Assembly (NCBI GenBank): GCA_963808745.1
Contig: CAWEGX010000019.1
Coordinates: 10,212-74,211 of the forward strand
Length of the DNA stretch: 64,000 nucleotides
Direction of reading: 5' to 3'
From: an uncultured Bacteroidales bacterium
GTDB lineage: Bacteria > Bacteroidota > Bacteroidia > Bacteroidales > UBA10428
Shown here: one piece after another, positions 1-64,000 of the stretch
Layout: every line of letters starts with the position of its first letter
How positions within the stretch are numbered: position 1 is the stretch's first letter
Position numbers and translations under genes: made by a program
Notes under the pieces: generated by a model
What the model was told of the DNA's origin: nothing
Seen by the model: the letters and a program-made list of their open reading frames with translations, nothing else
Databases searched by the model: none

Positions 1-83
1 AATACGGGAAAATTACTTAATTTGTGAAAATTCAGACGTATTAATATCAATTGGGAAGGCATTTGAAATGAAAAAACCATTGA

Positions 84-3000
84 ATGAATAAAACTATAAT
101 CGCTATCACAATGGCTGCAACCTTGTTTGCAGCCAGCTGTTCGCCCCGCATGGGCGAACCGGCAATTTCCGAACTAAAGAAAGGGTTTCTGAATCCTCCT
201 GATTCTGCCCGTCCCGGAGTTTATTGGTTTATAATGGATGGCAATATTTCGAAACAGGGAATAACTGCTGATTTGGAGTCGATGAAAGCAGCGGGAATTG
301 GAAGTGTATTGTTTATGGAAGTTAATGTGGGTATCCCCCGGGGAAAAGTTGATTTCATGAGCGAAGAATGGATGAATTTGTTTACCCACGCTGTTCGCGA
401 GTCCGAGCGCTTAGGTATCGCTATAACCCTTGGGGTTGGTCCCGGCTGGACCGGCAGCGGAGGTCCATGGGTTGCAGGTGCCCAGTCAATGAAACATCTT
501 GTTTATAGTTCAACTCAGGTTTCAGAAAATGAAAAGAAGCCGATCATCCTTCCCAGGCCGGCCCCTGTGAAGCCCTATTTTGGCGAGGACGCTTTCACTC
601 CGGAACTCAGGCAAAAATGGCTCGATTATTATGAAGATGTTTGTGTGCTTGCATTTCCTACTCCAGTGGGCGAATTCCGAATAACCGATATTACACAGAA
701 AGCCCTTTATTATCGGGATCCATATACTTCAATGCCCGGAGTAAAACCATTTCTTCCATCGTTGGCAAGGTATAGTGAACCAACCAAAGGAACTGTAATT
801 TCACCGGATAAAATTATTGATGTAACCCGGTACATGAAACCGGATGGAGCCCTGGATTGGAAAGTTCCCGGGGGTAAATGGATCATTATGCGTTTCGGAA
901 GCAGAAACAACGGGGCTGTTACCCGTCCTGCTCCATTACCGGGTGTGGGTTTTGAAGCCGATAAATTCGATACCACAGCGCTTAATGCACACATGGCAGA
1001 ATTCACCGGTAAGTTGCTCCAAAAAACAGGTATGCCTGACAAAAAATTGCAGGGAGGCTTAAAGATGCTCCACATGGATAGCTGGGAGATGGGCGCACAA
1101 AACTGGAGTTTTTTGTTCAGGGAGGAGTTTCAAAAGCGAAGAGGGTATGATCCGCTTCCTTATTATCCTGTTTATGCGGGCCTGGTGGTTGAAAGCCTTG
1201 AGAAAAGCGAACGTTTTCTATGGGATTTGCGGCTGACAGCCCAGGAATTAGTTATTGAAAATCATGCAGTTCATCTCAAAAAATACGCACAAAAATACAA
1301 CATGGGCTTTTCCATCGAGCCTTACGATATGAATCCTACTGCCGACATGGAATTGGGTGCAGTGGCTGATGTTCCGATGTGCGAATTCTGGAGTAAGGAT
1401 TATGGATTCAATGCGTCTTTCAGTTGTATTGAGGCGGCATTTATTGCCCATATCGAAGGAAAGAAGGTAGTTGCTGCCGAGGCTTTTACGGCTTATCTCG
1501 ACGCCTGGACACAATATCCGGGATCAATGAAAGATCAGGGAGACTGGGCTTTTGCAACCGGAATTAATAAATTCGTGTATGTTATTTTTCAGCATCAGCC
1601 ACTCAATGACAGCCTGAAACCGGGGATGACGTTTGGGCCTTATGGTGTGCATCATGAACGCAATCAGACCTGGTGGCCCATGGTGGACGGATACCATAAA
1701 TATGTTTCCCGTTGTCAGTACATTCTGCAACAGGGACAAACAGTTGCTGACATTCTGTATCTTACGCCCGAAGGCGCACCCCAGGTATTCCGTGCACCGT
1801 CTTCTGCCCTGACAAAAGGAAATGTACCGGACAAATCATTGGTTTTAACAGCCAAAGAGGAAACGCTGCCGGGTGTGTCAAAGGATGCGTTTCTTCCCGA
1901 CCGGAAGGGCTATAACTTTGATGGCTGTTCGCCTTCCCAGTTATTGAAAGCTTCAGTTACTGACGGGAAAATCGTATTCCCGTCGGGGGCTTCCTATTAT
2001 GTCCTTGTTCTGCCGAACAATGAAACAATGACTCCGGCTTTGCTCAATAAAATTGAATCATTGGTGAACGACGGTGCGTAATTATAGGAAATCCTCCGCT
2101 TAAATCGCCCAGCCTGGTGAATTATCCCGAATGTGACAGGCAGATTGCAGCGAAATCCGCATCCATGTGGGGTGCAACAACCGCACCTTCACAAATTTCC
2201 GAACGAAAGTTCGGGAAAGGGTAAAATATACTGGGGTGGTGCTTTCTCTGGCATTAACCTGCCTGAGCTTTACCCGGACTATGATGCCACGGCTTCCATA
2301 CTCCGCGAAATGGGTATTCCCGAAGATTTTGAATCAGATGGTTCTGTGAGATATACGCATCAATTGATCCCATCCGGAGAAATTTACTTTGTTTCAAACA
2401 AAACCAATGCTGCCATACATGTCGATTGTTCATTCCGGGTGAGCGAAGGAACACCTGAATTGTGGAATCCCATGACCGGGGAAACGCGGGAACTTCCTGA
2501 TTTCGAAATAAAGAAAGGCCAGATTCAGATACCCCTTCAATTTGAGGCGTACGAAAGTTATTTTATTGTTTTCAATCAAAATGGCAAAACAAAGCCAACG
2601 AGCCACTAGCAGGCATGAAGAATTTTCCCCAACCGGAAGTTTTGTTTGAAGTGAACAATCCATGGAAGGTTTCATTCGACCCGAAATGGGGCGGACCTGA
2701 AAATGTTGTTTTCGATAAACTGGATGACTGGACTTCAAGACCGGAAGAAGGCATTAAATACTATTCAGGAATTGCATACTATCAGAATACCATAAAACTT
2801 CCTGAAAATATCATTGATGATAAGAAGACCGATGTGTATATTGATCTGGGAGAAGTGAACAACCTGGCGCGCATTCATGTAAACGGTAAAGATATGGGTG
2901 TAGTATGGACAGCCCCTTTCCGCATAAAAATTACAGATGCAGTTGTTTCAGGCGATAACCGGCTGGATATTGAAGTGGCCAACCTCTGGCCAAACCGGCT

Positions 3001-3193
3001 GATTGGTGATGAACATAAACCGGACGACGGAATTAAAAACGGGCAATGGCCGGAATGGCTGATAAACGGAAAACCAAGGACATCAGGGCGGTATACTTTT
3101 ACTACTTACAAACACTACAACGCCGATTCTCCATTATTGAAATCGGGATTGACGGGTCCGGTTAAAATACTGATTGTTAAAAAGACAAAATAA
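84..3193 (+). pseudogene. GH106-like glycoside hydrolase (lipoprotein), reading frame interrupted at least 3 times
   Basis: Lipobox MNKTIIAITMAATLFAASC. The N-terminal FLNPPDSARPGVYWFIMDG...MKAAGIG motif and the C-terminal WKVSFDPKWGGPENVVFDKL...NLWPNRLIGDE motif are, as I recall, typical of the GH106/BT_0986-like family. ORFs 84-2081, 2133-2609 and 2615-3193 are consecutive pieces. The stretch ~2075-2215 reads on in another frame (CVIIGNPPLKSPSLVNYPECDRQIAAKSASMWG...). Confidence 0.55.
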
Positions 3194-3195
3194 CC

Positions 3196-4506
3196 ATGAA
3201 GAAATTTCTATTGTTATCTGTTCTGTTTATTACCCTTTGGTCTCAGGCACAAAATGTTGGCAATATTGATAATCAGCCTGCGACCGCAAACAAAACGACC
3301 AGATTGTACCTGGAACTGGTGAAGACCGAGCCGGTTCCGGTCATCGGCCCACAGCATCCCGATGCAAAGGACATACCCGCCGGATTTGAGGCAGGCACCA
3401 CCGTGAAAGTAAAAATCAACGGACAAGCCGCCTACCACATGGTCACATCGACCATGGAAACCTTCGGTGACACCCGCTGGGCGGACTTACGGACCGAGCA
3501 CTGGATATCCGAAGACGGAAACCAATGGAGACGGCACAAGATTCTGTTCCGTCCGGGCAAAAATCCCGATACTGGAATGTGGGAGTTGACCGGCAGCCCC
3601 TTCTTCTTTTTCGATGAAAAGGCGGATCGCTGGTTCATCTATTTCAATTTCATGGCCTATGACCGCAGACGTCCATGGGATACCCCAACTTTGCTTCGCA
3701 GGGCAGGAGCCAAAACAAAGGGATTGTCCGGGATCAACGGCGAGTTCGAGTACCCGGGAGAGATTGTAGCGCCCAGCGGAATCGCCCATCCGACCGATGC
3801 CCCGGCATCAAGCATCAGTCCACCCTTCAAGGCCGCCGATGGGAAATGGTACGCATTTCTGGGCGGCGGGCCTGAACCATTCAATGCCACATCGGGAAAC
3901 TGGTGGGTATTGATTGTAAAGGCAAAAGGCCCGGAAGGTCCGTTCATCTATATGCCGGAGCACGCCCCGGAGCGGTTCATGGAGCCGACGGGTTTCGTGG
4001 AAAATCCTTTGATCACCAGGATAAAGGGGCCTGTTACCGGCAAGGAATACTGGGCAGTCATCTTCGATTTCCTTAAGCCTGAAGTGACGACCGGCAATAA
4101 CTCCCAAATCGGATTCAGCTGTTCGGAGGACGGTTTGACGTGGCCTGTGGGAAACGCTCAAATCATAGACATGGATAAAGGGCTGCCGGCCGGAACCAAT
4201 GCGTGGTGGCGGTGCATCAGGGTTCCCCATCAACTCATCGATGAGGGGAACGGTTTGTATACCTGCTTCTTCTCCGCCTATGACAAACAGGGTGAATTTG
4301 AAAGCATTGGAAAGGCAACCTTCAGGGTGCAAGAGATTGTGAATAATCACGGTAAAGGTCGAGGTCGGCTTTCTACTTTTGGCGAGCAGTTGTTCGCCAC
4401 ACACGGCGAACCGGCATTTTCGGATTTGAAGAAAGGGCTTCTGAATCCTCCTGATTCTGCCCGTCCAGGAGTTTATTGGTTTATTTTGGATTTTTTCAAG
4501 GTCTGA
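3196..4506 (+). CDS. secreted hypothetical protein (possibly propeller-type glycosidase-like); last ~35 codons come from a GH106-like 5' remnant
   Basis: 436-aa ORF with signal peptide MKKFLLLSVLFITLWSQAQ. It starts 3 nt after the upstream stop. No confident family motif. The C-terminal HGEPAFSDLKKGLLNPPDSARPGVYWFI duplicates the N-terminus of the gene at 84. Confidence 0.4.
   Translation: MKKFLLLSVLFITLWSQAQNVGNIDNQPATANKTTRLYLELVKTEPVPVIGPQHPDAKDIPAGFEAGTTVKVKINGQAAYHMVTSTMETFGDTRWADLRTEHWISEDGNQWRRHKILFRPGKNPDTGMWELTGSPFFFFDEKADRWFIYFNFMAYDRRRPWDTPTLLRRAGAKTKGLSGINGEFEYPGEIVAPSGIAHPTDAPASSISPPFKAADGKWYAFLGGGPEPFNATSGNWWVLIVKAKGPEGPFIYMPEHAPERFMEPTGFVENPLITRIKGPVTGKEYWAVIFDFLKPEVTTGNNSQIGFSCSEDGLTWPVGNAQIIDMDKGLPAGTNAWWRCIRVPHQLIDEGNGLYTCFFSAYDKQGEFESIGKATFRVQEIVNNHGKGRGRLSTFGEQLFATHGEPAFSDLKKGLLNPPDSARPGVYWFILDFFKV
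4388..4490 (+). pseudogene. 5' remnant of a second GH106-like gene, paralogous to nt ~126-232
   Basis: Nucleotide and peptide similarity: LFATHGEPAFSDLKKGLLNPPDSARPGVYWFI versus LFAASCSPRMGEPAISELKKGFLNPPDSARPGVYWFI. The homology stops where the convergent gene ends at 4496. Confidence 0.6.
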
Positions 4507-6976
4507 AAACGATTGTTTCGCCTTTTTTTGTTTGCATTTCCACCACATTCGATTGGAGCAACTTTTGACCGCTTCCATTGGTAACACTTCCTCCCGATTT
4601 CCAGGGTAAAATGATTTTTAGCAGCCCTCCTGCCTCGCTGAAAATTTCAACCTTTTCCGTTAGTCCATTTTTAAGTGAAGCTGAGACCAGAAAGGCTCCC
4701 GCGGCACGCAGGTTTTGGAATTCGGCATCCTTATCCATGGGCCAGTTGGGGTAAAGCCGGATGGTTCCATTGTAACTTTGCATCAGGCATTCGTTGATCA
4801 CAACCGGCAGGGCAAAGTTTTCGAACCAGATACCCATCAGGTCCATGTAACCATAAGGTGTTAAGTCGCTGTAACGGCCATGCACTTGCATTACCCGGTC
4901 CGAAGCTGTTCCGTTGGGTAGCAGGCAATAATTGACCTGGCGCTTAAACCGTTCCAGGTCGAGCATGCCGATGCGGGCCGCCTGCAGGTTTATAAACACC
5001 AGGTCGTTTCCGCCTTCGTTTTGCTGATTTAAAAATGTATTTTTTAACAGCAGTTTGGTTTCCGAATCGGAATGCAGTCCGTAATCTTCGCCCGGAAATA
5101 CTGTCATCAGCGGGTTGGGACAGTTGTAAACCACCCCGGAATGTTCTTCGGGCACAGAAACCAGCACTTTGCCAAATTCTTTCGAAACGGCAGTTGGATA
5201 CTCCGGAAAGCGCGACAGGATCATCTTTACATCGCTGAGTAATGCTTTTTCACTGGTTTCAAGATTTAAAACCCCGGTTGCCTCAATAAATGCCCTGAAA
5301 ATGAATTTTGTGAGTGTAAGGTCAACGTTGCTATCATAATTGTATTTGAATCCGGGACGAAGTCCGTACAATTCAGGAGGAACGGCTGGGAAGATATGGA
5401 ATTTGTCGTCTTTCCATTGTGGCCCGCTTGCTTCAGGCCGCTTCATGTAGGCCACCAGAAATTCAACGGCCGCCTTTATCGGCTCGTAAGCGCGGGTCCT
5501 GAGAAATTCGGTATCAGCCGAATACAGGTAGTGCCACCATAAACCCTGCACGGTCCAGGGAGTTTCAAAAATCTCCCATCCCCAGTCCGGAACCGGATAA
5601 GAATTCATGGTCATATCAACCGGATACGCACTGTGAGGGAAATAGGCTCCGGGCATTTCGTAATACTCTTTTGCCCAGCGTTTACTCACTGGCATCAGCC
5701 GCTCAACCAGGTTCACATACGGCAGATTTTTCTCCAGGTGGTTGCTGGAAAAAGTCGCCCAGAACGGCTGTTGTGTATTGTAATTCATGTGATAATCGCC
5801 ATGCCAGGCAGTGCCAATGGTATTGTAGCTCCAGTTGGCAAAAAGACCGGGCGTGGTGGCTTCTTTTTTTGTGGCACAATTCAGAAAATAGAGGTTATGA
5901 TACCACATGCGCTCCAGAAACTGGTCGCCAAGTTTTACACCGGATTTATTCCAGTATTCTTTCCATGTTTGCTGGCTTTTCAGAATGGACGCCTGGTACT
6001 TATCGGCCTGAGGAGCTTCTGTTCCGGGCAAGTCAATGGCAACATCACTGTTTAGTCCTTCCTGAAGTGAAATACAACCCACAAATCCGATTTCCTTTTT
6101 GATACCTGCTTCCAATGTCGGCATCCACTCTATATTGCCGTCCCAGTTGATTCTTGAGCGTTTTTCAAGCGGACAATTCAGGGCAGTAATCAGCCGAAAA
6201 GCTTTGTCTTTGGGATGCCCTATCACTGTATCATATTTATCCGGTTCCGAATAAGGCAAAGTCTGTCGAAAGGAGAGTATTCCCTTGGACAAATCTTCCT
6301 CAATTTTAGTCTTCGGAAATTCTTTCGGTGTGGAAGGATCGGGCATCACCCGAACCCGGTCAAAAATGTTTTCGCAGGGGTTTCCCTGCTGATCGACCAA
6401 CCGGAACCAAAGCTGATCATTGGTCATATCGGTAAAAATCTGCAGGGTAATCTTTTTCTGATCTTTGGTAAGAAGGTAAACTTCACAAAGTCCGGTGGAA
6501 ATATCCAGCCGGTGTCCAATCATTTCAGCATTCCGGCGGTCGAAGCCAAGCAGTACCGATCCGCAGGGAAATGGCCGGGGATAAGGCTTCGCGTAGTTTT
6601 CGCGAGCCATGTTAGAGTAATCGTTATACCATTTATCCTGGGTAAGAACTTTCAGGGTATCAGGAATGGCTTTTACACGATTAAAAACATCTTTGAAAGT
6701 ACCGAGCTTTTCCTTGTTATTTTCTGCAATGCGGATATCCCAGACATTATTGTGCCCGAAATACAGCACAACAGCATCGGGACGGGTAGTTACCACAACG
6801 CCCATTGCCCCGTTCCCCAGCAATGCCCCTTCAAAGAAATCAACAGCCGGCTTGTTGTATGTCAGGGGATGAAGACCTGCTCTTTCAAAAGAACTGAAAG
6901 ATTCCTGGGCCTCAGCACCCATACTGCCAATGACAAGTAAAATGGCAAAGAGTAAAAAATTGGTTTTGATTTTCAT
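4496..6976 (-). CDS. secreted GH95-like (six-hairpin) glycoside hydrolase
   Basis: 826-aa ORF with a signal peptide. FFEGALLGNGAMGVV near the N-terminus and WHGDYHMNYNTQQPFW in the middle resemble GH95 motifs (LGNGxxG; NxNxQMNYW). Confidence 0.5.
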   Translation of the reverse strand: MKIKTNFLLFAILLVIGSMGAEAQESFSSFERAGLHPLTYNKPAVDFFEGALLGNGAMGVVVTTRPDAVVLYFGHNNVWDIRIAENNKEKLGTFKDVFNRVKAIPDTLKVLTQDKWYNDYSNMARENYAKPYPRPFPCGSVLLGFDRRNAEMIGHRLDISTGLCEVYLLTKDQKKITLQIFTDMTNDQLWFRLVDQQGNPCENIFDRVRVMPDPSTPKEFPKTKIEEDLSKGILSFRQTLPYSEPDKYDTVIGHPKDKAFRLITALNCPLEKRSRINWDGNIEWMPTLEAGIKKEIGFVGCISLQEGLNSDVAIDLPGTEAPQADKYQASILKSQQTWKEYWNKSGVKLGDQFLERMWYHNLYFLNCATKKEATTPGLFANWSYNTIGTAWHGDYHMNYNTQQPFWATFSSNHLEKNLPYVNLVERLMPVSKRWAKEYYEMPGAYFPHSAYPVDMTMNSYPVPDWGWEIFETPWTVQGLWWHYLYSADTEFLRTRAYEPIKAAVEFLVAYMKRPEASGPQWKDDKFHIFPAVPPELYGLRPGFKYNYDSNVDLTLTKFIFRAFIEATGVLNLETSEKALLSDVKMILSRFPEYPTAVSKEFGKVLVSVPEEHSGVVYNCPNPLMTVFPGEDYGLHSDSETKLLLKNTFLNQQNEGGNDLVFINLQAARIGMLDLERFKRQVNYCLLPNGTASDRVMQVHGRYSDLTPYGYMDLMGIWFENFALPVVINECLMQSYNGTIRLYPNWPMDKDAEFQNLRAAGAFLVSASLKNGLTEKVEIFSEAGGLLKIILPWKSGGSVTNGSGQKLLQSNVVEMQTKKGETIVFRP

Positions 6977-7233
6977 ATTATTTAGGTAAGTGCATTTTTT
7001 TCCTTAAAGTAATTTTATCAAAAGTATCAACATATTTTAAGACGAGACAGCCTCTTCTATTTTCCTGATAAATATTATTTGATCAGAATGCCAATTTCCT
7101 TTTAGCATTCCAGGTATAAGGCTTTTTCAAAGCAGGAAAGCCTTGACTTTGAGTAAATTATTTTATATCTTTCTTATAGTATACCCAATATTCTAATTTT
7201 CAATGTAGTGATTCATTTAAATTCTTTAAACCA

Positions 7234-7743
7234 ATGAAGAAGATAGTTGAATTGATATTAGCTTTCATTATGCTATTAGATTTAACTTCTTGCCATTCTT
7301 ATACTTATATATCCAAAATACAAGATTATGAATCCTATCAACATAAAGAGCATGTCTATGCTATGGATTTGATTACAAACAGGGATAGCACGGTATATTT
7401 CAGTTCAGGATTTCCGGGCAGATTATCTGAAAATGAAGTAAAAGGCCCACGGCAGGTTTTATTGCAATACTTTGAACCAGATTCTGTGCATTTTAATGAA
7501 AAACATAAAATCAGTTACGTCATAAAGGACAGTATCAGGTACAAGATCATAAATCGAAACGATACAATATTAGTCTGTCACTTGTCTGACACAATACACA
7601 TTCCATTTTCAGAAATCAAACAAATACATATAAAAGAATTTGATAGTGCCAATACCACATTGGGGATTGTAGGTATAGCCGGCGTTGTTGCCGCAATATT
7701 CATTGGAGTATTTACGTATATATTTTCGAATATGGGTGCTTAA
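7234..7743 (+). CDS. hypothetical lipoprotein with C-terminal TM helix
   Basis: Lipobox LLDLTSC. C-terminal hydrophobic stretch LGIVGIAGVVAAIFIGVFTYIF. No family recognised. Confidence 0.45.
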   Translation: MKKIVELILAFIMLLDLTSCHSYTYISKIQDYESYQHKEHVYAMDLITNRDSTVYFSSGFPGRLSENEVKGPRQVLLQYFEPDSVHFNEKHKISYVIKDSIRYKIINRNDTILVCHLSDTIHIPFSEIKQIHIKEFDSANTTLGIVGIAGVVAAIFIGVFTYIFSNMGA

Positions 7744-7945
7744 TTTAAAAGCCGAGCCTGGTTCATCGGGTAGTTTTTCTTATGTTATACTTTCAGAAAA
7801 ACCATATCTCAACTAAAACCAAGAAATTCCTGAAATAGCAATTGCAAATCTTGCCCCGGGGCCGCCTGCAAAACCAAAAATTGGTTTTGCATCAATCGGA
7901 ACATATTTTGAATATCAGTTTGACAATTAAACTACTGGTTACATT

Positions 7946-7975
7946 GAAAAAACCCGGTTCCACACCGGGTTTTCC
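7946..7975 (-). terminator. candidate rho-independent terminator (bidirectional hairpin)
   Basis: aacccgg-ttccaca-ccgggtt hairpin. It is flanked by an A6 run on the + strand, which is a T6 run on the - strand, downstream of the minus-strand gene ending ~8038. Confidence 0.4.
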
Positions 7976-8037
7976 ATTTGCTGAATTTTATATATTCGGC
8001 CAATTCTGACAATCTGCAATAAGAACGTTACTTCAAT

Positions 8038-8474
8038 TTATTTACATTCAATCGAGGAGACATAACGATCAACTATGAATGGCCCTGTCCAATAGTTCTC
8101 AACAAGCATAACTCCTCGATAAGATTCATGTATAATTTCGACTAATTTACCTTCATGAAATAACATCATAGGAAAAGTAAAACCCCCATTTGCCACGTTA
8201 TACTAGCATGACCACAACCATTATATTCGAAAATGAGTGTATATTCATCTCCGCTAATTGATCCTTTGAGTGTTCCTCTCCCCTTTTCCTGGTAATGGTT
8301 ATTGTTCCATAACTGTTGAACAGTGATAGTCCCGGACACATCTTCATCCAGACAATCCCCTGCATAAAATGTAGCATTCCAATCGTAACTTCCTCTTGTC
8401 GCTTGAGAAACAGCCTTAGTAGTCGGCAAGACTACAAAAAGACATAAAACGGCAAAGATTTTTAGTGTTTTCAT
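8038..8474 (-). pseudogene. small secreted hypothetical protein with an apparent frame change at a C5/G5 run
   Basis: ORF 8166-8474 has signal peptide MKTLKIFAVLCLFVVLPTTKA. After the GGGGG run near 8187 the sequence stays open in another frame (GGFTFPMMLFHEGKLVEIIHESYRGVMLVENYWTGPFIVDRYVSSIECK*) down to 8038. Confidence 0.4.
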
Positions 8475-8761
8475 AGTTGTTTGGTTTGGTTAAACAATTG
8501 GGCGTTAAAAGACACAAATGATATTAGGATATACAAAGTTTACAATAATAAGAAACTGAAGTCTACCACTAATTGTCCAAAAATGGACACAAATTGGTCA
8601 ATTTCAGAATAAACAATCTCAAATACTACCAGAAAGGGAGTTTTCAAGACAACTGATCAGTTAATTGTTTCTCCGGAAATAGAATATTCGGAAGGTGGTC
8701 AATACCGGTTAACGGTTCTTGCTGGTGTTTGTCAGAAGAGGAACTGTTTAAAAGCTATCAG

Positions 8762-9316
8762 TCATTTTTTTGCCGGCTCATAATAAAGCACTATTGCACC
8801 GGAGCCAAAGGTTTTTGTTTTTAAGAGTTTAAGGTTAATTCTATCGTTTATGTTTTTAAATAATGGTAAACCGTTTCCTAAAATAACCGGATGAACACAG
8901 AGCTGGTATTCATCAATTAAGTCAAGTTGCATTAAGGCTACTATTAAACTCGGGCTGCCAACTAAAATGTTTTTACCTGATTGTTGTTTGAGTTCTAAAA
9001 CTTCTTCTTTAATGTCTTTCTTTGCCAGCATTGCATTTTTCCAATCAACATTTTTCAGCGTGTGGGAAAAAACAATTTTGGGAATGTTGTCTATTAATAC
9101 TGCAAATTCATCCATTGGTTTGTTACCGGTAGGATTTTTTACTACAGTTGGCCAATAACTTTCCATAAGTTGATATGTTATCCTTCCGTATAAAAGGGTG
9201 TCTGCGTTACTTAATAGCTCATTATAATGCTGATGCAATTCATCATCTGCAATCCCTGCCGTGTGGTCGCAAAACCCGTCAAGTGTCATATTGATTGCTG
9301 CAATTAGTTTTCTCAT
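8762..9316 (-). CDS. dihydrofolate reductase family protein (RibD C-terminal domain type)
   Basis: MRKLIAAINMTLDGF...LLYGRITYQLMESYWP...ILVGSPSLI...DEYQLCVHPVILGNGLPLF matches the RibD_C/YwjB-like family pattern. Confidence 0.8.
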   Translation of the reverse strand: MRKLIAAINMTLDGFCDHTAGIADDELHQHYNELLSNADTLLYGRITYQLMESYWPTVVKNPTGNKPMDEFAVLIDNIPKIVFSHTLKNVDWKNAMLAKKDIKEEVLELKQQSGKNILVGSPSLIVALMQLDLIDEYQLCVHPVILGNGLPLFKNINDRINLKLLKTKTFGSGAIVLYYEPAKK

Positions 9317-9602
9317 TTTATTCTGTTTAAATCAATTGTCAATTTTCATGCAGGTGGTTGAATCTGCGCTGCCCCTTAAGCATGAACCGGAGATGCCTGA
9401 TAAATTTTGCAACTCCGGCCTAATATTGAACACATTATATTGAAATATAAAAATTGGCTGATTTTCAGGACTTTTATTTTAACGTGCATTAGTCTTTTGC
9501 AACTCGTTTTAATGATTTCAATTTTTGCTGATGCGATGACCGTATGAATATGGACAACTTCCACTTTACGCCTTTTTCTGATAGATATTCGAAAAGCGAA
9601 TA

Positions 9603-10994
9603 TCAGATTGACCTTATTCCCCTATAACTTAAAACTTCGTTTTGCGAGGTAAAAAGAACATTGAAGTAAATATCGCCAAATATGTTTATCAGTAATCCTT
9701 CGGGACTTGTTTTGAATTTTATTGTTCTGCCGCCGAGATCATAAGTGCCGGCATACCGTGCTAAAATATCCGGTGATACACGAATCACCTCCTTCCGTTC
9801 AGGAATGTAGTAATCTTTCCAGTGATAAACAGTTGCTACACTGTTGGCTATTTCTTCAAGATTGCCGTTGTTATCATGATTTGTATTAGTCATGATGACA
9901 ACACCATCCCCGCTGTTCTCACAACCGATAGCTGTGCAGCAAAACCCGGCATTTCCTCCATTATGGTTAAAATATTTATATGAGCCGGTTACCCTTGAAT
10001 TTACCCAGGTGCCAAGTGCAGCATCCTCAATTATTGGGGTCAGTCTTACTTTCGTAATTTCCGGCGTGAGTACCTTGGACGACTTCCCATTAAATGCAAG
10101 CTGTGTCTCGATAATATACCGACACAGATCTGATGGGGTAGTCCATAATCCGGCCGCTGCCTGCTCGGGATAAACATGATATTTCCCGTTGATTTCTTTT
10201 CCATCCGTCAGGTACCCGGTTGCCAGTAATTTTCTCCTTCGATGCCAGGGGAGGCTGGGTGAATGAGCTGCTGGTCATACCTAACGGATCCAGAACATTT
10301 TCCTGCATGAATTCATCATAAGGCTGTTTTGTAACATCAGAAAGAATCAGCTGCGAAATTGTGGTGCCACCGCCGGAATAGATAACCTCTTTGCCGGGTT
10401 CTTTAATTGATCTTACTGCACTGGTATTGGCAGGTTCTGACCCGTCAAGGATCTGGGGAATCGTGGGAATTCTTTTTCCTTTTTCATACCCGGGAAAGCC
10501 GGAAACAGAAAGTCCTCCGGTATGACTTAACAAATGGGTCAGTGTGATGATCTTTCCTTTGCATAACAGTGTCATAAGGAAATTTCCACGATACCAGGTA
10601 ATTGTTAATATCAGTGTTCAGATCAAGCTTTTTTATCCTGTACCAGTTTGAGAATACCAAGACTGTTCAGGGATTTACTGATTGATGCAGCTTGGAAAAG
10701 CGTATTTTCCGTCACGGGCCGTTTTTCCGACACATCTGCAAATCCATAACCTTTAGCCCATTCAATCTGGTAATTATGGATAACGGCAATGCTAAGACCA
10801 TTAATGTTATATTTCTTCATCCGTTCAACCAAAGACCAGGTATCCCCGTTACCAGTCTGTACCCAGCCGGATAGGCTGTTTTCAACAAGCCGGATTCTTT
10901 TTTCCGTTTCAGGGGAAAAAGTAGGCGTCTGAGCGTTCAAATATAAGCCAGTGGAAGTGAAAAAAATGCAAAAGCAAAGAAGATAGGTTTTCAT
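9603..10994 (-). pseudogene. serine hydrolase / beta-lactamase-family protein, fragmented
   Basis: Signal peptide MKTYLLCFCIFF. SxxK motif in FQAASISKSLN (ORF 10623-11054). LLSHTGGLS and YSGGG in ORF 10090-10575. C-terminal domain in ORF 9603-9893. The pieces lie in different frames. Confidence 0.7.
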
Positions 10995-11450
10995 ATGGTC
11001 TTTATAAGGAACGGAAATTTTAAGAAAATAAATTATAATGCGATCATACGTCATCTTCTTAAAAGCTTAACCCGCAAATATTTTAAAAGACAAACCAGGA
11101 GTTATCCTGTTTGATCCGCAAGGAAGAGGGTACAACTAATTATTAGATAACTTACAGAAATTCAGAGAGTTACATGGTAATTAATAATTTTCAAAACAAC
11201 AGCATGCATGAATAGTTACATTTCATAACTCAAAGTTTTCGGGAAGAACAACCACTCAAATCATGTTGAAAACCATTAACAGGCAGATTTGACGCCTGTT
11301 ACCTATAATAAATAGTCTCTACATACAAGGTTTTGCAGTAAAACGACCCTTCTTTAACTTCATTCAAATACACAAACTTTTTTGAACCGGTTTGACTGCG
11401 ATCTGGTTTTGAATCATCAATCTTTCTTTTCTTGTATTCGAGCCTGAATA

Positions 11451-11582
11451 TTTCAATGTTACAAATCTGTCATCCTCTGTTACAAGCCTGTTAGATTCAG
11501 GCTTCGTGGGTCGTACATTTACTTCAGAATTCAACCAATCAACAAATCAACAAATCAATAAATAATCAGGGAGGACAAAAAA
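11451..11582 (+). promoter_or_regulatory. conserved upstream block, copy A: direct repeat TGTTACAA-N13-TGTTACAA, CA-rich leader, strong SD-like AGGGAGGA
   Basis: Nearly identical to 13983-14124. TGTTACAA at 11457-11464 and 11478-11485. AGGGAGGA at 11568-11575, 7 nt before the ATG. Confidence 0.45.
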
Positions 11583-12058
11583 ATGAAAACAACTAACAAT
11601 CACACCCGCATCAGCAGAATATCCATGGTATTATGTTCTGCAATAGTTTTTGGATCTGTTCTGTATGCTCAGCCCTATGCTGGTTCAAATGCCAACAACT
11701 CAGACGAAGCATATAACAGGCTGGAAACTTTAATGGCCAGTACTGAAGAAGCTGTCAAATATGTAGCACCTTCAGTTGACGATTCGATGAAATTAATGAA
11801 GCCATGGAAAGACTGGAATTATTGGCAAATAATATCGAAATGGCTATCCGGTATGAGGCTCCGACAATTGAAACAGCCGAACTAAATGAGGCCGTTGAAA
11901 GACTTGAAGTATTGGCCAGTACCATTGAAAATGAGATCAGGTACAGGGTTCCTGAAGAAGAACAGACCAATGCAGTTGAATTCGCATCGGAACAAAACAA
12001 CCAGGAAAATGAAACGCTTAATGCTCTTAACATTAGTTATTGCTTACCTCAAAAATAA
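11583..12058 (+). pseudogene. small secreted protein with 3 x ~30-aa repeats, paralog A (frame change ~11775-11800)
   Basis: ORFs 11583-11885 and 11804-12058 together align with the intact paralog at 14125-14613. They share the N-terminus MKTTNNHTRISRISMV and the RLE.L....E..IRY.AP.IE repeats. Confidence 0.6.
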
Positions 12059-12186
12059 ATAAGGAAATAGAAAGTACTGAATCTGGCAAACTATTAAAAC
12101 TGACAAAGCCATGAAAACAATAATCACCCCTTCACTTTTGGAAATTCAGTTTTGCCCATCCTGTTGCAAGCACTGAATTCTATGAA

Positions 12187-12786
12187 TTGCTCATGCAGTT
12201 TGGACTGAACCTGGCAATTCTGCTGATCTTATCCAGAGCCTTGTATTTCAAATGGAACCGTAAGCCCGAATATATGTTTGCCCAACTGATAGCAGGGGTG
12301 ATTGTTTTCATGATATGCGCATTGCTTCGTTGGGTGCAGCTTGGACTGGGCCTTGTATTGGGACTTTTTGCCATATTTTCCATCATCAGGTTCAGGACTA
12401 TTAATATCCCGTTAAAGGAAATGGTCTATCTTTTCATGGCTGTTGGTATTTCGGCAGTAAATGCCTTGCTTCCAATGGACATTTGTCTGCAATGGATCCT
12501 CTTCGCCAATATTTTCCTTGTTGTTCTGACTTTCGTTATGGAAAAGGTTTTCTTTAGCAATAACCTTTCTCACAGGACCATAACATTTAATAACACGGAT
12601 CTTTTAAAGCCAAGCAAGCATCAATTACTCCTGCAGGAACTAAAAGATCTGACAGAGCTTAACATAATCCGTTTTGAAATTGGGAAGGTGGATTATACCA
12701 AAAAACATGCACAGATCAAGTTATATTTTACAGGTGACAGCAATGATAGCTTCAATGACGGTGAAAATGAGAATGATGATGACTGA
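12187..12786 (+). CDS. DUF4956-family membrane protein
   Basis: Multi-TM N-terminus (LAILLILSRALYFKWNRK...GLVLGLFAIFSIIRFRT) and an acidic C-terminus, as recalled for DUF4956. Confidence 0.55.
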   Translation: MLMQFGLNLAILLILSRALYFKWNRKPEYMFAQLIAGVIVFMICALLRWVQLGLGLVLGLFAIFSIIRFRTINIPLKEMVYLFMAVGISAVNALLPMDICLQWILFANIFLVVLTFVMEKVFFSNNLSHRTITFNNTDLLKPSKHQLLLQELKDLTELNIIRFEIGKVDYTKKHAQIKLYFTGDSNDSFNDGENENDDD

Positions 12787-12819
12787 CAAAAATACCTTTA
12801 TTCTTAGAAAACCATTTAA

Positions 12820-13924
12820 ATGTCTAAAGCCATGAAATCAACAACTAACCTACCGCTGTTTCTCTGCATCAGCATGCTCTGTAATTATTCTTACAGTCAG
12901 GAAATTTCCAGGATACATGATACTATTGCTCATGAGAAATATACAGAGGAAGTCACTTTGAAAAATGAATTTGACTTTTTTGCTTCAGAAGAACCGTTGG
13001 AATTGACACTGAGTTTCGACATAAAGGGACTTGCAAAAACAAAGCAGAAACCTAAGTATTTTGATGCCATGCTTACAGTGAAGGAAAATGATACAGATTC
13101 GATTTCGCAGCGCATTAAAGTGAAAACCAGGGGATATTTTCGCTGCAATTTTTGTTCATTTCCTCCCCTCATGATGAAATTTAGCAATAAGAATGGCGAA
13201 GCCATTCAGGTGGAAGGAAAGACCCTGAAGCTGGTTACCCATTGCCACCAGACACCCAAGTTCAATGAATATGTTTTAAAGGAATACCTGGCCTATAAAT
13301 TATTAAACAGCCTGGATTCTAACTATAGTTTCAAAACACGGCTTGTCAGGATCCATTATGTAGATATCAATAAATCGAAAAATTCATATACAGCTTATGG
13401 GATCCTGATTGAAAATGAAACGATGCTGGCAAAGCGCAATAATGCCGTAGTCATCAAGAGCAATAAGTTTACGCCGAAGGATATGAACTCTGCCGATATG
13501 AATCGGGCAGCCCTGTTTAATTTTATGATCGGCAACACGGACTGGTCGGTTCAGTATCAGCACAATGTTAAAATATTGATGTCATTTAAGTGCTCCCAAC
13601 GGTAAAGGGATCCCTGTATTATACGATTTTGATTATTCCGGTCTCGTCAATACCTATTATTCCGCCCCTTTTGAAGAGCTTCCTATAAAGAGTGTTCTGG
13701 AAAGGTACTACCAGGGTATTTGTACGGGTACAGAAGAAATGAAGCCCCTCCTCGAGGAATTTGCCGGGCTAAAGGACAGGATGCTGGGCACGATACAGGA
13801 TTTTCAATATCTTTCAAAAAGCGAGAAAAAGCAGGCAGAATCCTATATCAGCAGTTTTTATAACCTGTTTAAGAACCCAAATTACATGATGTCCCAGCTG
13901 AACAGCACCTGTAAAACTTTTTAA
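12820..13924 (+). pseudogene. secreted CotH-like atypical kinase family protein (distant), one frame change ~13580
   Basis: Signal peptide present. IKVKTRGYFRCNF...LKLVTHC...EYLAYKLLN...TRLVRIHYVD...YGILIENE resembles the CotH layout. FMIGNTDWSVQYQHNVKIL continues in another frame as GKGIPVLYDFDYSGLVNTYY, joining ORF 13739-13924. Confidence 0.45.
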
Positions 13925-13982
13925 AAGGGGACATACATGATGTGCTTAACAATCTTCCTTTTTTGGTCTACAATCATGAATC

Positions 13983-14124
13983 TTTCAATGTTACAAATCT
14001 GTCATCCTCTGTTACAATCCTGTTAGATTCACCCTAGCCTGCTGTCGTACATTTACATCAGAAATCAACCAATAAACCAATCAACAAATCAACCAATCAA
14101 TAAATAATCAGGGAGGACAAAAAA
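13983..14124 (+). promoter_or_regulatory. conserved upstream block, copy B (TGTTACAA-N13-TGTTACAA, CA-rich leader, AGGGAGGA)
   Basis: TGTTACAA at 13989-13996 and 14010-14017. Same leader and SD-like element as copy A. Confidence 0.45.
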
Positions 14125-14613
14125 ATGAAAACAACTAACAATCACACCCGCATCAGCAGAATATCAATGGTATTTTGTTCTGCAATAGCTTTTGGATCTG
14201 TTCTGTATGCTCAGCCTCATGTTGGTTCAAATGCCAACAACTCTGACGAAGTTTATAGCAGGCTGGAAACTTTAATGGCCACCACCGAAGAAGCTGTCAA
14301 ATATGTAGCCCCTTCAGTTGAGGCCGATGAAATTAATGAAGCCATGGAAAGTTTGGAATTATTGGCAAATAATACCGAAATGGCTATCCGGTATGTGGCT
14401 CCGACAATAGAAACAGCCGAACTAAATGAGGCAGTTGAAAGACTTGAAGTATTGGCCTGTAGCATTGAAAATGAGATCAGATACAGGGTACCGGTTGAGG
14501 AACAGGACAATGCCATTGAATATGCAGATAATGATAATAACGAGAAGACTGATTTTAATTCTAATGCTGATGAATTCTTAACATACAATTCAGTCTCTGC
14601 AGAAAATGAATAA
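14125..14613 (+). CDS. small secreted protein with 3 x ~30-aa repeats, paralog B (intact)
   Basis: Signal-like N-terminus. Repeats: SDEVYSRLETLMATTEEAVKYVAPSVE / ADEINEAMESLELLANNTEMAIRYVAPTIE / TAELNEAVERLEVLACSIENEIRYRVPVEE. Confidence 0.6.
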   Translation: MKTTNNHTRISRISMVFCSAIAFGSVLYAQPHVGSNANNSDEVYSRLETLMATTEEAVKYVAPSVEADEINEAMESLELLANNTEMAIRYVAPTIETAELNEAVERLEVLACSIENEIRYRVPVEEQDNAIEYADNDNNEKTDFNSNADEFLTYNSVSAENE

Positions 14614-14753
14614 GGATTTTGGAAATGCTTTATAAAACATGCTTTCAAAGCTGGAAATCAGGTATTTCACTTGACTTCCTGCTTTTTTTTTTGTACTTTA
14701 AATGCATAATGCAAAGCAATTAACAAAAACAAATATAAACTCCTCATTACGTA

Positions 14754-16040
14754 ATGAAAAAAACAACGGCAATTTTAGTGCTGCTCTTCATCAGTATGAA
14801 TATTTTCAGCCAGTTCCAAAGGATAATAAATCATGAGATTCCCCTTAAAGCAGGATTAACTCAACATATTGGAATATTTCAGAATCATAATCGCATCGTA
14901 TCGTATTCCAATTTAATACCCGGCAAATATGCTTTCAGGATTAAAGGTTCCTATGCTAAAGGCGTCAGGAAAGAGTCAGGCATCTCAGTTAACATCATTA
15001 TCCTTCCAGCTTTTTTGATGACAACACCAGCATATATTATTTATACAGTCCTTTTCATGCTTCTTCTCACAGGATATTATCACCGGCGGACAAGAAGTCT
15101 GGGAAAAGAGAAAATAGCACTGAAAAAACAGGTAAAGGAAAACACTGAAAAATTGAATGAATTGAATACCCTGCTCGAGGAACAAAATGAAGAATTAATG
15201 CTGAAGAAAGAAGAGATGAAGACCATCCTGGAAAATCTGCAGAAAACCCGGGAACAACTTATTGAATCAGAAAAAATGGCCGCTTTGGGGGGGCTGGTTG
15301 CAGGAGTCGCACATGAAATAAATACACCGGTGGGTATTGGTGTTACAGCTATTAGTAATATAGTGGAAGAAGTGCAAAAAATGGCTGAACTTTATAAGAA
15401 AGATGAGCTCAGCCGGAAGACATTTAAAGAGTTTTTGCAGTCAAGCTATGATGCCTCGAAACTAATCCAGAAAAACCTTGAACGTACCGCCTCGCTTATC
15501 CAGAGCTTCAAACAGGTGTCTGTGGATCAGGTGTCAGAACAACAACGCAAATTCAATGTAGAATCCTATTTCAAAGATATCATTCGCAGTCTGTCCCCGA
15601 AATTTAAACATAAGGATATTACATTTCATATTGAATGTGATGATGAATTGGAAGTAGATTCATTCCCCGGTGCCTTTTCTCAAATATTTACAAACCTCCT
15701 GTTAAACAGTTTCTCACATGGCTTTAAAGAAAGAGAAAAAGGCATTGTCACCATCAGCGCAGTTGAAAAAAATGACATGCTTAAGCTCGAATACCGTGAT
15801 GATGGTGCAGGAATAAACAGGAATGACTTGCCGCATATTTTCGAACCCTTTTATACTTCCGACCAAAACAGGGGTACAGGGCTGGGACTGAACATTGTAA
15901 ATAACCTGGTTAAACAGAAGTTGAATGGAAATATATCCTGTGAAAGTGAACCCGGAAAAGGGGTGATATTCAAGATTGAAATACCGGTAATACTCAAAAT
16001 CCAAACCCATGGAGAACAATCATATAGAAAAGCTCTTTGA
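14754..16040 (+). CDS. sensor histidine kinase with a vestigial Y_Y_Y-type periplasmic segment
   Basis: Signal peptide, then LIPGKYAFRIKG (Y_Y_Y-like), a TM helix and a coiled coil. H-box GVAHEINTP, N-box FTNLLLNSFSHGF, G-boxes YRDDGAGI and GTGLGLNIV. Confidence 0.75.
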   Translation: MKKTTAILVLLFISMNIFSQFQRIINHEIPLKAGLTQHIGIFQNHNRIVSYSNLIPGKYAFRIKGSYAKGVRKESGISVNIIILPAFLMTTPAYIIYTVLFMLLLTGYYHRRTRSLGKEKIALKKQVKENTEKLNELNTLLEEQNEELMLKKEEMKTILENLQKTREQLIESEKMAALGGLVAGVAHEINTPVGIGVTAISNIVEEVQKMAELYKKDELSRKTFKEFLQSSYDASKLIQKNLERTASLIQSFKQVSVDQVSEQQRKFNVESYFKDIIRSLSPKFKHKDITFHIECDDELEVDSFPGAFSQIFTNLLLNSFSHGFKEREKGIVTISAVEKNDMLKLEYRDDGAGINRNDLPHIFEPFYTSDQNRGTGLGLNIVNNLVKQKLNGNISCESEPGKGVIFKIEIPVILKIQTHGEQSYRKAL

Positions 16041-18229
16041 ACAGGATGCCAGAAAGAAAAAGAGGACAGCAAACTTTTTAAAAGCAATAAAAAAGAATTT
16101 CAAAATGAAAAAGCGCCCATAACCGATGATTCATCAGATAGCTGGAAAGTACTTCTGGTAGATGATGAGGAGGACATACACAGCGTGACGCGCATGGCAT
16201 TAAAAGGTTTTACATACCAGGGGAAGGAAATCCAGTTTTTGCATGCCTATTCTGGCGACGAGGCAAAACAACTGTTGCCTAAACACAAGGATATTGCCCT
16301 GATCTTTCTGGATGTGGTGATGGAAACCAATCATGCCGGACTCGATCTGGTCAAGCACATCCGGGATGTCATGAAGAATCATTTTACCCAGATCGTGCTG
16401 CGTACCGGGTATCCCGGGCAGGCACCTGAACGTGAGGTTATTGCAGCCTATGAGATTAATGATTACAAAACGAAGACTGAACTTACCACCTTCAAATTGT
16501 TCACGGTAACACTCGCATCCTTACGATCATATGACTCAATCATGCGGCTTGAAAATCTCAGACATAACCTGGAGAACATTGTGAAGGAAAGAACAGCCGA
16601 ACTGGAGCGGAAAAATGTAAAGATCATGGAAATGGACCAGATGAAAACCCGTTTCTTTTCCAACGTATCCCATGAGTTCCGTACTCCGTTAACATTGATT
16701 ATCGGCCCACTTGAAGATCTTTTGGTTGATAAGGAACTGACATCCCACAAAAAAGACACTCTTGAAATCATGCATAGAAATGCGCTCAGAATACTGGGAC
16801 TTGTCAATCAGCTGCTTGACCTTGCGAAAATAGATGCTGGCAGCATGAAGCTCAGCATCATGTATTGTGACCTTAATAAAGTGCTTCGGTTGATTTCAAG
16901 AAGTTTTATTTCCATGGCTGAAAGGAAGAAGATAAGATATACCATGGACATACCTGAAGAGGTAATGAATTGTTTCTTTGATCGGGATAAGGTGGAAAAG
17001 ATCCTTGTCAACCTGCTCTCCAATGCATTCAAATTTACACCTGAACATGGGGAAATAATATGCTCCGTTACAAGTGAAAAAGAGGAGCGGTGATAACCAT
17101 TATGTTGAGCTGGTGGTACAGGATTCGGGTCCTGGGATACCGGCTGAACAACTTGAAAAAATATTTGACCGGTTTTACCAGGTGGAAGATGGATGGAAAA
17201 AAGGGACAAGTGGAACAGGTATTGGTCTTTCTCTCACCAAAGAATTAACCGTTTTACTGCATGGTGAAATCCGGGTTGAAAGCAATCTGCAAAAAGGCAG
17301 CCGTTTTATATTGAGATTGCCTGTAGGCAAAGACCACTTGAAATCGCAGGAATATGTCATCGTGGAAGATCAAGAGATTGATGGACAATCCTTGTATATT
17401 AAATGCAATATATCCGAAAATTCACAAAAGGTACGTGATGACACTTTAGTAACAACTTACAGCAACGACCGGCCAATTGTACTTATCGTAGATGATAACC
17501 AGGATATCCGTCATCACCTCAGAGAATCACTTGTTAAGGATTTTATTGATAAAAGAAGCCGTCAATGGAAAAGAGGGACTTGAAAAGGCCATTGACATTG
17601 TCCCCGACCTCCTGATTACTGATCTGATGATGCCGGAAATGGATGGATTGGAATTATGCAGGAAACTGAAAACTGATGAACGTATTAGCCATATACCAGT
17701 GATCATGCTTACAGCGAAAGCTGAGGCAGATGACAAAATAGAAGGACTTGAAACAGGTGCCGATGACTATATTACTAAACCATTTAACAGTAAGGAGCTT
17801 ATTATAAGAACAAAAAATCTGATTGAGCAGCGGAAAAAACTAAAGGAAAAATACAACCATCAGATTTCACTGGAAGTCAACGAATCGGAAATTAAATCTG
17901 TTGATGAAAAATTCCTCGAACGTGCCAGAAAGATTATTGAAAAAAACATTGGTGATTGCAGTTTCGATGTGAATAGCTTTTATCCTGAAATGGGTATGAG
18001 CAGAATGCAATTATTCAGAAAATTAAAGGCCCTTGTAAATCAAACACCTGGTGAACTCATCCGCAATCTGAGGCTTCAGCGGGCGGCGCACCTCATCAAA
18101 CAAAATTACGGAAATGTTTCTGAAGTGACTTATGAGGTTGGTTTTAACAACCTTTCCTATTTTGCCAAATGTTTTAAGGAAAAATATGGCTTGTTGCCTT
18201 CTGATTATCAGAAACAATTTAATATTTAA
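16009..18229 (+). pseudogene. hybrid regulator REC-HisKA-HATPase-REC-AraC HTH, reading frame interrupted ~3 times
   Basis: REC1 KVLLVDDEEDIH...FLDVVM. H-box SHEFRTPL. LLSNAFKFTP, DSGPGI, GTGIGLS. REC2 LIVDDNQDIR...DLMMPEMDG...MLTAK. AraC-type C-terminus FAKCFKEKYGLLPSDY. Frame changes at ~17085 and ~17550 (A4 run). The start is probably ATG 16009, with a further shift in the A-rich stretch ~16100. Confidence 0.7.
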
Positions 18230-18580
18230 TTTCAGATTACGGCAATTTCAAATAGATTACTTTTAAAGGTGAAGTTGCTAAACTCACCGGAATATATTTT
18301 CATGGCGATAACCTGAAAACTACTTTCCAGTCAATCGTTTTTCATATATTTGTTATGAAAAATCGGGGATTGATTTTAAAGAAATTCTAACATTCTAGTA
18401 TACGGATTTTGTGCACTTGTACATAACGATCACAAGGAAATAACAGTTCCCTCATACAACATTGAATTATCAGGTAACTGAACTATTTTTTTGGCTGTAA
18501 ACTAGATTTCATCTTCTTTTTATAAGTAATTATATCTGTATAATTGATCCTAACATAAAGGTTAAAAAAGTATTTAAAAG

Positions 18581-19054
18581 GTGACAAAGTTATTATTTTT
18601 GATAATTGCATTTTTTCTGTTAGAGTGCAATTCAGGTAATTATGTAACAAATGAGACAATGATTCCTGTTTCAATGGTTATCTACAAAACAAAGAAAGAT
18701 TACTCCGAATATTTACCCATTACATTAAATAATAAAAAAGATAGAATAGTATCATATCCTTCACCCAGAGATATATATTATAATGGGAAGCTTGCTTTGC
18801 CAAACAAGCTAAAAAAAGGCTATTATCTTGATAACAGGGGGATCTCGCTTAATTCAGTCTTTACATCATACACTTATGAAGAGTATTCAAAGCTAGATAA
18901 GGCTCCTGATTTGGAAGATTTGATGAAAAGAATAATTGACTTTGACCCCTTTTTGGAAATTTATAGTTGCGGCAATCGGATTGATACGAATATGAATACT
19001 CTTATTAATAAATTGATTGATAATAAATTTAAGGATTGTCAAAGAATTAAATAA
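18581..19054 (+). CDS. hypothetical lipoprotein (AT-rich gene)
   Basis: 157-aa ORF (GTG start in the track) with lipobox-like FFLLECNSG. No family recognised. Confidence 0.35.
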   Translation: MTKLLFLIIAFFLLECNSGNYVTNETMIPVSMVIYKTKKDYSEYLPITLNNKKDRIVSYPSPRDIYYNGKLALPNKLKKGYYLDNRGISLNSVFTSYTYEEYSKLDKAPDLEDLMKRIIDFDPFLEIYSCGNRIDTNMNTLINKLIDNKFKDCQRIK

Positions 19055-19263
19055 CTCAAAGGTCTGGTTTAAGTTAAATAGTTTTGTTAGCGTTAAAAAT
19101 AACACGCCTTCAAAATCAACGTTTACTAATACCCTATTACTGTGGTATTCAATGCATAAATAATCTATTTGTTGGAGTTAAAACTTATTTTCATTATTCC
19201 GTATTCAAATATTACTAAGTCTCTACCCTCCAGATCAATGCGGAATTTAAATTAAATAAGAAA

Positions 19264-19299
19264 TCAAGTGGATAAGTCTTCAATTAACTATCCACTTGA
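19264..19299. terminator. 11-bp perfect inverted repeat between convergent genes
   Basis: tcaagtggata (19264-19274) and tatccacttga (19289-19299) with a 14-nt loop. No clear T-run, so it could instead be a protein-binding site. Confidence 0.3.
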
Positions 19300-19417
19300 C
19301 TTCTCTATCCGCAGAACCAACATAAATTACTAAAGAAATACTGGTTTTCTTGTTTTCCGAAATCTTTAGTTTATATTCTTCAATTTGTTAGTATATAGAT
19401 TATTGAACACTAGATTC

Positions 19418-22400
19418 CTAGTTCTTAATGAACTTTGAAGTTATGATTTTACCAGAAGTAACAATTCTAACAAAATAAAGTCCTGAAGGAAAGTCTTGAA
19501 CATCAATGATTTCATTAATTTGTTGATTAGTTTCTAATGGTTTCATAAATACTTGCTGTCCTGTTGGGCTTATTATCTCTAATCGTAATATATTGTCAGA
19601 ATTTCCATTCATGATAACACAAATCATATCCGATGTCGGATTTGGAAAGACATTTAGAGAAATATTCTTATGAACGAGACTATCTTCTCCAATTGCATTG
19701 GCATTATCTTTTATTTCTTTAATCGCTGCAACGTCCGGCCATTGGCCTGTAAGACCGATTGAATAACTTCCAGTAGCCGTGGATGAATATGCTTTCACTT
19801 TCACATAGTACCAGCCAAACGGATAATCCTGCCTCGATATCATTGCATTTAAACCCTCCCCGTCATCATCATCTGAATCGAGCAATGTAGTCTGATCACT
19901 ATCATATAGGTACATATAAGTATCCAGACTACCTTGTGTCTGAACGATATAGACCCAAGGGCCTCCATTTACGGTCTGGAATTTATACCAGTCATTCTCC
20001 CCTGCCGAACTTATAGATGCATTTACCGCTGCTGCAAAGACTGTGAGGGTCACAACGTTAGTTGCTTCAGTCTTTACATCGATGGAATAATTCCCGGTGG
20101 CAGAGGCGGAATATGCTCTTACCTTCACATAGTACCAGGTATTTGCACTCAGGCTGCGTGATATCAAAGAATTATTTCCATCCCCGTCATCATCATCCTC
20201 TTCGATAAGGGTAGTCTGGTCACTCTGGTAGAGATACATATACATATCTGTGCTGCCATAGGTCTGCATGGTATAAGTACCGGCCGTGCCGGTCTGGAAT
20301 TTGTACCAGTCGTTCTCCCCTGCTGAACCAATAGATGCATTTACCGCTGCTGCATTGACTGTGAGGGTCACAATGTTTGTTGCTGCAGTCTTTACATCGA
20401 TGGAATAATTCCCGGTGGCAGAGGCGGAATATGCTTTGGTTTTAACATAGTACCAGGTATTTGCACTGAGGCTGCGTGTTATCAAAGAATTATTCCCATC
20501 CCCGTCATCATCATCCTCTTCAATAAGGGTAGTCTGGTCACTCTGGTAGAGATACATGTACATATCGGTGCTGCCATAGGTCTGCATGGTATAAGTACCG
20601 GCCGTGCCGGTCTGGAATTTGTACCAGTCGTTCTCCCCTGCTGAACCAATAGATGCATTTACCGCTGCTGCATTGACTGTGAGGGTCACAATGTTTGTTG
20701 CTGCAGTCTTGACATCGATGGAATAATTTCCGGTGGCTGAGGCGGAATATGCTTTGGTCTTAACATAGTACCAGGTATTTGCACTGAGGCTGCGTGTTAT
20801 CAAAGAATTATTCCCATCCCCGTCATCATCATCCTCTTCAATAAGGGTAGTCTGGTCACTCTGGTAGAGATACATGTACATATCGGTGCTGCCATAGGTC
20901 TGCATGGTATAAGTACCGGCCGTGCCGGTCTGGAATTTGTACCAGTCGTTCTCCCCTGCTGAACCAATAGATGCATTTACCGCTGCTGCATTGACTGTGA
21001 GGGTCACAATGTTTGTTGCTGCAGTCTTGACATCGATGGAATAATTTCCGGTGGCTGAGGCGGAATATGCTTTGGTCTTAACATAGTACCAGGTATTTGC
21101 ACTGAGGCTGCGTGATATCAAAGAATTATTTCCATCCCCGTCATCATCATCCTCTTCGATAAGGGTAGTCTGGTCACTCTGGTAGAGATACATATACATA
21201 TCTGTGCTGCCATAGGTCTGCATGGTATAAGTACCGGCCGTGCCGGTCTGGAATTTGTACCAGTCGTTCTCCCCTGCTGAACCAATAGATGCATTTACCG
21301 CTGCTGCATTGACTGTGAGGGTCACAATGTTTGTTGCTGCAGTCTTTACATCGATGGAATAATTCCCGGTGGCAGAGGCGGAATATGCTTTGGTTTTAAC
21401 ATAGTACCAGGTATTTGCACTGAGGCTGCGTGTTATCAAAGAATTATTCCCATCCCCGTCATCATCATCCTCTTCAATAAGGGTAGTCTGGTCACTCTGG
21501 TAGAGATACATGTACATATCGGTGCTGCCATAGGTCTGCATGGTATAAGTACCGGCCGTGCCGGTCTGGAATTTGTACCAGTCGTTCTCCCCTGCTGAAC
21601 CAATAGATGCATTTACCGCTGCTGCATTGACTGTAAGGGTCACAACAGCGCTAGAGGGTGTTGAATATACTTTCAAATTTTTTAAATAACCTTTAAAAAC
21701 CGTTGCATTGCTGTAATTCGTTGCACCGACATTATAATCACCACTTGAATTTAAAATTGCGCTCTTAGTGGCAATTAATATATCATCCATATATACATAC
21801 ACCACATTATCCTTATAAACAATTTTGGCATTATGCCATTGATTCAAGCTTATGGAAGTCTGTGTTTTTGTATAATCACTGTTGTTTGTTAAGAAACTGA
21901 CCTTTTCTAAACCTGCTTCATAATAATGACAAAAACCAATCCAACGACTCGAGGTTCCTCCAATAAATACTGGATGCGAATAGGTAGTTGATGAAAACAA
22001 TTGAGTAATCATAAAATCCATAGATATTGTGAATGAATTTATATTGAATCCATTTATCCTGGAGGGAGTCATTACTTTACAACCAGTCGTCGGAAAATCA
22101 AGATCATAAATTCCGTTGCAATAAACTCCACCATTTTGAAATGGTGCATTTCTTAAAGTCATTGGACTATTTTGGCCCGTAATATCAATTCCATCGGATA
22201 AAAGCGGATAATGTGCGATTAAATTTGTATTATCTTCTTCCGGTGCTATCCCGACATGTGCGTATTGATGATAATTAAATACGTATATACTTGGTGTTAA
22301 ATCATTTAGATAATAATATCCATTAGAGTTACCTCCCCATCCCCAATTAAAATGAAAGTAATCCGTATTTTGATATCCATCACATACAAAGGCGTGACCA

Positions 22401-23503
22401 CTACCCCAATTATTATCAGATACATTATTAAAACCGTAATAAATAATAGGCCTGGAATTATCTAATTCGGTTCTTAATAAATTTGACCAATCAGTTGTTG
22501 AATAATTCTGCTTATTAAGAAATTGAATTCCTGATGAATATTTAAAGTAATTAACAAACACATCATTTGTGGGCCAGGCACCGGAACCATAAGGTCCATA
22601 ATTCATTTGAATAGAAACGCCACAATGATAGACCAATGTTGAAACAGCATTTCTAGCTGTACTGCTACTCGATGAGGACAGAGCATCAGGCATTTGAGCC
22701 CAATTATAAGTAGTTGCTCCTAAATTTGGCATCCATCCATAAGAGGAATTAGCTATTGGATTACCATTCTCATCAGTATTTATTGCATCAGTATAGCCTG
22801 GTATAGGATTATTTGTTGATGGATAATTCCAGTATTTCATTATTTGAGCCATTGCAACTGCACTACAGCCGGCCCAAACATGGTTACATTGACCGCTTCG
22901 GGAATCTACTGGACACAAATCATTGTAATAGCAACCCTGGCTCCATAGTGTTGTAATTAATGGTGCCACTGCATTGGGGGGCCCATAGTTTTTCAGTTCA
23001 ACTGTACTCGAATACTTTGTCCATTCTTCACTAGTTTCTGGCTTTGCTGTTAAATTGTTTTGAATAGCATATTTTATCTGTTCTTTATAACTATTCATCC
23101 ATGCCCTATAAGCCGGAGGCTGATCATTTTCAGAAAACTCTCCTGTAAATGAATATCCTAAAATTGCAGGGATTCTTTGATCCCCGGAGACAATAACAAA
23201 ACCATTTTTACCCTTCACATTGAATATGTAGTATAGTGGTAAAGTTTGACTTGTATTTTTTAGGTTATTTTTACCTAAATTATCATTTTCCTTATGTGCC
23301 AAATAAAACTCTAAATTTTGAATTGAAATACTTTTTAAATGCATTTGATTGCCTTGTGATAAGCTAGAAATGTAGAAATTTTTTGCAACAAGGAGAGCAT
23401 TAACACTATCAACTGGTTGCGCGTACGAAAAGTTAATAACAACCAAATTAATTAAGATATAAAGTATCAAAAAAGACACTTTCCATTTATAAGATGTTTT
23501 CAT
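19418..23503 (-). CDS. C10 (streptopain-family) cysteine peptidase with LamG-like domain, six PPC-type repeats and T9SS C-terminal sorting domain
   Basis: Likely start MKTSYKWKVSFLILYILINLVV. Catalytic Cys context WAGCSAVAMAQIMKYWNYP. His context GSGHAFVCDGY, plus NWGWGGNSNGYYY. LamG-like segment (WHNAKIVYKDNVVYVYMDD). Six GENDWYKF...YMYLY...DDDDG repeats. C-terminal LNVFPNPTSD...GLYFVRIVTSGKIITSKFIKN. Confidence 0.85.
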   Translation of the reverse strand: MKTSYKWKVSFLILYILINLVVINFSYAQPVDSVNALLVAKNFYISSLSQGNQMHLKSISIQNLEFYLAHKENDNLGKNNLKNTSQTLPLYYIFNVKGKNGFVIVSGDQRIPAILGYSFTGEFSENDQPPAYRAWMNSYKEQIKYAIQNNLTAKPETSEEWTKYSSTVELKNYGPPNAVAPLITTLWSQGCYYNDLCPVDSRSGQCNHVWAGCSAVAMAQIMKYWNYPSTNNPIPGYTDAINTDENGNPIANSSYGWMPNLGATTYNWAQMPDALSSSSSSTARNAVSTLVYHCGVSIQMNYGPYGSGAWPTNDVFVNYFKYSSGIQFLNKQNYSTTDWSNLLRTELDNSRPIIYYGFNNVSDNNWGSGHAFVCDGYQNTDYFHFNWGWGGNSNGYYYLNDLTPSIYVFNYHQYAHVGIAPEEDNTNLIAHYPLLSDGIDITGQNSPMTLRNAPFQNGGVYCNGIYDLDFPTTGCKVMTPSRINGFNINSFTISMDFMITQLFSSTTYSHPVFIGGTSSRWIGFCHYYEAGLEKVSFLTNNSDYTKTQTSISLNQWHNAKIVYKDNVVYVYMDDILIATKSAILNSSGDYNVGATNYSNATVFKGYLKNLKVYSTPSSAVVTLTVNAAAVNASIGSAGENDWYKFQTGTAGTYTMQTYGSTDMYMYLYQSDQTTLIEEDDDDGDGNNSLITRSLSANTWYYVKTKAYSASATGNYSIDVKTAATNIVTLTVNAAAVNASIGSAGENDWYKFQTGTAGTYTMQTYGSTDMYMYLYQSDQTTLIEEDDDDGDGNNSLISRSLSANTWYYVKTKAYSASATGNYSIDVKTAATNIVTLTVNAAAVNASIGSAGENDWYKFQTGTAGTYTMQTYGSTDMYMYLYQSDQTTLIEEDDDDGDGNNSLITRSLSANTWYYVKTKAYSASATGNYSIDVKTAATNIVTLTVNAAAVNASIGSAGENDWYKFQTGTAGTYTMQTYGSTDMYMYLYQSDQTTLIEEDDDDGDGNNSLITRSLSANTWYYVKTKAYSASATGNYSIDVKTAATNIVTLTVNAAAVNASIGSAGENDWYKFQTGTAGTYTMQTYGSTDMYMYLYQSDQTTLIEEDDDDGDGNNSLISRSLSANTWYYVKVRAYSASATGNYSIDVKTEATNVVTLTVFAAAVNASISSAGENDWYKFQTVNGGPWVYIVQTQGSLDTYMYLYDSDQTTLLDSDDDDGEGLNAMISRQDYPFGWYYVKVKAYSSTATGSYSIGLTGQWPDVAAIKEIKDNANAIGEDSLVHKNISLNVFPNPTSDMICVIMNGNSDNILRLEIISPTGQQVFMKPLETNQQINEIIDVQDFPSGLYFVRIVTSGKIITSKFIKN
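19736..21643 (-). repeat. 6 x 318-bp in-frame tandem repeats (106 aa each); five near-identical, one diverged
   Basis: The motif cagtctt[t/g]acatcgatggaataatt recurs at 20068, 20386, 20704, 21022 and 21340 (period 318). Sequence variants pair at a 954-bp offset (for example 20157/21111 and 20386/21340), which indicates a 3-unit higher-order duplication. Confidence 0.95.
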
Positions 23504-23864
23504 GTGAGTAGGTATTAAAGGGTTATTATTGATTGGATATGTATACTTTAAGTGGGGTATGTATACTTTAATAAGCCTCCGACAAATTATCAACGAATTT
23601 GTCAGACTTTATTCAATTAGCCGTCAGGTTTATGACCATCGTAAAATGATAAGAATTTTTAATGTTTTAATAGGCGTATGTTTTAGTTAAACATTACGAC
23701 CAAATGATTTGGAGGATCAAAAACTACTTCCTTGAAATGACTTAATAAGTTACAAAAACAAAAACCTTAAGTCAAATAATTTTTGACCAATTATTATATT
23801 TAATTGATCAAAAATGACAATGAATCGATGTAATCGATAATTAACAATATAACACTGTCGGTAA

Positions 23865-24116
23865 TTGGGAATGCAACAAATCAGTATGGGTTCGGGCAGG
23901 TCAGTTACTGTTTATACAATGGGACCTCATGCACGCAGAAGTCTGGCATGTTATAGAAAAGCTTTCGGTAAATCTGCGGAAACAGGGGTAATTTCCGGCA
24001 AGGATATACGGACAACCCCGGATAACTGGTACAAGTCCGTTCGCGGCTGGAAGGAAATTATTTATGAAACCGCAGGGTTGATATATATTTCTCTTGTGAT
24101 AAAACCCTGGAGATAA
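23865..24116 (+). pseudogene. C-terminal fragment of a DUF218 (ElyC/SanA/YdcF)-like gene
   Basis: SGRSVTVYTMGPHARRSLACYRKAFG...PDNWYKSVRGWKEIIYETAGLIY resembles the C-terminal third of DUF218 proteins. No upstream continuation is visible in the AT-rich 23600-23860 region. Confidence 0.4.
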
Positions 24117-24121
24117 GGTCC

Positions 24122-24211
24122 GTGTGGGGCAACCCATGAGCCCGAAGGGCTATATCTCAATAACCGTGGGTGCAACCCACGGGTTTTAACTGTGGGTGCC
24201 AACCCATGGTT
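24122..24211. repeat. REP-like hairpin element, copy 1 (three GTGGGT..ACCCAC units)
   Basis: Shares tgagcccgaagggc-atatct-aataaccgtgggt..acccacgg with 26209-26259. Lies between convergent gene ends. Confidence 0.6.
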
Positions 24212-24752
24212 AAAACGTCACCCGGGGTGCCCGGCTGGTTTCCGGATCACCGGCAACACCACGGGCATAATTGGTAACATCCATGGTCACCGGGGTAATT
24301 TTTATAAGAACGAAAATATCCTGCCAATTGGGAATGCTTTCCCAATAATCGCGTTTCATCTTAACCAGCAGCTCCTTGTCGTCAATTACTTCTGCCTTTC
24401 CATTAATAGTAACGTAACCGCTGGCATTCTGATGATCAGCAAAATAGACACACACATTGGGATTGTTTCGCATATCCTTCACCTTCCTGCTTTTCCGGCC
24501 AGTAGCAAACCATATCACCATGTCATCTTTCAGCGGAAAGGGATTCATGGTGCGCACCTGCGGAAGTCCGGTGGAATCAATAGTGGCCAGGGCGCAATAA
24601 TGAGTGGATAGTATTATTTCACGGGCTGCCTTGATTAATGTGTCTTTCGGAAGGGTAGTCTGCTGAGTTTGCGCGATTCCATTCAGGGAAAGGAAGGCAA
24701 GAAATACAATGAAAAGGCCAATGCGTTGTGTTTTGAAGTAATTGTTTTTCAT
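24210..24752 (-). CDS. pyridoxamine 5'-phosphate oxidase-family (FMN-binding split-barrel) protein with signal peptide
   Basis: CALATIDSTGLPQVRTMNPFP...VIWFATGRKSRKVKDMRNNPNVCVYF...VTINGKAEVIDD pattern of general-stress-protein-26/PNPOx-like proteins. Confidence 0.7.
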   Translation of the reverse strand: MKNNYFKTQRIGLFIVFLAFLSLNGIAQTQQTTLPKDTLIKAAREIILSTHYCALATIDSTGLPQVRTMNPFPLKDDMVIWFATGRKSRKVKDMRNNPNVCVYFADHQNASGYVTINGKAEVIDDKELLVKMKRDYWESIPNWQDIFVLIKITPVTMDVTNYARGVAGDPETSRAPRVTF

Positions 24753-24893
24753 GATATATTTGGGTTTATAAATAGATTTTTATTGTTCATGCTTCGGCAT
24801 TCCGGAACTACTAACTTTTTAGACCGGTTAAAAGAACTTTACCCTATCGGGACTATCTCTTACATTTCCAGTTACTAAATTAATGCATCAATA

Positions 24894-25376
24894 ATGAAAA
24901 AATTAAACTTCCTGGGCATTGGCCCTAAAATCGCAGTCATTCTTCTACCATGGCTTGCAGCCACTATCGTATTAAGTTGTGTTCATATTGACTTTTTCAA
25001 ATTCAGCCGGGAAGGCTCTGACGCTTTGTTCATCGCCGGAATTGTACTACTGGCTATTGGCCTGACCTTTTATTTTTCAACAGTACGATTGCTGCTGAAA
25101 GGGCTCAAGGAATCAAGGCTAATGACGACCGGAACCTACGGGTTATGTCAGAATCCATTATATGCATCCCTTATTCTGATGATAATCCCTTCGCTTTCAT
25201 TATTGCTTAACTCCTGGCTGATTTTAACGTCCAGCATCGTGGGATATTTAAGGTTCAGGAGATTCATTCATCAGGAGTATGAAGAACTCAGCGGATTTTT
25301 TGGAGAGGAATATATACAATATAAAAACCGTACTCCGGAATTATTCCCCTTCCTTAGTAAAAAGATGAAGAAGTAA
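24894..25376 (+). CDS. isoprenylcysteine carboxyl methyltransferase (ICMT/PEMT)-family membrane methyltransferase
   Basis: Four or five TM segments. LMTTGTYGLCQNPLYASL matches the family motif (L.T.G.Y...RNP.Y). Confidence 0.65.
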   Translation: MKKLNFLGIGPKIAVILLPWLAATIVLSCVHIDFFKFSREGSDALFIAGIVLLAIGLTFYFSTVRLLLKGLKESRLMTTGTYGLCQNPLYASLILMIIPSLSLLLNSWLILTSSIVGYLRFRRFIHQEYEELSGFFGEEYIQYKNRTPELFPFLSKKMKK

Positions 25377-25486
25377 CCAGGTTTTGTTTGATGAATACCG
25401 GGATGATCCTTACCCGTCACCTTTTCACTTGCCGGTCTTTCCGATTTACATTAATTTAGAGTTTCTCAAACATTTTAACAGTACTT

Positions 25487-26185
25487 ATGCGAAAGTGGGT
25501 AATTGGTGATATTCACGGGGCAAATAAAGCACTGATCCAATGCTTTGAAAGATCGGCCTTCGACACTCAGAACGATATGCTCATCTGCCTGGGTGACCTC
25601 TGTGACCGCTGGCCGGAAGTCAATAAGGTTTTTGATACAATGCTTACCGTTCAAAACCTGGTTTTGCTTCTTGGAAATCACGATGAATGGGCCCTGGATT
25701 GGTTTCTGCATGGGAAAGCACCTGATATCTGGCTTACCCAGGGCGGGGATAAAACAAGAGAATGCTATCCCCATGGCGTTCCGCAAAAGCATATTGATCT
25801 GTTGAAGAATGCGCTGCTTTATTATGAAATGGAAAATAAGCTGTTCGTTCATGCTGGTTTTGATCCACATTTGGAAATAAAGAAACAGGACAGGCACACC
25901 CTATTGTGGGATAGAAGTTTCATAAAGAAAGTGCTCCATTATAACCGGGATGGTGAAAATCATAAGCTTACCACCTATGATGAAGTTTACCTTGGCCATA
26001 CCCCAACCCTCAATTTCGGACAATCACAACCTATGAAAACCAGTGAGGTATATCTTATAGATACCGGAGCCGGATGGAAGGGCGGCGTATTATCCATGAT
26101 GGACATCGACAGCAAGGAATACTTTCAGAGTGATCCTGTGGATCATTTGTATGCTGGTTACGGGGCCTGGGGTGAAGTGGGTTGA
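25487..26185 (+). CDS. metallophosphoesterase (Ser/Thr phosphatase PrpA/ApaH-like)
   Basis: GDIHG, GDLCDRW and GNHDEW motifs in canonical order. Confidence 0.85.
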   Translation: MRKWVIGDIHGANKALIQCFERSAFDTQNDMLICLGDLCDRWPEVNKVFDTMLTVQNLVLLLGNHDEWALDWFLHGKAPDIWLTQGGDKTRECYPHGVPQKHIDLLKNALLYYEMENKLFVHAGFDPHLEIKKQDRHTLLWDRSFIKKVLHYNRDGENHKLTTYDEVYLGHTPTLNFGQSQPMKTSEVYLIDTGAGWKGGVLSMMDIDSKEYFQSDPVDHLYAGYGAWGEVG

Positions 26186-26208
26186 CATTCGCGGTGACCG
26201 AGGCCTCC

Positions 26209-26283
26209 TGAGCCCGAAGGGCGATATCTGAATAACCGTGGGTTGCACCCACGGTTATTGAAATCAAGCCACTTCGTGGCTGG
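26209..26283. repeat. REP-like hairpin element, copy 2
   Basis: Perfect 13-bp stem aataaccgtgggt/acccacggttatt (26231-26259), followed by a second hairpin agccac-ttc-gtggct. Sits immediately 3' of the phosphoesterase gene. Confidence 0.6.
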
Positions 26284-26460
26284 GACTAAAAAATGTAAAA
26301 AATCTGTCCGGTTTCGCACGCTCTTTGTTCAGATTTATACAAAAATCGTTTTCAGGTTTTGTATATTACATATTGATATACAATAACATATATTAATATG
26401 GCATGTTTTGTGATCTGTATCTTCCATTGTATAAATACATAATAATGGGAGGTCAAAATC

Positions 26461-26910
26461 ATGAAAAAACTATTAGTTGTTTTGGTGGCAGCTTTAATCT
26501 GCCTGCCTGGTTTTTCCGGCAATGACTGGATGGAAACGGGTAATGGAAAAATTGACTGCAAAAGAATAAACCTTCGTTTGAACAAGGCAAATGTTGTTCT
26601 GGAGGACGGACAGAAGATGGAAGTAAACTACCGTGATATCAATTCGTTTTCCCAGGATGGGAAGGTATATGTCAAACTTCGTTTGTTCGAGGAAAATAAA
26701 CCTACAAACAAAATGGCATTTATGGAACTGGTTGGTACATGGAATAACCTGAAACTGGTAAAGCTTTCGGTAGAAAACATCGGATTTGGTGCCGCAACAA
26801 AATCAAGCCAATATTACCTTTATAATGGATCTAAATATCATCTGCAGCTCGATGACCGGAGCTTAAAAAACACCTGCAATACGTTTGGACTTAATTACGA
26901 TGAAATTTAA
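26461..26910 (+). CDS. hypothetical secreted protein
   Basis: Signal peptide MKKLLVVLVAALICLPGFSG. SD-like GGGAGG at 26447-26452. No family recognised. Confidence 0.45.
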   Translation: MKKLLVVLVAALICLPGFSGNDWMETGNGKIDCKRINLRLNKANVVLEDGQKMEVNYRDINSFSQDGKVYVKLRLFEENKPTNKMAFMELVGTWNNLKLVKLSVENIGFGAATKSSQYYLYNGSKYHLQLDDRSLKNTCNTFGLNYDEI

Positions 26911-26923
26911 TCAATAAAACCAC

Positions 26924-26959
26924 AAAAAAATCCTGCCTTCATGGCAGGATTTTTTTTTG
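26924..26959. terminator. bidirectional rho-independent terminator
   Basis: A7 run, then stem atcctgcc / ggcaggat with a short loop, then a T9 run. Lies between the convergent genes ending at 26910 and 26969. Confidence 0.7.
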
Positions 26960-26968
26960 GATGAAATT

Positions 26969-28251
26969 TTAATGGACTACAACCATTTTGGTTTCAGAAA
27001 CCCGGTCACCCGATATCATGCGAACAAGATATATACCTGGACTTTAGTCCTGAGATATCATAATTTATGGTATGCTCGCCGGAGATTCGAACTCCTTTGG
27101 CAACATCATCAATAAAACGGCCATACAAGTCATAAATGCCAATATCAACTAGCGAATTATCTTGTCCGGAGTAAACTATGTTTGAAATGGATGTGACAGG
27201 ATTCGGAATGCACCTGATAAGTAAACCGCATTGTGATGTTTCATCTGTTTGAATAATACCTGTGGGTAATTTTCCCTTTACGAATTGTCTCATCCATAAA
27301 TACATATTCATCACATTTTGTTCGAGATATTCGTGTCCCCCGCTAAAAGTAACGAACTTAAGATTTAAGTTTCCGGCATTCTGTCAATAACTGGTAGGCC
27401 TTCTGATTAATTCCAAGCAAGCCGTCACTGATTTCCGCAGACAAAATAGGCAGGCATGTTTTTTAAAGCATGGGCGAATTTTTATTCACATATCGGATTA
27501 TACTCCAGGGCGCCTGCCATTATTCCAAGGGCAGCCCAGGTGTCCGGTGATTTGCTCGCAATTCTCCATGCCCCGTAGCCGCCCATCGAATGTCCGCTCA
27601 GGTATTTTCTGTCCGGATCAATCTGAGCAACATTTTCAAGTGCCGCCATGCATTCCCAGATATCGGTTTCGGCTATTCCCAAATACCAAAGGTTACCTCG
27701 TCCCCAGGGGGATAACAGGAAGCCATCCTCAAATGAGGCACTGTTTGAGGGGCCTTGCAAATAGGGATATGTCATATACTGAATTGAATTTCCAGCCACG
27801 CTCCCATAAACCATGAAGCTGAATATAAAGGGGATATTTGTTTTCCGGATTCCAGTCTTTTGGAAGGGTCAGCAACGAGAATGAAACCTTTCCATCGGTC
27901 GGGGAAACCCATGAAATGATGAAAGGCCTCTTTCTTTGCAGATAAGTAGTCATCTTTAGCGCATTGGCCGGATCGCTCACATTGATGAAAGCGTTGTAGG
28001 TATTTTTTAAAAATGTGGAATCTGCTCTGATTCAGGCCGAATTTTGAATTGATAACAGCCAGCATTGAATTACAATGCATCCTGAAAAAGTCATTTTCTG
28101 TTTTTTCAGAAAGTGAAACCAGGGTGTCTTTCAGGGCTTGAATATAGTCTATGGCAGCTATGATTATATTTCAGATTATTATCCTGGCATTCTGTTTTTT
28201 CAAGGATGACAATCATAAGAAGCAAACAAAAGAGTAATTTTAAGTTTCATT
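26969..28251 (-). pseudogene. alpha/beta-hydrolase (esterase) with T9SS C-terminal domain, heavily fragmented
   Basis: Nucleophile elbow GHSMGGYGAW (ORF 27482-27814). N-terminal pieces in ORFs 27729-27980 and 27772-28080. Start MKLKITLLFAS at 28251. The T9SS tail GIYLVRMISGDRVSETKMVVVH* is readable only after a frame change near 27050. Confidence 0.6.
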
Positions 28252-28365
28252 AAAGTGGTTTTCTTTATAGACACCCTGATCCGTAAAATACCCTTCCATG
28301 TTCTTAAATTAGTTCGCTGTAAGGACATTTTGTATATTTAATGTTTAGAACATTAAATTCTCAAA

Positions 28366-29843
28366 ATGAAACCATTAGTCTATTTTGTCAGTTTTTTCTT
28401 TTTTTGCTCAAATGTTTTCGGGCAACAGGGTTTTAGATATACTTATCTTGATAATTATGATTCAGAAGGAAGAACCGGCCTTATAACATCCGATAGTTGT
28501 TATATTGCGATTGGAAGTGTAGATGAATTTATAAAAACTGATACAGTACTAAATAATTGCGTTGATTGTCCACTCCCTTACGATACAATCATTTATGATA
28601 TAATAAGGCCCGATATCCTGGTGGTAAAAACGGATCGACATGGTGATACATTATGGACAAAGCGAATTGGTGCAGAAGGAATGGACATGGGGTTTACCAT
28701 TTCTGAAACCCACGACATGGGATATATTCTGGGCGGAATTGACAGCAGTTATAAAGGCAGGGTGATCAAACTGGATAAGGCTGGCAAAACAGAATGGACT
28801 TGATACCTTAGATTAACTATTATCCTGAGAAAATATTTGTGATGGATACCTTTTATATAGTAGTAGGTACGAAATCCCATATTAGTAGATGGTGATCCCG
28901 ATTTTTTTGCCACCCTGTCTGAATTCTGGTGGAAAGGCAATTGTGGACTAAAAGAATATGGAACATCGGGTGCGGACCCCTATTTAAGTGGCAAATATTT
29001 CGAGTATTTCAATGCAGCCTGCCTCGGAAACAAGAAGAATATATTTTTAGTGGGAGAAAATCAACATGACTTGATTTTTTATAATATAGACTATTCCGGA
29101 AATATATATAGGACAGGGCCGATATGGCGACGAAGAAATCGCAAAAAGCTGTAAGTATTTGTTTAACAAGCGATAATAATTATATAATTCTCTATAATTA
29201 TGCCAGTAATCCTTATGCATTTGCACAGCCCAGATTGTTAAAAATAAGCGAAACAGGGGACAAGATCTGGGAAAAAGGGTACTTTGATTATGAAAATTAT
29301 ATAAATGGAACACACCTGGAAATTACGAACGACGATAAATTCATATTTTCCGGAATCTTAAACTACCATACTTCATTCATGATGAAAACAGGTAACAATG
29401 GAGTTCCAATATGGATAAGGTATTTCGAAAATGATTCAAATGATTATCTGTATCCTGCCTACATAAATGAAACCTATGATGATGGTTACTTTTTGGCCGG
29501 CACAGATAACTTCCAAAAATTATCCATGCTTAAAATATTCGAAGAAAATCTGGTCTATAATGTAGATTACGAGGTTATAACAAATTTGAATGATGAGCTA
29601 ACCGATGATCTTTTTACCATTTTTCCTAATCCTGCAACTAACTACATTTCAATAGAACTGAAGGACGGCAATAAAGCCGGCTTAAATATTACAGACTTAA
29701 CTGGTAAAACAGTTTTCACAAAATCTTTAGATGAAAAACATAATCAGGTGGATATAAGTGATTTAATTAACGGTGTTTACATAGTTAAACTCAATATCCT
29801 TCATAAAACTTATACTAATAAGTTAATAATAAACAGTCGCTAA
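28366..29843 (+). pseudogene. T9SS-sorted secreted repeat protein, fragmented
   Basis: Signal peptide in ORF 28366-28803. T9SS-type C-terminus FTIFPNPATNYISIEL...GVYIVKLNILHKTYTNKLIIN in ORF 29124-29843. The intervening 28803-29124 is open only in shifting frames. Confidence 0.5.
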
Positions 29844-29858
29844 CGGACTTTTACTGAT

Positions 29859-31835
29859 TTACCCCTTTTTAACCAGGATAATTCTGTTCAGAAGCAGGCT
29901 GTTCCGAAGTTTGTCGGTTTTGAAACGAATGGTGATTGTATTTATGAAATCAAGGTAACCTATGTCACACACATAAAGATTATTGTTTCTCTCTTCGTTA
30001 GCCTGATATGTTGATATCCAATCCGAAAGCCGAGTTTGGCGCTGCCATAGGGAAAATTCACATCCGAAGGGTTCCTTCATTACATCAAATAGCACACTAT
30101 ACCTGCCCGGGGGTATATCTGCCAACGATATCCGCAACCATGAATCACTCCCTGGTGTAAACAGGTAACTCTCACCGCCGGTTCCGTATTTCCAGGTTGT
30201 CTTCACTTCCAGATTTCCGAAGATGTTGTAATCCATTAATTGAGGATAGATGATCAGTGTATCGGGAATATAAACTTTCGTCAGTTCATTATCCGGTGCG
30301 GTGGATTCAATGGCCGGAGCATCCGAATAATACAGGGCAAGAGAGGTATAATCAACCGGAAATTTATTGCCGGCAGGGCCATGCTCAATGCTCATGTAAA
30401 AGTTGTTTTCAAATGAAAGTTTATCTGAAACATATAACCGGTAACCCCCGGTTCTGCAAAATGGCAATGAATAATCCATGGCCCCGTGGAGCGGCAGACT
30501 CATTTTACCATCCCACCGGTCCATCATGGCGTACCAGCCCCCGTTAAAATAATCTTCCGAACCGGTACCATGTATCCGGGGGCTTCCGTCGACAGATGCA
30601 GAATCATCACCTTCGAAAAAATAAGTCATTCCGGCCTGAAGTCCCTGGGCTTGCAGAATTGTGCCCACATAATGACCCTTTCCATTTACATTCAGAAAAA
30701 CATGGGGTTTGCCGGGTTGGGATCTCAGGTTTTTGTTCCAGCTGGAGTAAAACTTTCCTTCCTTTTCAGCGATCCTTGGATCTGTTGAATACCTGACACT
30801 TACTGAAACCTGAAAGGGTGACTGCTGTAACGATTCGATCTTCCGGTAAACCAGTTCGATTTTTGCCGACTTATCAAAGGGCATGGGAAAATAGCAATAG
30901 TTAATGTTATCCCGGCTGCCGAGTAACAAGCTTTGCATGGATATTTTTCCAAAAGCATATCCAAAGAAATCCGCAACAGGGCAATATACTGCAGGATTCC
31001 TCTCATCATCCCAGGTAATTTTTATATCCATGTTTTTTGTCAGGCCTTCAAAACTACCAGCAGGATTGAGTTCGATACCTGCAATGCGGCCTCCCTCATT
31101 CCATTCAAAAACCGTTACCGTTTCGCCAGGCTTGATATCAAACTGCTGTGACTTTTCTGAAAGCTTATTTGAATAGAAATCAGAAATCGTCCGGTTTTCC
31201 TTATTCCACAAGGTGGCAATTTTTTCGAGAGATTCTTTTTCCTTGCTGTTCAGATCAATTTTGAAGGGGATAACCTTTGCGTCATTTTCATACAGTCTGT
31301 ACTGGATCTGGTGAAATTGCATCTTCTTACCCCGGCATACGATTTTGCAGCTTGATGCAAAAGGAATTGGCAGATAGCAATAATATCCGCCCAACTGGTT
31401 ACCGCATAAGGGTGCGACAAAAGGATACCTTTTACCTGAAAACAGGTCCAGGTAACAGATTGAGAAGGCCGGATGTATTTTATCATCTATGAAAAAATCA
31501 AGCGTATCCTCTGTGGGCGTAGGGGTCCAGATCCTGTTGATCACTCCGCTTCCTTTCTGGTCAAAAATCACCAGGCTGCCATCTTCATTTCTTTTTAAAA
31601 AGGAGTACGTACCGCTAAAACCATCATCATTATTCCCGGTGGTGTCATACGAGGAAACCTGGGCGCAAAAAGTGCTGTCAAGATATTCAGGCAGTATGGT
31701 GATATCATAAAATGCACGCAATTCTTCAGCCAGGGAATGTTCCTTTGGTAAATGCTTTTGGGGACTGGCAGGTTTTTTTGTGTCGCACGATGTAAGAGAG
31801 ATCCCAACAATGAGGAAAAAACAAAGTGGTTTCAT
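29859..31835 (-). CDS. DUF2961 / GH172-family protein (lipoprotein)
   Basis: Lipobox ISLTSC. GSGVINRIWTPTP and GTGSEDYFNGGW motifs, as recalled for DUF2961. Confidence 0.65.
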   Translation of the reverse strand: MKPLCFFLIVGISLTSCDTKKPASPQKHLPKEHSLAEELRAFYDITILPEYLDSTFCAQVSSYDTTGNNDDGFSGTYSFLKRNEDGSLVIFDQKGSGVINRIWTPTPTEDTLDFFIDDKIHPAFSICYLDLFSGKRYPFVAPLCGNQLGGYYCYLPIPFASSCKIVCRGKKMQFHQIQYRLYENDAKVIPFKIDLNSKEKESLEKIATLWNKENRTISDFYSNKLSEKSQQFDIKPGETVTVFEWNEGGRIAGIELNPAGSFEGLTKNMDIKITWDDERNPAVYCPVADFFGYAFGKISMQSLLLGSRDNINYCYFPMPFDKSAKIELVYRKIESLQQSPFQVSVSVRYSTDPRIAEKEGKFYSSWNKNLRSQPGKPHVFLNVNGKGHYVGTILQAQGLQAGMTYFFEGDDSASVDGSPRIHGTGSEDYFNGGWYAMMDRWDGKMSLPLHGAMDYSLPFCRTGGYRLYVSDKLSFENNFYMSIEHGPAGNKFPVDYTSLALYYSDAPAIESTAPDNELTKVYIPDTLIIYPQLMDYNIFGNLEVKTTWKYGTGGESYLFTPGSDSWLRISLADIPPGRYSVLFDVMKEPFGCEFSLWQRQTRLSDWISTYQANEERNNNLYVCDIGYLDFINTITIRFKTDKLRNSLLLNRIILVKKG

Positions 31836-31863
31836 GATATAAAATAAAAAATAAAAGATAGAA

Positions 31864-34113
31864 TTATTTACGCAGAATAAGAACAGACGGAGTCTTTTTA
31901 AAAAATTCCTGCCTTTTCCATCCTTCCGAACTTACAAGTATCAGGTCGTACTGCTGGATCGGATCAATTATATTTGCAACTAAAATGTGATTTTGATTTT
32001 GAATATTTTGTTCAATGAGCTGAATAGTGTTTTCTAAAACCGGATTATTGTTTATTTTTTCCTGGGCATCCCACACAGTCAACTGTGTATCTGAATGAAC
32101 GATGAACTTTTTGGCAAATTCAAGAACAAAGACATCATTTTCTGCAAAAACAGCAATCAAAACTTTATTAATATTTTTTATTCCTTTATTCAAAAGTATA
32201 CCCACCGGAATTTTGGTTCTCGAAAGTATCTTCCGGGTGCGATCATCAAATAAAATGTGGTCCGGCAAATTCTTGCTTCTGAATCTGTTTAATACCCAAT
32301 CAGGATTAACAATATTTAAAGTATAGCCCAACATTTTCCCAAGCATGCTGCCTTCAAATATTGAGTGTCCGATTCCCATCAGTAACAGGTCGTAGCTACC
32401 GTGATTTGCTTCTTCGGTAATATCAACATCTATATTTTCTGAAACCCTGAAAATGGGGGTTATTTTTTTATTTAAAATACCCGATTCTTTCATGATCGGA
32501 GTAAAACTTTCCCGTTCATATTCATCTATTTTGTATTTATTGAACAGATTACCCGGTGAAAGATGCAATGCGGTAATGGATGCGTTATTATCAGATTTTG
32601 GCAGAAGCCTGTGTGCAAGTCGCAGCAAGGAGCGTCCCATCTCGGGCTTTCCGAAAGATATAAGTATTTTGTATTTGCCTGGTTGACCCCTTTCCGGGAT
32701 ATGTGCCTTCTTTACGGCAAAAATCCTGTCAATGAGATCTAAGGAGGGTGAGGTCATAAAGGTTGTAACAAGAGCCATTATAACCAGCATGGTAAATATT
32801 TCAGGTGTCAGCACACCAAGTTCGAATCCAATGTTTAAGGCAACGAGTTCCACCAATCCGCGCGTATTCATTAAAGCACCAATGGTGAGACTATTCTTCC
32901 AATTCTGTCCGACAAACCGGGCCGCCAGGGTACTGCCAACAAACTTTCCGGTCACGGCTACAAGTATTATTATACCACAGATCATCCATAAATAGGGATC
33001 ATTCAGTAATCCTACCTGGGTCCTGAGACCGGTATAGACAAAGAACAAGGGCAACAGCAATACAAGGGCAATATCTTCTACTTTTTCAATAAGAAATTGC
33101 TTGAACTTCTGGTTATCCGGCATGATGGTCCCCGCCATAAAAGCCCCGAAAAGGGCATGAATGCCAATTATTTCGGTTGCATAGGAAGACATGATTAAAA
33201 TAAGCAAGAATAAGGCTACAATGGGTTTGCTTAAATTTTCACGGGAAGCATACAGGTCACCAATCCTCTTTAAGAAGGGCCTTAGAACTTTAAGCATGAT
33301 AAAAAGATAAATCAATGCCATGGCAAGTGTGGGTATGGCACTGATCAGTGAACCGGCTTTAACAATTGCTATTACAGCAGCAAGTGCCGACCATGCGGTT
33401 ATATCATCCACCGCAGCACAGGTTATAACAAGCGTTCCAAGGTGTGTTTTATGAATGCCCCTTTCCTGTACCATTCTGGCCAGCACCGGAAAGGCCGTGA
33501 TACTCATGGAAATTCCCATGAAAAGGCTAAAAGACAGAAATTTTACACCCTGTGGGGCAAAAGTACGGTAAGTAAAAAAGGCAAGACCCATACCCAGGGT
33601 GAAAGGTATAATAATACTGGCATGGCTAACAACCACAGCCTCATTCGCTTTATTCTTTAATGCCTTAAGATCCAGTTCCATACCAATAACAAACATAAAC
33701 AATATCAAACCGATCTGGCTGAGAAACTGGAGATTGCTTAATGAATCCGCAGGGAATAAGGATGCTGATAATGCAGGAAAGTATCTACCGATTAATGAAG
33801 GACCAAGGACAATACCGGCAACTATTTCACCTATCACGACAGGTTGATTGATCATTTTGAATAACCAGCTGAATATCCTGGCGGCAATTATTATAGTTAT
33901 TATTTGTAATAACAGTACAGATAACGGGTGCCCAATGTTCTGCATAAATGAATCAGTGAAAAGGATCCATGGACTCTTTGCACTTGCAGTATGAACCGTA
34001 TTCATCCCCGTTTCAAGGTTCTTTCCGAATTTAATAATCCATATCATTAAGGCTGAGAAAACGCCAATGGTTGCGACATAAAATAGCAGGTTTTTGAACC
34101 TAATATTTCTCAT
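31864..34113 (-). CDS. cation:proton antiporter (CPA2-type) with C-terminal cytoplasmic regulatory (USP-like) region
   Basis: About 12 TM segments with VIGEIVAGIVLGPSLIG and MNTRGLVELV motifs. Roughly 300-aa soluble C-terminus. Confidence 0.8.
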   Translation of the reverse strand: MRNIRFKNLLFYVATIGVFSALMIWIIKFGKNLETGMNTVHTASAKSPWILFTDSFMQNIGHPLSVLLLQIITIIIAARIFSWLFKMINQPVVIGEIVAGIVLGPSLIGRYFPALSASLFPADSLSNLQFLSQIGLILFMFVIGMELDLKALKNKANEAVVVSHASIIIPFTLGMGLAFFTYRTFAPQGVKFLSFSLFMGISMSITAFPVLARMVQERGIHKTHLGTLVITCAAVDDITAWSALAAVIAIVKAGSLISAIPTLAMALIYLFIMLKVLRPFLKRIGDLYASRENLSKPIVALFLLILIMSSYATEIIGIHALFGAFMAGTIMPDNQKFKQFLIEKVEDIALVLLLPLFFVYTGLRTQVGLLNDPYLWMICGIIILVAVTGKFVGSTLAARFVGQNWKNSLTIGALMNTRGLVELVALNIGFELGVLTPEIFTMLVIMALVTTFMTSPSLDLIDRIFAVKKAHIPERGQPGKYKILISFGKPEMGRSLLRLAHRLLPKSDNNASITALHLSPGNLFNKYKIDEYERESFTPIMKESGILNKKITPIFRVSENIDVDITEEANHGSYDLLLMGIGHSIFEGSMLGKMLGYTLNIVNPDWVLNRFRSKNLPDHILFDDRTRKILSRTKIPVGILLNKGIKNINKVLIAVFAENDVFVLEFAKKFIVHSDTQLTVWDAQEKINNNPVLENTIQLIEQNIQNQNHILVANIIDPIQQYDLILVSSEGWKRQEFFKKTPSVLILRK

Positions 34114-34378
34114 GAAACAGGTAGTTTATTTTTCTGGTAATGTAAAATTCAGCAATATTCTTCAAAATTAAAACCCTTGCCGGCTTTTCATCAGGGGTAA
34201 CATAACTGAAATCCACGCTACGTAAGAAAGTAATGAAATTAAAGAAGACTGCATTTTTATTATGTCGTTATACTCTTTTTCGTGATTGTTTCTTAATTTT
34301 TCCTTTTCGCGAATGAATTATACTTTCTTATGGTTTAATTAACATATTTGCGGAGCAAACCACATATACCAATATCAT

Positions 34379-35637
34379 ATGAAAATCAATACATTGTCAT
34401 TTATTTTATTATTATTTCTTTCCGGTTTTATTAATGCGCAGGACATCAGTGAATGGCGTGAAGAAAACCGGACCGGGGTTTCTGCAGAAACCGGACTGTT
34501 AAAATCCTGGCCTGCTGAAGGCCCAACCCTGCTTTGGTCCAATCTTGAGCTCACAAAAGGAAATTCATCGGCTTCCTTTGGAAAAAATAAAATCTATATA
34601 ACCGGATTGAAAGACGGGAACGATATACTTTATGCCCTGGACATGAATGGAAAGATTCTCTGGCAGACAGTTATGGGCAGGGCCTGGACGGATTCATACC
34701 CTGAAAGCAGGGCTACGCCGACTGTTGAAGGGAACATGGTATACACCTGCAGCGGATATGGTGATCTTGCCTGTATTGACGGAACCACCGGAAATATCAT
34801 TTGGTCGTATAAAGCCAGCGAACTGAACAAAGGCACTTATGGGAAGTGGGGCATTGCCGAATCGCTCCTGATCGATGGCGATAAGCTTTATTTTTCACCA
34901 GGAGGGCCTGAGACCATGACCATTGCCCTTAAAAAATCGACACGGGGAACTGATATGGAAATCTGAAAGTCTGAATGACAAGCCAGGATATGTTTCACCA
35001 ATCCTTATCAATTATGCAGGCAGGAAAATGATCGTAAATGTTTCCATGGGACATGTTTTTGCAGTTGATGCTTCAAATGGCGAAATTCTCTGGAAAGTCG
35101 CTCATACACAGTCAACTGATCCCAATATGGGGAGATTTGAACTTATTAAATGCACAACACCCTTATACAATGAAGGTATGGTGTATGTAACCGGAGGTTA
35201 CGACACCGGGGGAATGATGATCAGAATGGCTGCTGATGGAAAGAGCGCAAAAGTAGCCTGGACCGACCAGGTATCTGGATGATCACCATGGAGGTGTTGT
35301 GCTTGTTAACGGATGTATCTACGGTTCAAACTGGGTGAATAACGGCACAGGCAACTGGTGCTGCATTGATTGGAATACCGGGGAAAAAAAGTGGGAACAA
35401 CGCTGGAACTGTAAGGGCTCTATTATATCTGCCGAGGGTATGCTTTATATCTACGATGAAAAAAATGGAAATGTAGGACTGGTGAGGGCTACTCCTGAAA
35501 AATTCGATCTTGTCAGCAGCTTTAAGGTTACCCAGGGAAGTTCAGGGCCATTCTGGGCACATCCCGTAATCCATGACGGTGTTCTTTATTTAAGGCACAG
35601 TAATGCTTTAATGGCTTATGATATTAAGGCAAAATAA
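34379..35637 (+). pseudogene. PQQ-like (BamB/PQQ_2-type) beta-propeller repeat protein P1, secreted; two frame changes
   Basis: Signal peptide, then EWREENRTGVSAETGLLKSWPAEGPTLLW. Blades such as LACIDGTTGNIIW and WCCIDWNTGEKKW. ORFs 34379-34966, 34923-35282 and 35299-35637 join at ~34945 (KKSTGELIWKS) and ~35270 (LDDHHGGVVLVNG). Confidence 0.7.
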
Positions 35638-35714
35638 ACTAATTTGGAATGCAAAACAGAGGCGGGATATTCTAATCCATTACCATATTGTTCAGCAAAA
35701 AACTGAGAGGAGTA

Positions 35715-37046
35715 ATGAAAATGAAAAAGAGTCGTGCCTGTATTCCCATGATTTTCCTGATGGTTTGCATGGCAAATGTTTATGCACAAGACTGGCCGCA
35801 GTATCTTGGGCCCAACAGAAACAGCATATCACCCCAGAAGGGTATCTTGCGTTCCTGGCCTGAAAAGGGACCTGAAGTTCTGTGGACTGCCAGTCTGGGT
35901 ATCGGTTATGGCGGACCTGTTGCGAAGGATGGGAAGGTGTTTTTGCTGGACAGGGATGACCAGGTTGGAGATATGCTGAAGTGTTTTGACCTCTCCGATG
36001 GAAAGGAACTCTGGAATTTTGCTTACAATGCTCCCGGATCGGTAATGTTTCCGGGCTCGCGCAGTGTGCCGGCTATGGACGGCAATTATGTTTATTCCTG
36101 CGGACCTTACGGTGACCTGTATTGCATTGATATCAACACGCACAAACCCGTTTGGAATAAGAATGTCTGGACTGACTTCGGCGGAGCTGAAATTCCGAAA
36201 TGGGCCATAGCACAGTGTCCCCTGGTTTACGGCGATTTGCTCATATTGGCATCACAGGCACCGCAGGCAGGTGTTGTGGCCTACGAAAAGCTCACGGGAA
36301 AAGTCAAATGGTCAACCCCGTCTCTCGGGGAGGTCGGATATGTTACCCCGGCCATGGTAAAAGTTGGCAGTGAGGATCATGTTGTTATGATAACCGCTTC
36401 AGCCGGAGGCGGTTTTGGCAGAACCGGCAGCGGTGGCAAGGTAGTTGGCATTGATCCGCACTCGGGGAAAATCCTGTGGGAGTATACAAACTGGCAATGC
36501 CGTATTCCCGCGCCCTGTGCAATTGATGCCGGTGATAGCCGGATACTGATAACAGGCGGATACGAAGCGGGTGCGTCCTTGATAAAAGTCGGGAAAAAGG
36601 CCGATGGCACCTATGAGGTCACAGAACTTTACAAAAATGCCGATTTTGGTGCTCATACACAGCCCCCGGTCCTGTATAACGGCTTTTTTTATGCTCAATA
36701 TTCCACCAACGAAAGAAAAGACGGTATGGTTTGTATGAGTATTGACGGCCAGATCAAATGGAAAACCGGGAGGGAACCCCTTTTTGATAAGGGGGGGATG
36801 ATCGTCGCCGATGGATTGCTGCTCAGCACAGATGGAATGAATAAGTTATTCCTTATTGAGCCCGATCCTTCAGCCTTTAAAATATTAGCATCAGCTGAAC
36901 TGCTGAAAGAAGGAGGAGTAAGCAGTGACCCTATGGCTTCAAGAGCAGGTGGCTCAACCCAAAACTGGGCACCGATAGCACTTGTGGATGGAAGGATTCT
37001 TATTAGGGATCAGAACCGGTTATTGTGTGTTAAAGTTGCCCAATGA
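35715..37046 (+). CDS. PQQ-like beta-propeller repeat protein P2, secreted
   Basis: Signal peptide MKMKKSRACIPMIFLMVCMANVYAQ, then DWPQYLGPNRNSISPQKGILRSWPEKGPEVLW. Blades LYCIDINTHKPVW and VCMSIDGQIKW. Confidence 0.8.
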   Translation: MKMKKSRACIPMIFLMVCMANVYAQDWPQYLGPNRNSISPQKGILRSWPEKGPEVLWTASLGIGYGGPVAKDGKVFLLDRDDQVGDMLKCFDLSDGKELWNFAYNAPGSVMFPGSRSVPAMDGNYVYSCGPYGDLYCIDINTHKPVWNKNVWTDFGGAEIPKWAIAQCPLVYGDLLILASQAPQAGVVAYEKLTGKVKWSTPSLGEVGYVTPAMVKVGSEDHVVMITASAGGGFGRTGSGGKVVGIDPHSGKILWEYTNWQCRIPAPCAIDAGDSRILITGGYEAGASLIKVGKKADGTYEVTELYKNADFGAHTQPPVLYNGFFYAQYSTNERKDGMVCMSIDGQIKWKTGREPLFDKGGMIVADGLLLSTDGMNKLFLIEPDPSAFKILASAELLKEGGVSSDPMASRAGGSTQNWAPIALVDGRILIRDQNRLLCVKVAQ

Positions 37047-37063
37047 TTTAGACGTAGCAACCA

Positions 37064-38497
37064 ATGAAATCACGTTTAGAACGACTGATTATCCCGTTAA
37101 CCATTTTCGCTGGTTGCTGCGTTTTATTCTATTGGCTGTTTTACAATCCGGTTAAAGATCTCCATGAAGCAATCCCCGGATCCGACAAACGGCCCGCAAT
37201 CTTAGCATCCTCAGGCGATTCCGTGATCATTGGTGAAAAATTCACTTCCTATGTTGCAGCTTTTGAGACCCATCTTGCAGGCAAGTGGCCGAATTTCAGG
37301 GGAACTGATTTTGACAACATCAGCAAGGAAACTACAAGGCTGATTGACCACTGGCCGCCAGGAGGTCCGAAGATATTGTGGAAAAAGCCCTTGGGTGAAG
37401 GACACGCGGCAGCGGCCATTTATAACGGAAGAGTATATGTACTCGATTACGATGAACGAAAAAAAACGGATGTACTGCACTGTTATTCGCTTGCTGATGG
37501 CACAGAACTCTGGCGCCGCTGGTATTCAGTGGATATAAAACGAAACCATGGTATGTCGCGCACGATCCCTGCAGTTAATGATAAATATGTGGTTACCATA
37601 GGTCCCCGCTGCCAGGTAATGTGCTGTGACGCCATTACCGGAGATCTGATCTGGGGGATTGACCTTGTAAGGAAATTCAGAACCGCCGAACCACTCTGGT
37701 ACACGGGTCAGTGCCCGCTGATCGATAACAATATTGCGGTAATTGCCCCGGGAGGCAGGGCATTGCTGATGGGTGTAGATTGTGCCACCGGAAAGATCGT
37801 TTGGCAGACACCCAATTCCGACAGCGTAAAAATGTCGCATTCCTCCGTGGTTCCCATGACCATAGCAGGAAAAAAAATGTACGTGTATAATGCACTGGGT
37901 GGACTTTGCGGAATTTCGGCAGAAGAAAATGATAAAGGACGTCTTTTGTGGAAAACCAGGGATTTCAACCCGTCTGTCATTGCCCCCTCTCCTATGCATG
38001 CCGGCGGGAACAAGATTTTTGTTACTGCCGGATATGGCGCAGGCGCTGCCCTGTTCCAGGTAAACAGAACCGGTGACTCTTATTCGGTGCAAAAACTGCA
38101 ATCATTTAAGCCATCAGAGGGTATGTCCTCCGAACAACAGACTCCAATTTACAGGAATGGATTCGTATACAACATTCAGAGTAAAGACGCCGGTACCTCC
38201 CGTAATCAGTTTGTCTGCTGCGCACCTGATAATTTTAAGAATATTCTTTGGACCAGCAATACCACAGAGCGTTATGGCCTTGGACCTTACATTATTGCGG
38301 ACAACAAGTTCTATATATTGAGTGACGAAGGAGAACTGACCATTGCCCGGTACAGCACATCAAAATTTGAGGTCCTTGACAAGACCAGAATTATTAAGGA
38401 TGGCCAGGATGCATGGGGCCCGCTGGCTATTGCCGATGGCATGCTTGTAATGCGCGACTCAAAGCAAATGGTTTGTATAGATCTGAAAGCCAATTAA
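37064..38497 (+). CDS. PQQ-like beta-propeller repeat protein P3, N-terminal TM anchor
   Basis: TM helix LIIPLTIFAGCCVLFYWLF. WPNFRGTDFDNIS...WPPGGPKILW. Blades CCDAITGDLIW and VDCATGKIVW. Confidence 0.8.
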   Translation: MKSRLERLIIPLTIFAGCCVLFYWLFYNPVKDLHEAIPGSDKRPAILASSGDSVIIGEKFTSYVAAFETHLAGKWPNFRGTDFDNISKETTRLIDHWPPGGPKILWKKPLGEGHAAAAIYNGRVYVLDYDERKKTDVLHCYSLADGTELWRRWYSVDIKRNHGMSRTIPAVNDKYVVTIGPRCQVMCCDAITGDLIWGIDLVRKFRTAEPLWYTGQCPLIDNNIAVIAPGGRALLMGVDCATGKIVWQTPNSDSVKMSHSSVVPMTIAGKKMYVYNALGGLCGISAEENDKGRLLWKTRDFNPSVIAPSPMHAGGNKIFVTAGYGAGAALFQVNRTGDSYSVQKLQSFKPSEGMSSEQQTPIYRNGFVYNIQSKDAGTSRNQFVCCAPDNFKNILWTSNTTERYGLGPYIIADNKFYILSDEGELTIARYSTSKFEVLDKTRIIKDGQDAWGPLAIADGMLVMRDSKQMVCIDLKAN

Positions 38498-38504
38498 CCC
38501 CGTG

Positions 38505-39494
38505 ATGAAGCAAAAAATAATCATCGGATGCTCGGTAGCTTTGCTGCTTTTAGCGGTCTTTCTGATTGCCCGCGACCTGTTTCACCATTCCCCGACTCAA
38601 ACCGAAGCCACCTGTTGCGGGGATGATTTCGCCAGACTTAAACAAATTGATACCTCACTCCTGGGATATAAAAGGGTCAGCCTTGTCAGGACCAACTTAC
38701 AGGACCTTTCAGGAATTGCCCTGGATGACAGTCAGAATGTATATGTCTGTGGCAACAGGCAGGTAAGTGTTTTTAATGCCGGCGGCAAAAGAACCGGGGG
38801 GTTTAAGACCGATTCGATGGCCGGATGTATTGCTGTTCATGGCAGCGATCTTTACCTTGGCATGGGACCGGGAATAGCTCATTACACTATTCATGGTGAT
38901 CAGGCGGCATTTTGGAAAGCCTATAATGCCAATGGCGTTATTACCTCCCTCACCACGCATGGTGACCAGGTTTACGCTGCAGATGCTTTTAGCAAACGGG
39001 TCCTGAAGTATGAAAAGGATGGCAGATTCATACAGGAAATCGGAAAGAAGGACACCCTCACAGGTTCAATGGGTTTTGTCATACCGAGTTTATATTTTGA
39101 CATAGCATTTGGCGCTTTTAATGACCTTTGGGTGGTTAACCCGGGAAAACTGAGTGTTGAGAATTATACCCCGACGGGGTATCTGCAATCGGCCTGGGGT
39201 AAAGCATCATTTGAAAACAATGGCTTTACCGGTTGCTGCAATCCGGCACATATGGCCGTTTTGCCCGACGGTAATTTTGTAACGTATGAGAAGGGCATTG
39301 ACAAGATTAAGGTATTTGATCCCACAGGCCAGTTTGTATGTATGGTAGCCGGAGCAGGCAGTTTTAAAGGAAATGCCGATTTTCAACTGGGCAAAATTGA
39401 CCTGGTAAAGGATATTGCTTCCGGTTCGGACGGCAGGATTTATGTTTTGGATGCCTATAACCAGATCAATGTTTTTGAGAAAACAGAATATTAA
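38505..39494 (+). CDS. NHL-repeat six-bladed propeller-like protein, N-terminal TM anchor
   Basis: TM helix IIIGCSVALLLLAVFLIA. NHL-like repeats (GIALDDSQNVYVCGNRQVSVFN; DKIKVFDPTGQFV; DGRIYVLDAYNQINVFE). Vicinal Cys pairs in ATCCGDD and FTGCCNPAH. Confidence 0.65.
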   Translation: MKQKIIIGCSVALLLLAVFLIARDLFHHSPTQTEATCCGDDFARLKQIDTSLLGYKRVSLVRTNLQDLSGIALDDSQNVYVCGNRQVSVFNAGGKRTGGFKTDSMAGCIAVHGSDLYLGMGPGIAHYTIHGDQAAFWKAYNANGVITSLTTHGDQVYAADAFSKRVLKYEKDGRFIQEIGKKDTLTGSMGFVIPSLYFDIAFGAFNDLWVVNPGKLSVENYTPTGYLQSAWGKASFENNGFTGCCNPAHMAVLPDGNFVTYEKGIDKIKVFDPTGQFVCMVAGAGSFKGNADFQLGKIDLVKDIASGSDGRIYVLDAYNQINVFEKTEY

Positions 39495-39505
39495 GCATTA
39501 AGCAT

Positions 39506-40066
39506 ATGGACGAAGCTAAAAAAATGAAGAGAAGGGACTTTCTCAATACGGGCATCAGGCTGGGTATTGGGGCCGGATTGGGAGCCATTGCCGTAGGTCT
39601 TACCTCCAGGGCCGTATCAGGTCAGACCATCTGGCAGCTCGACCCATCGAAGTGCGTGCAGTGCGGCAATTGTGCAAAATCCTGTGTATTGCAGACATCA
39701 GCCGTAAAGTGCGTGCATGTTACCGATATGTGCGGGTATTGCGATTTGTGCAGTGGTTACCTTCATGCAGGTACCAAGGAGCTGAATACGGCAGCTGAAA
39801 ACCGGCTTTGCCCTACCGGTGCAATTGTAAGGACTTATGTGGAAGAGCCTTATTTCGAATACAAAATTGTGGAAGAATTGTGTAATGGCTGCGGTAAATG
39901 CGTAAAGGGCTGCGGATCATTTGGCAATGGTTCACTGCAACTTCAGATTCAGCAGAAACTTTGCCTGAACTGCAACCAATGCGCTATAGCCAGGTCATGT
40001 CCTTCTGAGGCATTCAGCCGGGTTGATCACAAAACCCCATATCTTCTGAAAGGGTTTGAAGGTTAA
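39506..40066 (+). CDS. Tat-exported poly-[4Fe-4S] ferredoxin (NapG/NosG-like)
   Basis: Twin-arginine signal KRRDFLNTGIRLGIGAGLGAIAVGLTS. Cys motifs CVQCGNCAKSC, CGYCDLC, CPTGAI, CNGCGKCVKGC and CLNCNQCAIARSCP. Confidence 0.8.
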   Translation: MDEAKKMKRRDFLNTGIRLGIGAGLGAIAVGLTSRAVSGQTIWQLDPSKCVQCGNCAKSCVLQTSAVKCVHVTDMCGYCDLCSGYLHAGTKELNTAAENRLCPTGAIVRTYVEEPYFEYKIVEELCNGCGKCVKGCGSFGNGSLQLQIQQKLCLNCNQCAIARSCPSEAFSRVDHKTPYLLKGFEG

Positions 40067-40121
40067 AAAAAATAAGATCCGGATTTATGAATCATATAAA
40101 CGAAACCAATATAAAGTAACC

Positions 40122-41414
40122 ATGAAGCGCAAGGCCCAATTTTTTACGCTGATGTTGGTTATTTCCCTGCTGGCCTATAATGTGCTCGCTATCCAGAGAT
40201 TCCCCAAGCCTGAATTTGAAAGCGGGTATAAAGTTCCTGCCACGCAGGTAACCAGGGTGCAACACGTAATTTTTGAATACATGGACCTTGTTGTATTTAT
40301 AGGCTGCATGTCACTGATCACCTGGATTATTCTGAAAAAACGTTCACGTAAGGCTGTATTCTGGATCTCGGTTTTCTCATTGCTGTATTTCGGATTTTAT
40401 AGAAAGGGCTGTATTTGTCCCGTCGGATCACTGCAAAATATTACCATGGCGCTGTTCAACCCCCATTACAACATACCTGTTACAGCGATTGCTTTTTTTG
40501 TAATTCCTTTGGGTTTTACCCTGTTTTTTGGACGTACTTTTTGCGCCGGTGTTTGCCCGTTGGGAGCCATACAGGATCTGTTTGCGCTCCGGCCTGTGAG
40601 CCTTAAACCCTGGATCAGATATCTGCTTGGACTTATTCCGTTCATTTACCTGGGCCTGGCAGTATTGTATGCTGCCACCGGCACGGACTTTATTATCTGC
40701 CGGTATGATCCGTTTGTCGGCTTTTTCAGGCACAATGGCACATCCCTTATGTTTGTCATCGGCGGTGTTTTATTACTGACCGGTATCTTTATTGCCCGAC
40801 CCTATTGCCGGTTCTTTTGCCCCTACGGTGTTCTGCTCAACCTGGTCAGCCGCGTTTCACGCCGACATTTGTCCATTGCCGACGGAAAGTGTATCAACTG
40901 CAAATTATGTGAAAATGCATGCCCCTATGATGCCATTGATAAGCCCACCGGCCTTGGTGCAAAAAACGACAACAGGGAACTTGTTAAAAAGCTGATAGTC
41001 TATGGTTTAATAACACCACTGCTGGTTGTTTTAACCGGATGGACCGTATCAAAATATCACGCTGAGTTTTCACACGTGAATTTTAAGGTCAGGCTTGCTC
41101 AGGAAATGATGACTCAGTCTGCAAATGCTGAAACCGGTATTGTTCCTGTTGAAGTTACTACCTTCAAATCTTCGGGTGTGCCGGTTGAAAATCTTTATAA
41201 GGAAGCGGCTGCCATTGTTCAGAAATTTTACACAGGAAGTTGGATTATAGGTTGTTTCATCGGCCTGGTTTTCGGATTGACTCTTGCAAGGCTCACCATA
41301 TTCAGGTACCGGAATGAATACCTGGCCAATAAAGGGAATTGTTATAGCTGTGCAAGGTGTCTGGAGTATTGTCCCGTGAAAAAGGGACCGGGGACCGGGG
41401 TTAGGGATTGGTAG
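40122..41414 (+). CDS. integral-membrane Fe-S protein (NapH/NosH/MauN/RdhC-like polyferredoxin)
   Basis: Multiple TM helices. CICP, FCAGVCPLG and YCRFFCPYG (CxxxCP) motifs, plus CINCKLCENACP and C-terminal CYSCARCLEYCP ferredoxin motifs. Start taken at ATG 40122 because the track start at 40056 is TTG. Confidence 0.75.
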   Translation: MKRKAQFFTLMLVISLLAYNVLAIQRFPKPEFESGYKVPATQVTRVQHVIFEYMDLVVFIGCMSLITWIILKKRSRKAVFWISVFSLLYFGFYRKGCICPVGSLQNITMALFNPHYNIPVTAIAFFVIPLGFTLFFGRTFCAGVCPLGAIQDLFALRPVSLKPWIRYLLGLIPFIYLGLAVLYAATGTDFIICRYDPFVGFFRHNGTSLMFVIGGVLLLTGIFIARPYCRFFCPYGVLLNLVSRVSRRHLSIADGKCINCKLCENACPYDAIDKPTGLGAKNDNRELVKKLIVYGLITPLLVVLTGWTVSKYHAEFSHVNFKVRLAQEMMTQSANAETGIVPVEVTTFKSSGVPVENLYKEAAAIVQKFYTGSWIIGCFIGLVFGLTLARLTIFRYRNEYLANKGNCYSCARCLEYCPVKKGPGTGVRDW

Positions 41415-41577
41415 ATTGCGCGGAGCGCATACGGTATTGAAGAATTGCAGATGGAAGATTGAAGATGGAAGATCCTTGCGCGGAGCGCATACGGTATTGT
41501 AGAAGAATGATGAATTATTAATGATGAATTGCGCGGAGCGCGTCACAATCGTAAATCGTAAATCGTAAATTCAAATA
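41415..41577 (+). repeat. intergenic repeat block: 3 x TTGCGCGGAGCGC(ATACGGTATTG) units plus short tandem repeats
   Basis: Units at 41416-41439, 41476-41499 and 41529-41547, each with a TGCGC-GGA-GCGCA mini-hairpin. aatcgta x3 at 41547-41567. gaagat and atgatgaatt reiterations. Confidence 0.85.
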
Positions 41578-43380
41578 ATGACCACAGAAGTCAGACAATA
41601 CAAATATGGAAGCGACCGGTTGTGGAACCGTATCGCAGTGGTGGCAGGCATTTTTGCCCTGCTGATCTGTGTTTTGCTGGTGGCCAATTACATCCAGGTA
41701 AAAAAATCCGACCCTGTTAACATGACAGTCATTAACACTCTGGTGGAAAGACTTTATGAAAATCCTGCCGATTCAGCATTGCGAAAAGAAATCAGAACAC
41801 TCGACCTGCTATCGCGCAAAGCCTATTTTACCAGTCAGTGGCAGATACGTACCGGTGGTTATCTTTTGCTGGCATCGATAGCTTTAATGATCATATCATT
41901 ACAGGTTGTCGAATACAGGAGAAAAATATCCCCGGTTCTGTCCACGGATACCGTAGATGAAACCATGCTCCAGAACCGGAAAGCCCGGAAGTGGATAGTG
42001 ATGGGCGGAGGTGTCATTTTGCTGACTGCTGTGGTTTTTGGCGTACTCTCCTCTAATGACCTGGCAGACAAGTTCAACAGCCTGAGCGGGGGAAACGGGG
42101 GCTCTTTTGAACAGGATATTGAGGCCGGGGATATTACCGTGACAGACCTGGCAGCCGGCACCCCGGATACTGCCAATGGCCCGGCAGGAGCAGCGGAAAC
42201 AGCAGATACGGCAGTTGCTGCTCCGGCCGGATCAACGCCGGCAGTCAGCACCGACAATTTCCCCAATTTCAGGGGTACAGGAGGGGTTGGCATAGCATCA
42301 AAAAGAAATATTCCTGTCAGCTGGGATGGAAAAGCAGGTACAAATGTCCTGTGGAAAGCCGCTATTCCTTTACCCGGTCATAACTCACCCATAGTATGGG
42401 GTGACCGGGTTTTTATTGCAGGTGCCAATGGCAGCAAACAGGAGGTTTATTGCTACGATCGCAATAATGGAAAAATACTTTGGACCACCCCGGTGGGAAC
42501 AGGCACTAAAAAGCCGAAAGTTTCCGAGGAAACCGGATTCGCTGCCCCGACTGCAGTTACGGATGGCACCGGAGTTTATGTCATATTTTCAACGGGTGAT
42601 ATTGTCGGAATTGATATGAATGGCAAAAAGATCTGGGAAAGAGACCTCGGGCTGCCTGAAAATTATTACGGACATTCTTCTTCATTAATGCTATATAATG
42701 GAAGTATCATTGTTCAATTTGATCAGCGATCCTCCCAGAAGATAATGGCCCTCTCTGTAAAAACCGGAAAAAACGTCTGGAGCACCGATCGCCAGTGTAA
42801 AATTTCATGGTCATCACCCATTGTGGTAAATACAGGCAAAAAGACAGAAATAATTACGGTGGCGGAGCCCAATGTGACAGCCTATGATCCGGCAAACGGG
42901 GCAGAATTGTGGAAGATCGAATGCATCAGCGGAGAGGTGGGACCATCGCCTGCATATGCCAACGGGATCGTTTTTGCGGTAAATGATTATTCAAAACTAA
43001 GCGCGATCAGGCTGGGCGATCAGCCAACCCTTTTATGGGAAAATAACGAATTCCTTTCGGATATTCCCAGTCCGGTTGCCACAGACAAGTACCTGTTTAT
43101 TGCAACCAGCTATGGAATGGTTGCCTGTTATGATGCTGTAACCGGACAGAAATACTGGGAAAAGGATTTTGGCAAAAGTATATATTCCTCACCCATGATC
43201 GTTGAAAACAAGGTGTATGTCCAGGACATTACAGGTATAATGCACATTTTCAGTGCAGGCAAAGAATTCAAATTAATCGGTGAGTCAAAGCTCGGTGAGT
43301 ATTCAGCAAGCACCCCTGCATTCACAAACGGAAGAATTTATATCCGCGGGGAAGAGAACCTTTATTGTATTGGAAAATGA
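41578..43380 (+). CDS. PQQ-like beta-propeller repeat protein P4 with 3-TM N-terminal domain and Ala/Thr/Pro-rich linker
   Basis: TM segments IAVVAGIFALLICVLLVANYI, GGYLLLASIALMIISLQVV and WIVMGGGVILLTAVVFGVL. Linker GTPDTANGPAGAAETADTAVAAPAGSTPAV. NFPNFRGTGGVG...NVLW and blades VYCYDRNNGKILW and VACYDAVTGQKYW. Confidence 0.8.
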   Translation: MTTEVRQYKYGSDRLWNRIAVVAGIFALLICVLLVANYIQVKKSDPVNMTVINTLVERLYENPADSALRKEIRTLDLLSRKAYFTSQWQIRTGGYLLLASIALMIISLQVVEYRRKISPVLSTDTVDETMLQNRKARKWIVMGGGVILLTAVVFGVLSSNDLADKFNSLSGGNGGSFEQDIEAGDITVTDLAAGTPDTANGPAGAAETADTAVAAPAGSTPAVSTDNFPNFRGTGGVGIASKRNIPVSWDGKAGTNVLWKAAIPLPGHNSPIVWGDRVFIAGANGSKQEVYCYDRNNGKILWTTPVGTGTKKPKVSEETGFAAPTAVTDGTGVYVIFSTGDIVGIDMNGKKIWERDLGLPENYYGHSSSLMLYNGSIIVQFDQRSSQKIMALSVKTGKNVWSTDRQCKISWSSPIVVNTGKKTEIITVAEPNVTAYDPANGAELWKIECISGEVGPSPAYANGIVFAVNDYSKLSAIRLGDQPTLLWENNEFLSDIPSPVATDKYLFIATSYGMVACYDAVTGQKYWEKDFGKSIYSSPMIVENKVYVQDITGIMHIFSAGKEFKLIGESKLGEYSASTPAFTNGRIYIRGEENLYCIGK

Positions 43381-45725
43381 CAGATAATCTGGAATATAAG
43401 GTCGACAATCTGGTTCAGGAAATAGGGTCCACTCCCGATAAGGTTATTCCTATTCTTCAGGCTATTCAGAAGGAGTTTAATTACCTTCCCGAAGAAGCCC
43501 TGAAAAGGGTTTGTGAAACAACTTCCATACTGCCTTCGTCCATCCATGGCATCGCAACATTCTATTCCCAGTTCAGGCTCAAACCGGTTGGAAAACACAT
43601 TGTAAAGGTGTGTGTTGGCACTGCCTGTCATGTGAAAGGTTCCATGCTTGTATATGAGGCTTTTCAACGGGCACTTCACCTGGAAGGAAAAGAGGATACG
43701 GATTCAAAAATGCTGTTTACCATGGAGAAGGTTGCCTGCCTCGGCTGTTGCACCCTTGCCCCGGTTGTTCAGATAGATGAAGTAACCTATGGCCATGTGG
43801 GTACAGAGCAGGCAGATGAGATCCTGCAGGATTTTTTGAACAGGAAGCATCATTCTGTGGTTTCCAAATCCTCTGTTTCACTTAAAACCAGGGCTTCGCA
43901 GGGTGAAGTGCGCATTGGTCTCGGATCATGCTGTATTGCCAGCGGAAGCCAGGCCGTAAAACTGGCGCTGGAGGAAGCTTTAGAGCAAACCCATATCAAT
44001 GTTCAGGTTAAGCAGGTAGGTTGCGTAGGCATTTGTAACCAGGTGCCTGTTCTTGAAATCCATAAAGAAGGAGAATCACCCGCCATATATGCCAAAATCA
44101 AACCTGAAGAGGTAAGGGAGGTAATCAAACATCACTTCAGCCCCGTTAATCTGGCCGACAAAGCCAAAGCCGGTGTCTACAATTTTTTTGACACCCTGGT
44201 AAACAGGGAAATTCCAAGATCGCTCACCTATTACAATCCTGAAAAGAAAGATACGCTGTTTTCGGAATTTCTTTCGTCGCAGGTAAGCATTGCCACGGAA
44301 TTCAGGGGGGAACTGAAACCGGGAGATCTGAATGAATACCAATCCAAAGGAGGCTTCAGTGCCCTGCATACATGCCTGCACAAATCAAATCCCGCGGAAG
44401 TAATTTCCATCATCAGCAACAGTGGACTGAGGGGCAGAGGGGGAGCCGGTTTCCCTACCGCATCAAAATGGAAACTGGTTAACCATGCAAAAGCGGATGT
44501 CAAATATGTGATCTGCAACGGAGATGAAGGCGATCCCGGCGCTTTCATGGACCGCATGCTGCTTGAGTCGTATCCGTACAGGATCATAGAGGGTATGATG
44601 ATTGCTGCCTATGCCACCGGGGCAAGCGAAGGCATTTTTTATATCCGTGCAGAATATCCGCTTGCAGTAAAGCGAATTCGTGAGGCCATCGCCTTGTGCA
44701 AACAGGAGGGATTGCTGGGGACCGGTATCTTGAATAGTTCATTTGCCTTTGATATAAGCATTTTTGAAGGAGCGGGGGCATTTGTGTGCGGCGAGGAAAC
44801 AGCCCTGATCGCCTCTATTGAAGGGAAACGGGGACTGCCCACCATGCGTCCACCCTACCCGGCTGAAAAAGGCCTGTGGGGTAAGCCAACCCTTATCAAC
44901 AATGTGGAAACCCTGTCGCTTGTTTCATGGATCATCCGACACGGCGATGAGGCATTTCAGAAAATCGGCACTCCCAACAGCAAAGGCACCAAGGTTTTTG
45001 CCCTTGCAGGAAAAATAAACCGCGGCGGATTGATTGAGGTGCCCATGGGTATCACCATCCGGAAAATTGTTGAGGAAATCGGAGGGGGAGTTCCCAACGG
45101 ACGCACCTTTAAAGCCATTCAGATAGGCGGTCCTTCCGGAGGCTGTATTCCCGCATCAATGGCGGATATCCCCATTGACTATAACTCACTTAAGGAAGCA
45201 GGGGCCATGATGGGATCAGGAGGGCTCATCGTACTGGATGATACTGATTGCATGGTTGATATTGCCAGGTATTTCCTGTCCTTCACACAAAACCAGTCGT
45301 GTGGCCGATGCACATTCTGCAGGATCGGTACCACCCGCATGCTGCAGATACTCGATAAGATATGCTCCGGAAAGGGAACCGAAACCGATCTGGGCCTGCT
45401 GGAAGAGCTGGCACACAGCACCAAAACCGGAAGCATGTGCGGACTGGGCAAGTCGGCCCCAAATCCGGTCCTGACCACCATCCGGTATTTCCGGGAGGAA
45501 TATATGGCACATATTAACGGGCATTGTCCGACCGGGAAATGCAAGAATCTGATCACCTATACCATCACGGAAGATTGTATTGGGTGTACCAAATGTGCCC
45601 AGCGGTGCCCATCCCAGGCTATTGAAGCAAAACCCTATGAGGTGCATGTGGTTGACAATGAAAAATGTATTAAATGCGATATATGCAGGGAGGTTTGTCC
45701 TGTGCAGGCTGTAATTACCCGTTAG
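43377..45725 (+). CDS. NuoE-NuoF fusion flavoprotein (HydC/HydB-, HndA/HndC-like) with extra thioredoxin-like and 2x[4Fe-4S] domains
   Basis: NuoE-like VCVGTACHVKG...CLGCCTLAPV. Second Trx-like Fe-S segment GLGSCCIASG...GCVGICNQVPV. NuoF motifs GRGGAGFPTASKW, ICNGDEGDPGAFMDR, SCGRCTFCRIG and MCGLGKSAPNP. C-terminal CIGCTKCAQRCP and CIKCDICREVCP. The ATG overlaps the upstream stop (ATGA at 43377-43380). Confidence 0.85.
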   Translation: MTDNLEYKVDNLVQEIGSTPDKVIPILQAIQKEFNYLPEEALKRVCETTSILPSSIHGIATFYSQFRLKPVGKHIVKVCVGTACHVKGSMLVYEAFQRALHLEGKEDTDSKMLFTMEKVACLGCCTLAPVVQIDEVTYGHVGTEQADEILQDFLNRKHHSVVSKSSVSLKTRASQGEVRIGLGSCCIASGSQAVKLALEEALEQTHINVQVKQVGCVGICNQVPVLEIHKEGESPAIYAKIKPEEVREVIKHHFSPVNLADKAKAGVYNFFDTLVNREIPRSLTYYNPEKKDTLFSEFLSSQVSIATEFRGELKPGDLNEYQSKGGFSALHTCLHKSNPAEVISIISNSGLRGRGGAGFPTASKWKLVNHAKADVKYVICNGDEGDPGAFMDRMLLESYPYRIIEGMMIAAYATGASEGIFYIRAEYPLAVKRIREAIALCKQEGLLGTGILNSSFAFDISIFEGAGAFVCGEETALIASIEGKRGLPTMRPPYPAEKGLWGKPTLINNVETLSLVSWIIRHGDEAFQKIGTPNSKGTKVFALAGKINRGGLIEVPMGITIRKIVEEIGGGVPNGRTFKAIQIGGPSGGCIPASMADIPIDYNSLKEAGAMMGSGGLIVLDDTDCMVDIARYFLSFTQNQSCGRCTFCRIGTTRMLQILDKICSGKGTETDLGLLEELAHSTKTGSMCGLGKSAPNPVLTTIRYFREEYMAHINGHCPTGKCKNLITYTITEDCIGCTKCAQRCPSQAIEAKPYEVHVVDNEKCIKCDICREVCPVQAVITR

Positions 45726-45726
45726 A

Positions 45727-47340
45727 ATGATCCATCTTAAAATAGACCATATCGACATACAGGCCGAAGAAGGCACTACCGTGCTGGAGGCAGCGAGGCA
45801 GGCTGGTATCATAATACCTTCCATGTGCCATATGAAGGGATATGGTAATCATCCCGCCTGCATGGTATGCCTTGTAAAAGATAATAAGTCCGAAGCCATT
45901 GTTCCATCCTGCTCGCTGAAAGTAACTCCCGGCATGGATATCATTGCCAGCGATGAAGAAGTGATGACCGCCCGCAGGCAGGCCCTGGAACTGCTTCTCA
46001 GTGACCATGCAGGTGATTGTGAAGCACCCTGCAGCCTGGCATGTCCCGCCGGAATGAACATTCCCCTGATGAACCGGCTTATTGGTGAAGGAAGGTTCAC
46101 CGAGGCACTCAGCGTAGTTAAGGATGATATAGCCCTGCCCTATGTGCTGGGTTATATTTGTCCGGCCCCCTGCGAAAAAGCCTGCCGGCGCAAACAGATT
46201 GATGACGCCGTGTCGGTATGCCTTTTAAAACGATTTTCTGCAGCGGCCGGCATTGATCAGAAATCAATCTCCGCTTCCCGAAAGTTGAATACTCCTTCCC
46301 CGGGCGTTACCAAAAAAGTAGCTGTCATTGGCAGCGGCCCTGCCGGATTGGCAGCAGCCTATTACCTGCAATTATACGGACACGTATGCACCGTATTCGA
46401 TAAAGCTCCGGAGCCCGGTGGCACGCTTCGTTACAGCATACCAGAAGAGGAACTGCCCAAAAACATTATTGACCGGGAGGTTGAAATAATCCGGTCGATG
46501 GGAGCAACCTTTCGTTTTAATGCACCTGTCACCGAACAAATATTCAACGCTGAGATAAAAGGCGCCTATGACGCTGTTGTTATTGCCACAGGCGATATAA
46601 CTATTGATAACAGCCTGGTAAACCTCATTGCTGTTTCAAAATCAGGATACCAGGTGAATGAAAAGAATATGAGCTCATCCGTGCCCGGCATCTACGTTTG
46701 CGGAAGCGCAATCAGGCCACATAAAATGGCTGTGCGATCTGTAGCCCAGGGCAAGACAGCAGCTGACGCAATTCATCAATACCTGCAGGCACAACCGTTT
46801 GAAAAACCCGGAAAGATGTTCAACTCCAGGTTTGATAAACTGTTGCCGGTTGAATTTGAAGAATACCTGAAGGAATCATCACGATCAGGCAGAGTCCTCC
46901 CGGGGGCAAAGACTGAGGAGGGCTTTTCACCGGATGAGGCCGTCAGGGAAGCCCTGCGATGTTTGCATTGTGACTGCCGCAAACAGGATAACTGTAAACT
47001 CAGGATTTACAGCAATGAATACCATATTGACCGCAGGCACTATATGGTCGGTGACCGCAAGGCGATGACCAAACAAATGCAGCATGACCTGATTATTTAT
47101 GAACCTGAAAAATGCATTAAGTGCGGATTATGTGTTGAGATCAGCAGCCTGGAGGGTGAAAAATTCGGGATGGCATTTGAAGGCAGGGGATTTGATGTTG
47201 TTGTCAATACCCCTATAGGAATTAACTTCAGTGAGGGTTTGACGCATACCGCAGTAAAATGTGCCGCGGCCTGTCCCACGGGAGCACTGGCACTAAGGGA
47301 CAAGTATGCAAATATTCATCTAAATAAGCAGACAAAATGA
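45727..47340 (+). CDS. chimeric Fe-S flavoprotein: NuoG/HydA-type N-terminal [2Fe-2S] + GltD-like Fe-S/FAD domain + NuoG-like [4Fe-4S] C-terminus
   Basis: N-terminal HLKIDHIDIQAEEGTTVLEAARQAGIIIPSMCH...CMVC. GltD-like CEAPCSLACPAGMNIP...YICPAPCEKACRR and VAVIGSGPAGLAAAYYL...FDKAPEPGGTLRYSIP. GIYVCGSA. C-terminal CLHCDCRKQDNCKL and CIKCGLC...CPTGAL. Confidence 0.75.
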   Translation: MIHLKIDHIDIQAEEGTTVLEAARQAGIIIPSMCHMKGYGNHPACMVCLVKDNKSEAIVPSCSLKVTPGMDIIASDEEVMTARRQALELLLSDHAGDCEAPCSLACPAGMNIPLMNRLIGEGRFTEALSVVKDDIALPYVLGYICPAPCEKACRRKQIDDAVSVCLLKRFSAAAGIDQKSISASRKLNTPSPGVTKKVAVIGSGPAGLAAAYYLQLYGHVCTVFDKAPEPGGTLRYSIPEEELPKNIIDREVEIIRSMGATFRFNAPVTEQIFNAEIKGAYDAVVIATGDITIDNSLVNLIAVSKSGYQVNEKNMSSSVPGIYVCGSAIRPHKMAVRSVAQGKTAADAIHQYLQAQPFEKPGKMFNSRFDKLLPVEFEEYLKESSRSGRVLPGAKTEEGFSPDEAVREALRCLHCDCRKQDNCKLRIYSNEYHIDRRHYMVGDRKAMTKQMQHDLIIYEPEKCIKCGLCVEISSLEGEKFGMAFEGRGFDVVVNTPIGINFSEGLTHTAVKCAAACPTGALALRDKYANIHLNKQTK

Positions 47341-48471
47341 TGATTGGTAACCGGCAAACGGTAAAAGTTCTTGTTTTGTTGGCCGCCCTGGTGCTTCCTG
47401 CCAGGATCTCAGCTCAGAATATGACCAATTCCTGGCCTATATTCCGCGGTGACCAGGGATTGAACGGAAATACTGCGGCTGTCATTCCCAAATCACCGAA
47501 AGTGGCATGGGTCTCAAAAATGGCAGGTGGTACCAAATCTTCCCCGGTCATTGGCAATAACTGCGTTTTTATCGGATCTGACGATGGTGTATTATATTGC
47601 CTTTCCCTTGCGGGCAAATCAAACTGGACATTTAATACCGGCCATGCCATCGAAGCCCCTCCCATGGTCAGCGACAATACGGTCTATATTGGAACGCTTG
47701 AAGGGGAATTGTTTGCCGTGGATATTAAAACAGGTAAGAAACGCTGGATGTATCAGACAGAGGGTCAGATTTCCGGATCGCCCAACTATTTCATGTCTGG
47801 AACATCCAAAAAGATTATTGTCGGCAGCTATGATTATTCTTTGCATTGTATAGATGATGCCACAGGAAAATCCGATTGGAAATACACATCGGATAATTAT
47901 ATTAATTGTGCGCCGGCCGTTTCAGGCAAAGTAACCGTTTTTGGCGGTTGCGACGGCAACCTCCATGTAGTTAACCTTGCCACCGGCAAGGTGAATTACA
48001 AGATTAACATGGGCACCTATATCGCGTCATCCAGCACGTTATCGGGTAACCAGGCCTTTCTTGGCGACTATGACGGGCAATTTTTTTGTGTGGATTACAT
48101 GACGAAAAAACTGGTGTGGGAACAGTCCGGCGGAGGATCTTTTGTTTCATCCCCTGCAGTATCAGGAAGCCATGTAGTTATCGGCTCAGAGAACCGGATT
48201 GTTTTTTGCTATAACAAGGCAGATGGCAAGGTACTCTGGCGGTTCAAAACCCTGGGGAAAATAACGGGATCTCCTGTCATTGCAGGAAACAAGGTGGTTA
48301 TTGCTGCCGGAGACGGCAGACTTTATATAATTGATCTGAAAACCGGAACCAAAAGCTGGACATATGAACTGGGCAGTCCTTCGAGCAGCACGCCGGCTGT
48401 TGTCACAAAACCTGCTGGTGATCGCTACCGATGATGGCCGTATTTTTGGTTTTAATCTTATTCAAAAATAG
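47337..48471 (+). pseudogene. PQQ-like beta-propeller repeat protein P5, secreted; frame change at an A4 run near the 3' end
   Basis: Signal peptide VLVLLAALVLPARISAQ. WPIFRGDQGLNG. Blades LYCLSLAGKSNW, LHCIDDATGKSDW and FFCVDYMTKKLVW. After acaaaacc (~48408) the natural C-terminus NLLVIATDDGRIFGFNLIQK* is in the next frame. The ATG overlaps the upstream stop (ATGA at 47337-47340). Confidence 0.75.
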
Positions 48472-48472
48472 G

Positions 48473-48878
48473 ATGGCTGATCAAATTTCCAAACATATCC
48501 TTTTCTGCCACTGCGGAGGAGAGAGGATCCATCCGGGTTACCCGGTTTGGTTACCGGGCATCTGAAAAAATTACCCGTTGAGGTTACGGGATTGTCTGAT
48601 CTCTGCGGATTAGCAGCAAAAAGTAGTGGTTTGCTAACAGATCTGTTCAACAGGGATACTGAATACCTTGTTCTCGGGTGCTATCCGCGCATATTTCGCC
48701 CGGATTGCTTACGGAAATAGACAGGAGCATCCATATGGCCATGGGTTATCTTACAAAACACCAATCTTCCAGAGTTGCCTGGCTCCCCCTCTGGTTCGGC
48801 AACCAGCTGGCCACGGATAAAACTAACCCGGTATATGGAACCGCCAAGGTTTGCATATATCACGGTCACGTTAAATAA
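48473..48878 (+). pseudogene. degraded Cys-rich small ORF(s); function unknown
   Basis: ATG lies 2 nt after the P5 stop. The product MADQISKHILFCHCGGERI... continues in other frames as LKKLPVEVTGLSDLCGLAAKSSGLLTDLFNRDTEYLVLGCYPR, and then as ...AWLPLWFGNQLATDKTNPVYGTAKVCIY...*, which ends 1 nt before the GTPase ATG. Confidence 0.3.
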
Positions 48879-48879
48879 A

Positions 48880-49974
48880 ATGATAGCTATGACTCAATTA
48901 ATATTTGTTGGCGGATTCCTTGGTGCCGGTAAGACAACCCTGCTTCATGAAGTAACACGCAGGCTGATTTCGAAAGGCACACGGGTAGGGCTCATTACCA
49001 ACGACCAGGCACCTGACCTGGCTGATACCGCTTTGCTTAAACATGACTATGTGAATGTTGCCGAAGTGACCGGAAGCTGTTTCTGCTGCGATTTTAAAGG
49101 ATTACGCAGGGCCATCGACAATGTTGGCCAACACCTGAAAACCGATATAATTATTGCAGAACCCGTCGGCAGCTGCACCGATTTATCGGCTACACTCGTC
49201 AATCCCATTAAAGAAATGATGAAAACAGAGGTTTCGGTGTGCCCCCTCACTGTTTTGGTGGATCCCGGGCGATTAAAGGACATCCTGGATGGAGGAACGA
49301 CAGGCCTGCATCCTGCGGCGGCCTATATTATTAAAAAGCAACTTGAAGAGAGTGATATAATTGCCATTACAAAATCCGATCTATATGAATCCGCTGAAAT
49401 CACTGAATTATCCCGAAGGCTGAAAGAAAACTTTCCGGATTGCGAAATCAGGGCCATCAGTGCCAAAACCGGTGAGGGCATTGATGACTGGCTGGAATAT
49501 GTATTAAAAGGTGAAGATGCCGGTAAACACATCGTGGAAATTGATTATGACAAATATGCCGAGGGGGAAGCGGTACTGGGCTGGCTTAACTGTTCCGCTT
49601 CATTGTCAGGCCATGAAACAGACTGGGATGTCTTTACACGCGAATTTATGCAGGCTCTGGCGGCAGAATTTGATGCCAATGGCACACCCGTAGGACATGT
49701 GAAAATGATTGTGGAAAACGGGGATCAGTACATTTCCTCCAATTTAACCGGCCATGCAGAAACGCTCACGTTCAGATGGTCTGCCGGTTCAGGCAACCAG
49801 GCGGAAATGATCGTGAATGCCCGCGTACAGATGTCGCCAAAGGACCTGGAACAGGTATTTTTAAGTACACTGGAGTCCATAACAAAGGACCGGATAAAAA
49901 CCCGGATCAACAGAATCAGGAGTATAAGCCCCGGATATCCAAACCCCACACACAGATATAAGAATAGAGTCTAA
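48880..49974 (+). CDS. G3E-family P-loop GTPase (CobW/HypB/UreG-type metallochaperone-like)
   Basis: P-loop GGFLGAGKTTLL. Cys motif GSCFCC. IIAEPVGSCTDL, and ITKSDL (NKxD-like). The start MIAMTQL at 48880 is preferred over the track start at 48775. Confidence 0.75.
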   Translation: MIAMTQLIFVGGFLGAGKTTLLHEVTRRLISKGTRVGLITNDQAPDLADTALLKHDYVNVAEVTGSCFCCDFKGLRRAIDNVGQHLKTDIIIAEPVGSCTDLSATLVNPIKEMMKTEVSVCPLTVLVDPGRLKDILDGGTTGLHPAAAYIIKKQLEESDIIAITKSDLYESAEITELSRRLKENFPDCEIRAISAKTGEGIDDWLEYVLKGEDAGKHIVEIDYDKYAEGEAVLGWLNCSASLSGHETDWDVFTREFMQALAAEFDANGTPVGHVKMIVENGDQYISSNLTGHAETLTFRWSAGSGNQAEMIVNARVQMSPKDLEQVFLSTLESITKDRIKTRINRIRSISPGYPNPTHRYKNRV

Positions 49975-50013
49975 GTATATAATGATTATATTGCATTGAT
50001 AAAAACCTTCTAA

Positions 50014-51261
50014 ATGAAAGCCTCCATGAAAACTTCGCAGATGATCAGAACAGGATTGTTTTGTTTTTTTTCAATCCTGTGCAGTATTCCGGGACTGACG
50101 CAGGATTGGCCTCAATGGCGGGGACCAAACCGTGATGGTATAATTTCAGGATTTAATGCGCCCAAGGCATGGCCGCAACAGCTTACCACGGCGTGGAAAA
50201 TAACTGTCGGCCTGGGTGATGCGACTCCTGCGCTTGTAAAGAACAAGCTGTATGTTTTCACGAGATTGAATGATCTGGAGAAATTACAATGCATTGACGC
50301 TGAAACAGGTAAGCAATTGTGGATTACCGATGGATATTCAACGCCGGTTCTCACAGGAGGTGGATCCAGGCATCCCGGTCCCCGGAGCTCACCTGTTGTA
50401 ACCGATAACAGGATAGTTACGATAGGAGTTGCCGGTGTTGTCACCTGCTATGATGTAAATACGGGAAAGGTTCTCTGGCAAAACAATGAATTCACTGCTT
50501 CAATTCCCAAGTTTTACTTTGGTGGCTCACCCCTGGTGGTTGACGGACTTTGCCTGGTACATTTCGGGATTGAAAATGCCGGGCAATATGTAGCCTTCGA
50601 TATGACAAACGGGAGTGTGAAATGGAAAACGGAAGGTGATGGACCGGGTTATTCTTCCCCGGTCATCATGGCGGCAGATGGAGCTAAAATGGCTGTATTC
50701 CAGGGCGACACCAGGCTTGTGGGTATTAATATCGCGGATGGTAAAATTCTTTGGAATATGAACACCCCTGTTCCTGAAGGTGTCAGGGCAGTCAGCTCAA
50801 CAAGTCCGGTTATAGATAACCAGACAGTATTCTACACCGGATTGGGCAACGGGGTAAATGCCATTGAAATCAAGACATTTGGTGATATTTTTACAGTCAG
50901 ACAATTGTGGACAAATCCGGATCTGTGCACCGAATTCAGTACTCCTGTTATTAAAAATGGCTTTCTCTTTGGCTTGTCTAAAACCAATAAACTGTTTTGC
51001 ATCAATGGAAGGGACGGAAAAACAGCATGGGTTGATACAGTCGCACACCAGAATTTTGGTTCAATCCTGGGTGTCGGCAGTGTTATTGTCGCGCTATCGA
51101 GTACTTCAAACATGATGGTGTATATACCTGTTGATACAGGATATTACCAGCTGGCCAGGATAAAGGTTGCGGAAACACCGGTATACGCTCATCCGGTTTT
51201 ATCGGGAAACCGTATCTTTATAAAAGATGAAAATTCGTTGATTTTATACACACTTCAATAA
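50014..51261 (+). CDS. PQQ-like beta-propeller repeat protein P6, secreted
   Basis: Signal peptide, then QDWPQWRGPNRDGIISGFNAPKAWP. Blades LQCIDAETGKQLW, VTCYDVNTGKVLW and LFCINGRDGKTAW. Confidence 0.8.
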   Translation: MKASMKTSQMIRTGLFCFFSILCSIPGLTQDWPQWRGPNRDGIISGFNAPKAWPQQLTTAWKITVGLGDATPALVKNKLYVFTRLNDLEKLQCIDAETGKQLWITDGYSTPVLTGGGSRHPGPRSSPVVTDNRIVTIGVAGVVTCYDVNTGKVLWQNNEFTASIPKFYFGGSPLVVDGLCLVHFGIENAGQYVAFDMTNGSVKWKTEGDGPGYSSPVIMAADGAKMAVFQGDTRLVGINIADGKILWNMNTPVPEGVRAVSSTSPVIDNQTVFYTGLGNGVNAIEIKTFGDIFTVRQLWTNPDLCTEFSTPVIKNGFLFGLSKTNKLFCINGRDGKTAWVDTVAHQNFGSILGVGSVIVALSSTSNMMVYIPVDTGYYQLARIKVAETPVYAHPVLSGNRIFIKDENSLILYTLQ

Positions 51262-51278
51262 AAAAGCCAGCCGTTTCT

Positions 51279-52589
51279 ATGTCATTGAGAATTGCACATA
51301 TCATTCCGGGCTCGGGCGGGAGCTTTTATTGCGGCAATTGCCTGCGCGACAGCAAGTATTTTGATGCCCTTCGCAAAATGGGACATGACGTGATAAAAAT
51401 TCCCATGTACCTGCCCATTTTTTCCGATGAACATGATTTGAGCGATGTTCCCGTATTTTACGGGGCCGTAAGCATCTACCTCAAACAGTTAATGCCGCTA
51501 TTCAGAAAAGCCCCGAAATGGGTTGACTCACTGCTGAATTCAAAACCGATGCTGAAATATGCCGCTTCCAAGGCAGGCAGTACAAGGGCAAAAGGATTGG
51601 AGGAGATGACCATTTCCATGCTCCAGGGGGATAAAGGCAAACAGCACGAAGAGCTGGAACGGATGACCGATTGGATGAAAGATCACTTCAAACCCGATGT
51701 GGTGCACCTTTCCAATGCACTGCTCCTGGGACTTGCTCCAAAACTGAAGGAGAAACTGAAGGTACCTGTTGTATGTTCCCTGCAGGATGAAGATGTATGG
51801 GTTGACATCATGAGCGATCGGAACAGGAAAAAAGTCTGGGACCTGATGGCCGAAAACGCTGAATATATCGACCGTTTCATATCTGTGAGCCGGTATTATG
51901 CCGATATTTCTGTCGGAAAAATGAGCATATCCCCTGATAAAATAACCACCATCCATATAGGTGTGGATCCCTCTGATTACGATTACCGGAACTCAAGGGA
52001 AAAGGCACGGGCAATTGGTTATATTTCCAGGATGTGCTATGAAAACGGACTTGACATACTGGTAGATGCCTTCATCCTGTTAAAAAAACAAAAGGCATTT
52101 GACGATCTCAAGCTCATTATTACGGGAGGCCAGACAGGGGATGACAAACCCTACCTGAAACTCATCAGAAAAAAGCTGGACAGGAATGGACTGCTTTCTT
52201 CGGTGGATTTTCATAAAGATTTTGAAGGTTGCGGCAGAAAAGCATTTTTCTCGAAAGCGTCTGTAATTTCAGTTCCTGTGCGAAATGGCGAGGCCTTTGG
52301 CATATATATAGCCGAATCGCTGGCATCGGGAATTCCGGTCGTGCAGCCCGCCCTGGGTGCATTCCCCGAAGTACTGGCCACCACCGGGGGTGGAATTATT
52401 TACGGGGAAAACAATCCCGAAGCGCTCTCATCAGCCCTGAAGCAGCTTCTGGACGATCCTGTGGGACTAATGCATCTAAGTGAAGAAGCCCGGAAAGGAG
52501 CCGAACAGCACCTGAGTATAAATGAACTGGCCAAAGAACTTATTAAAGTGTATACCGGAGTAATCTCCTTAAAAACCCGTACCCATTAA
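51279..52589 (+). CDS. glycosyltransferase family 4 (GT-B, group 1)
   Basis: EAFGIYIAESLASGIPVVQPALGAFPEVL, the canonical GT1/GT4 E(x7)E region. N-terminal SGGSFYCGNCLRD. Confidence 0.75.
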   Translation: MSLRIAHIIPGSGGSFYCGNCLRDSKYFDALRKMGHDVIKIPMYLPIFSDEHDLSDVPVFYGAVSIYLKQLMPLFRKAPKWVDSLLNSKPMLKYAASKAGSTRAKGLEEMTISMLQGDKGKQHEELERMTDWMKDHFKPDVVHLSNALLLGLAPKLKEKLKVPVVCSLQDEDVWVDIMSDRNRKKVWDLMAENAEYIDRFISVSRYYADISVGKMSISPDKITTIHIGVDPSDYDYRNSREKARAIGYISRMCYENGLDILVDAFILLKKQKAFDDLKLIITGGQTGDDKPYLKLIRKKLDRNGLLSSVDFHKDFEGCGRKAFFSKASVISVPVRNGEAFGIYIAESLASGIPVVQPALGAFPEVLATTGGGIIYGENNPEALSSALKQLLDDPVGLMHLSEEARKGAEQHLSINELAKELIKVYTGVISLKTRTH

Positions 52590-52679
52590 TCACAATTAAA
52601 ATTTATAAACATGAAAAGCTACTCTATTATCAATTCTGATTTGTATTATTTATTTTCAAAATATATCAAACCCCTTAAA

Positions 52680-53936
52680 ATGGGATTTCCGGGAAAACTA
52701 TTGTTTTTCCTGTGCCTTCATGTTTCCGGCATTGCCACCGTTTATTGCCAGGAAAATCAAAACTGGTATGGTTTTCACGGATCGGACCGGCAAAACAAAT
52801 CAGCTGAAACGGGACTTTTGGATGCCTGGCCGGAATCCGGACCCCCGCTGGCTTGGAAAGTAAATGGGATCGGAGAGGGGTACAGTTCAGTAGCAATTGC
52901 TGATGGCTTATTGTACACATCAGGGAAATCTGATAATCAGACCTATGTATATGCTTTTGACCTGAACGGAAAACCGGTATGGAAGAAACCAAACGGTGCA
53001 GCCTGGGATGTACAGGTAGCATGGGCAAACACTTACAATGGGTCCCGAAGCACACCAACTTATGATAATGGGGTAATCTATCATCTGAGTGAAGCAGGCA
53101 GGCTTTCAGCCTATAAATCGAAAACCGGTGAATTAATATGGGCAAGAGAGCTTACCAGGGACTTTCAGGCAGAAATACCCATGTATGGATTTTCTGAATC
53201 TGTGCTTATTGATGGCAATAATCTTTATGTGAGACCGGCAGGCAAAATTGCGCATCAGGTATGCCTGAATAAGAAGACGGGAGAAACCGTCTGGGCCAAT
53301 AATGAAATTCCGGGAACCTGCGGGTACAATTCACTTATAATTAAAGACTTCGGTGGATTTCGCCAGATAATCGGGGCCAGCTCAAACTGCTTTTACAGTG
53401 TTGACGTCAAAACAGGAAAGCTCCTCTGGAAATTTGATTATGAGAACAGGCACAGCCTTAATTGTGTAGATGCGATTACTTTCAATGAATATGTATTTAT
53501 AACAACTACAGGTAAAGGATGTACGCTCTTAAAAATGAAACCGCTCGGAGGAAAATTATCAGTTGAAACAGTATGGCAAAATGACCAGGTTATGGACAAC
53601 TATCACGGTGGAATTTTGCTTCACAACGGATATGTTTATGGCGCGGGAAACACTACCCGAAGCTGGTTTTGTATAGAATTTCTCACCGGAAAGCAGATGT
53701 GGAAATCACCCGGAATGGGATCTTTGACATTTGCGGATGGTATGGTATATCTGTACGATGAAAAAGGCACGATGAAACTTGTAAAAGCCTCAGCTGACAG
53801 TTTTGAAAAAACGGGTGAGTTCAAAGTGCCTTCCGTTGGAAAGGGGCCATATTGGGCGCATCCCGTGGTTTGTGCAGGAAGACTGTATCTGCGTCACAAT
53901 GACGGGATCTTTGCCTATGACCTGGGAAAAAAATAA
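52680..53936 (+). CDS. PQQ-like beta-propeller repeat protein P7, secreted
   Basis: Signal peptide MGFPGKLLFFLCLHVSGIATVYCQ. NWYGFHGSDRQNKSAETGLLDAWPESGPPLAW. Blades YSVDVKTGKLLW and FCIEFLTGKQMW. C-terminal YWAHPVVCAGRLYLRH is shared with P1. Confidence 0.8.
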   Translation: MGFPGKLLFFLCLHVSGIATVYCQENQNWYGFHGSDRQNKSAETGLLDAWPESGPPLAWKVNGIGEGYSSVAIADGLLYTSGKSDNQTYVYAFDLNGKPVWKKPNGAAWDVQVAWANTYNGSRSTPTYDNGVIYHLSEAGRLSAYKSKTGELIWARELTRDFQAEIPMYGFSESVLIDGNNLYVRPAGKIAHQVCLNKKTGETVWANNEIPGTCGYNSLIIKDFGGFRQIIGASSNCFYSVDVKTGKLLWKFDYENRHSLNCVDAITFNEYVFITTTGKGCTLLKMKPLGGKLSVETVWQNDQVMDNYHGGILLHNGYVYGAGNTTRSWFCIEFLTGKQMWKSPGMGSLTFADGMVYLYDEKGTMKLVKASADSFEKTGEFKVPSVGKGPYWAHPVVCAGRLYLRHNDGIFAYDLGKK

Positions 53937-53964
53937 TTCATTAATTATCGGTGACCCCGGGAGG

Positions 53965-56900
53965 CTATTCGCCTCTCAGGGATGAAATTAAAGGTTTTTT
54001 CAGAGCAGCTTTCAGCGGAAAGTAAATCCACAATAATCCGCTGAGAAATATAACTGTTGTTAACATGATTAAAAACCCACCCTGTACTTTAAAAGAGGGA
54101 GAAAGCAGGGACGGTAAAATACCAACAAGGGCTGTCATCAATCCGGTAAAGAATCCTGTGGCGAGCAGGCAGAAATTTTCAGTAAATACAATTCTGAATA
54201 CCTGTTTTCTGCTATAGCCCAATGAAATCATCAATGCAAGTTCCTGCCTCCGCTCATAAATATTGCGCAACAGGATAATGCCTAATCCAATGGTTCCTAT
54301 AATAAAACCAAGTCCGCTTAAAGCCATGAATACAGTAAGATAAGTATTTTCCACGCTGTTGAAAGTGGCGAGCCGCTTACTGGAAGGTGTTACTTCTATG
54401 CCATAATCGACAAGGCTTTGAGATAATATTTCGCTGATCAGGGCAAGCTTTTCTACAGGGGCATCGGCCAGTATGATCCTGGAACCACCCGAGGATGGAA
54501 ATTGCTTTCTGAAAATCTTATCCGATAAAAGGATGTTGCCCTGGAAAACCGAATTGCTGAGGGAACCTGCCAGTACGAGCCGGAATGCTTTCCCCGACTC
54601 GCTGAGATAAACCAGGGTGTCGCCCAGCTTCCTTTTAAGGCTATACTGAATGACAGTCTGGTCGGCATAAGCCGGATAAGTACTGTCGTTAAATGCTTTT
54701 TCAAGTTCTTTCCACGGGTGTTCACTTGAAATTCCGGGAAGTAACTTTACAAATGAAAATGCTTTCACAGAATCGAAAACTCCGGGGTTCACCGCCAATA
54801 ACCGGGGCCGCTGTGCCTGGTTAAGGTTGAGGCAGCTGGCATCATCGCCCTCCAGTCTGTCAAATTGCAGGAAACGCACTCCATCGAGGTCACGGATGCT
54901 TTCTGTGATCAGGCGGTCCTTGCCGTCCCTGCTGTTCAGGTTAAAGGGTACCGGACTGGTTGTTTCCGCCCACAGCACGTAACCCCCTGTACCTGAATTT
55001 CTGAGATTCTCCGTTCCGTAAAAAGTCCTGTGGTAAGCCCCGGTAAGCGCGATCGTAAAAGTCCCCAGAGCCAGCAAGGCTATCACAGACAGGCTCCTGC
55101 CCGGGTTTCGCTGAAGGTTTCTGACAGCCAGCTTTCCGATTGAGGGGATTGTATCCTTTGATGCGGATTTGATGCTCCTGAGTATGCCGTTCGCAAGGAA
55201 TAAACTGCCACCAAGAAACAGGGCTGCCGAGGACAGGTACAGTAATGCATCATCAAATCCGGCAAAAATAACTGAGTATAGTGCGAGGAATAAGGAAAGC
55301 GTCAAAAGCACATACCCCTGTATAATAGATTTGCTTTTAGCACCCGGCACCGGCGAACCGGCCCTTGTATAATCCCGCAATTGTCCGGCAACCGGTCGCT
55401 TCAGTCTACGGGAGGTAACCCGGTATACGGGGAGTATTGCGATCAATATGCTGATAACAATGCCTGAAAGCAGGCTTGTGAATCTGATGTGCACCAGCAG
55501 CATATCCGTGCGGACTATGTCATTCCATACCGTATTCAGTCCTGCAATCAGGGCATAATTATAAAGTATGCCCAGCAATGAACCGGCAACGCTTCCCAAT
55601 AATAATACCATTGATGTTTCAGCAAACCTAAGCCTGATGACCAGTTTTGGGCTGAATCCAAGTCCGCTCAGTAAGGCAGTTTCGGCAGAACGCCTGCTGA
55701 AATGCAGGGAATAGATGAGTACTGTCAGCAATACTCCCGCAAGGATTACAAAAAAGCTCAGGCCCAGGAAAAGTTCCGTAAAATCGATTGCATTTTTTGC
55801 GGCCAGTTCGCCCTCATACCGTACATCAATCACTTGTAAGCCAATGTCTGATGGGCTGATCCTTTGAAGTAAAACAGCCTCCAGCTTTTTTTCATCAGCC
55901 TGTGTCTCGTTAAAACGAATGGCAGTAAGGGCTCCAAACGGATTCTTCCAGAGTTTCTTACCTGTTTCCAATGACAGCATCACCTTGGGTGTGCCCCTGT
56001 AATCATCCCAGTATTTCTCATCCTTGTCGCGGATGCGTTTCAGATCGATGGGAACACCCGCATCCCAGTCGCGGCAGTTGCCGGCCTCCGATAGTCCCTG
56101 GAATCCCGGCATCAGCGTACTGTCAATATGATTAGTTGTATTATCCGTAATATATTTGATTTGAAAACTGTGGCTTGTTTCACGGAGTTCACGCAAGGTC
56201 CCGATTTCATAAAATGACAGTTTCACCGAGTCCCCTACCCTTGCCCCGAGGTCTTCGGCAGTCCACCTGTTCAGGATGACCTCACCTTCATTCAGGTTTT
56301 TGCCTGAAATGGAAGGAGAAACGGCGGAGGCAAATGAATAGGGTGTATGTTTCGTATTGAAACCGATATCATTAACCATGTAGGAAATTACCTCCTCATG
56401 GGGCAATCCGGCATGTACGATCACCCGTTGCACAGCGGTATCAATAAATACGCGGTTGGAGATAAGGTCGAAAATTCCCCCTTCCTGCCGTTTTACAACC
56501 GACAGGCCCAGATCTTTCAGCGACCAGTTCGATTGCACTGAGTCTTCGATGGCAGAGGATGTATATTTCCCTTGTTCCCCGGCAACCAGGATGGTATTCG
56601 ATAATCCACCCAGATCCAGCTTCCTTCCCAGAAAGCGGATCGATACAAAAACGTTGCAGACCTCGGATTGATCATTGCCCAGGTTAAGTCTTCCAAGTTG
56701 GTCATCGGTGGCAATGGCCCTTATCTTAAGCCTTAAAGCGACAGACGGAGCCGGTTCACGGGCAAAAGGGGCATTGACCGGAATAAGATTCACACTTTCA
56801 ACCCTCACCAGCAATTCATCTCCGACCTTCAAATGCAGCCTGTCGGCAATGTTCCGGCTAATCACAGCCTCATCATCAGCAGGAACAGGAAAGGCTGTCC

Positions 56901-57258
56901 CGGAAATACCCGTAAAGGAGCTGTCAATGCCAATAACACCTGCCCTGTTAATCCGTGTACCCGAATCGGGGTGGATAACAATTCCCCGAAGCATGAGCAA
57001 GGGTGAGACAGGTACCTTTAAAGCCTGTTCCAGCCTGCCGGCCAGACTGGTTTCCATGAATCGGGAACCACCTGTAACGGCAAAGCGGGTTTTCCCAAGC
57101 CGGGTATCCACCATACGGTTAAGGCTGAAGCTGATGGAATCACCCACAATCAGGGCGCCGGTGAGTACGGCAGCGCTCACGGCCATGCCGGAGAACAGCG
57201 CCAGGTGCTGCTTGCGGTAGTGGATAATACTTCGTAATATGAATTTAAAAATATTCAT
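53965..57258 (-). CDS. large ABC-transporter permease with two FtsX domains (MacB-like)
   Basis: Start MNIFKFILRSIIHYRKQHLALFSG. Two 4-TM FtsX-type blocks separated by large extracytoplasmic domains. Last gene of an operon with an ABC ATPase. Confidence 0.75.
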   Translation of the reverse strand: MNIFKFILRSIIHYRKQHLALFSGMAVSAAVLTGALIVGDSISFSLNRMVDTRLGKTRFAVTGGSRFMETSLAGRLEQALKVPVSPLLMLRGIVIHPDSGTRINRAGVIGIDSSFTGISGTAFPVPADDEAVISRNIADRLHLKVGDELLVRVESVNLIPVNAPFAREPAPSVALRLKIRAIATDDQLGRLNLGNDQSEVCNVFVSIRFLGRKLDLGGLSNTILVAGEQGKYTSSAIEDSVQSNWSLKDLGLSVVKRQEGGIFDLISNRVFIDTAVQRVIVHAGLPHEEVISYMVNDIGFNTKHTPYSFASAVSPSISGKNLNEGEVILNRWTAEDLGARVGDSVKLSFYEIGTLRELRETSHSFQIKYITDNTTNHIDSTLMPGFQGLSEAGNCRDWDAGVPIDLKRIRDKDEKYWDDYRGTPKVMLSLETGKKLWKNPFGALTAIRFNETQADEKKLEAVLLQRISPSDIGLQVIDVRYEGELAAKNAIDFTELFLGLSFFVILAGVLLTVLIYSLHFSRRSAETALLSGLGFSPKLVIRLRFAETSMVLLLGSVAGSLLGILYNYALIAGLNTVWNDIVRTDMLLVHIRFTSLLSGIVISILIAILPVYRVTSRRLKRPVAGQLRDYTRAGSPVPGAKSKSIIQGYVLLTLSLFLALYSVIFAGFDDALLYLSSAALFLGGSLFLANGILRSIKSASKDTIPSIGKLAVRNLQRNPGRSLSVIALLALGTFTIALTGAYHRTFYGTENLRNSGTGGYVLWAETTSPVPFNLNSRDGKDRLITESIRDLDGVRFLQFDRLEGDDASCLNLNQAQRPRLLAVNPGVFDSVKAFSFVKLLPGISSEHPWKELEKAFNDSTYPAYADQTVIQYSLKRKLGDTLVYLSESGKAFRLVLAGSLSNSVFQGNILLSDKIFRKQFPSSGGSRIILADAPVEKLALISEILSQSLVDYGIEVTPSSKRLATFNSVENTYLTVFMALSGLGFIIGTIGLGIILLRNIYERRQELALMISLGYSRKQVFRIVFTENFCLLATGFFTGLMTALVGILPSLLSPSFKVQGGFLIMLTTVIFLSGLLWIYFPLKAALKKPLISSLRGE

Positions 57259-57271
57259 TTTGTCTTTAGCC

Positions 57272-58309
57272 TTACAATATCCAGTTAAATACATAACCTA
57301 CCAGTAAGATACCGGTAAAGACGGTCCCTGCAAAAATAAGGATCAATCTTGCCGATAAAACCTTTTTGAGCATGATGAATTCGGGCAAGGACAATCCCGC
57401 CACTGCCATGGTAAAGGCCAGTGCAGTGCCCAGTGGCATACCCTTGTCAACCAAAGCAAAAGCGACAGGGGCTACCGAGGCCGAGCAGGCGTAAAGCGGA
57501 ATGCCCGTCAACACTGCCAGGGGCAAGCTATACCAGGTGTCCTTGCCTAAAACACGGCTCAGAAAATCATCAGGAACATAACCATGTATGGCAGCACCGA
57601 CAACAATTCCGGCAAGGACATAAATCCAGGTGCGGGCCAGGACCTCCCTGACTGCACCGATAGCGCCTGAAACCCTGTCTTCGAGGTTAACAGGCGGATG
57701 CCGGGGCGTTTTCTCGTTTCTGAAGTTCAGCAACCAGTCAGGCAGGTATTTCTCCAGCTGCAATCGGCCAATGATGAACCCGGCAGCAATGGCAACCGTA
57801 AGTCCGGCCATCAGGTAAACCAGGGCAACTTTCAGGCCGAATAACCCGGCAAGCATCGCCAGAATAACTTCATTGACGAGCGGGGAAGCTATCAAAAAAG
57901 AGAAAGTAATTCCAAGGGGGATTCCGGTTTCCAGAAAACCGATAAACATGGGTATTGCAGAACATGAACAGAATGGTGTGAGAATGCCAAATAAGCCGGC
58001 CAGAATATTTGCCGGAAGCGCATGCATTGACCTCAGGCGATTACGTATTTTATGTACCGGCACCCAGGAGCGCACAAGGGCCATCAAAAATATGATCAGG
58101 ACCAGCAGCAGGTATATTTTAAGAAAAGTTGATAAGAAAAATACGAGAGCCTTCGATACACTTGCACCATGAGTTAATGACAGGAGCCGATAGATAAACC
58201 ATATGGCAATCCTTTCCTTAAAATAAAACAGGATCAGCCAGCATGGAAACAGGAGAAGGACAGCATTCAGACTGCCGGTGGTAAAACGCTGTTTTACGCT
58301 GTTCAACAT
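57272..58309 (-). CDS. UPF0718/ArsP-type permease (Cys-motif membrane transporter)
   Basis: GILTPFCSCSAIPMFIGF and a second-half motif LYACSASVAP. About 8-10 TM segments. Confidence 0.65.
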   Translation of the reverse strand: MLNSVKQRFTTGSLNAVLLLFPCWLILFYFKERIAIWFIYRLLSLTHGASVSKALVFFLSTFLKIYLLLVLIIFLMALVRSWVPVHKIRNRLRSMHALPANILAGLFGILTPFCSCSAIPMFIGFLETGIPLGITFSFLIASPLVNEVILAMLAGLFGLKVALVYLMAGLTVAIAAGFIIGRLQLEKYLPDWLLNFRNEKTPRHPPVNLEDRVSGAIGAVREVLARTWIYVLAGIVVGAAIHGYVPDDFLSRVLGKDTWYSLPLAVLTGIPLYACSASVAPVAFALVDKGMPLGTALAFTMAVAGLSLPEFIMLKKVLSARLILIFAGTVFTGILLVGYVFNWIL

Positions 58310-58977
58310 TAATTCACTTTAATTTTACCATTGATGAGCTTATAGATACATTCCATCCGGCCGGCCAGGTCGGTTGAATGGGTGACCGCAACCAGGGTAA
58401 ACGGATGGGTACGCCTGAGCTGCAAAAGCATGTCAGTTAATTTTTCCGCTGAGTCATGATCAAGGGAGCCGGTAGGTTCGTCAGCCAGGAGCAATTGGGG
58501 TTCGTTAATAAGAGCCCGGATCACAGCAATGCGCTGGCATTCGCCAACGGACAATTCACCGGGAAAACGATGGGTTTTATCAGCCAGGCCGACGGAATCA
58601 AACAAGCTGAAGGCCCTTTCAGGTGCATTTCTCTGCCGGTTCTTTTCCTGAGGCAGAACGGGGAGCAGCACATTTTCCATGGCGGTAAGCTGGGGCAGCA
58701 GGAGGTGGGTTTGAAAAACAAAACCTATTTTTTTATTACGCAGCGTAACCAGCTCTCCGGAGGCTAATGAGGTGGTTGAAATTCCATCGAGCAAAACTTC
58801 CCCGCCTGAGGGAAAATCCAGCGTCCCTAAAAGATTCAGAAGGGTACTTTTACCCGAGCCTGAAGGACCGACCACAGCAACAGAGCTGCCTTCGGCTATT
58901 TCAAACGAAATGTCATCCAGCACCGGTACCGGATTACCATTATATCGTTTGGTAATTTTATGCAATTCAATGCGCAT
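58309..58977 (-). CDS. ABC transporter ATP-binding protein (MacB/LolD-type)
   Basis: Walker A GPSGSGKST, signature LSVGECQR, Walker B LLLADEPTGSLD. Confidence 0.9.
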   Translation of the reverse strand: MRIELHKITKRYNGNPVPVLDDISFEIAEGSSVAVVGPSGSGKSTLLNLLGTLDFPSGGEVLLDGISTTSLASGELVTLRNKKIGFVFQTHLLLPQLTAMENVLLPVLPQEKNRQRNAPERAFSLFDSVGLADKTHRFPGELSVGECQRIAVIRALINEPQLLLADEPTGSLDHDSAEKLTDMLLQLRRTHPFTLVAVTHSTDLAGRMECIYKLINGKIKVN

Positions 58978-59322
58978 ATTTTTAAAAAGTCTCTGTTTAA
59001 AAGATTTTTAATAATACAACAATATTAAGCAATATTTTCCATCCCGGATAAAGTACTACTGTTCAATTCTTTCGTGTTAATCCCCTGTTTTTTCTTTTTC
59101 GCGCATGGTACCAGCGTTCATATAATTAATGTCATACATATTTGCACTCAAAATGGCATTGAGCCTATAACATGCATAAAAATGCAGTGATGGTCAAATA
59201 CGTGCACACCTTTATTTTTTAGCAGGTTATTTGAAAATCATAGGTATTGCTTTGAAATTTGTTAAAAGAATCTGTACAAAAAGTATTCCTTTATAACTTT
59301 AAAACTGTAAACACCCTATCTC

Positions 59323-60081
59323 ATGAAAAAGGCGCTGTTCCTTCTTATTTTTTCAAGTCTCGCGCATCTCTCCTATTCACAAAATGCAGACAGTACAAGG
59401 GTACCCGCCCATTTTGGAGGTGCAGTAACATTGACCACAAAGGGAATCTCCATAATACCCAACTTAACACTGGGAAAACCAGCTGCCATATTTGATCTGT
59501 CAATGGGGAGAAGGTTAAGTTTTGAACCTCAATTCCGGTTTTCACTGGAAGGAAAACCCTGGTCCTTTATTTTCTGGTTCCGTTATGAAGTGGTAAACAG
59601 TAAAAAATTTCAGCTTAAAATCGGTGCCCATCCTGCTTTTGCTTTTAAAACTATTCCCTATGAAACCGATGGAACTTCACAGGATATCATAAGAACACAG
59701 CGATATCTGGCCGGAGATTTAGTTCCCACATTAAACCTGACAAAAAGCATCAGCACTGGTTTTTATTATTTGTATTCGCGTGGTATTGACGAAGATATAA
59801 TAAGGAATACAAACTATCTTGCTTATAGAATCAATTTTTCCAATATTAAACTCGGTGACAAAGTTTTTATGAGGTTCAATCCGCAGGTCTATTATCTGAA
59901 TATGGACAAAGATGGCGGGTTTTATTTTAACGCAACATTAACGCTGGCTATGCGGAATTTCCCGCTTTCAGTTTCGTCACTCATTAACCAAACCATTAAA
60001 ACCGACATTCCCATTGGTGAGGACTTTCTGTGGAATGTGAGCCTGATTTATACTTTCAATAAAAAATACAGGGAAATATAG
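59323..60081 (+). CDS. hypothetical secreted protein (possible outer-membrane beta-barrel)
   Basis: Signal peptide MKKALFLLIFSSLAHLSYSQ. Alternating hydrophobic pattern. No family recognised. Confidence 0.35.
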   Translation: MKKALFLLIFSSLAHLSYSQNADSTRVPAHFGGAVTLTTKGISIIPNLTLGKPAAIFDLSMGRRLSFEPQFRFSLEGKPWSFIFWFRYEVVNSKKFQLKIGAHPAFAFKTIPYETDGTSQDIIRTQRYLAGDLVPTLNLTKSISTGFYYLYSRGIDEDIIRNTNYLAYRINFSNIKLGDKVFMRFNPQVYYLNMDKDGGFYFNATLTLAMRNFPLSVSSLINQTIKTDIPIGEDFLWNVSLIYTFNKKYREI

Positions 60082-60210
60082 CAGATTTTCAGGGTTCGAT
60101 ATTACGTCGCGCTTAAAATCCGCAAATATGCTAATGATAACCTGAATAAAACAGAGGTCTGGATAAAAGAATTACCCCCAGGCCATGGAAAAAAGTACAG
60201 GATTATAAAA

Positions 60211-60967
60211 TCAAACAGATGCCAGGCTGAACGGAAGCTTTCTGATCCGTTTTCCGGTGAGGTCATAAACCGCATTCGCCAGGGCCGGGGCCAACGGTGG
60301 CAGGCCCGGCTCTCCCACTCCACCGGCATCAAAATCATTATCCATTATATGAATTTCAACCTGGGGCATATCCGTTATTCGCGGCATCAAATAGGTGTTG
60401 AAATTATGCTGAACTGCCATTCCATCTTTGAAAGTAATTTCATGTATGGTGGCTGCTCCGATTGCCATAAGGATGGAACCTTCCACCTGGGCTTTTATGA
60501 TATCCGGATTGAGCATAGCATTCTGTTTTCGGGACATCCCATTTCCTGCCTGCAGATTCAACAAGCATTTCACGGGCTGTTGCGCCCAGTTTTAACAAAT
60601 TCTTGTATGATCCGCGCACTGTTGAGCTTCCACCTGTTACCTGGCTCCCGTATACCTCTCTTTTACCCTGCGCAAACAGAATGTTTACCGAATCCAGGTT
60701 AACTTCCAGCTCTTCGGCAATAATCTGGGGAATGGCCTGATAAACTCCCTGTCCCATTTCAGCGCGGTGACTGAAAAGGGTGACCTTGCCCGAAGTGTCG
60801 ATATGTACCCAGGAATTCAATTCGATCCCATACATGTCTGCTTCAGTCTTTTTAACAATGGCAGCCTTCATTGCACTGGCGGGAAAATAAAAGCCTAATG
60901 TGAGTGCGGATCCTGCAATGCTTGAAATATTAAGGAAATTCCTTCGGGATAGAGTCTCAGTTTTCAT
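60211..60967 (-). pseudogene. remnant of xanthine-dehydrogenase-family molybdopterin subunit (IorB-like) with large internal deletion
   Basis: Tat-like N-terminus SRRNFLNISSIAGSALTLG...GQGVYQAIPQIIAEELEV...VTGGSSTV is joined near 60500-60525, with a frame change, to the extreme C-terminus NPDIIKAQVEGSILMAIG...GVGEPGLPPLAPALANAVYDLTGKRIRKLP. About 250 aa remain, whereas I would expect several hundred more. Confidence 0.65.
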
Positions 60968-60985
60968 CGCTTTTTACCGGTATAA

Positions 60986-63481
60986 CTAACTGCGATAAAA
61001 CAATGTATTACCGGATTGGTTCATTATCAGAATGGGTATCCACTCATACTCAAATTGACGCCCATAAGACATTACGGGATAAATCAGTACTTTAATGTCC
61101 CGGCCATTTAGTTTTAGCCTTTTTTCATGAATGGTTCCGGGATCTATTTCCTTATCATTCGCGATCACTCTTTTCGAATTTTCAATATCAACCATAACTG
61201 TCCAGTCAGCCAGTGCTTGTTTGATGGAATACACTTTATGATCACCTTTCTGGTTTATAGTAAGGCTAAACGAATTGTTGCCTACCCTGACATTTTCAAT
61301 CGAGGCATCTTTCCAATCCAAAGGCATATTTGGTGAAATGAATATCGTTTTTTCATAAGCCTTTGGTTTTATACCGAAGAAATGGTTGATAACCGGAACA
61401 TCCACACCATATCCGTTCCATGCCTGTACCACCATTCCAAAGTCAGGAGATACTTCATACATAGACCCGGGTAAAGCGTAGCTGAAAGAGCGATGGAGCA
61501 TGGTAATATATCGTAATGCATCTTCCGGTGTGCCATAATTTGCAGCAGCAACTGCCTGCACGCCAGTTGGTATTGTCATTACTGCACCGATATAGGAAAA
61601 AGTTTTCTTTCTTGATTTCAACACCACACTATCCGGTTCCTCGGTCCTGTCAATTCCGGTTACATAAACACCGTAAGGGTTTTCATACTTTTTGGCAGTT
61701 TCAAGTGCTGCCTGACCCTTATCGAAATCTGCAACACCCGTTTCGAGGGGGGTGTTGACTACCCAGTTACGGTATATTACATGGGGAACCTGCTGACTGG
61801 CAGTGTATTTATCAAGCTGTTTTTCGGTCTCCTTTAATTCAGCTACAACCCATGGCTTTTTAAGTGTATCAGCTCGTATGATCGCACCTTTGAGTATCGC
61901 TTTTGCTTCTGCCACAGTTCCCCTGAAATCACCAAATGACCTGGCAGTTTTATTCCACCATTCTTTGTTGATCTTTGCTTTTAATTCATTGGCCATCTTT
62001 TGATAATCAGTTGCTAATTTATTCTCTCCCAGTGCCATGGCTAATTCCGCCGCTGAAGAAAATGCCTGTTGTGTATAAACAGCAACATCTATCATTTCTT
62101 TATCTAATCCGGGAATCTCCATCATTCCATGTCCATTAGGGTATCCGTTTCCATCGCTATCATTATCCAGTAACCATTTAATTCCCTTTTTAACTTCAGG
62201 AAATAGCTCCGTTATAAGTTCCTTATCTCCTGTCCATGCAAAATAATTTTTCAAAAGAGTTATAAAAAGAGCTGTTTCACTAAGGAGACCAGGATTATAG
62301 ACTGATCCGTTTGTAGAAACTTCATGAATTATTCGTCCATTACCATTCGTTTGTTTCGACACCTTTTCCAACAAAATAATTGTGCTTTTTGCAAGTTCAT
62401 GATCACCTGTTGCCAAAACACCCTGAAAAGAATAAACAGCATCTCCTCCAAACCACCATGGATAATCAGGCAAGCCTGCCGTCAGACCGGTGCCTATTTC
62501 CGGAACATTCCGAGTGAGCCAATCCGTATTGTACTTTAACCACTCATACATTTGCTCAATACCTTTATCAGGGATAGTCAGATGTGAGGTGGTATTTATT
62601 TTTTTATACCGTTCTATTTTCCGGTTCAGATGAGCTTTCCCTTCTGTCATTAATTCATTAAAAGTTGACCAAAGTGATGCTTCTGACTGATAGGAGCCTG
62701 CAATGAAAAAAGGAATTATCTTTTCCTGGTTTGGCTTTAACTTAAATGAAAATGATAATGTGCCGTTCTTACCCAACCCTTTTCGGGCAGCTGTTTGACA
62801 AGTACTGTCTTCTGCGGTATAATTATCTGCTTTGAATGATGATCCAAAGGCCACATACCAGGGATTGATACTATCTTTTGCAATTACTGCAGATAACTTG
62901 TCATTAAAGGAAATATTGTCAACAGCATCAATCATTTTCGTTCGCTCACCTAACCATGTAGGCCTCAGGTCTGTCATTCCTGTAAAGGAAAACACTATTT
63001 CCTTACTTTCCTTTCCCTGGTTAATGATTCTGAATTCTATGATGACTCCTTCAACTGCATCAGGAACAAACTGAAAACGTTCGATCACCAGGTCTTCTTT
63101 CTCCCATGTAAAATGATGACTATTCCCCATTGGATAGTTGATGAATTTATCAGCCTTGTTCAGGCAGTAAGAATCATTGCTGCCCTGTACATTGATTTTA
63201 GAGCTGAATCCGTCCATAAGTTTAATTGGATGATCCCAGATTCCACCCATCTCACCATCAATATGCCAACCCAGATCAGGAAAGGATCCATCCTGATAAC
63301 CAACCATATATACCCTGTCCCCGCATGTTACAAAAGGAGACGTCAGATACTGTGGTTTTCCTTCTATGAAGGTAAGCCCGGAAATTAGCTGATAAAAGTG
63401 GCTTCCAGTGTGTTTTTCCCGAGTTGAGCAAAAATCAAGAAGAAGAAAAAGGAACACCGATAATAGGGTTGTTTTCTTCAT
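60986..63481 (-). CDS. six-hairpin glycosidase, glycogen-debranching-enzyme-like (GDE_C-type)
   Basis: Start MKKTTLLSVFLFLLLDFCS (lipobox-like). GLPDYPWWFGGDAVYSFQGVLATGDHELAKS resembles the GDE_C motif. Confidence 0.5.
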   Translation of the reverse strand: MKKTTLLSVFLFLLLDFCSTREKHTGSHFYQLISGLTFIEGKPQYLTSPFVTCGDRVYMVGYQDGSFPDLGWHIDGEMGGIWDHPIKLMDGFSSKINVQGSNDSYCLNKADKFINYPMGNSHHFTWEKEDLVIERFQFVPDAVEGVIIEFRIINQGKESKEIVFSFTGMTDLRPTWLGERTKMIDAVDNISFNDKLSAVIAKDSINPWYVAFGSSFKADNYTAEDSTCQTAARKGLGKNGTLSFSFKLKPNQEKIIPFFIAGSYQSEASLWSTFNELMTEGKAHLNRKIERYKKINTTSHLTIPDKGIEQMYEWLKYNTDWLTRNVPEIGTGLTAGLPDYPWWFGGDAVYSFQGVLATGDHELAKSTIILLEKVSKQTNGNGRIIHEVSTNGSVYNPGLLSETALFITLLKNYFAWTGDKELITELFPEVKKGIKWLLDNDSDGNGYPNGHGMMEIPGLDKEMIDVAVYTQQAFSSAAELAMALGENKLATDYQKMANELKAKINKEWWNKTARSFGDFRGTVAEAKAILKGAIIRADTLKKPWVVAELKETEKQLDKYTASQQVPHVIYRNWVVNTPLETGVADFDKGQAALETAKKYENPYGVYVTGIDRTEEPDSVVLKSRKKTFSYIGAVMTIPTGVQAVAAANYGTPEDALRYITMLHRSFSYALPGSMYEVSPDFGMVVQAWNGYGVDVPVINHFFGIKPKAYEKTIFISPNMPLDWKDASIENVRVGNNSFSLTINQKGDHKVYSIKQALADWTVMVDIENSKRVIANDKEIDPGTIHEKRLKLNGRDIKVLIYPVMSYGRQFEYEWIPILIMNQSGNTLFYRS

Positions 63482-63627
63482 GATATTATATTTTCGGTTT
63501 TCATGATTTATCTTCCTGAATATGCCATCAACACTAAAAAAACTAAGCAATTAGTAAATATAAAACTTCTTAAATAAACAAACTAATTTCCATTCACTCA
63601 GATCATGATATCAGGATGCATAGTTGA

Positions 63628-64000
<373 letters not shown>

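Follow-up and report, generated by a model that had tools for sequence, protein, structure and literature searches.

A NapG/NapH-like pair as the predicted membrane-crossing part of a conserved gene set with an NADH module and beta-propellers in anaerobic Bacteroidales and other bacteria

The arrangement of the pair described here is that of NapGH of E. coli (b2205/b2204), where the gene of a Tat-exported ferredoxin with four clusters lies directly upstream of the membrane-protein gene. A cytoplasmic-periplasmic redox link similar in concept is made in sulfate reducers by the DsrMKJOP and Hme complexes, which combine a Tat poly-ferredoxin, an integral membrane subunit and a cytoplasmic Fe-S protein; however, these complexes have membrane subunits of other, unrelated types (NrfD, heme-b), they contain hemes, and they have no NADH module or propellers. 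NapH-like proteins are regarded as modular transmembrane electron-transfer units (PMC8238504); systems of this kind include NosR, RdhC/PceC and NapH-like proteins with NirS or ExaA (Meheust et al., 2021, PMC8238504; Buttet et al., 2018, PMC5928378). In such modules, as predicted for the present locus, a Fer4_5/CX3CP conduit leads from the cell interior or the membrane to varied periplasmic enzymes, the PQQ-type ExaA included. The NosR/RdhC-type systems have an ApbE-flavinylated FMN-binding domain, whereas the set described here has none and carries a Tat poly-ferredoxin in its place; their partners can be recognised as enzymes, whereas our propellers match no enzyme family, and none of those systems is reported with an input module of the NuoEF/StnC type. 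Unlike NapGH, NosGH and MauMN, the gene set includes its own cytoplasmic electron-input enzyme, composed of NuoEF and a StnC-like protein; it lacks napA, napB and napC, and an NADH module is found where Nap draws on the quinol pool.

The locus lies in a 64-kb stretch of DNA from an uncultured Bacteroidales bacterium, hereafter the window. An earlier note on this DNA had described an orphan NapG/NapH-like pair with an NHL propeller upstream and a TM-anchored PQQ-like propeller downstream, and both neighbours are indeed present, at 38502-39494 and 41578-43380. The genes considered here are the following:

34379..35637, + strand: first PQQ_2-type propeller gene (Pfam PQQ_2), broken by two frameshifts into three ORFs
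35688..37046, + strand: secreted PQQ_2-type propeller with a signal peptide (Pfam PQQ_2, 76.8 bits), an accessory paralog of variable copy number
37064..38497, + strand: PQQc, an N-terminally TM-anchored 8-bladed PQQ-like propeller
38502..39494, + strand: TM-anchored NHL-type propeller (Pfam NHL) with an invariant vicinal-Cys motif
39506..40066, + strand: NapG-like poly-ferredoxin, 186 aa, with an RRDFL signal and 16 conserved Cys
40122..41414, + strand: NapH-superfamily membrane Fe-S protein, 430 aa, with two Fer4_5 stretches
41578..43380, + strand: PQQd, a PQQ_2-type propeller anchored by three TMs
43377..45725, + strand: fused NuoE-NuoF of the BfuC-BfuB/HydC-HydB type (Pfam 2Fe-2S_thioredx, Complex1_51K, NADH_4Fe-4S, Fer4_21)
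45727..47340, + strand: GltD-prime, a StnC/NfnA-like Fe-S flavoprotein
47337..48434, + strand: PQQe, a secreted PQQ_2/BamB-like propeller
48775..53936, + strand: second block, with a CobW-type GTPase, a PQQ_2 propeller, a GT4 glycosyltransferase and another PQQ_2 propeller (Pfam, NCBIfam)
53965-57294, - strand: duplicated FtsX permease, 1109 aa (Pfam FtsX)
57272-58309, - strand: ArsP_1-type permease with a TPFCSCS motif (Pfam ArsP_1)
58309-58977, - strand: ABC ATPase, LolD-like in NCBIfam

The Tat-exported protein with about four [4Fe-4S] motifs claimed by the earlier note was found at 39506-40066. Its sequence begins with KRRDFLN and a hydrophobic stretch, a twin-arginine signal, and continues with four Cys motifs, all of them complete (CVQCGNCAKSC, CGYCDLC...CP, CNGCGKCVKGC and CLNCNQCAIARSCP). 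The RR signal and all 16 Cys are kept in at least 95% of 74 orthologs, and identity to the counterparts at distant GC-rich loci is 51-58%. We predict the protein to be periplasmic. The Tat signal and the four [4Fe-4S] motifs are those expected of NapG/MauM; the NapG/MauM model (TIGR00397) gave no match in NCBIfam at E <= 0.01, where generic ferredoxin models match and the NapF model reaches 18.8 bits. Pfam matches are generic Fer4 only, and E. coli NapG is 23% identical in local alignment.

The membrane protein most likely starts at ATG 40122, from which the homologs align and which lies exactly 55 nt past the NapG-like stop, the spacing given before; the ORF listing puts the start further upstream, at TTG 40056. 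The two Fer4_5 stretches pass the superfamily gathering threshold of Pfam PF12801 (60.5 bits; cutoff 22). The protein has two CX3CP motifs (CAGVCP and CRFFCP) and two ferredoxin motifs, CINCKLCENACP and the terminal CYSCARCLEYCP. The CxxxCP and the two CxxCxxCxxxCP motifs had thus been read correctly, but the additional terminal ferredoxin motif of the earlier note is the second of the same two. Fifteen Cys are conserved, each in 96-100% of 141 representatives, which are divergent, being 50%-identity clusters. Such conservation, in this protein as in the NapG-like one, is far more than chance would give. Three invariant Cys outside the four motifs had been missed: C97 and C99, which form a GCxC motif, and C193, all predicted at the periplasmic face and lacking in E. 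coli NapH. Eight hydrophobic segments were found, and the four-helix core with both CX3CP motifs aligns to E. coli NapH (27% identity over 185 aa), with which the protein shares the cytoplasmic-side position of these motifs and the two C-terminal ferredoxin motifs. In E. coli NapH the latter are about 20 aa apart, whereas here an insertion of about 138 aa with two TM helices keeps them separate; nor has the E. coli protein a counterpart of the signal-like TM1, the additional TM2 or the conserved N-terminal stretch in the periplasm (RFPxPxF). Hydropathy and the positive-inside rule, together with the helices of the AF2 model, place the CX3CP motifs and the ferredoxin domain on the cytoplasmic side and GCxC and C193 on the periplasmic side. 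The model has a pLDDT of 64.6, with low confidence around each Cys motif, and gave no Foldseek match in the PDB at E <= 0.001; a PDB sequence search returned generic ferredoxin domains only and no solved NapH-type structure.

The architecture, a Tat poly-ferredoxin followed by a Fer4_5/CX3CP membrane protein, therefore matches the NapGH-type electron-delivery modules, as the earlier note had it, but the proteins do not reach the thresholds of the named NapH, NapG, NosR or RdhC families. The NapH/MauN models TIGR02163 and NF007013 score far under cutoff (42.5 vs 213.05 and 38.8 vs 234 bits), and the NosR/NirI model NF046105 gives 24.4 bits against a cutoff of 1000. No FMN_bind Pfam domain was found in the NapH-like protein, and plasmid-borne NosR genes are 24-32% identical to it over at most 62% of its length. 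RdhC/PceC proteins are defined by an FMN-binding domain, six TMs, two CX3CP motifs, the lack of C-terminal Fe-S motifs and a location beside rdhA (PMC5928378); the NapH-like protein is without the FMN-binding domain, has ferredoxin motifs, and no RdhA is encoded nearby.

As for the orphan status of the pair, it is correct that it has no catalytic gene of the nap, nos, rdh or mau kind next to it, yet it has partners of its own. Such genes are absent from the window and from the surroundings of about 85 homologous loci, so that no homolog was seen next to a known reductase of these kinds; napA/napB and the mau methylamine dehydrogenase genes, which form the NapH/MauN context, are among those looked for, as are the NosZ, NosD and NosL domains that would mark a clade II NosGH locus (nosZ plus nosDFYL). 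Nor did clustering of the unassigned ORFs of 83 loci reveal a cytochrome, molybdoenzyme or hydrogenase as a further conserved neighbour; it gave lineage-specific flanking genes only. No protein of the cluster contains CxxCH.

On sequence grounds, the pair appears as the membrane-crossing part of a gene set conserved in anaerobic Bacteroidales and other bacteria, present in about 60 species-level genomes in a fixed order: PQQc, NHL, NapG-like, NapH-like, PQQd, NuoEF, GltD-prime, PQQe, ABC/FtsX and the ArsP-type permease. Among 80 GTDB species-representative genomes with sufficient sequence on either side, PQQd follows the NapH-like gene in 71 of 76 loci and the NHL gene precedes the pair in 63 of 72, while NuoEF (60/64) and GltD-prime (55/59) lie after it. 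The propellers, which had been treated as incidental neighbours, are thus conserved partners. In GC-rich lineages, which share the core at 29-58% identity, the NapH-like protein and PQQd even form single fused proteins some 1000 aa long, found in at least 10 representative clusters (P0248, P0277, P0264 and others), and the junction agrees with the predicted topology, in which the NapH C-terminus is inside, three TMs follow and the propeller lies outside. Intergenic gaps from PQQc through the NapH-like gene are 4-55 nt (the NHL gene begins 4 nt after PQQc and ends 11 nt before the NapG-like gene), and in this window, L086 and L088 the stop codon of PQQd, or of the fusion gene, overlaps the start of NuoEF. 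A distant locus, L090, has NHL-NapG-NapH-PQQd and no NuoEF within 10 kb, indicating that either the NADH module is not always required or its genes lie at another place. The NapH-like protein has relatives in 469 species-level genomes (499 representative clusters at E <= 1e-30); these belong to anaerobes of sediments, wetlands and stratified waters, among them cultured strains of Labilibaculum, Ancylomarina and Marinifilum.

The propellers carry a signal or a TM anchor; seven paralogs lie in this one locus, two of them TM-anchored. PQQd is the universal partner of the NapH-like protein, and it shows no conserved metal-ligand or cofactor signature across lineages; a His-rich metal site is not supported, no His or Cys being conserved across them. 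The GF.GCCNP motif of the NHL propeller is invariant in 68 orthologs, and homologs at 28-33% identity in GC-rich lineages still carry GCCNPA. Among the propellers of the Bacteroidales cluster, PQQc is the best conserved (59 of 68 loci, 52-75% identity), and its His/Cys motifs GEGHAA, KRNHG, GQCP and MSHSS occupy segments before successive predicted blades; conservation of the His motifs is limited to Bacteroidales, and some distant loci have no PQQc. The nearest solved folds to its AF2 model (pLDDT 89.3) are the tetrathionate hydrolase of Acidithiobacillus ferrooxidans (6l8a/7cqy) and BamB, with TM scores of 0.55-0.64 (0.60-0.64 for tetrathionate hydrolase), which like PQQc are 8-bladed cofactor-less periplasmic PQQ_2-type propellers. 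At 14-16% identity (profile E-value 2e-4), the match to tetrathionate hydrolase is a generic propeller one and serves as a weak hint only. PQQe, found in 51 of 57 loci, has a terminator-like hairpin 3' of it here (48533-48545). Upstream of the core, one to six accessory paralogs are encoded at other loci; the broken copy of this window was traced by tblastn with the intact 418-aa ortholog of L002, whose residues 20-188, 172-298 and 297-418 match one stretch each in frames 1, 2 and 3 of 34379..35637. No propeller reaches the cutoff for PQQ-dependent dehydrogenases (TIGR03075; best 78, others 25-45 bits, cutoff 480) or BamB (TIGR03300; 27-145 bits, cutoff 285).

Directly after PQQd, whose TGA stop overlaps the likely ATG start of NuoEF at 43377 (ATGA; not TTG 43365), lie the NuoEF and GltD-like genes (43377-47340), which the earlier note had not mentioned. 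NuoEF contains [2Fe-2S] domains, the FMN/NADH site, the NuoF [4Fe-4S] cluster and a C-terminal 2x[4Fe-4S] domain, that is, the BfuBC core of the Bfu family with the HydBC/StnAB/NfnBC domain series, N-terminal [2Fe-2S] included. The NADH/FMN motifs GRGGAGFP and CNGDEGDPGAF are conserved, and the best solved relatives are 9bov_B, NfnB 9n5u_B and StnB 8oh5_B (E 1e-200 to 1e-210, residues 182-783). In three metatranscriptomes of one study, short cross-matches to the conserved NuoF region only were obtained, which are neutral on expression. GltD-prime combines a NuoG-type [2Fe-2S] and a His-ligated cluster, a GltD Fe-S/FAD domain and further C-terminal clusters (for the domain make-up of StnC, see PMC10482914), and its best matches (E 1e-70 to 1e-90) are in the same complexes: 9bov, 8oh5 (Stn) and 9n5u (NfnABC). 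Residues 2-289 align to 4-286 of 9bov_A and 274-522 to 419-672, skipping about 130 residues; in 9bov_A/8oh5_C the jump goes from residue ~286 to ~419-425, and the alignment stops short of the C-terminal ~500 residues of the ~1175-aa 9bov_A. No second GxGxxG/A was found in GltD-prime, where the FAD GxGxxG and the C-terminal FAD motif are only about 125 aa apart, nor the NADP(H)-binding second Rossmann fold of the Stn/NfnABC transhydrogenases; the orthologs are 514-537 aa long, and neither NuoEF nor GltD-prime has a signal peptide.

The cytoplasmic part is thus, by its predicted domains, an NADH module of the Bfu/Stn/NfnABC type with the NADH/FMN site intact. It resembles the described complexes (Nfn-Bfu; 8oh5, 9n5u, 9bov; PMC10482914, PMC9304861) in the NuoE-like and HydB-type NuoF-like core, the extra [2Fe-2S], the C-terminal 2x[4Fe-4S] and the NuoG-type N-terminus with an inserted GltD Fe-S/FAD fold. 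In contrast to them, NuoE and NuoF are fused, the genes accompany those of membrane and periplasmic redox proteins, and the large subunit is predicted to lack the ~130-aa NADPH Rossmann and the FdhF-like domains and so cannot be a transhydrogenase.

The ABC ATPase, FtsX and the ArsP-type permease are, as predicted from gene content, the export part of the system. ABC/FtsX genes follow the core on the same strand in 38 of 51 Bacteroidales loci, whereas here (53965..58977) they are on the opposite strand; in the GC-rich L086 and L087 the core is followed by ABC-FtsX-PQQe-ArsP, the PQQe copy between FtsX and ArsP being 32% identical. The permease has the CSC motif in TPFCSCS and scores 229 bits with ArsP_1 (PF03773; cutoff 32.3), and stays under the equivalog cutoffs of SaoE (111 vs 325 bits) and SO_0444 (104 vs 300). 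In the second block, the GT4 glycosyltransferase has an N-terminal CGNC motif and is present in 25 of 51 loci; the CobW GTPase occurs in no other locus, was rejected as a part of the system and is treated as a local insertion. A role in anti-phage defence was rejected as well, PADLOC giving no matches save a marginal one in the FtsX region.

We lean, with some reserve, towards the pair being the membrane-crossing segment of a self-contained, heme-free electron export from NADH via flavins and Fe-S clusters to periplasmic propellers. NADH would be oxidised in the cytoplasm at NuoEF and GltD-prime, and the module, as it has no NADPH site, would deliver the electrons to the 2x[4Fe-4S] domain that the NapH-like protein has on the cytoplasmic side. 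From there they would cross the membrane through the CX3CP four-helix core with the three extra periplasm-face Cys and then reach the Tat-exported NapG-like ferredoxin, which may reduce a substrate held or processed by the membrane-anchored propellers: PQQd, NHL with its vicinal Cys-Cys and, in Bacteroidales, also the His-rich PQQc. Substrate, product or a metal would probably enter the periplasm through the ABC/FtsX exporter and the ArsP-type CSC permease. In W. succinogenes, NapH docks the cytoplasmic Fe-S protein NapF via its first CX3CP motif (cited in PMC5928378). Iron counts of NosR cover the two ferredoxin clusters only (PMC5928378), so that the CX3CP motifs may not bind Fe-S, a point against the proposed wire. 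PQQd, in which neither a ligand signature nor a catalytic site was found, and L090 with no NuoEF nearby also count against this reading, as does the quinol dehydrogenase role ascribed to NapH itself.

The bifurcating BfuBC type of the input module makes ferredoxin a possible further donor or acceptor of electrons, in which case the system would be a fermentative electron sink or an energy-coupling site. A bolder possibility, which we put forward tentatively, is a membrane-spanning bifurcating member of the Bfu family, in which NADH electrons would be split or combined between ferredoxin and a periplasmic acceptor through an all-Fe-S wire (the NapH-like protein with Cys sites at both membrane faces, then the NapG-like one) and cofactor-less or Cys-Cys propellers would act as reductases. 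The CC, CSC and GCxC motifs, together with tetrathionate hydrolase as the nearest solved propeller fold, lead us to guess at a thiophilic terminal substrate, a metal(loid) or sulfur, polysulfide or selenium, a guess to be taken with much caution.

That the NapH-like protein might oxidise menaquinol and pass the electrons to the NapG-like protein and the propellers, as in Nap, we regard as unlikely. NuoEF/GltD-prime would then be separate and co-regulated (e.g., for NADH/ferredoxin balance), or reduce quinone via the same membrane protein. The quinol dehydrogenase activity assigned to E. coli and Wolinella NapH (PMC5928378, PMC8238504), the four-helix core common to NapH, and the NapGH-like genes of L090 with no NuoEF alongside all speak for it; however, both module genes are kept near the pair, also in distant lineages, with overlapping stop and start codons, and what the StnC-like protein is missing is precisely the domain for a soluble third substrate, which leaves the cytoplasmic ferredoxin domain of the NapH-like protein as its one evident partner.

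The electron export favoured above could instead serve maintenance or maturation, as proposed for NosR, the chain keeping envelope components reduced (the NHL Cys-Cys, exported thiols or metals), or helping to build a metal centre that the ArsP-type permease and ABC/FtsX supply, with no turnover of a respiratory substrate. NosR is needed for NosZ activation and upkeep besides electron transfer (PMC5928378), CC/CSC motifs have been discussed as signatures of soft-metal handling (preprint 10.1101/2022.07.06.499078), and GCCNP, the CSC permease and a MacB/Lol-like exporter are co-conserved here; yet the Bfu-type input is large and costly and a locus may hold as many as seven propeller paralogs, which suggests bulk catalysis more than housekeeping, and the set includes no known metalloenzyme, so we find this rather improbable. 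There is a slightly slimmer chance that electrons flow inward, from a low-potential periplasmic donor oxidised by the propellers through the NapG/NapH-like proteins to NAD+ and/or ferredoxin at the Bfu module, as in an uptake dehydrogenase. Bfu enzymes are reversible (PMC9304861), and NapH-like proteins also occur with periplasmic oxidases such as the ExaA-type PQQ alcohol dehydrogenases (PMC8238504), but the best propeller falls far below the PQQ-dehydrogenase cutoff, known PQQ chemistry is far too oxidising for NAD+ reduction, and neither the window nor the related loci encode a hydrogenase, formate dehydrogenase or other low-potential oxidase of this sort that could be recognised. A transcriptional regulator, after the source annotation 'NosR/NirI family transcriptional regulator', can be practically discounted, as only the JGI names of homologs suggest it, whereas this is an 8-TM Fe-S protein with no DNA-binding domain and the NosR/RdhC family itself has been reinterpreted as electron-transfer proteins (PMC5928378).

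The gene set is undescribed in the literature that we searched by gene content and genus, and the combination of membrane and periplasmic proteins with a Bfu module does not appear in the retrieved passages of the Bfu survey (PMC9304861); the NapGH-type and Bfu-type building blocks are known. NapH-type proteins are widespread, and the present subfamily offers a cleaner case than Nap for the study of transmembrane electron transfer, with a dedicated donor (NADH via the Bfu module), no hemes, no flavinylated domain and Cys at both faces; the natural fusions with PQQd fix the stoichiometry with the periplasmic partner, and the cultured strains with relatives make it directly testable. If the propellers are catalytic, they would be a new kind of periplasmic reductase. 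If the system is an electron sink or energy-coupling site, redox balance models of fermentative Bacteroidales would change, and were the Bfu-family reading true, these and other anaerobes would gain a heme- and quinone-independent, energy-conserving periplasmic electron sink.

The NapG-like protein, an exported poly-ferredoxin, and the NapH-like protein, an Fe-S membrane protein, had been called an orphan pair in the earlier note. This status does not hold: the pair sits in a tightly packed block of genes on one strand (34379-48434), an arrangement that recurs in other genomes. Gaps within the block range from -16 to 55 nt, except for 163 nt ahead of PQQd, and its genes are the following:

34379-35637, +, PQQ_2-type propeller, frameshifted, the first propeller gene of the cluster
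35688-37046, +, PQQ_2-type propeller
37064-38497, +, PQQc, TM-anchored PQQ_2-type propeller
38502-39494, +, NHL, TM-anchored NHL-type propeller
39506-40066, +, NapG-like protein, 186 aa, with a Tat signal (KRRDFLN, then a hydrophobic stretch) and four [4Fe-4S]-type Cys motifs, all complete
40122-41414, +, NapH-like membrane protein, 430 aa, ATG start at 40122
41578-43380, +, PQQd, 3-TM PQQ_2-type propeller
43377-45725, +, NuoEF, fused NuoE-NuoF
45727-47340, +, GltD-like Fe-S flavoprotein
47337-48434, +, PQQe, secreted PQQ_2-type propeller

In the window, the TGA stop of PQQd overlaps the ATG at 43377, the likely start of NuoEF, and a terminator-like hairpin follows PQQe at 48533-48545. Genes for a CobW-type GTPase, two further propellers and a GT4 glycosyltransferase lie 3' of the hairpin; the opposite strand carries an ABC ATPase, an ArsP_1 permease and a duplicated FtsX permease of 1109 aa. 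The first propeller gene is broken into three ORFs by two frameshifts relative to an intact 418-aa ortholog (locus L002, 4345-5601), and is either a pseudogene or the product of an assembly indel error. The GTPase, of CobW/HypB/UreG type (48775-49974, +), is preceded by a 340-nt gap and the hairpin, matches the NCBIfam model "CobW-related selenoprotein" weakly (55 bits, cutoff 180) and is absent from every other locus compared. The glycosyltransferase (51279-52589, +) occurs in roughly half of the Bacteroidales loci; its conserved N-terminal motif PG.GG.FYCGNCLRD contains a Cys pair, unusual among GT4 enzymes.

Both genes of the pair were found as described before in location, Tat signal, four Fe-S motifs and the 55-nt gap between them. 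By ORF calling, the NapH-like protein could also start at an upstream TTG (40056); homolog alignments begin at the ATG. The protein contains two Fer4_5 stretches (Pfam, 60.5 bits against a cutoff of 22) and generic 4Fe-4S domains, two CX3CP motifs (CAGVCP and CRFFCP) and the ferredoxin motifs CINCKLCENACP and, C-terminally, CYSCARCLEYCP. These are the two CxxCxxCxxxCP motifs previously reported; the terminal ferredoxin motif, which had been counted as additional, is the second of the two. The Cys motifs, on whose conservation the earlier note had made its reading depend, are retained in orthologs: the RR pair and all 16 Cys of the NapG-like protein in at least 95% of 74 orthologs, and all 15 conserved Cys of the NapH-like protein in 96-100% of 141 cluster representatives. 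The latter come from an exhaustive HMMER search with the NapH-like profile, whose matches at E <= 1e-30 comprised 499 representative clusters (50% identity); at least 150 full-length ones among them reached E < 1e-100.

The topology of the NapH-like protein was predicted from hydropathy and the positive-inside rule, AF2 helices and its alignment with E. coli NapH. The first helix resembles a signal and is predicted to lead through a conserved periplasmic segment (RFPxPxF) to a second helix. In the NapH-type four-helix core, both CX3CP motifs are placed at cytoplasmic ends, and three conserved Cys without an E. coli counterpart, C97 and C99 (GCxC after the third helix) and C193 (ICRYDPF), would lie at periplasmic ends. 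The C-terminal half would run from a cytoplasmic first ferredoxin motif through a helical hairpin to the second motif, predicted to be cytoplasmic too. The two ferredoxin motifs are separated by a segment of ~138 residues with two hydrophobic helices, whereas in E. coli NapH they are ~20 residues apart.

A scan of one genome per species revealed a relative of the NapH-like protein in 469 genomes. The neighbourhoods of the best 80 of these loci were examined, almost all from Bacteroidales and including the cultured Labilibaculum, Ancylomarina and Marinifilum; the counts take only loci with enough flanking DNA.

Neighbours of the NapH-like gene among the best 80 loci
NapG-like, directly upstream, 64/76
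NHL, upstream, 63/72
PQQc, upstream, 59/68
PQQd, directly downstream, 71/76
NuoEF, downstream, 60/64
GltD-like, downstream, 55/59
PQQe, downstream, 51/57
ABC ATPase, downstream, 38/51
GT4, downstream, 25/51

When the remaining ORFs of these loci were all clustered, no further conserved neighbour emerged, and a heme c motif is absent from every cluster protein.

In more distant lineages, at least 10 representatives (P0248, P0264, P0277, P0280, P0295, P0323, P0332, P0348, P0358 and P0368; loci L085-L089) are natural fusions of ~1000 aa in which a NapH-like part (residues ~10-420) is joined to a PQQd-type 3-TM propeller, 35-36% identical to the window PQQd across its full length. Their contigs are GC-rich (57-64%), with polysaccharide hydrolases as neighbours. 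Gene content at distant loci was as follows:

L086/L087: NapG-like (54% identity), fusion, NuoEF (55%), GltD-like (39%), ABC, FtsX (27%, full length), PQQe (32%), ArsP-type permease
L088: NapG-like, fusion, NuoEF, GltD-like
L089: NHL, NapG-like, fusion, NuoEF
L090 (JGI 3300010167 contig), 8021-13531: NHL, NapG-like, NapH-like, PQQd

The fusion gene overlaps NuoEF by 4 nt in L086 and L088, and the NHL homologs of these lineages, just 28-33% identical overall, retain GCCNPA exactly. In L090, neither NuoEF nor the GltD-like gene lies within 10 kb; this locus alone clearly breaks the pairing with the NADH module. The gene content of the distant loci thus defines an invariant nucleus: the NapG-like and NapH-like proteins and PQQd. 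NuoEF and the GltD-like protein are nearly always present as well, and NHL, PQQe, ABC/FtsX and the ArsP-type permease in many cases. Additions at the level of lineages are PQQc, GT4 and the extra propellers. Directly 5' of the NapG-like gene in L089 lies an 80-aa ORF (3380-3622, +). It has a twin-arginine signal of its own (RRDFF) and a short tail rich in Cys, CVNRGICRDCPQARDC, and may encode an additional small exported Fe-S or metal-binding protein of that lineage.

The domain series of NuoEF is that of HydC plus HydB: NuoE [2Fe-2S], a second [2Fe-2S], an FMN/NADH domain in which GRGGAGFP and CNGDEGDPGAF are conserved, NuoF [4Fe-4S] and, at the C-terminus, 2x[4Fe-4S]. Among solved structures, NuoEF is best matched by 9bov_B, NfnB (9n5u_B) and StnB (8oh5_B), at E values of 1e-200 to 1e-210, and the best matches to the GltD-like protein (9bov_A, 8oh5_C and 9n5u_A) belong to the same three complexes. 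The GltD-like protein aligns with residues 2-289 to 4-286 and 274-522 to 419-672 of a chain of ~1175 residues; the jump and the early end of the alignment mean that the protein lacks ~130 residues within the GltD fold as well as the entire C-terminal FdhF-like domain. In the Stn structure, the NADPH pocket lies between two Rossmann folds of the GltD region (PMC10482914). In the window protein, the FAD GxGxxG is only ~125 residues from the C-terminal FAD motif and a second glycine-rich loop is absent; the NADPH domain is deleted. All orthologs measure 514-537 aa. By sequence, the cytoplasmic module is a BfuBC-type core of the bifurcating Bfu family in which the large subunit no longer has a soluble third substrate, and it cannot act as a Stn/Nfn transhydrogenase. 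In the survey of the Bfu family (PMC9304861), a search by terms returned no passage on a version with NapH-like or periplasmic partners.

None of the PQQ_2-type propellers comes near a curated cutoff: the highest scores are 78 against 480 for PQQ dehydrogenases and 145 against 285 for BamB. The AF2 model of PQQc is confident (pLDDT 89.3), and tetrathionate hydrolase and BamB are the solved structures closest to it in fold (TM 0.55-0.64, 14-16% identity); tetrathionate hydrolase is also the top match of the sequence profile, with an E value of only 2e-4. Within Bacteroidales, conserved His and Cys precede successive blades of PQQc (GEGHAA, KRNHG, GQCP, MSHSS); the universal PQQd lacks any conserved His or Cys. 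The vicinal Cys-Cys of the NHL propeller is invariant. The ArsP-type permease carries the TPFCSCS motif of its family and is nearest to the NCBIfam models SaoE and SO_0444 Cu/Zn exporter, below cutoff for both; CC and CSC motifs are discussed as signatures of soft-metal handling in a preprint on these families (10.1101/2022.07.06.499078).

As had been noted before, nap, nos and rdh catalytic genes are absent from the 64-kb window, and no nitrate, nitrous-oxide, organohalide or methylamine enzyme was found in its remainder, which encodes glycoside hydrolases, sensor kinases, a T9SS-sorted peptidase and the like. A GH106 rhamnosidase gene (84-2609, +) is split into ORFs of 665 aa and 158 aa, and a hybrid sensor kinase/AraC regulator (16185-18229, +) into three overlapping ORFs (HisKA, HATPase_c, Response_reg plus HTH); together with the broken propeller gene, they suggest assembly indel errors or several decaying genes. 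Two short overlapping ORFs at 60211-60967 (-) look like truncated or frameshifted remnants of a beta subunit of the aldehyde-oxidase/xanthine-dehydrogenase family; one of them encodes RRNFLN, a Tat-like signal, and a fragment of the molybdopterin-binding domain MoCoBD_2. Type IX secretion sorting domains occur in a 1391-aa C10-family peptidase with an I69 inhibitor domain (19418-23593, -) and in a second protein (29124-29843, +), consistent with the Bacteroidota origin of the window.

The layout of the pair is like that of NapGH and NosGH, and the concept is that of NapH-like modular conduits. The pair is recognized by none of the curated models for NapH, NapG/MauM and NosR, and matches of the NapH-like protein to plasmid-borne NosR and NapH genes cover no more than 62% of it, at only 24-32% identity. 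Unlike NosR and RdhC, which are defined by an FMN-binding domain, it has no such domain. Because the curated models fail, this domain is lacking and the Bfu-type input cannot be a transhydrogenase, we regard the gene set as a new variant assembled from known kinds of parts.

The sequences show that oxidation of NADH is possible in the cytoplasm, that the NapG-like ferredoxin is an exported protein and that the propellers are located outside the inner membrane. The NapH-like protein, which forms a functional unit with PQQd, is predicted to have its Fe-S motifs on the cytoplasmic side and conserved Cys at either face of the membrane. We infer that NuoEF and the GltD-like protein would deliver electrons to the NapH-like protein at its cytoplasmic ferredoxin domain, from which they would cross the membrane to the NapG-like protein and reach a substrate at the propellers. 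This path is supported by the view of NapH-like proteins as modular transmembrane electron-transfer units (PMC8238504) and by Wolinella NapH, where the first CX3CP motif mediates interaction with the cytoplasmic Fe-S protein NapF (PMC5928378). The Cys of CX3CP, GCxC and C193 may bind clusters or serve as thiols; for NosR, iron counts given in the same source speak against extra clusters. We weakly favour an outward flow of electrons, to a thiophilic acceptor or to a Cys-Cys site that would be maintained in its redox state.

Follow-up and report, generated by a model that had tools for sequence, protein, structure and literature searches.

What does a complex I-like NADH module do inside an operon of exported propeller proteins, and with what does it exchange electrons? 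The question is raised by genes A and B of a 64,000-nucleotide stretch of DNA from an uncultured Bacteroidales bacterium (the window), where the pair is set between genes for exported propellers (Table 1). The P600 stop overlaps the A start in an ATGA at 43377-43380, the A stop codon TAG (45723-45725) is followed after one base by the B ATG at 45727, and the B stop overlaps the P365 start in a second ATGA at 47337-47340; coordinates, overlaps and the 1-nt gap are all as given in a preliminary description of this DNA.

Table 1. Features of the cluster in the window (positions are those of the whole stretch)
Feature	Position	Strand	Evidence
Upstream-edge frameshifted paralog of the exported PQQ_2-type propellers	34379..35640	+	tblastn, Pfam PQQ_2
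Exported PQQ_2/BamB-like propeller with signal peptide	35688..37046	+	Pfam PQQ_2, E 2.6e-21
P37, propeller anchored by N-terminal membrane helix	37064..38497	+	Conservation, AlphaFold model
NHL-repeat propeller anchored by N-terminal membrane helix	38502..39494	+	Weak Pfam NHL match
Tat-exported polyferredoxin, NapG architecture	39506..40066	+	Pfam Fer4 families
NapH/NosR/MauN-like polytopic membrane Fe-S protein	40056..41414	+	Pfam Fer4_5 twice, NCBIfam napH
P600 (600 aa), N-terminal hydrophobic helices, then exported PQQ_2 propeller	41578..43380	+	
Gene A, fused BfuC + BfuB	43377..45725	+	Pfam, NCBIfam, PDB matches
Gene B, reduced NfnA/StnC-type BfuA	45727..47340	+	Pfam, NCBIfam, PDB, AlphaFold
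B junction (residues ~289-296), site of the NADP(H) subdomain in relatives	46591..46614	+	HMMER, MAFFT
P365 (365 aa), exported propeller of 8-blade size, PQQ_2, with signal peptide	47337..48434	+	Pfam
CobW/HypB-type GTPase, metallochaperone-like	48775..49974	+	Pfam cobW
Further exported PQQ_2-type propeller	50014..51261	+	NCBIfam BamB/PQQ models, sub-cut-off
GT4 glycosyltransferase, conserved N-terminal FYCGNC motif	51279..52589	+	Pfam
Further exported PQQ_2-type propeller	52611..53936	+	NCBIfam BamB/PQQ models, sub-cut-off
Duplicated FtsX/MacB-type ABC permease, 1109 aa	53965..57294	-	Pfam FtsX
LolD/MacB-type ABC ATPase, partner of the FtsX permease	58309..58977	-	

As read from its sequence, A is a complete Bfu-type core with an NADH/FMN site, a NuoE-type [2Fe-2S] cluster and an extra N-terminal [2Fe-2S] cluster. 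It divides into a NuoE-like BfuC part (residues 1-160) and a BfuB part (~178-782), with Pfam matches to 2Fe-2S_thioredx (11-152), Complex1_51K (346-516), NADH_4Fe-4S (628-712) and Fer4_21 (732-780) and an NCBIfam match to a second Trx-like 2Fe-2S segment (~184-255). The predicted sites are C1 [2Fe-2S], B2 Trx-like [2Fe-2S], FMN/NADH, B1 [4Fe-4S], a His/Cys site and a B3/B4 ferredoxin domain of two [4Fe-4S] clusters; across 84 orthologs, every Cys/His ligand of the Bfu clusters is conserved to 90% or more. The HydC+HydB (BfuC+BfuB) layout proposed in the preliminary description is thereby upheld, with all extra cluster ligands present. The best solved relatives of both A and B are NfnABC and StnABC, represented by Caldicellulosiruptor saccharolyticus 9bov, Sporomusa ovata 8oh5 and Thermococcus sibiricus 9n5u. 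A covers their whole B subunit (E 1e-200 to 1e-210) and carries the C subunit fused at its N-terminus; its PDB matches are 9n5u_B NfnB (E 1e-207, residues 178-779), 9bov_B, 8oh5_B and 7q4v_B HydB. In the solved relatives ferredoxin binds at the place of the C-terminal two-cluster domain of A.

B consists of a [2Fe-2S] Fer2_4 domain (residues 1-72, Pfam), a GltD-type Fer4_20 segment with two [4Fe-4S] clusters (98-174, Pfam), the FAD-binding half of an FAD Rossmann fold (190-341) and a NuoG-like Fe-S region with two [4Fe-4S] clusters (408-522), and the domain searches bear out its earlier reading as a chimera of NuoG/HydA-type N-terminus, GltD-type Fe-S/FAD part and NuoG-like C-terminal clusters. 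All four elements are shared with NfnA/StnC, as is the lysine beside the flavin-proximal cluster that is equivalent to StnC K170. The junction was placed by HMMER alignment to 9bov_A and 8oh5_C together with MAFFT alignment of short and long forms. B residues 2-289 align to 4-286 of Caldicellulosiruptor NfnA (9bov_A) and residues 274-522 to 419-672 of the same chain, and therefore about 130 NfnA residues are missing from B; the absence of the NADPH-binding Rossmann subdomain that had been suspected is thus confirmed. Unlike NfnA/StnC, B is without this ~130-residue NADP(H)-binding subdomain and without the C-terminal FdhF-like domain (the StnC tetramerization domain), and it has Glu242 in place of StnC R239 and a serine in place of the GD aspartate. 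The genomic setting differs too: the window operon includes genes for membrane and exported proteins, whereas the loci of NfnABC and StnABC are units of three genes for a soluble enzyme. The AlphaFold model of B (pLDDT 88.6) dips to a pLDDT of ~65 at junction residues ~289-296 and fits 9bov_A with a TM score of 0.84 (689 alignment columns, 537-residue query). The ancestor of B is the NADPH-oxidizing subunit of NfnABC/StnABC. B retains the Fe-S chain that links its flavin domain with the FMN in A, and of the predicted FAD site it keeps the half that binds ADP; the residues tuning hydride transfer and the NADP(H)-binding subdomain are lost. Among NCBIfam models, B matches best (E 1.6e-118) to the PRK12814-type family (NF009454, ~657 residues, "putative NADPH-dependent glutamate synthase small subunit"), a short NfnA that adjoins BfuBC in Firmicutes, Chlorobi and Spirochaetes. 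It has the domain order of B and likewise no FdhF-like domain; however, B reaches 397 bits where the family cut-off is 916 and is ~120 residues shorter, and GGGNTAMD, YRR and the GltD loop are all retained by PRK12814-type proteins, whose loci lack propellers.

If B were a decaying or mis-assembled gene, i.e. a truncated GltD-like pseudogene without function, its relatives would not look as they do. Nothing beyond the absent subdomain speaks for such a reading, whose probability is negligible: it is refuted by 354 intact short forms in which every Fe-S cysteine is conserved, and the confident model and a length that stays constant while sequence identity drops to 35% also stand against it. With clustering at 90% identity, nearly all of the top 120 clusters have lengths of 498-542 residues, and four are shorter fragments of 406-468; with clustering at 50% identity, short forms make up more than 110 of the top 150. 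Judged by these alignments, the short form of B is a true family and not a truncation. The 354 short forms keep GxGxxG (100%) and the beta2 acidic residue (99%), whereas the arginine equivalent to StnC R239, i.e. the flavin-N5 arginine, is found in 12% of them vs 100% of long forms, and the GD aspartate in 8%. The loss of the NADPH site in B is real and selected. It can be followed in stages: in loci L113-L115 of the same operon type the NADPH motifs are intact; in L105-L108, L111 and L112 the fold is kept with the glycine-rich motif, YRR and loop lost; and in the window and about 100 further loci the subdomain is deleted. Loss of the NADPH motifs was never seen in generic Nfn-Bfu loci outside the propeller system (L116-L190).

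A search for the same chimera in other genomes found orthologs with the same neighbors, in the recurrent order propeller, NHL, ferredoxin, NapH-like, membrane propeller, A, B, propeller, GT4, ABC/FtsX. The cluster is conserved in more than 10 bacterial phyla, the carriers belonging to Bacteroidota, Aminicenantes, Lentisphaerota, Armatimonadota, Planctomycetota, Verrucomicrobiota, Kiritimatiellia, Spirochaetota, Calditrichota, Firestonebacteria and Hydrogenedentota; those from the genome scan are all metagenome-assembled genomes, and two protein matches are named for isolates. No literature on this cluster was found. In the 65 loci whose sequence reaches 9 kb or more beyond B on the upstream side, A is present in 62, P600 in 61, the NapH-like protein and the Tat ferredoxin in 59 each, the NHL protein in 54 and P37 in 51, with an exactly identical order in 49. 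Downstream, P365 is found in 54, GT4 in 46 and the FtsX permease in 42 of 63 loci. GT4 comes after B or P365 in most loci, and directly after B in long-form loci (L105-L107, L111). The FtsX/MacB-type permease, called as a gene in L001 and L003, is on the same strand as the core in most other loci but on the opposite strand here, where an ArsP_1 permease (57272-58309) stands between it and the ABC ATPase. The CobW/HypB-type GTPase gene is a lineage-specific insert found in close relatives only (L004, L008, L022, L026).

One ATGA overlap by itself is nothing unusual in a bacterial operon and carries no significance; what lies above chance is the conservation of gene order over many phyla. Propeller-to-A junctions are of the ATGA type in 17 of 69 loci, overlap in some way in 26 and measure at most 20 nt in 47, and the B-to-propeller junction is at most 20 nt in 23 of 39. 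The preliminary claim of translational coupling across compartments through ATGA is accordingly upheld in part: tight spacing is frequent, but the overlaps themselves, although they recur, are neither universal nor conserved.

This fixed order also bears on whether A/B has any electron link to the envelope. A/B could instead be a soluble cytoplasmic enzyme of the NADH:ferredoxin or Nfn-like type that does no more than share a transcript with envelope genes; the flavin exposed in B would then react with a soluble partner in the cytoplasm, be it a small molecule, the GT4 enzyme or, provided in trans, an NAD(P)-binding protein. The long-form loci in which GT4 directly follows B are in keeping with this, as are an NmrA/epimerase-like NAD(P)-binding gene between A and B in one Fimbriimonadaceae locus (L076) and the intact NADPH domain of L113-L115. 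The latter have the full propeller system yet an apparently intact NADPH site, and their A/B could be an ordinary soluble Nfn-type transhydrogenase; a membrane electron link is therefore not required by the data. Absence of a link is nevertheless improbable, since a Bfu core with NADH and ferredoxin sites alone has no third reaction to couple, the order with the Tat ferredoxin and NapH-like genes is kept in 59 of 65 loci from more than 10 phyla, and generic Nfn-Bfu loci never lose the NADPH motifs. A/B is more probably the cytoplasmic redox head of a conserved envelope-spanning machine.

The preliminary description had missed the Tat polyferredoxin and the NapH-like gene, as well as the solved NfnABC/StnABC relatives and the stepwise decay of the NADPH domain across sister lineages. 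In the ferredoxin, a twin-arginine motif (RRDF) is accompanied by 17 conserved cysteines, which fits four [4Fe-4S] clusters; among 67 orthologs, conservation of R9, R10, F12 and the Cys motifs is 90% or higher. The NapH-like protein, likely starting at M23 (about 40122), has 7-8 hydrophobic segments and two CX3CP and two CxxCxxCxxxCP motifs with conserved cysteines; it matches Pfam Fer4_5 twice (60.5 bits) and NCBIfam napH at E 5e-11 (42.5 bits, under the family cut-off of 213). Heme motifs are absent throughout the cluster. As in NapGH, NosGH and MauMN, adjacent genes encode a Tat-exported four-cluster ferredoxin and a polytopic protein with two CX3CP and two [4Fe-4S] motifs; unlike them, both window proteins score under the curated NapH/NapG families, the membrane protein is extended at its C-terminus by a stretch with additional helices, and the cluster has no nap, nos or mau structural genes. 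No such pair partnered with a Bfu head has been described previously. Through these two proteins, electrons may have a physical route that joins the cytoplasmic pair to the exported proteins.

In its canonical form NapH acts as a quinol dehydrogenase, and therefore the quinone pool could be the true partner. The NapH-like protein would then hold a menaquinol/menaquinone site as in NapGH or NosGH and, together with A/B, form an NADH/ferredoxin:menaquinone oxidoreductase that works by confurcation, or by bifurcation of NADH to ferredoxin and quinone (Fix/EtfABCX, predicted Nuo-Bfu), while the periplasmic ferredoxin and propellers would tap quinol separately. The NapH/MauN family and Fer4_5 domains are the best matches of the membrane protein, and quinone has already been proposed as a Bfu third substrate (PMC9304861). 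However, the protein falls far short of the NapH cut-off, and the cross-phylum lock of four or more propeller/NHL genes would be left unexplained, so that quinone as partner is rather unlikely.

On the periplasmic side, P37 appears to be the most conserved component, with enzyme-like motifs in 52 orthologs (KRNHGMSRTxPA, GPRCxVMC, WYTGQCP, KMSHSS, SEQQTP). Its homologs are named only BamB or PQQ-binding-like, and its AlphaFold model (pLDDT 86.9) comes closest in fold to BamB and tetrathionate hydrolase, which are eight-bladed propellers of the PQQ_2 type that contain no PQQ; Pfam PQQ_2 repeats match as well. P37 differs in its own invariant polar motifs and, from BamB, in being ~120 residues larger, membrane-anchored and far under the cut-offs of BamB models. 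The NHL propeller, whose PDB matches are NHL domains, has an invariant vicinal cysteine pair (GCCNP, C245-C246) in 58 orthologs. P600 begins with three hydrophobic helices, and P365 matches Pfam Beta-prop_ACSF4 (218 bits) in addition to PQQ_2. Apart from a few conserved cysteines, no recognizable redox cofactor site was found in the periplasmic proteins. Propeller paralogs border the core in many loci. In the frameshifted paralog at the upstream edge, fragments in three reading frames match the window's own propellers (tblastn), and a 195-residue ORF matches Pfam PQQ_2; the next propeller, likely starting at an MKMKK motif a few codons into its ORF, also has a counterpart at that position in many loci.

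Electrons could flow inward through these proteins, the propeller/NHL proteins oxidizing a low-potential periplasmic substrate, e.g. a reduced inorganic sulfur compound, and passing electrons via the Tat ferredoxin and NapH-like protein to B, with A bifurcating them between NAD+ and ferredoxin, in the way that Bfu enzymes handle electrons from H2, formate or aldehydes. Enzymes of the Bfu type can run in either direction, and the third donor of the characterized ones has a mid or low potential (PMC9304861; PMC11829005). Leaving BamB aside, P37 is closest in fold to tetrathionate hydrolase, a cofactor-less periplasmic sulfur enzyme; but this match (TM 0.58/0.61; profile E 1.4e-4) is weak and out of register, and the propellers have no evident donor-oxidizing cofactor. 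The carriers are mostly from lineages known as fermentative heterotrophs, which would seem to gain more from an electron sink than from a lithotrophic donor. Inward flow is thus less likely still than a quinone partner.

On balance, then, the Bfu head A/B is probably wired via the NapGH-like pair to the periplasmic propeller proteins. NADP(H) would no longer be the third substrate; instead the end of the B chain (FAD and proximal cluster), laid bare by the deletion, would swap electrons with those [4Fe-4S] clusters of the NapH-like protein that face the cytoplasm. This protein, whose gene lies three genes upstream, would pass them to the Tat-exported four-cluster ferredoxin and so to the periplasmic propeller and NHL proteins, both membrane-anchored and soluble. 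The tight or overlapping junctions and fixed order may help to match amounts of cytoplasmic, membrane and exported parts. Bfu cores plug into Fe-S wires, and their attachment to membrane modules has been predicted; in WorABCSL and the predicted Mbh-Bfu and Nuo-Bfu systems a BfuBC core is likewise joined by a BfuA Fe-S chain to a third-substrate module, which in the latter two is predicted to be a membrane complex (PMC12318220; PMC9304861). The window system differs in having no tungsten enzyme, hydrogenase or complex-I membrane arm, its module being the NapGH-like pair with cofactor-less propellers, and in a BfuA that still has a relic flavin domain. The direction is most likely outward, with NADH and reduced ferredoxin oxidized together (confurcation, as in HydABC). 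The cluster thus suggests an undescribed route for moving electrons over the cell envelope, one that would serve fermenters as a periplasmic electron sink.

Gene A joins a BfuC (NuoE-like) and a BfuB (NuoF-like) subunit of the bifurcating NuoF-type (Bfu) enzymes in one chain. Its cluster ligands are at least 90% conserved among 84 orthologs: C79/C84/C121/C125 (the BfuC cluster, C1), C185/C186/C216/C220 (the N-terminal BfuB cluster, B2), C642/C645/C648/C688 (the N3-type cluster, B1) and H712/C717/C722, the last being candidate ligands of the B5 site between B1 and B3/B4; the same orthologs conserve two CxxCxxCxxxCP motifs (B3 and B4) at residues 734-774. The B5 site of BfuB holds a cluster, or zinc in solved NfnB. 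Among solved proteins gene A is nearest to the B subunits of Bfu enzymes, namely Thermococcus sibiricus NfnB (9n5u_B, E 1e-207, residues 178-779 aligned with 7-592), Caldicellulosiruptor NfnB (9bov_B), Sporomusa StnB (8oh5_B) and HydB, and complex-I NuoF scores far below them. Sites B2-B5 are absent from non-bifurcating homologs (Schut et al. 2022, PMC9304861), and since gene A has the ligands of B2-B4 and a candidate B5 site it is, on its motifs, a complete BfuC-BfuB core in a single chain, for which a coupled three-substrate activity is predicted. The fusion is not confined to the propeller system described here, being found also in some ordinary Nfn-Bfu loci of Firmicutes.

Features of the cluster, of the rest of the window and of selected related loci (window coordinates unless a locus or residues are named)
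Feature	Position	Strand	Match or remark
Glycoside-hydrolase-like gene	4496-6976		GH95-like
Peptidase_C10 protein	19418-23593	-	1391 aa, streptopain-like
Glycoside-hydrolase-like gene	29859-31835		DUF2961
Propeller paralog	34379-35640	+	upstream edge of cluster
P37	37064-38497		propeller with membrane anchor
NHL protein	38502-39494		
Ferredoxin	39506-40066		Tat-exported polyferredoxin
NapH-like protein	40056-41414		polytopic membrane Fe-S protein; Fer4_5 twice (Pfam)
P600	41578-43380		600-aa membrane propeller
P600 stop/gene A ATG	43377-43380		ATGA overlap
Gene A	43377-45725	+	fused BfuC-BfuB
Gene A, NuoE-type [2Fe-2S] domain	residues 11-152		2Fe-2S_thioredx, E 8e-50
Gene A, second thioredoxin-like [2Fe-2S] segment	about residues 184-255		NCBIfam
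Gene A, NuoF FMN/NADH domain	residues 346-516		Complex1_51K, E 6.7e-46
Gene A, NuoF [4Fe-4S] region	residues 628-712		NADH_4Fe-4S, E 4.5e-31
Gene A, two-cluster ferredoxin domain	residues 732-780		Fer4_21, E 4e-11
Gene A stop/gene B ATG	45725/45727		TAG ends at 45725, one base, ATG at 45727
Gene B	45727-47340	+	reduced NfnA/StnC-type BfuA
Gene B, NuoG/HydA-type [2Fe-2S] domain	residues 1-72		Fer2_4
Gene B, GltD/DPD N-terminal two-cluster segment	residues 98-174		Fer4_20
Gene B, FAD-type Rossmann fold	residues 190-341		Pfam
Gene B, NuoG-like cluster motifs	residues 408-522		Pfam
Gene B stop/P365 ATG	47337-47340		ATGA overlap
P365	47337-48434		exported propeller
GC-rich hairpin, then T residues	48533-48545		after P365
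CobW/HypB-type GTPase	48775-49974	+	metallochaperone-like
GT4	51279-52589	+	
ArsP_1-family permease	57272-58309	-	cf. SaoE, SO_0444 Cu/Zn efflux proteins
ABC ATPase	58309-58977		
Glycoside-hydrolase-like gene	60986-63550		six-hairpin glycosidase-like
NmrA/epimerase-like protein	L076:9088-9999	+	303 aa, NAD(P)-binding Rossmann
Fer4-domain protein	L088:14018-14845		~270 aa
Fer4-domain protein	L081:11534-12334		~270 aa

The best solved relatives of gene B are Caldicellulosiruptor NfnA (9bov_A, E 3e-90), Sporomusa StnC (8oh5_C) and T. sibiricus NfnA (9n5u_A), and in all three cases residues ~2-289 of gene B align with ~4-289 of the solved subunit. Alignment picks up again at ~419 in 9bov_A and ~425 in 8oh5_C, less cleanly in 9n5u_A, and by this jump in the solved chain gene B lacks the second Rossmann subdomain of ~130 residues that binds NADP(H) and bears the GGGNxAMD and YRR motifs. 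An AlphaFold model of gene B (30 diverse family members; pLDDT 88.6, pTM 0.87) superposes on 9bov_A with a TM score of 0.84 and ~150 gap columns. The preliminary description had suspected this absence from motif spacing, and profile and structure alignments bear it out; its account of the domain layout of both genes and of their overlaps is likewise accurate. Gene B also stops where a ~500-residue C-terminal FdhF-like domain with two further clusters begins, at the equivalent of ~residue 685 of the 1172-1178-aa solved subunits. A set of 30 diverse short forms (B proteins without the NADP(H) subdomain) shares every Fe-S cysteine of gene B, and 103 orthologs conserve these cysteines to at least 90%. 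Judged by these alignments gene B clearly descends from an NfnA/StnC-type subunit; having lost two features that define that subunit, it is not to be classed as an Nfn transhydrogenase. Automated names for B (ferredoxin; NADPH-dependent glutamate synthase beta-subunit-like oxidoreductase) suggest Nfn-type activity, and the missing domain argues against it.

Protein searches show short B to be a family in its own right and not an accident. Of the 120 top-ranking 90%-identity clusters nearly all are of 498-542 aa (four are fragments of 406-468 aa), and among 1.84 billion representatives searched, over 110 of the 150 top-ranking 50%-identity clusters match in a single stretch of 480-560 aa at identities down to 35%, with forms of 630-710 aa coming only further down the same list. 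G202, G204 and G207 of gene B are invariant in 30 diverse members. When 354 short forms were compared with 10 long forms (B with the subdomain), the GxGxxG motif was present in 100% of both and the Asp/Glu after strand beta2 that binds ADP ribose in 99% and 100%, and the lysine equivalent to StnC K170, a ligand of the flavin-proximal cluster (K168 in the window), in 77% and 70%. The arginine equivalent to StnC R239, which lies near flavin N5 (PMC10482914), is kept in 12% of short and 100% of long forms, and Glu242 replaces it in the window; the proline of the YGIP motif is kept in 42% and 100%, and the aspartate of the GD motif in 8% and 10% (60% of long forms have Glu; generic Nfn-Bfu proteins have Asp). 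Our reading is that selection in short B probably acts on the Fe-S wire and the dinucleotide pocket, which may still hold FAD, and not on hydride-transfer chemistry.

The nearest long forms to gene B differ from ordinary Nfn enzymes. Look-ups and scanning of genomes placed long-form B genes within the propeller/NapGH-like system: L107 (P600-A-B-GT4), L111 of Planctomycetota (ferredoxin, NapH-like, P600, A, B, GT4), L112, L113 of Acidobacteriota, L114 of Planctomycetales (P37, NHL, ferredoxin, NapH-like, A, B) and L115 of Verrucomicrobiae. In the 70-odd further long-form loci (L116-L190; from Firmicutes, Chlorobi, Spirochaetes and other groups) the unit is simply BfuB(C)+NfnA, and propeller genes are absent. 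The NADPH subdomain is intact in L109, L113, L114, L115 and all generic loci, which keep GGGN(S/T)AMDA(A/C)RT, YRRT, the LGEPDxSGRxRPVP loop and GGD; it is degenerate in L105-L108, L111 and L112, where the fold is kept and the glycine-rich motif, YRR and loop are gone; and in the window, as in about 100 loci besides, it is missing altogether. It appears that the propeller/NapGH system took up an Nfn-type Bfu enzyme, in which NADP(H) binding would then have become dispensable and been lost, and the series from intact through degenerate to deleted offers a clean example of domain loss after recruitment of a module to a new role.

Short-form B modules also occur in two longer proteins. In P0143 (1133 aa) the fusion partner is a second, complete GltD-like unit that includes an NAD(P)H domain, and in P0152 (951 aa) it is a URO-D-like domain; other systems may therefore reuse the NADPH-less module. 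A third longer protein, a B-propeller fusion, is most likely a frameshift artefact. In a Fimbriimonadaceae MAG (L076) an NmrA/epimerase-like protein lies between A and short B, where it could contribute a nucleotide site in trans.

Genes A and B lie in an unbroken plus-strand run of genes from ~35.7 to 53.9 kb. Neither has hydrophobic segments, and the flanking genes encode signal peptides or membrane helices. From gene calls near distant homologs and tblastn of the window proteins on 104 loci, the chimera recurs elsewhere in one gene order: P37, NHL, ferredoxin, NapH-like, P600, A, B, P365-type propeller, GT4, ABC ATPase and a ~1100-aa duplicated FtsX permease. Among 65 loci with at least 9 kb upstream of B, A is present in 62, P600 in 61, the NapH-like protein and the ferredoxin in 59 each, NHL in 54 and P37 in 51, with the exact order in 49; among 63 loci with at least 8 kb downstream, P365 is present in 54, GT4 in 46 and FtsX in 42. 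Carriers belong to Bacteroidota, Aminicenantes, Lentisphaerota, Armatimonadota, Calditrichota, Planctomycetota, Kiritimatiellia, Verrucomicrobiota, Spirochaetota, Firestonebacteria and Hydrogenedentota. All loci of the genome scans are from metagenome-assembled genomes, and two protein matches bear the isolate names Marinilabiliaceae bacterium JC017 and Ancylomarina sp. In four loci of Bacteroidales/Prolixibacteraceae (L057, L059, L070, L072) B, P365, GT4 and FtsX are present and A and the conduit genes were not detected within 10 kb upstream; in these the system may be split.

Four-base overlaps are common in bacterial operons and unremarkable alone. The overlaps flanking the pair had been taken to argue for translational coupling across compartments, an argument borne out only in part: the tightness of the junctions, though not the exact overlaps, holds among relatives. 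Spacing is at most 20 nt at 47 of 69 P600-to-A, 59 of 88 A-to-B and 23 of 39 B-to-P365 junctions, overlap of any kind occurs at 26, 13 and 13, and ATGA-type overlap at 17, 9 and 5, respectively, some large distances in these counts being artefacts of frameshifted genes. About 24 of the 88 share the 1-nt A-to-B spacer of the window. The genes are thus generally packed closely and exact ATGA overlaps are limited to nearer relatives, and the conserved operon with a NapGH-like conduit is stronger evidence than the overlaps for a link across compartments. Between 34.1 and 54.0 kb promoter-like sites number 33 (34.4 in shuffled sequence) and terminator-like sites 32 (21.0 shuffled, sd 4.3), and the one site of note is the GC-rich hairpin followed by T residues just upstream of the CobW/HypB-type GTPase. 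Rfam has no match anywhere in the window, so that no riboswitch points to a ligand.

The presumed conduit consists of the Tat-exported ferredoxin, which conserves a twin-arginine motif and, in a pattern of four [4Fe-4S] motifs, 17 cysteines, and the NapH-like protein, which conserves two CX3CP motifs (C163/C167, C251/C255) and two [4Fe-4S] motifs (C279-C289, C429-C439). This architecture is common to NapG/NapH, NosG/NosH and MauM/MauN. The NapH-like protein scores 42.5 bits with NapH TIGR02163 (cut-off 213), and no NapG/MauM model is among the NCBIfam matches of the ferredoxin at E <= 1e-3. The cluster contains no nap, nos or mau genes, and no nap genes were found in the annotated related loci. 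A cytochrome-based conduit was rejected, there being no CxxCH heme motif anywhere in the cluster. Two Phycisphaerae MAGs (L088, L081) encode an extra Fer4-domain protein after the downstream propeller.

At the periplasmic end P37 is the most conserved exported component, at 57-60% identity where B is at ~50%, and its invariant polar motifs suggest a putative active site. Tetrathionate hydrolase is a cofactor-less periplasmic sulfur enzyme; the P37 model (pLDDT 86.9) is BamB-like in a fold search and, at matching size, also tetrathionate hydrolase-like, and the match to the tetrathionate hydrolase profile (E 1.4e-4) is out of register and marginal. In the NHL protein the vicinal cysteine pair C245-C246, in a GCCNP motif, is invariant. 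Together the motifs and fold of P37 and this pair offer thiol or sulfur chemistry as a lead, not a finding. Among PDB sequences P37, NHL and P600 find nothing beyond repeat-level matches, weak ones to quinoprotein dehydrogenases and others to eukaryotic NHL domains, and all window propellers score 27-145 bits with BamB TIGR03300 (cut-off 285). A propeller-bound Fe-S cluster was rejected because the conserved cysteines lie mostly at a repeated blade position, xxCxDxxtGxxxW, and outside it only at P37 C183 and C217, P365 C205 and NHL C245-C246.

GT4 and a MacB/FtsX-type transporter travel with the system, GT4 standing directly after B in long-form loci, and GT4, FtsX and the ATPase give generic matches only in NCBIfam and the PDB. 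GT4 has a strongly conserved N-terminal FYCGNCLRD (C18, C21) with conserved H143 and C166, unusual among GT4 enzymes, which could be a candidate metal or redox site. Pfam searches with the unmatched ORFs of distant loci reveal no shared accessory gene hinting at a substrate, and yield lineage-specific extras only: an additional Phycisphaerae Fer4 protein, DUF1559 pseudopilin-like proteins, LptF/G and a Cas9.

In the window the ArsP_1-family permease lies between the ABC ATPase and the FtsX permease; in the other loci the ATPase directly precedes FtsX. The CobW/HypB-type GTPase stands between P365 and the next propeller, and is shared only with the closest relatives (L004, L008, L022, L026). 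The propeller paralog at the upstream edge occupies three reading frames with two apparent frameshifts, as a pseudogene or through sequencing errors. Further out, the streptopain-like protein combines an Inhibitor_I69 prodomain and a PPC domain with a C-terminal sorting domain for type IX secretion, which fits a Bacteroidota origin of the window; three glycoside-hydrolase-like genes are nearby. GC content outside the cluster (1-34000 and 58000-64000, in 2-kb windows) is 0.32-0.50, for example 0.32 at 18-20 kb and 0.34 both at 22-24 kb and at 28-30 kb.

The identity of A and B and their dedication to the propeller/NapGH-like system are very probable, and the chances of an electron link through the NapGH-like pair are about even. 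The basis for a route is that one conserved operon encodes A, with an NADH/FMN site and ferredoxin-side clusters, B, with a cluster chain, an Fe-S membrane protein and an exported polyferredoxin. In NfnABC/StnABC the chain between the flavin domain and FMN runs FAD-A7-A6-A3-A2-A1-B1/FMN (PMC11829005; PMC10482914). The flavin end of B, exposed by the deletion, would dock on the clusters of the NapH-like protein, which we take to be cytoplasmic from the published E. coli NapH topology, and electrons would then pass to the periplasmic ferredoxin and onward to the propeller and NHL proteins. NADH and reduced ferredoxin would be co-oxidised and their electrons exported, as a fermenter's electron sink analogous to HydABC; because a Bfu core links the NAD(H) and ferredoxin couples to a third one, joint oxidation with export is the natural reading. 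The same carriers run in reverse would bring electrons inward from the periplasm to A and B, which we consider improbable. The third substrates in the Bfu classification are H2, formate, NADP+, F420, aldehydes, pyruvate, CO, aryl-CoA, H2O2 and quinone, with 17 clades unassigned (PMC9304861); a version with the quinone pool as partner is thus within the range of the family, and is rather unlikely here. The full outward scheme is possible but less likely than not: a widespread, so far unrecognised envelope-spanning redox machine of anaerobic heterotrophs, in which a Bfu head co-oxidises NADH and reduced ferredoxin and is wired without quinone or heme into a NapGH-like Fe-S conduit, driving cofactor-less propeller/NHL enzymes on an external acceptor, possibly of sulfur/polysulfide type.

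The Bfu family, NfnABC/StnABC and NapGH are already known, and the propeller-linked combination appears to be new: no NapGH- or propeller-linked type is described in the Bfu classification and its supplement (PMC9304861), and a search of full-text literature for NapH-like with NuoEF/NuoF and propeller proteins found nothing relevant. Knowledge of its chemistry may yet show the envelope system as a whole to be of a new kind. To our knowledge the role of the cytoplasmic Fe-S clusters in NapH/NosR-type proteins has long been unclear, and a putative dedicated cytoplasmic donor in the same operon makes it testable; if the route is true, this would be the first identified donor to the cytoplasmic clusters of a NapH-type protein and a new kind of fermentative electron sink. 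Bfu enzymes are classed by their third substrate, and the branch of the window has dropped the ancestral NADPH site and appears to pass electrons to a membrane conduit; if so, the family reaches from soluble metabolism to electron transport across the envelope. Many sediment and bioreactor lineages in more than ten phyla carry the system, and the reactions at its periplasmic end could make it an important, so far overlooked sink or source of electrons where oxygen is absent.
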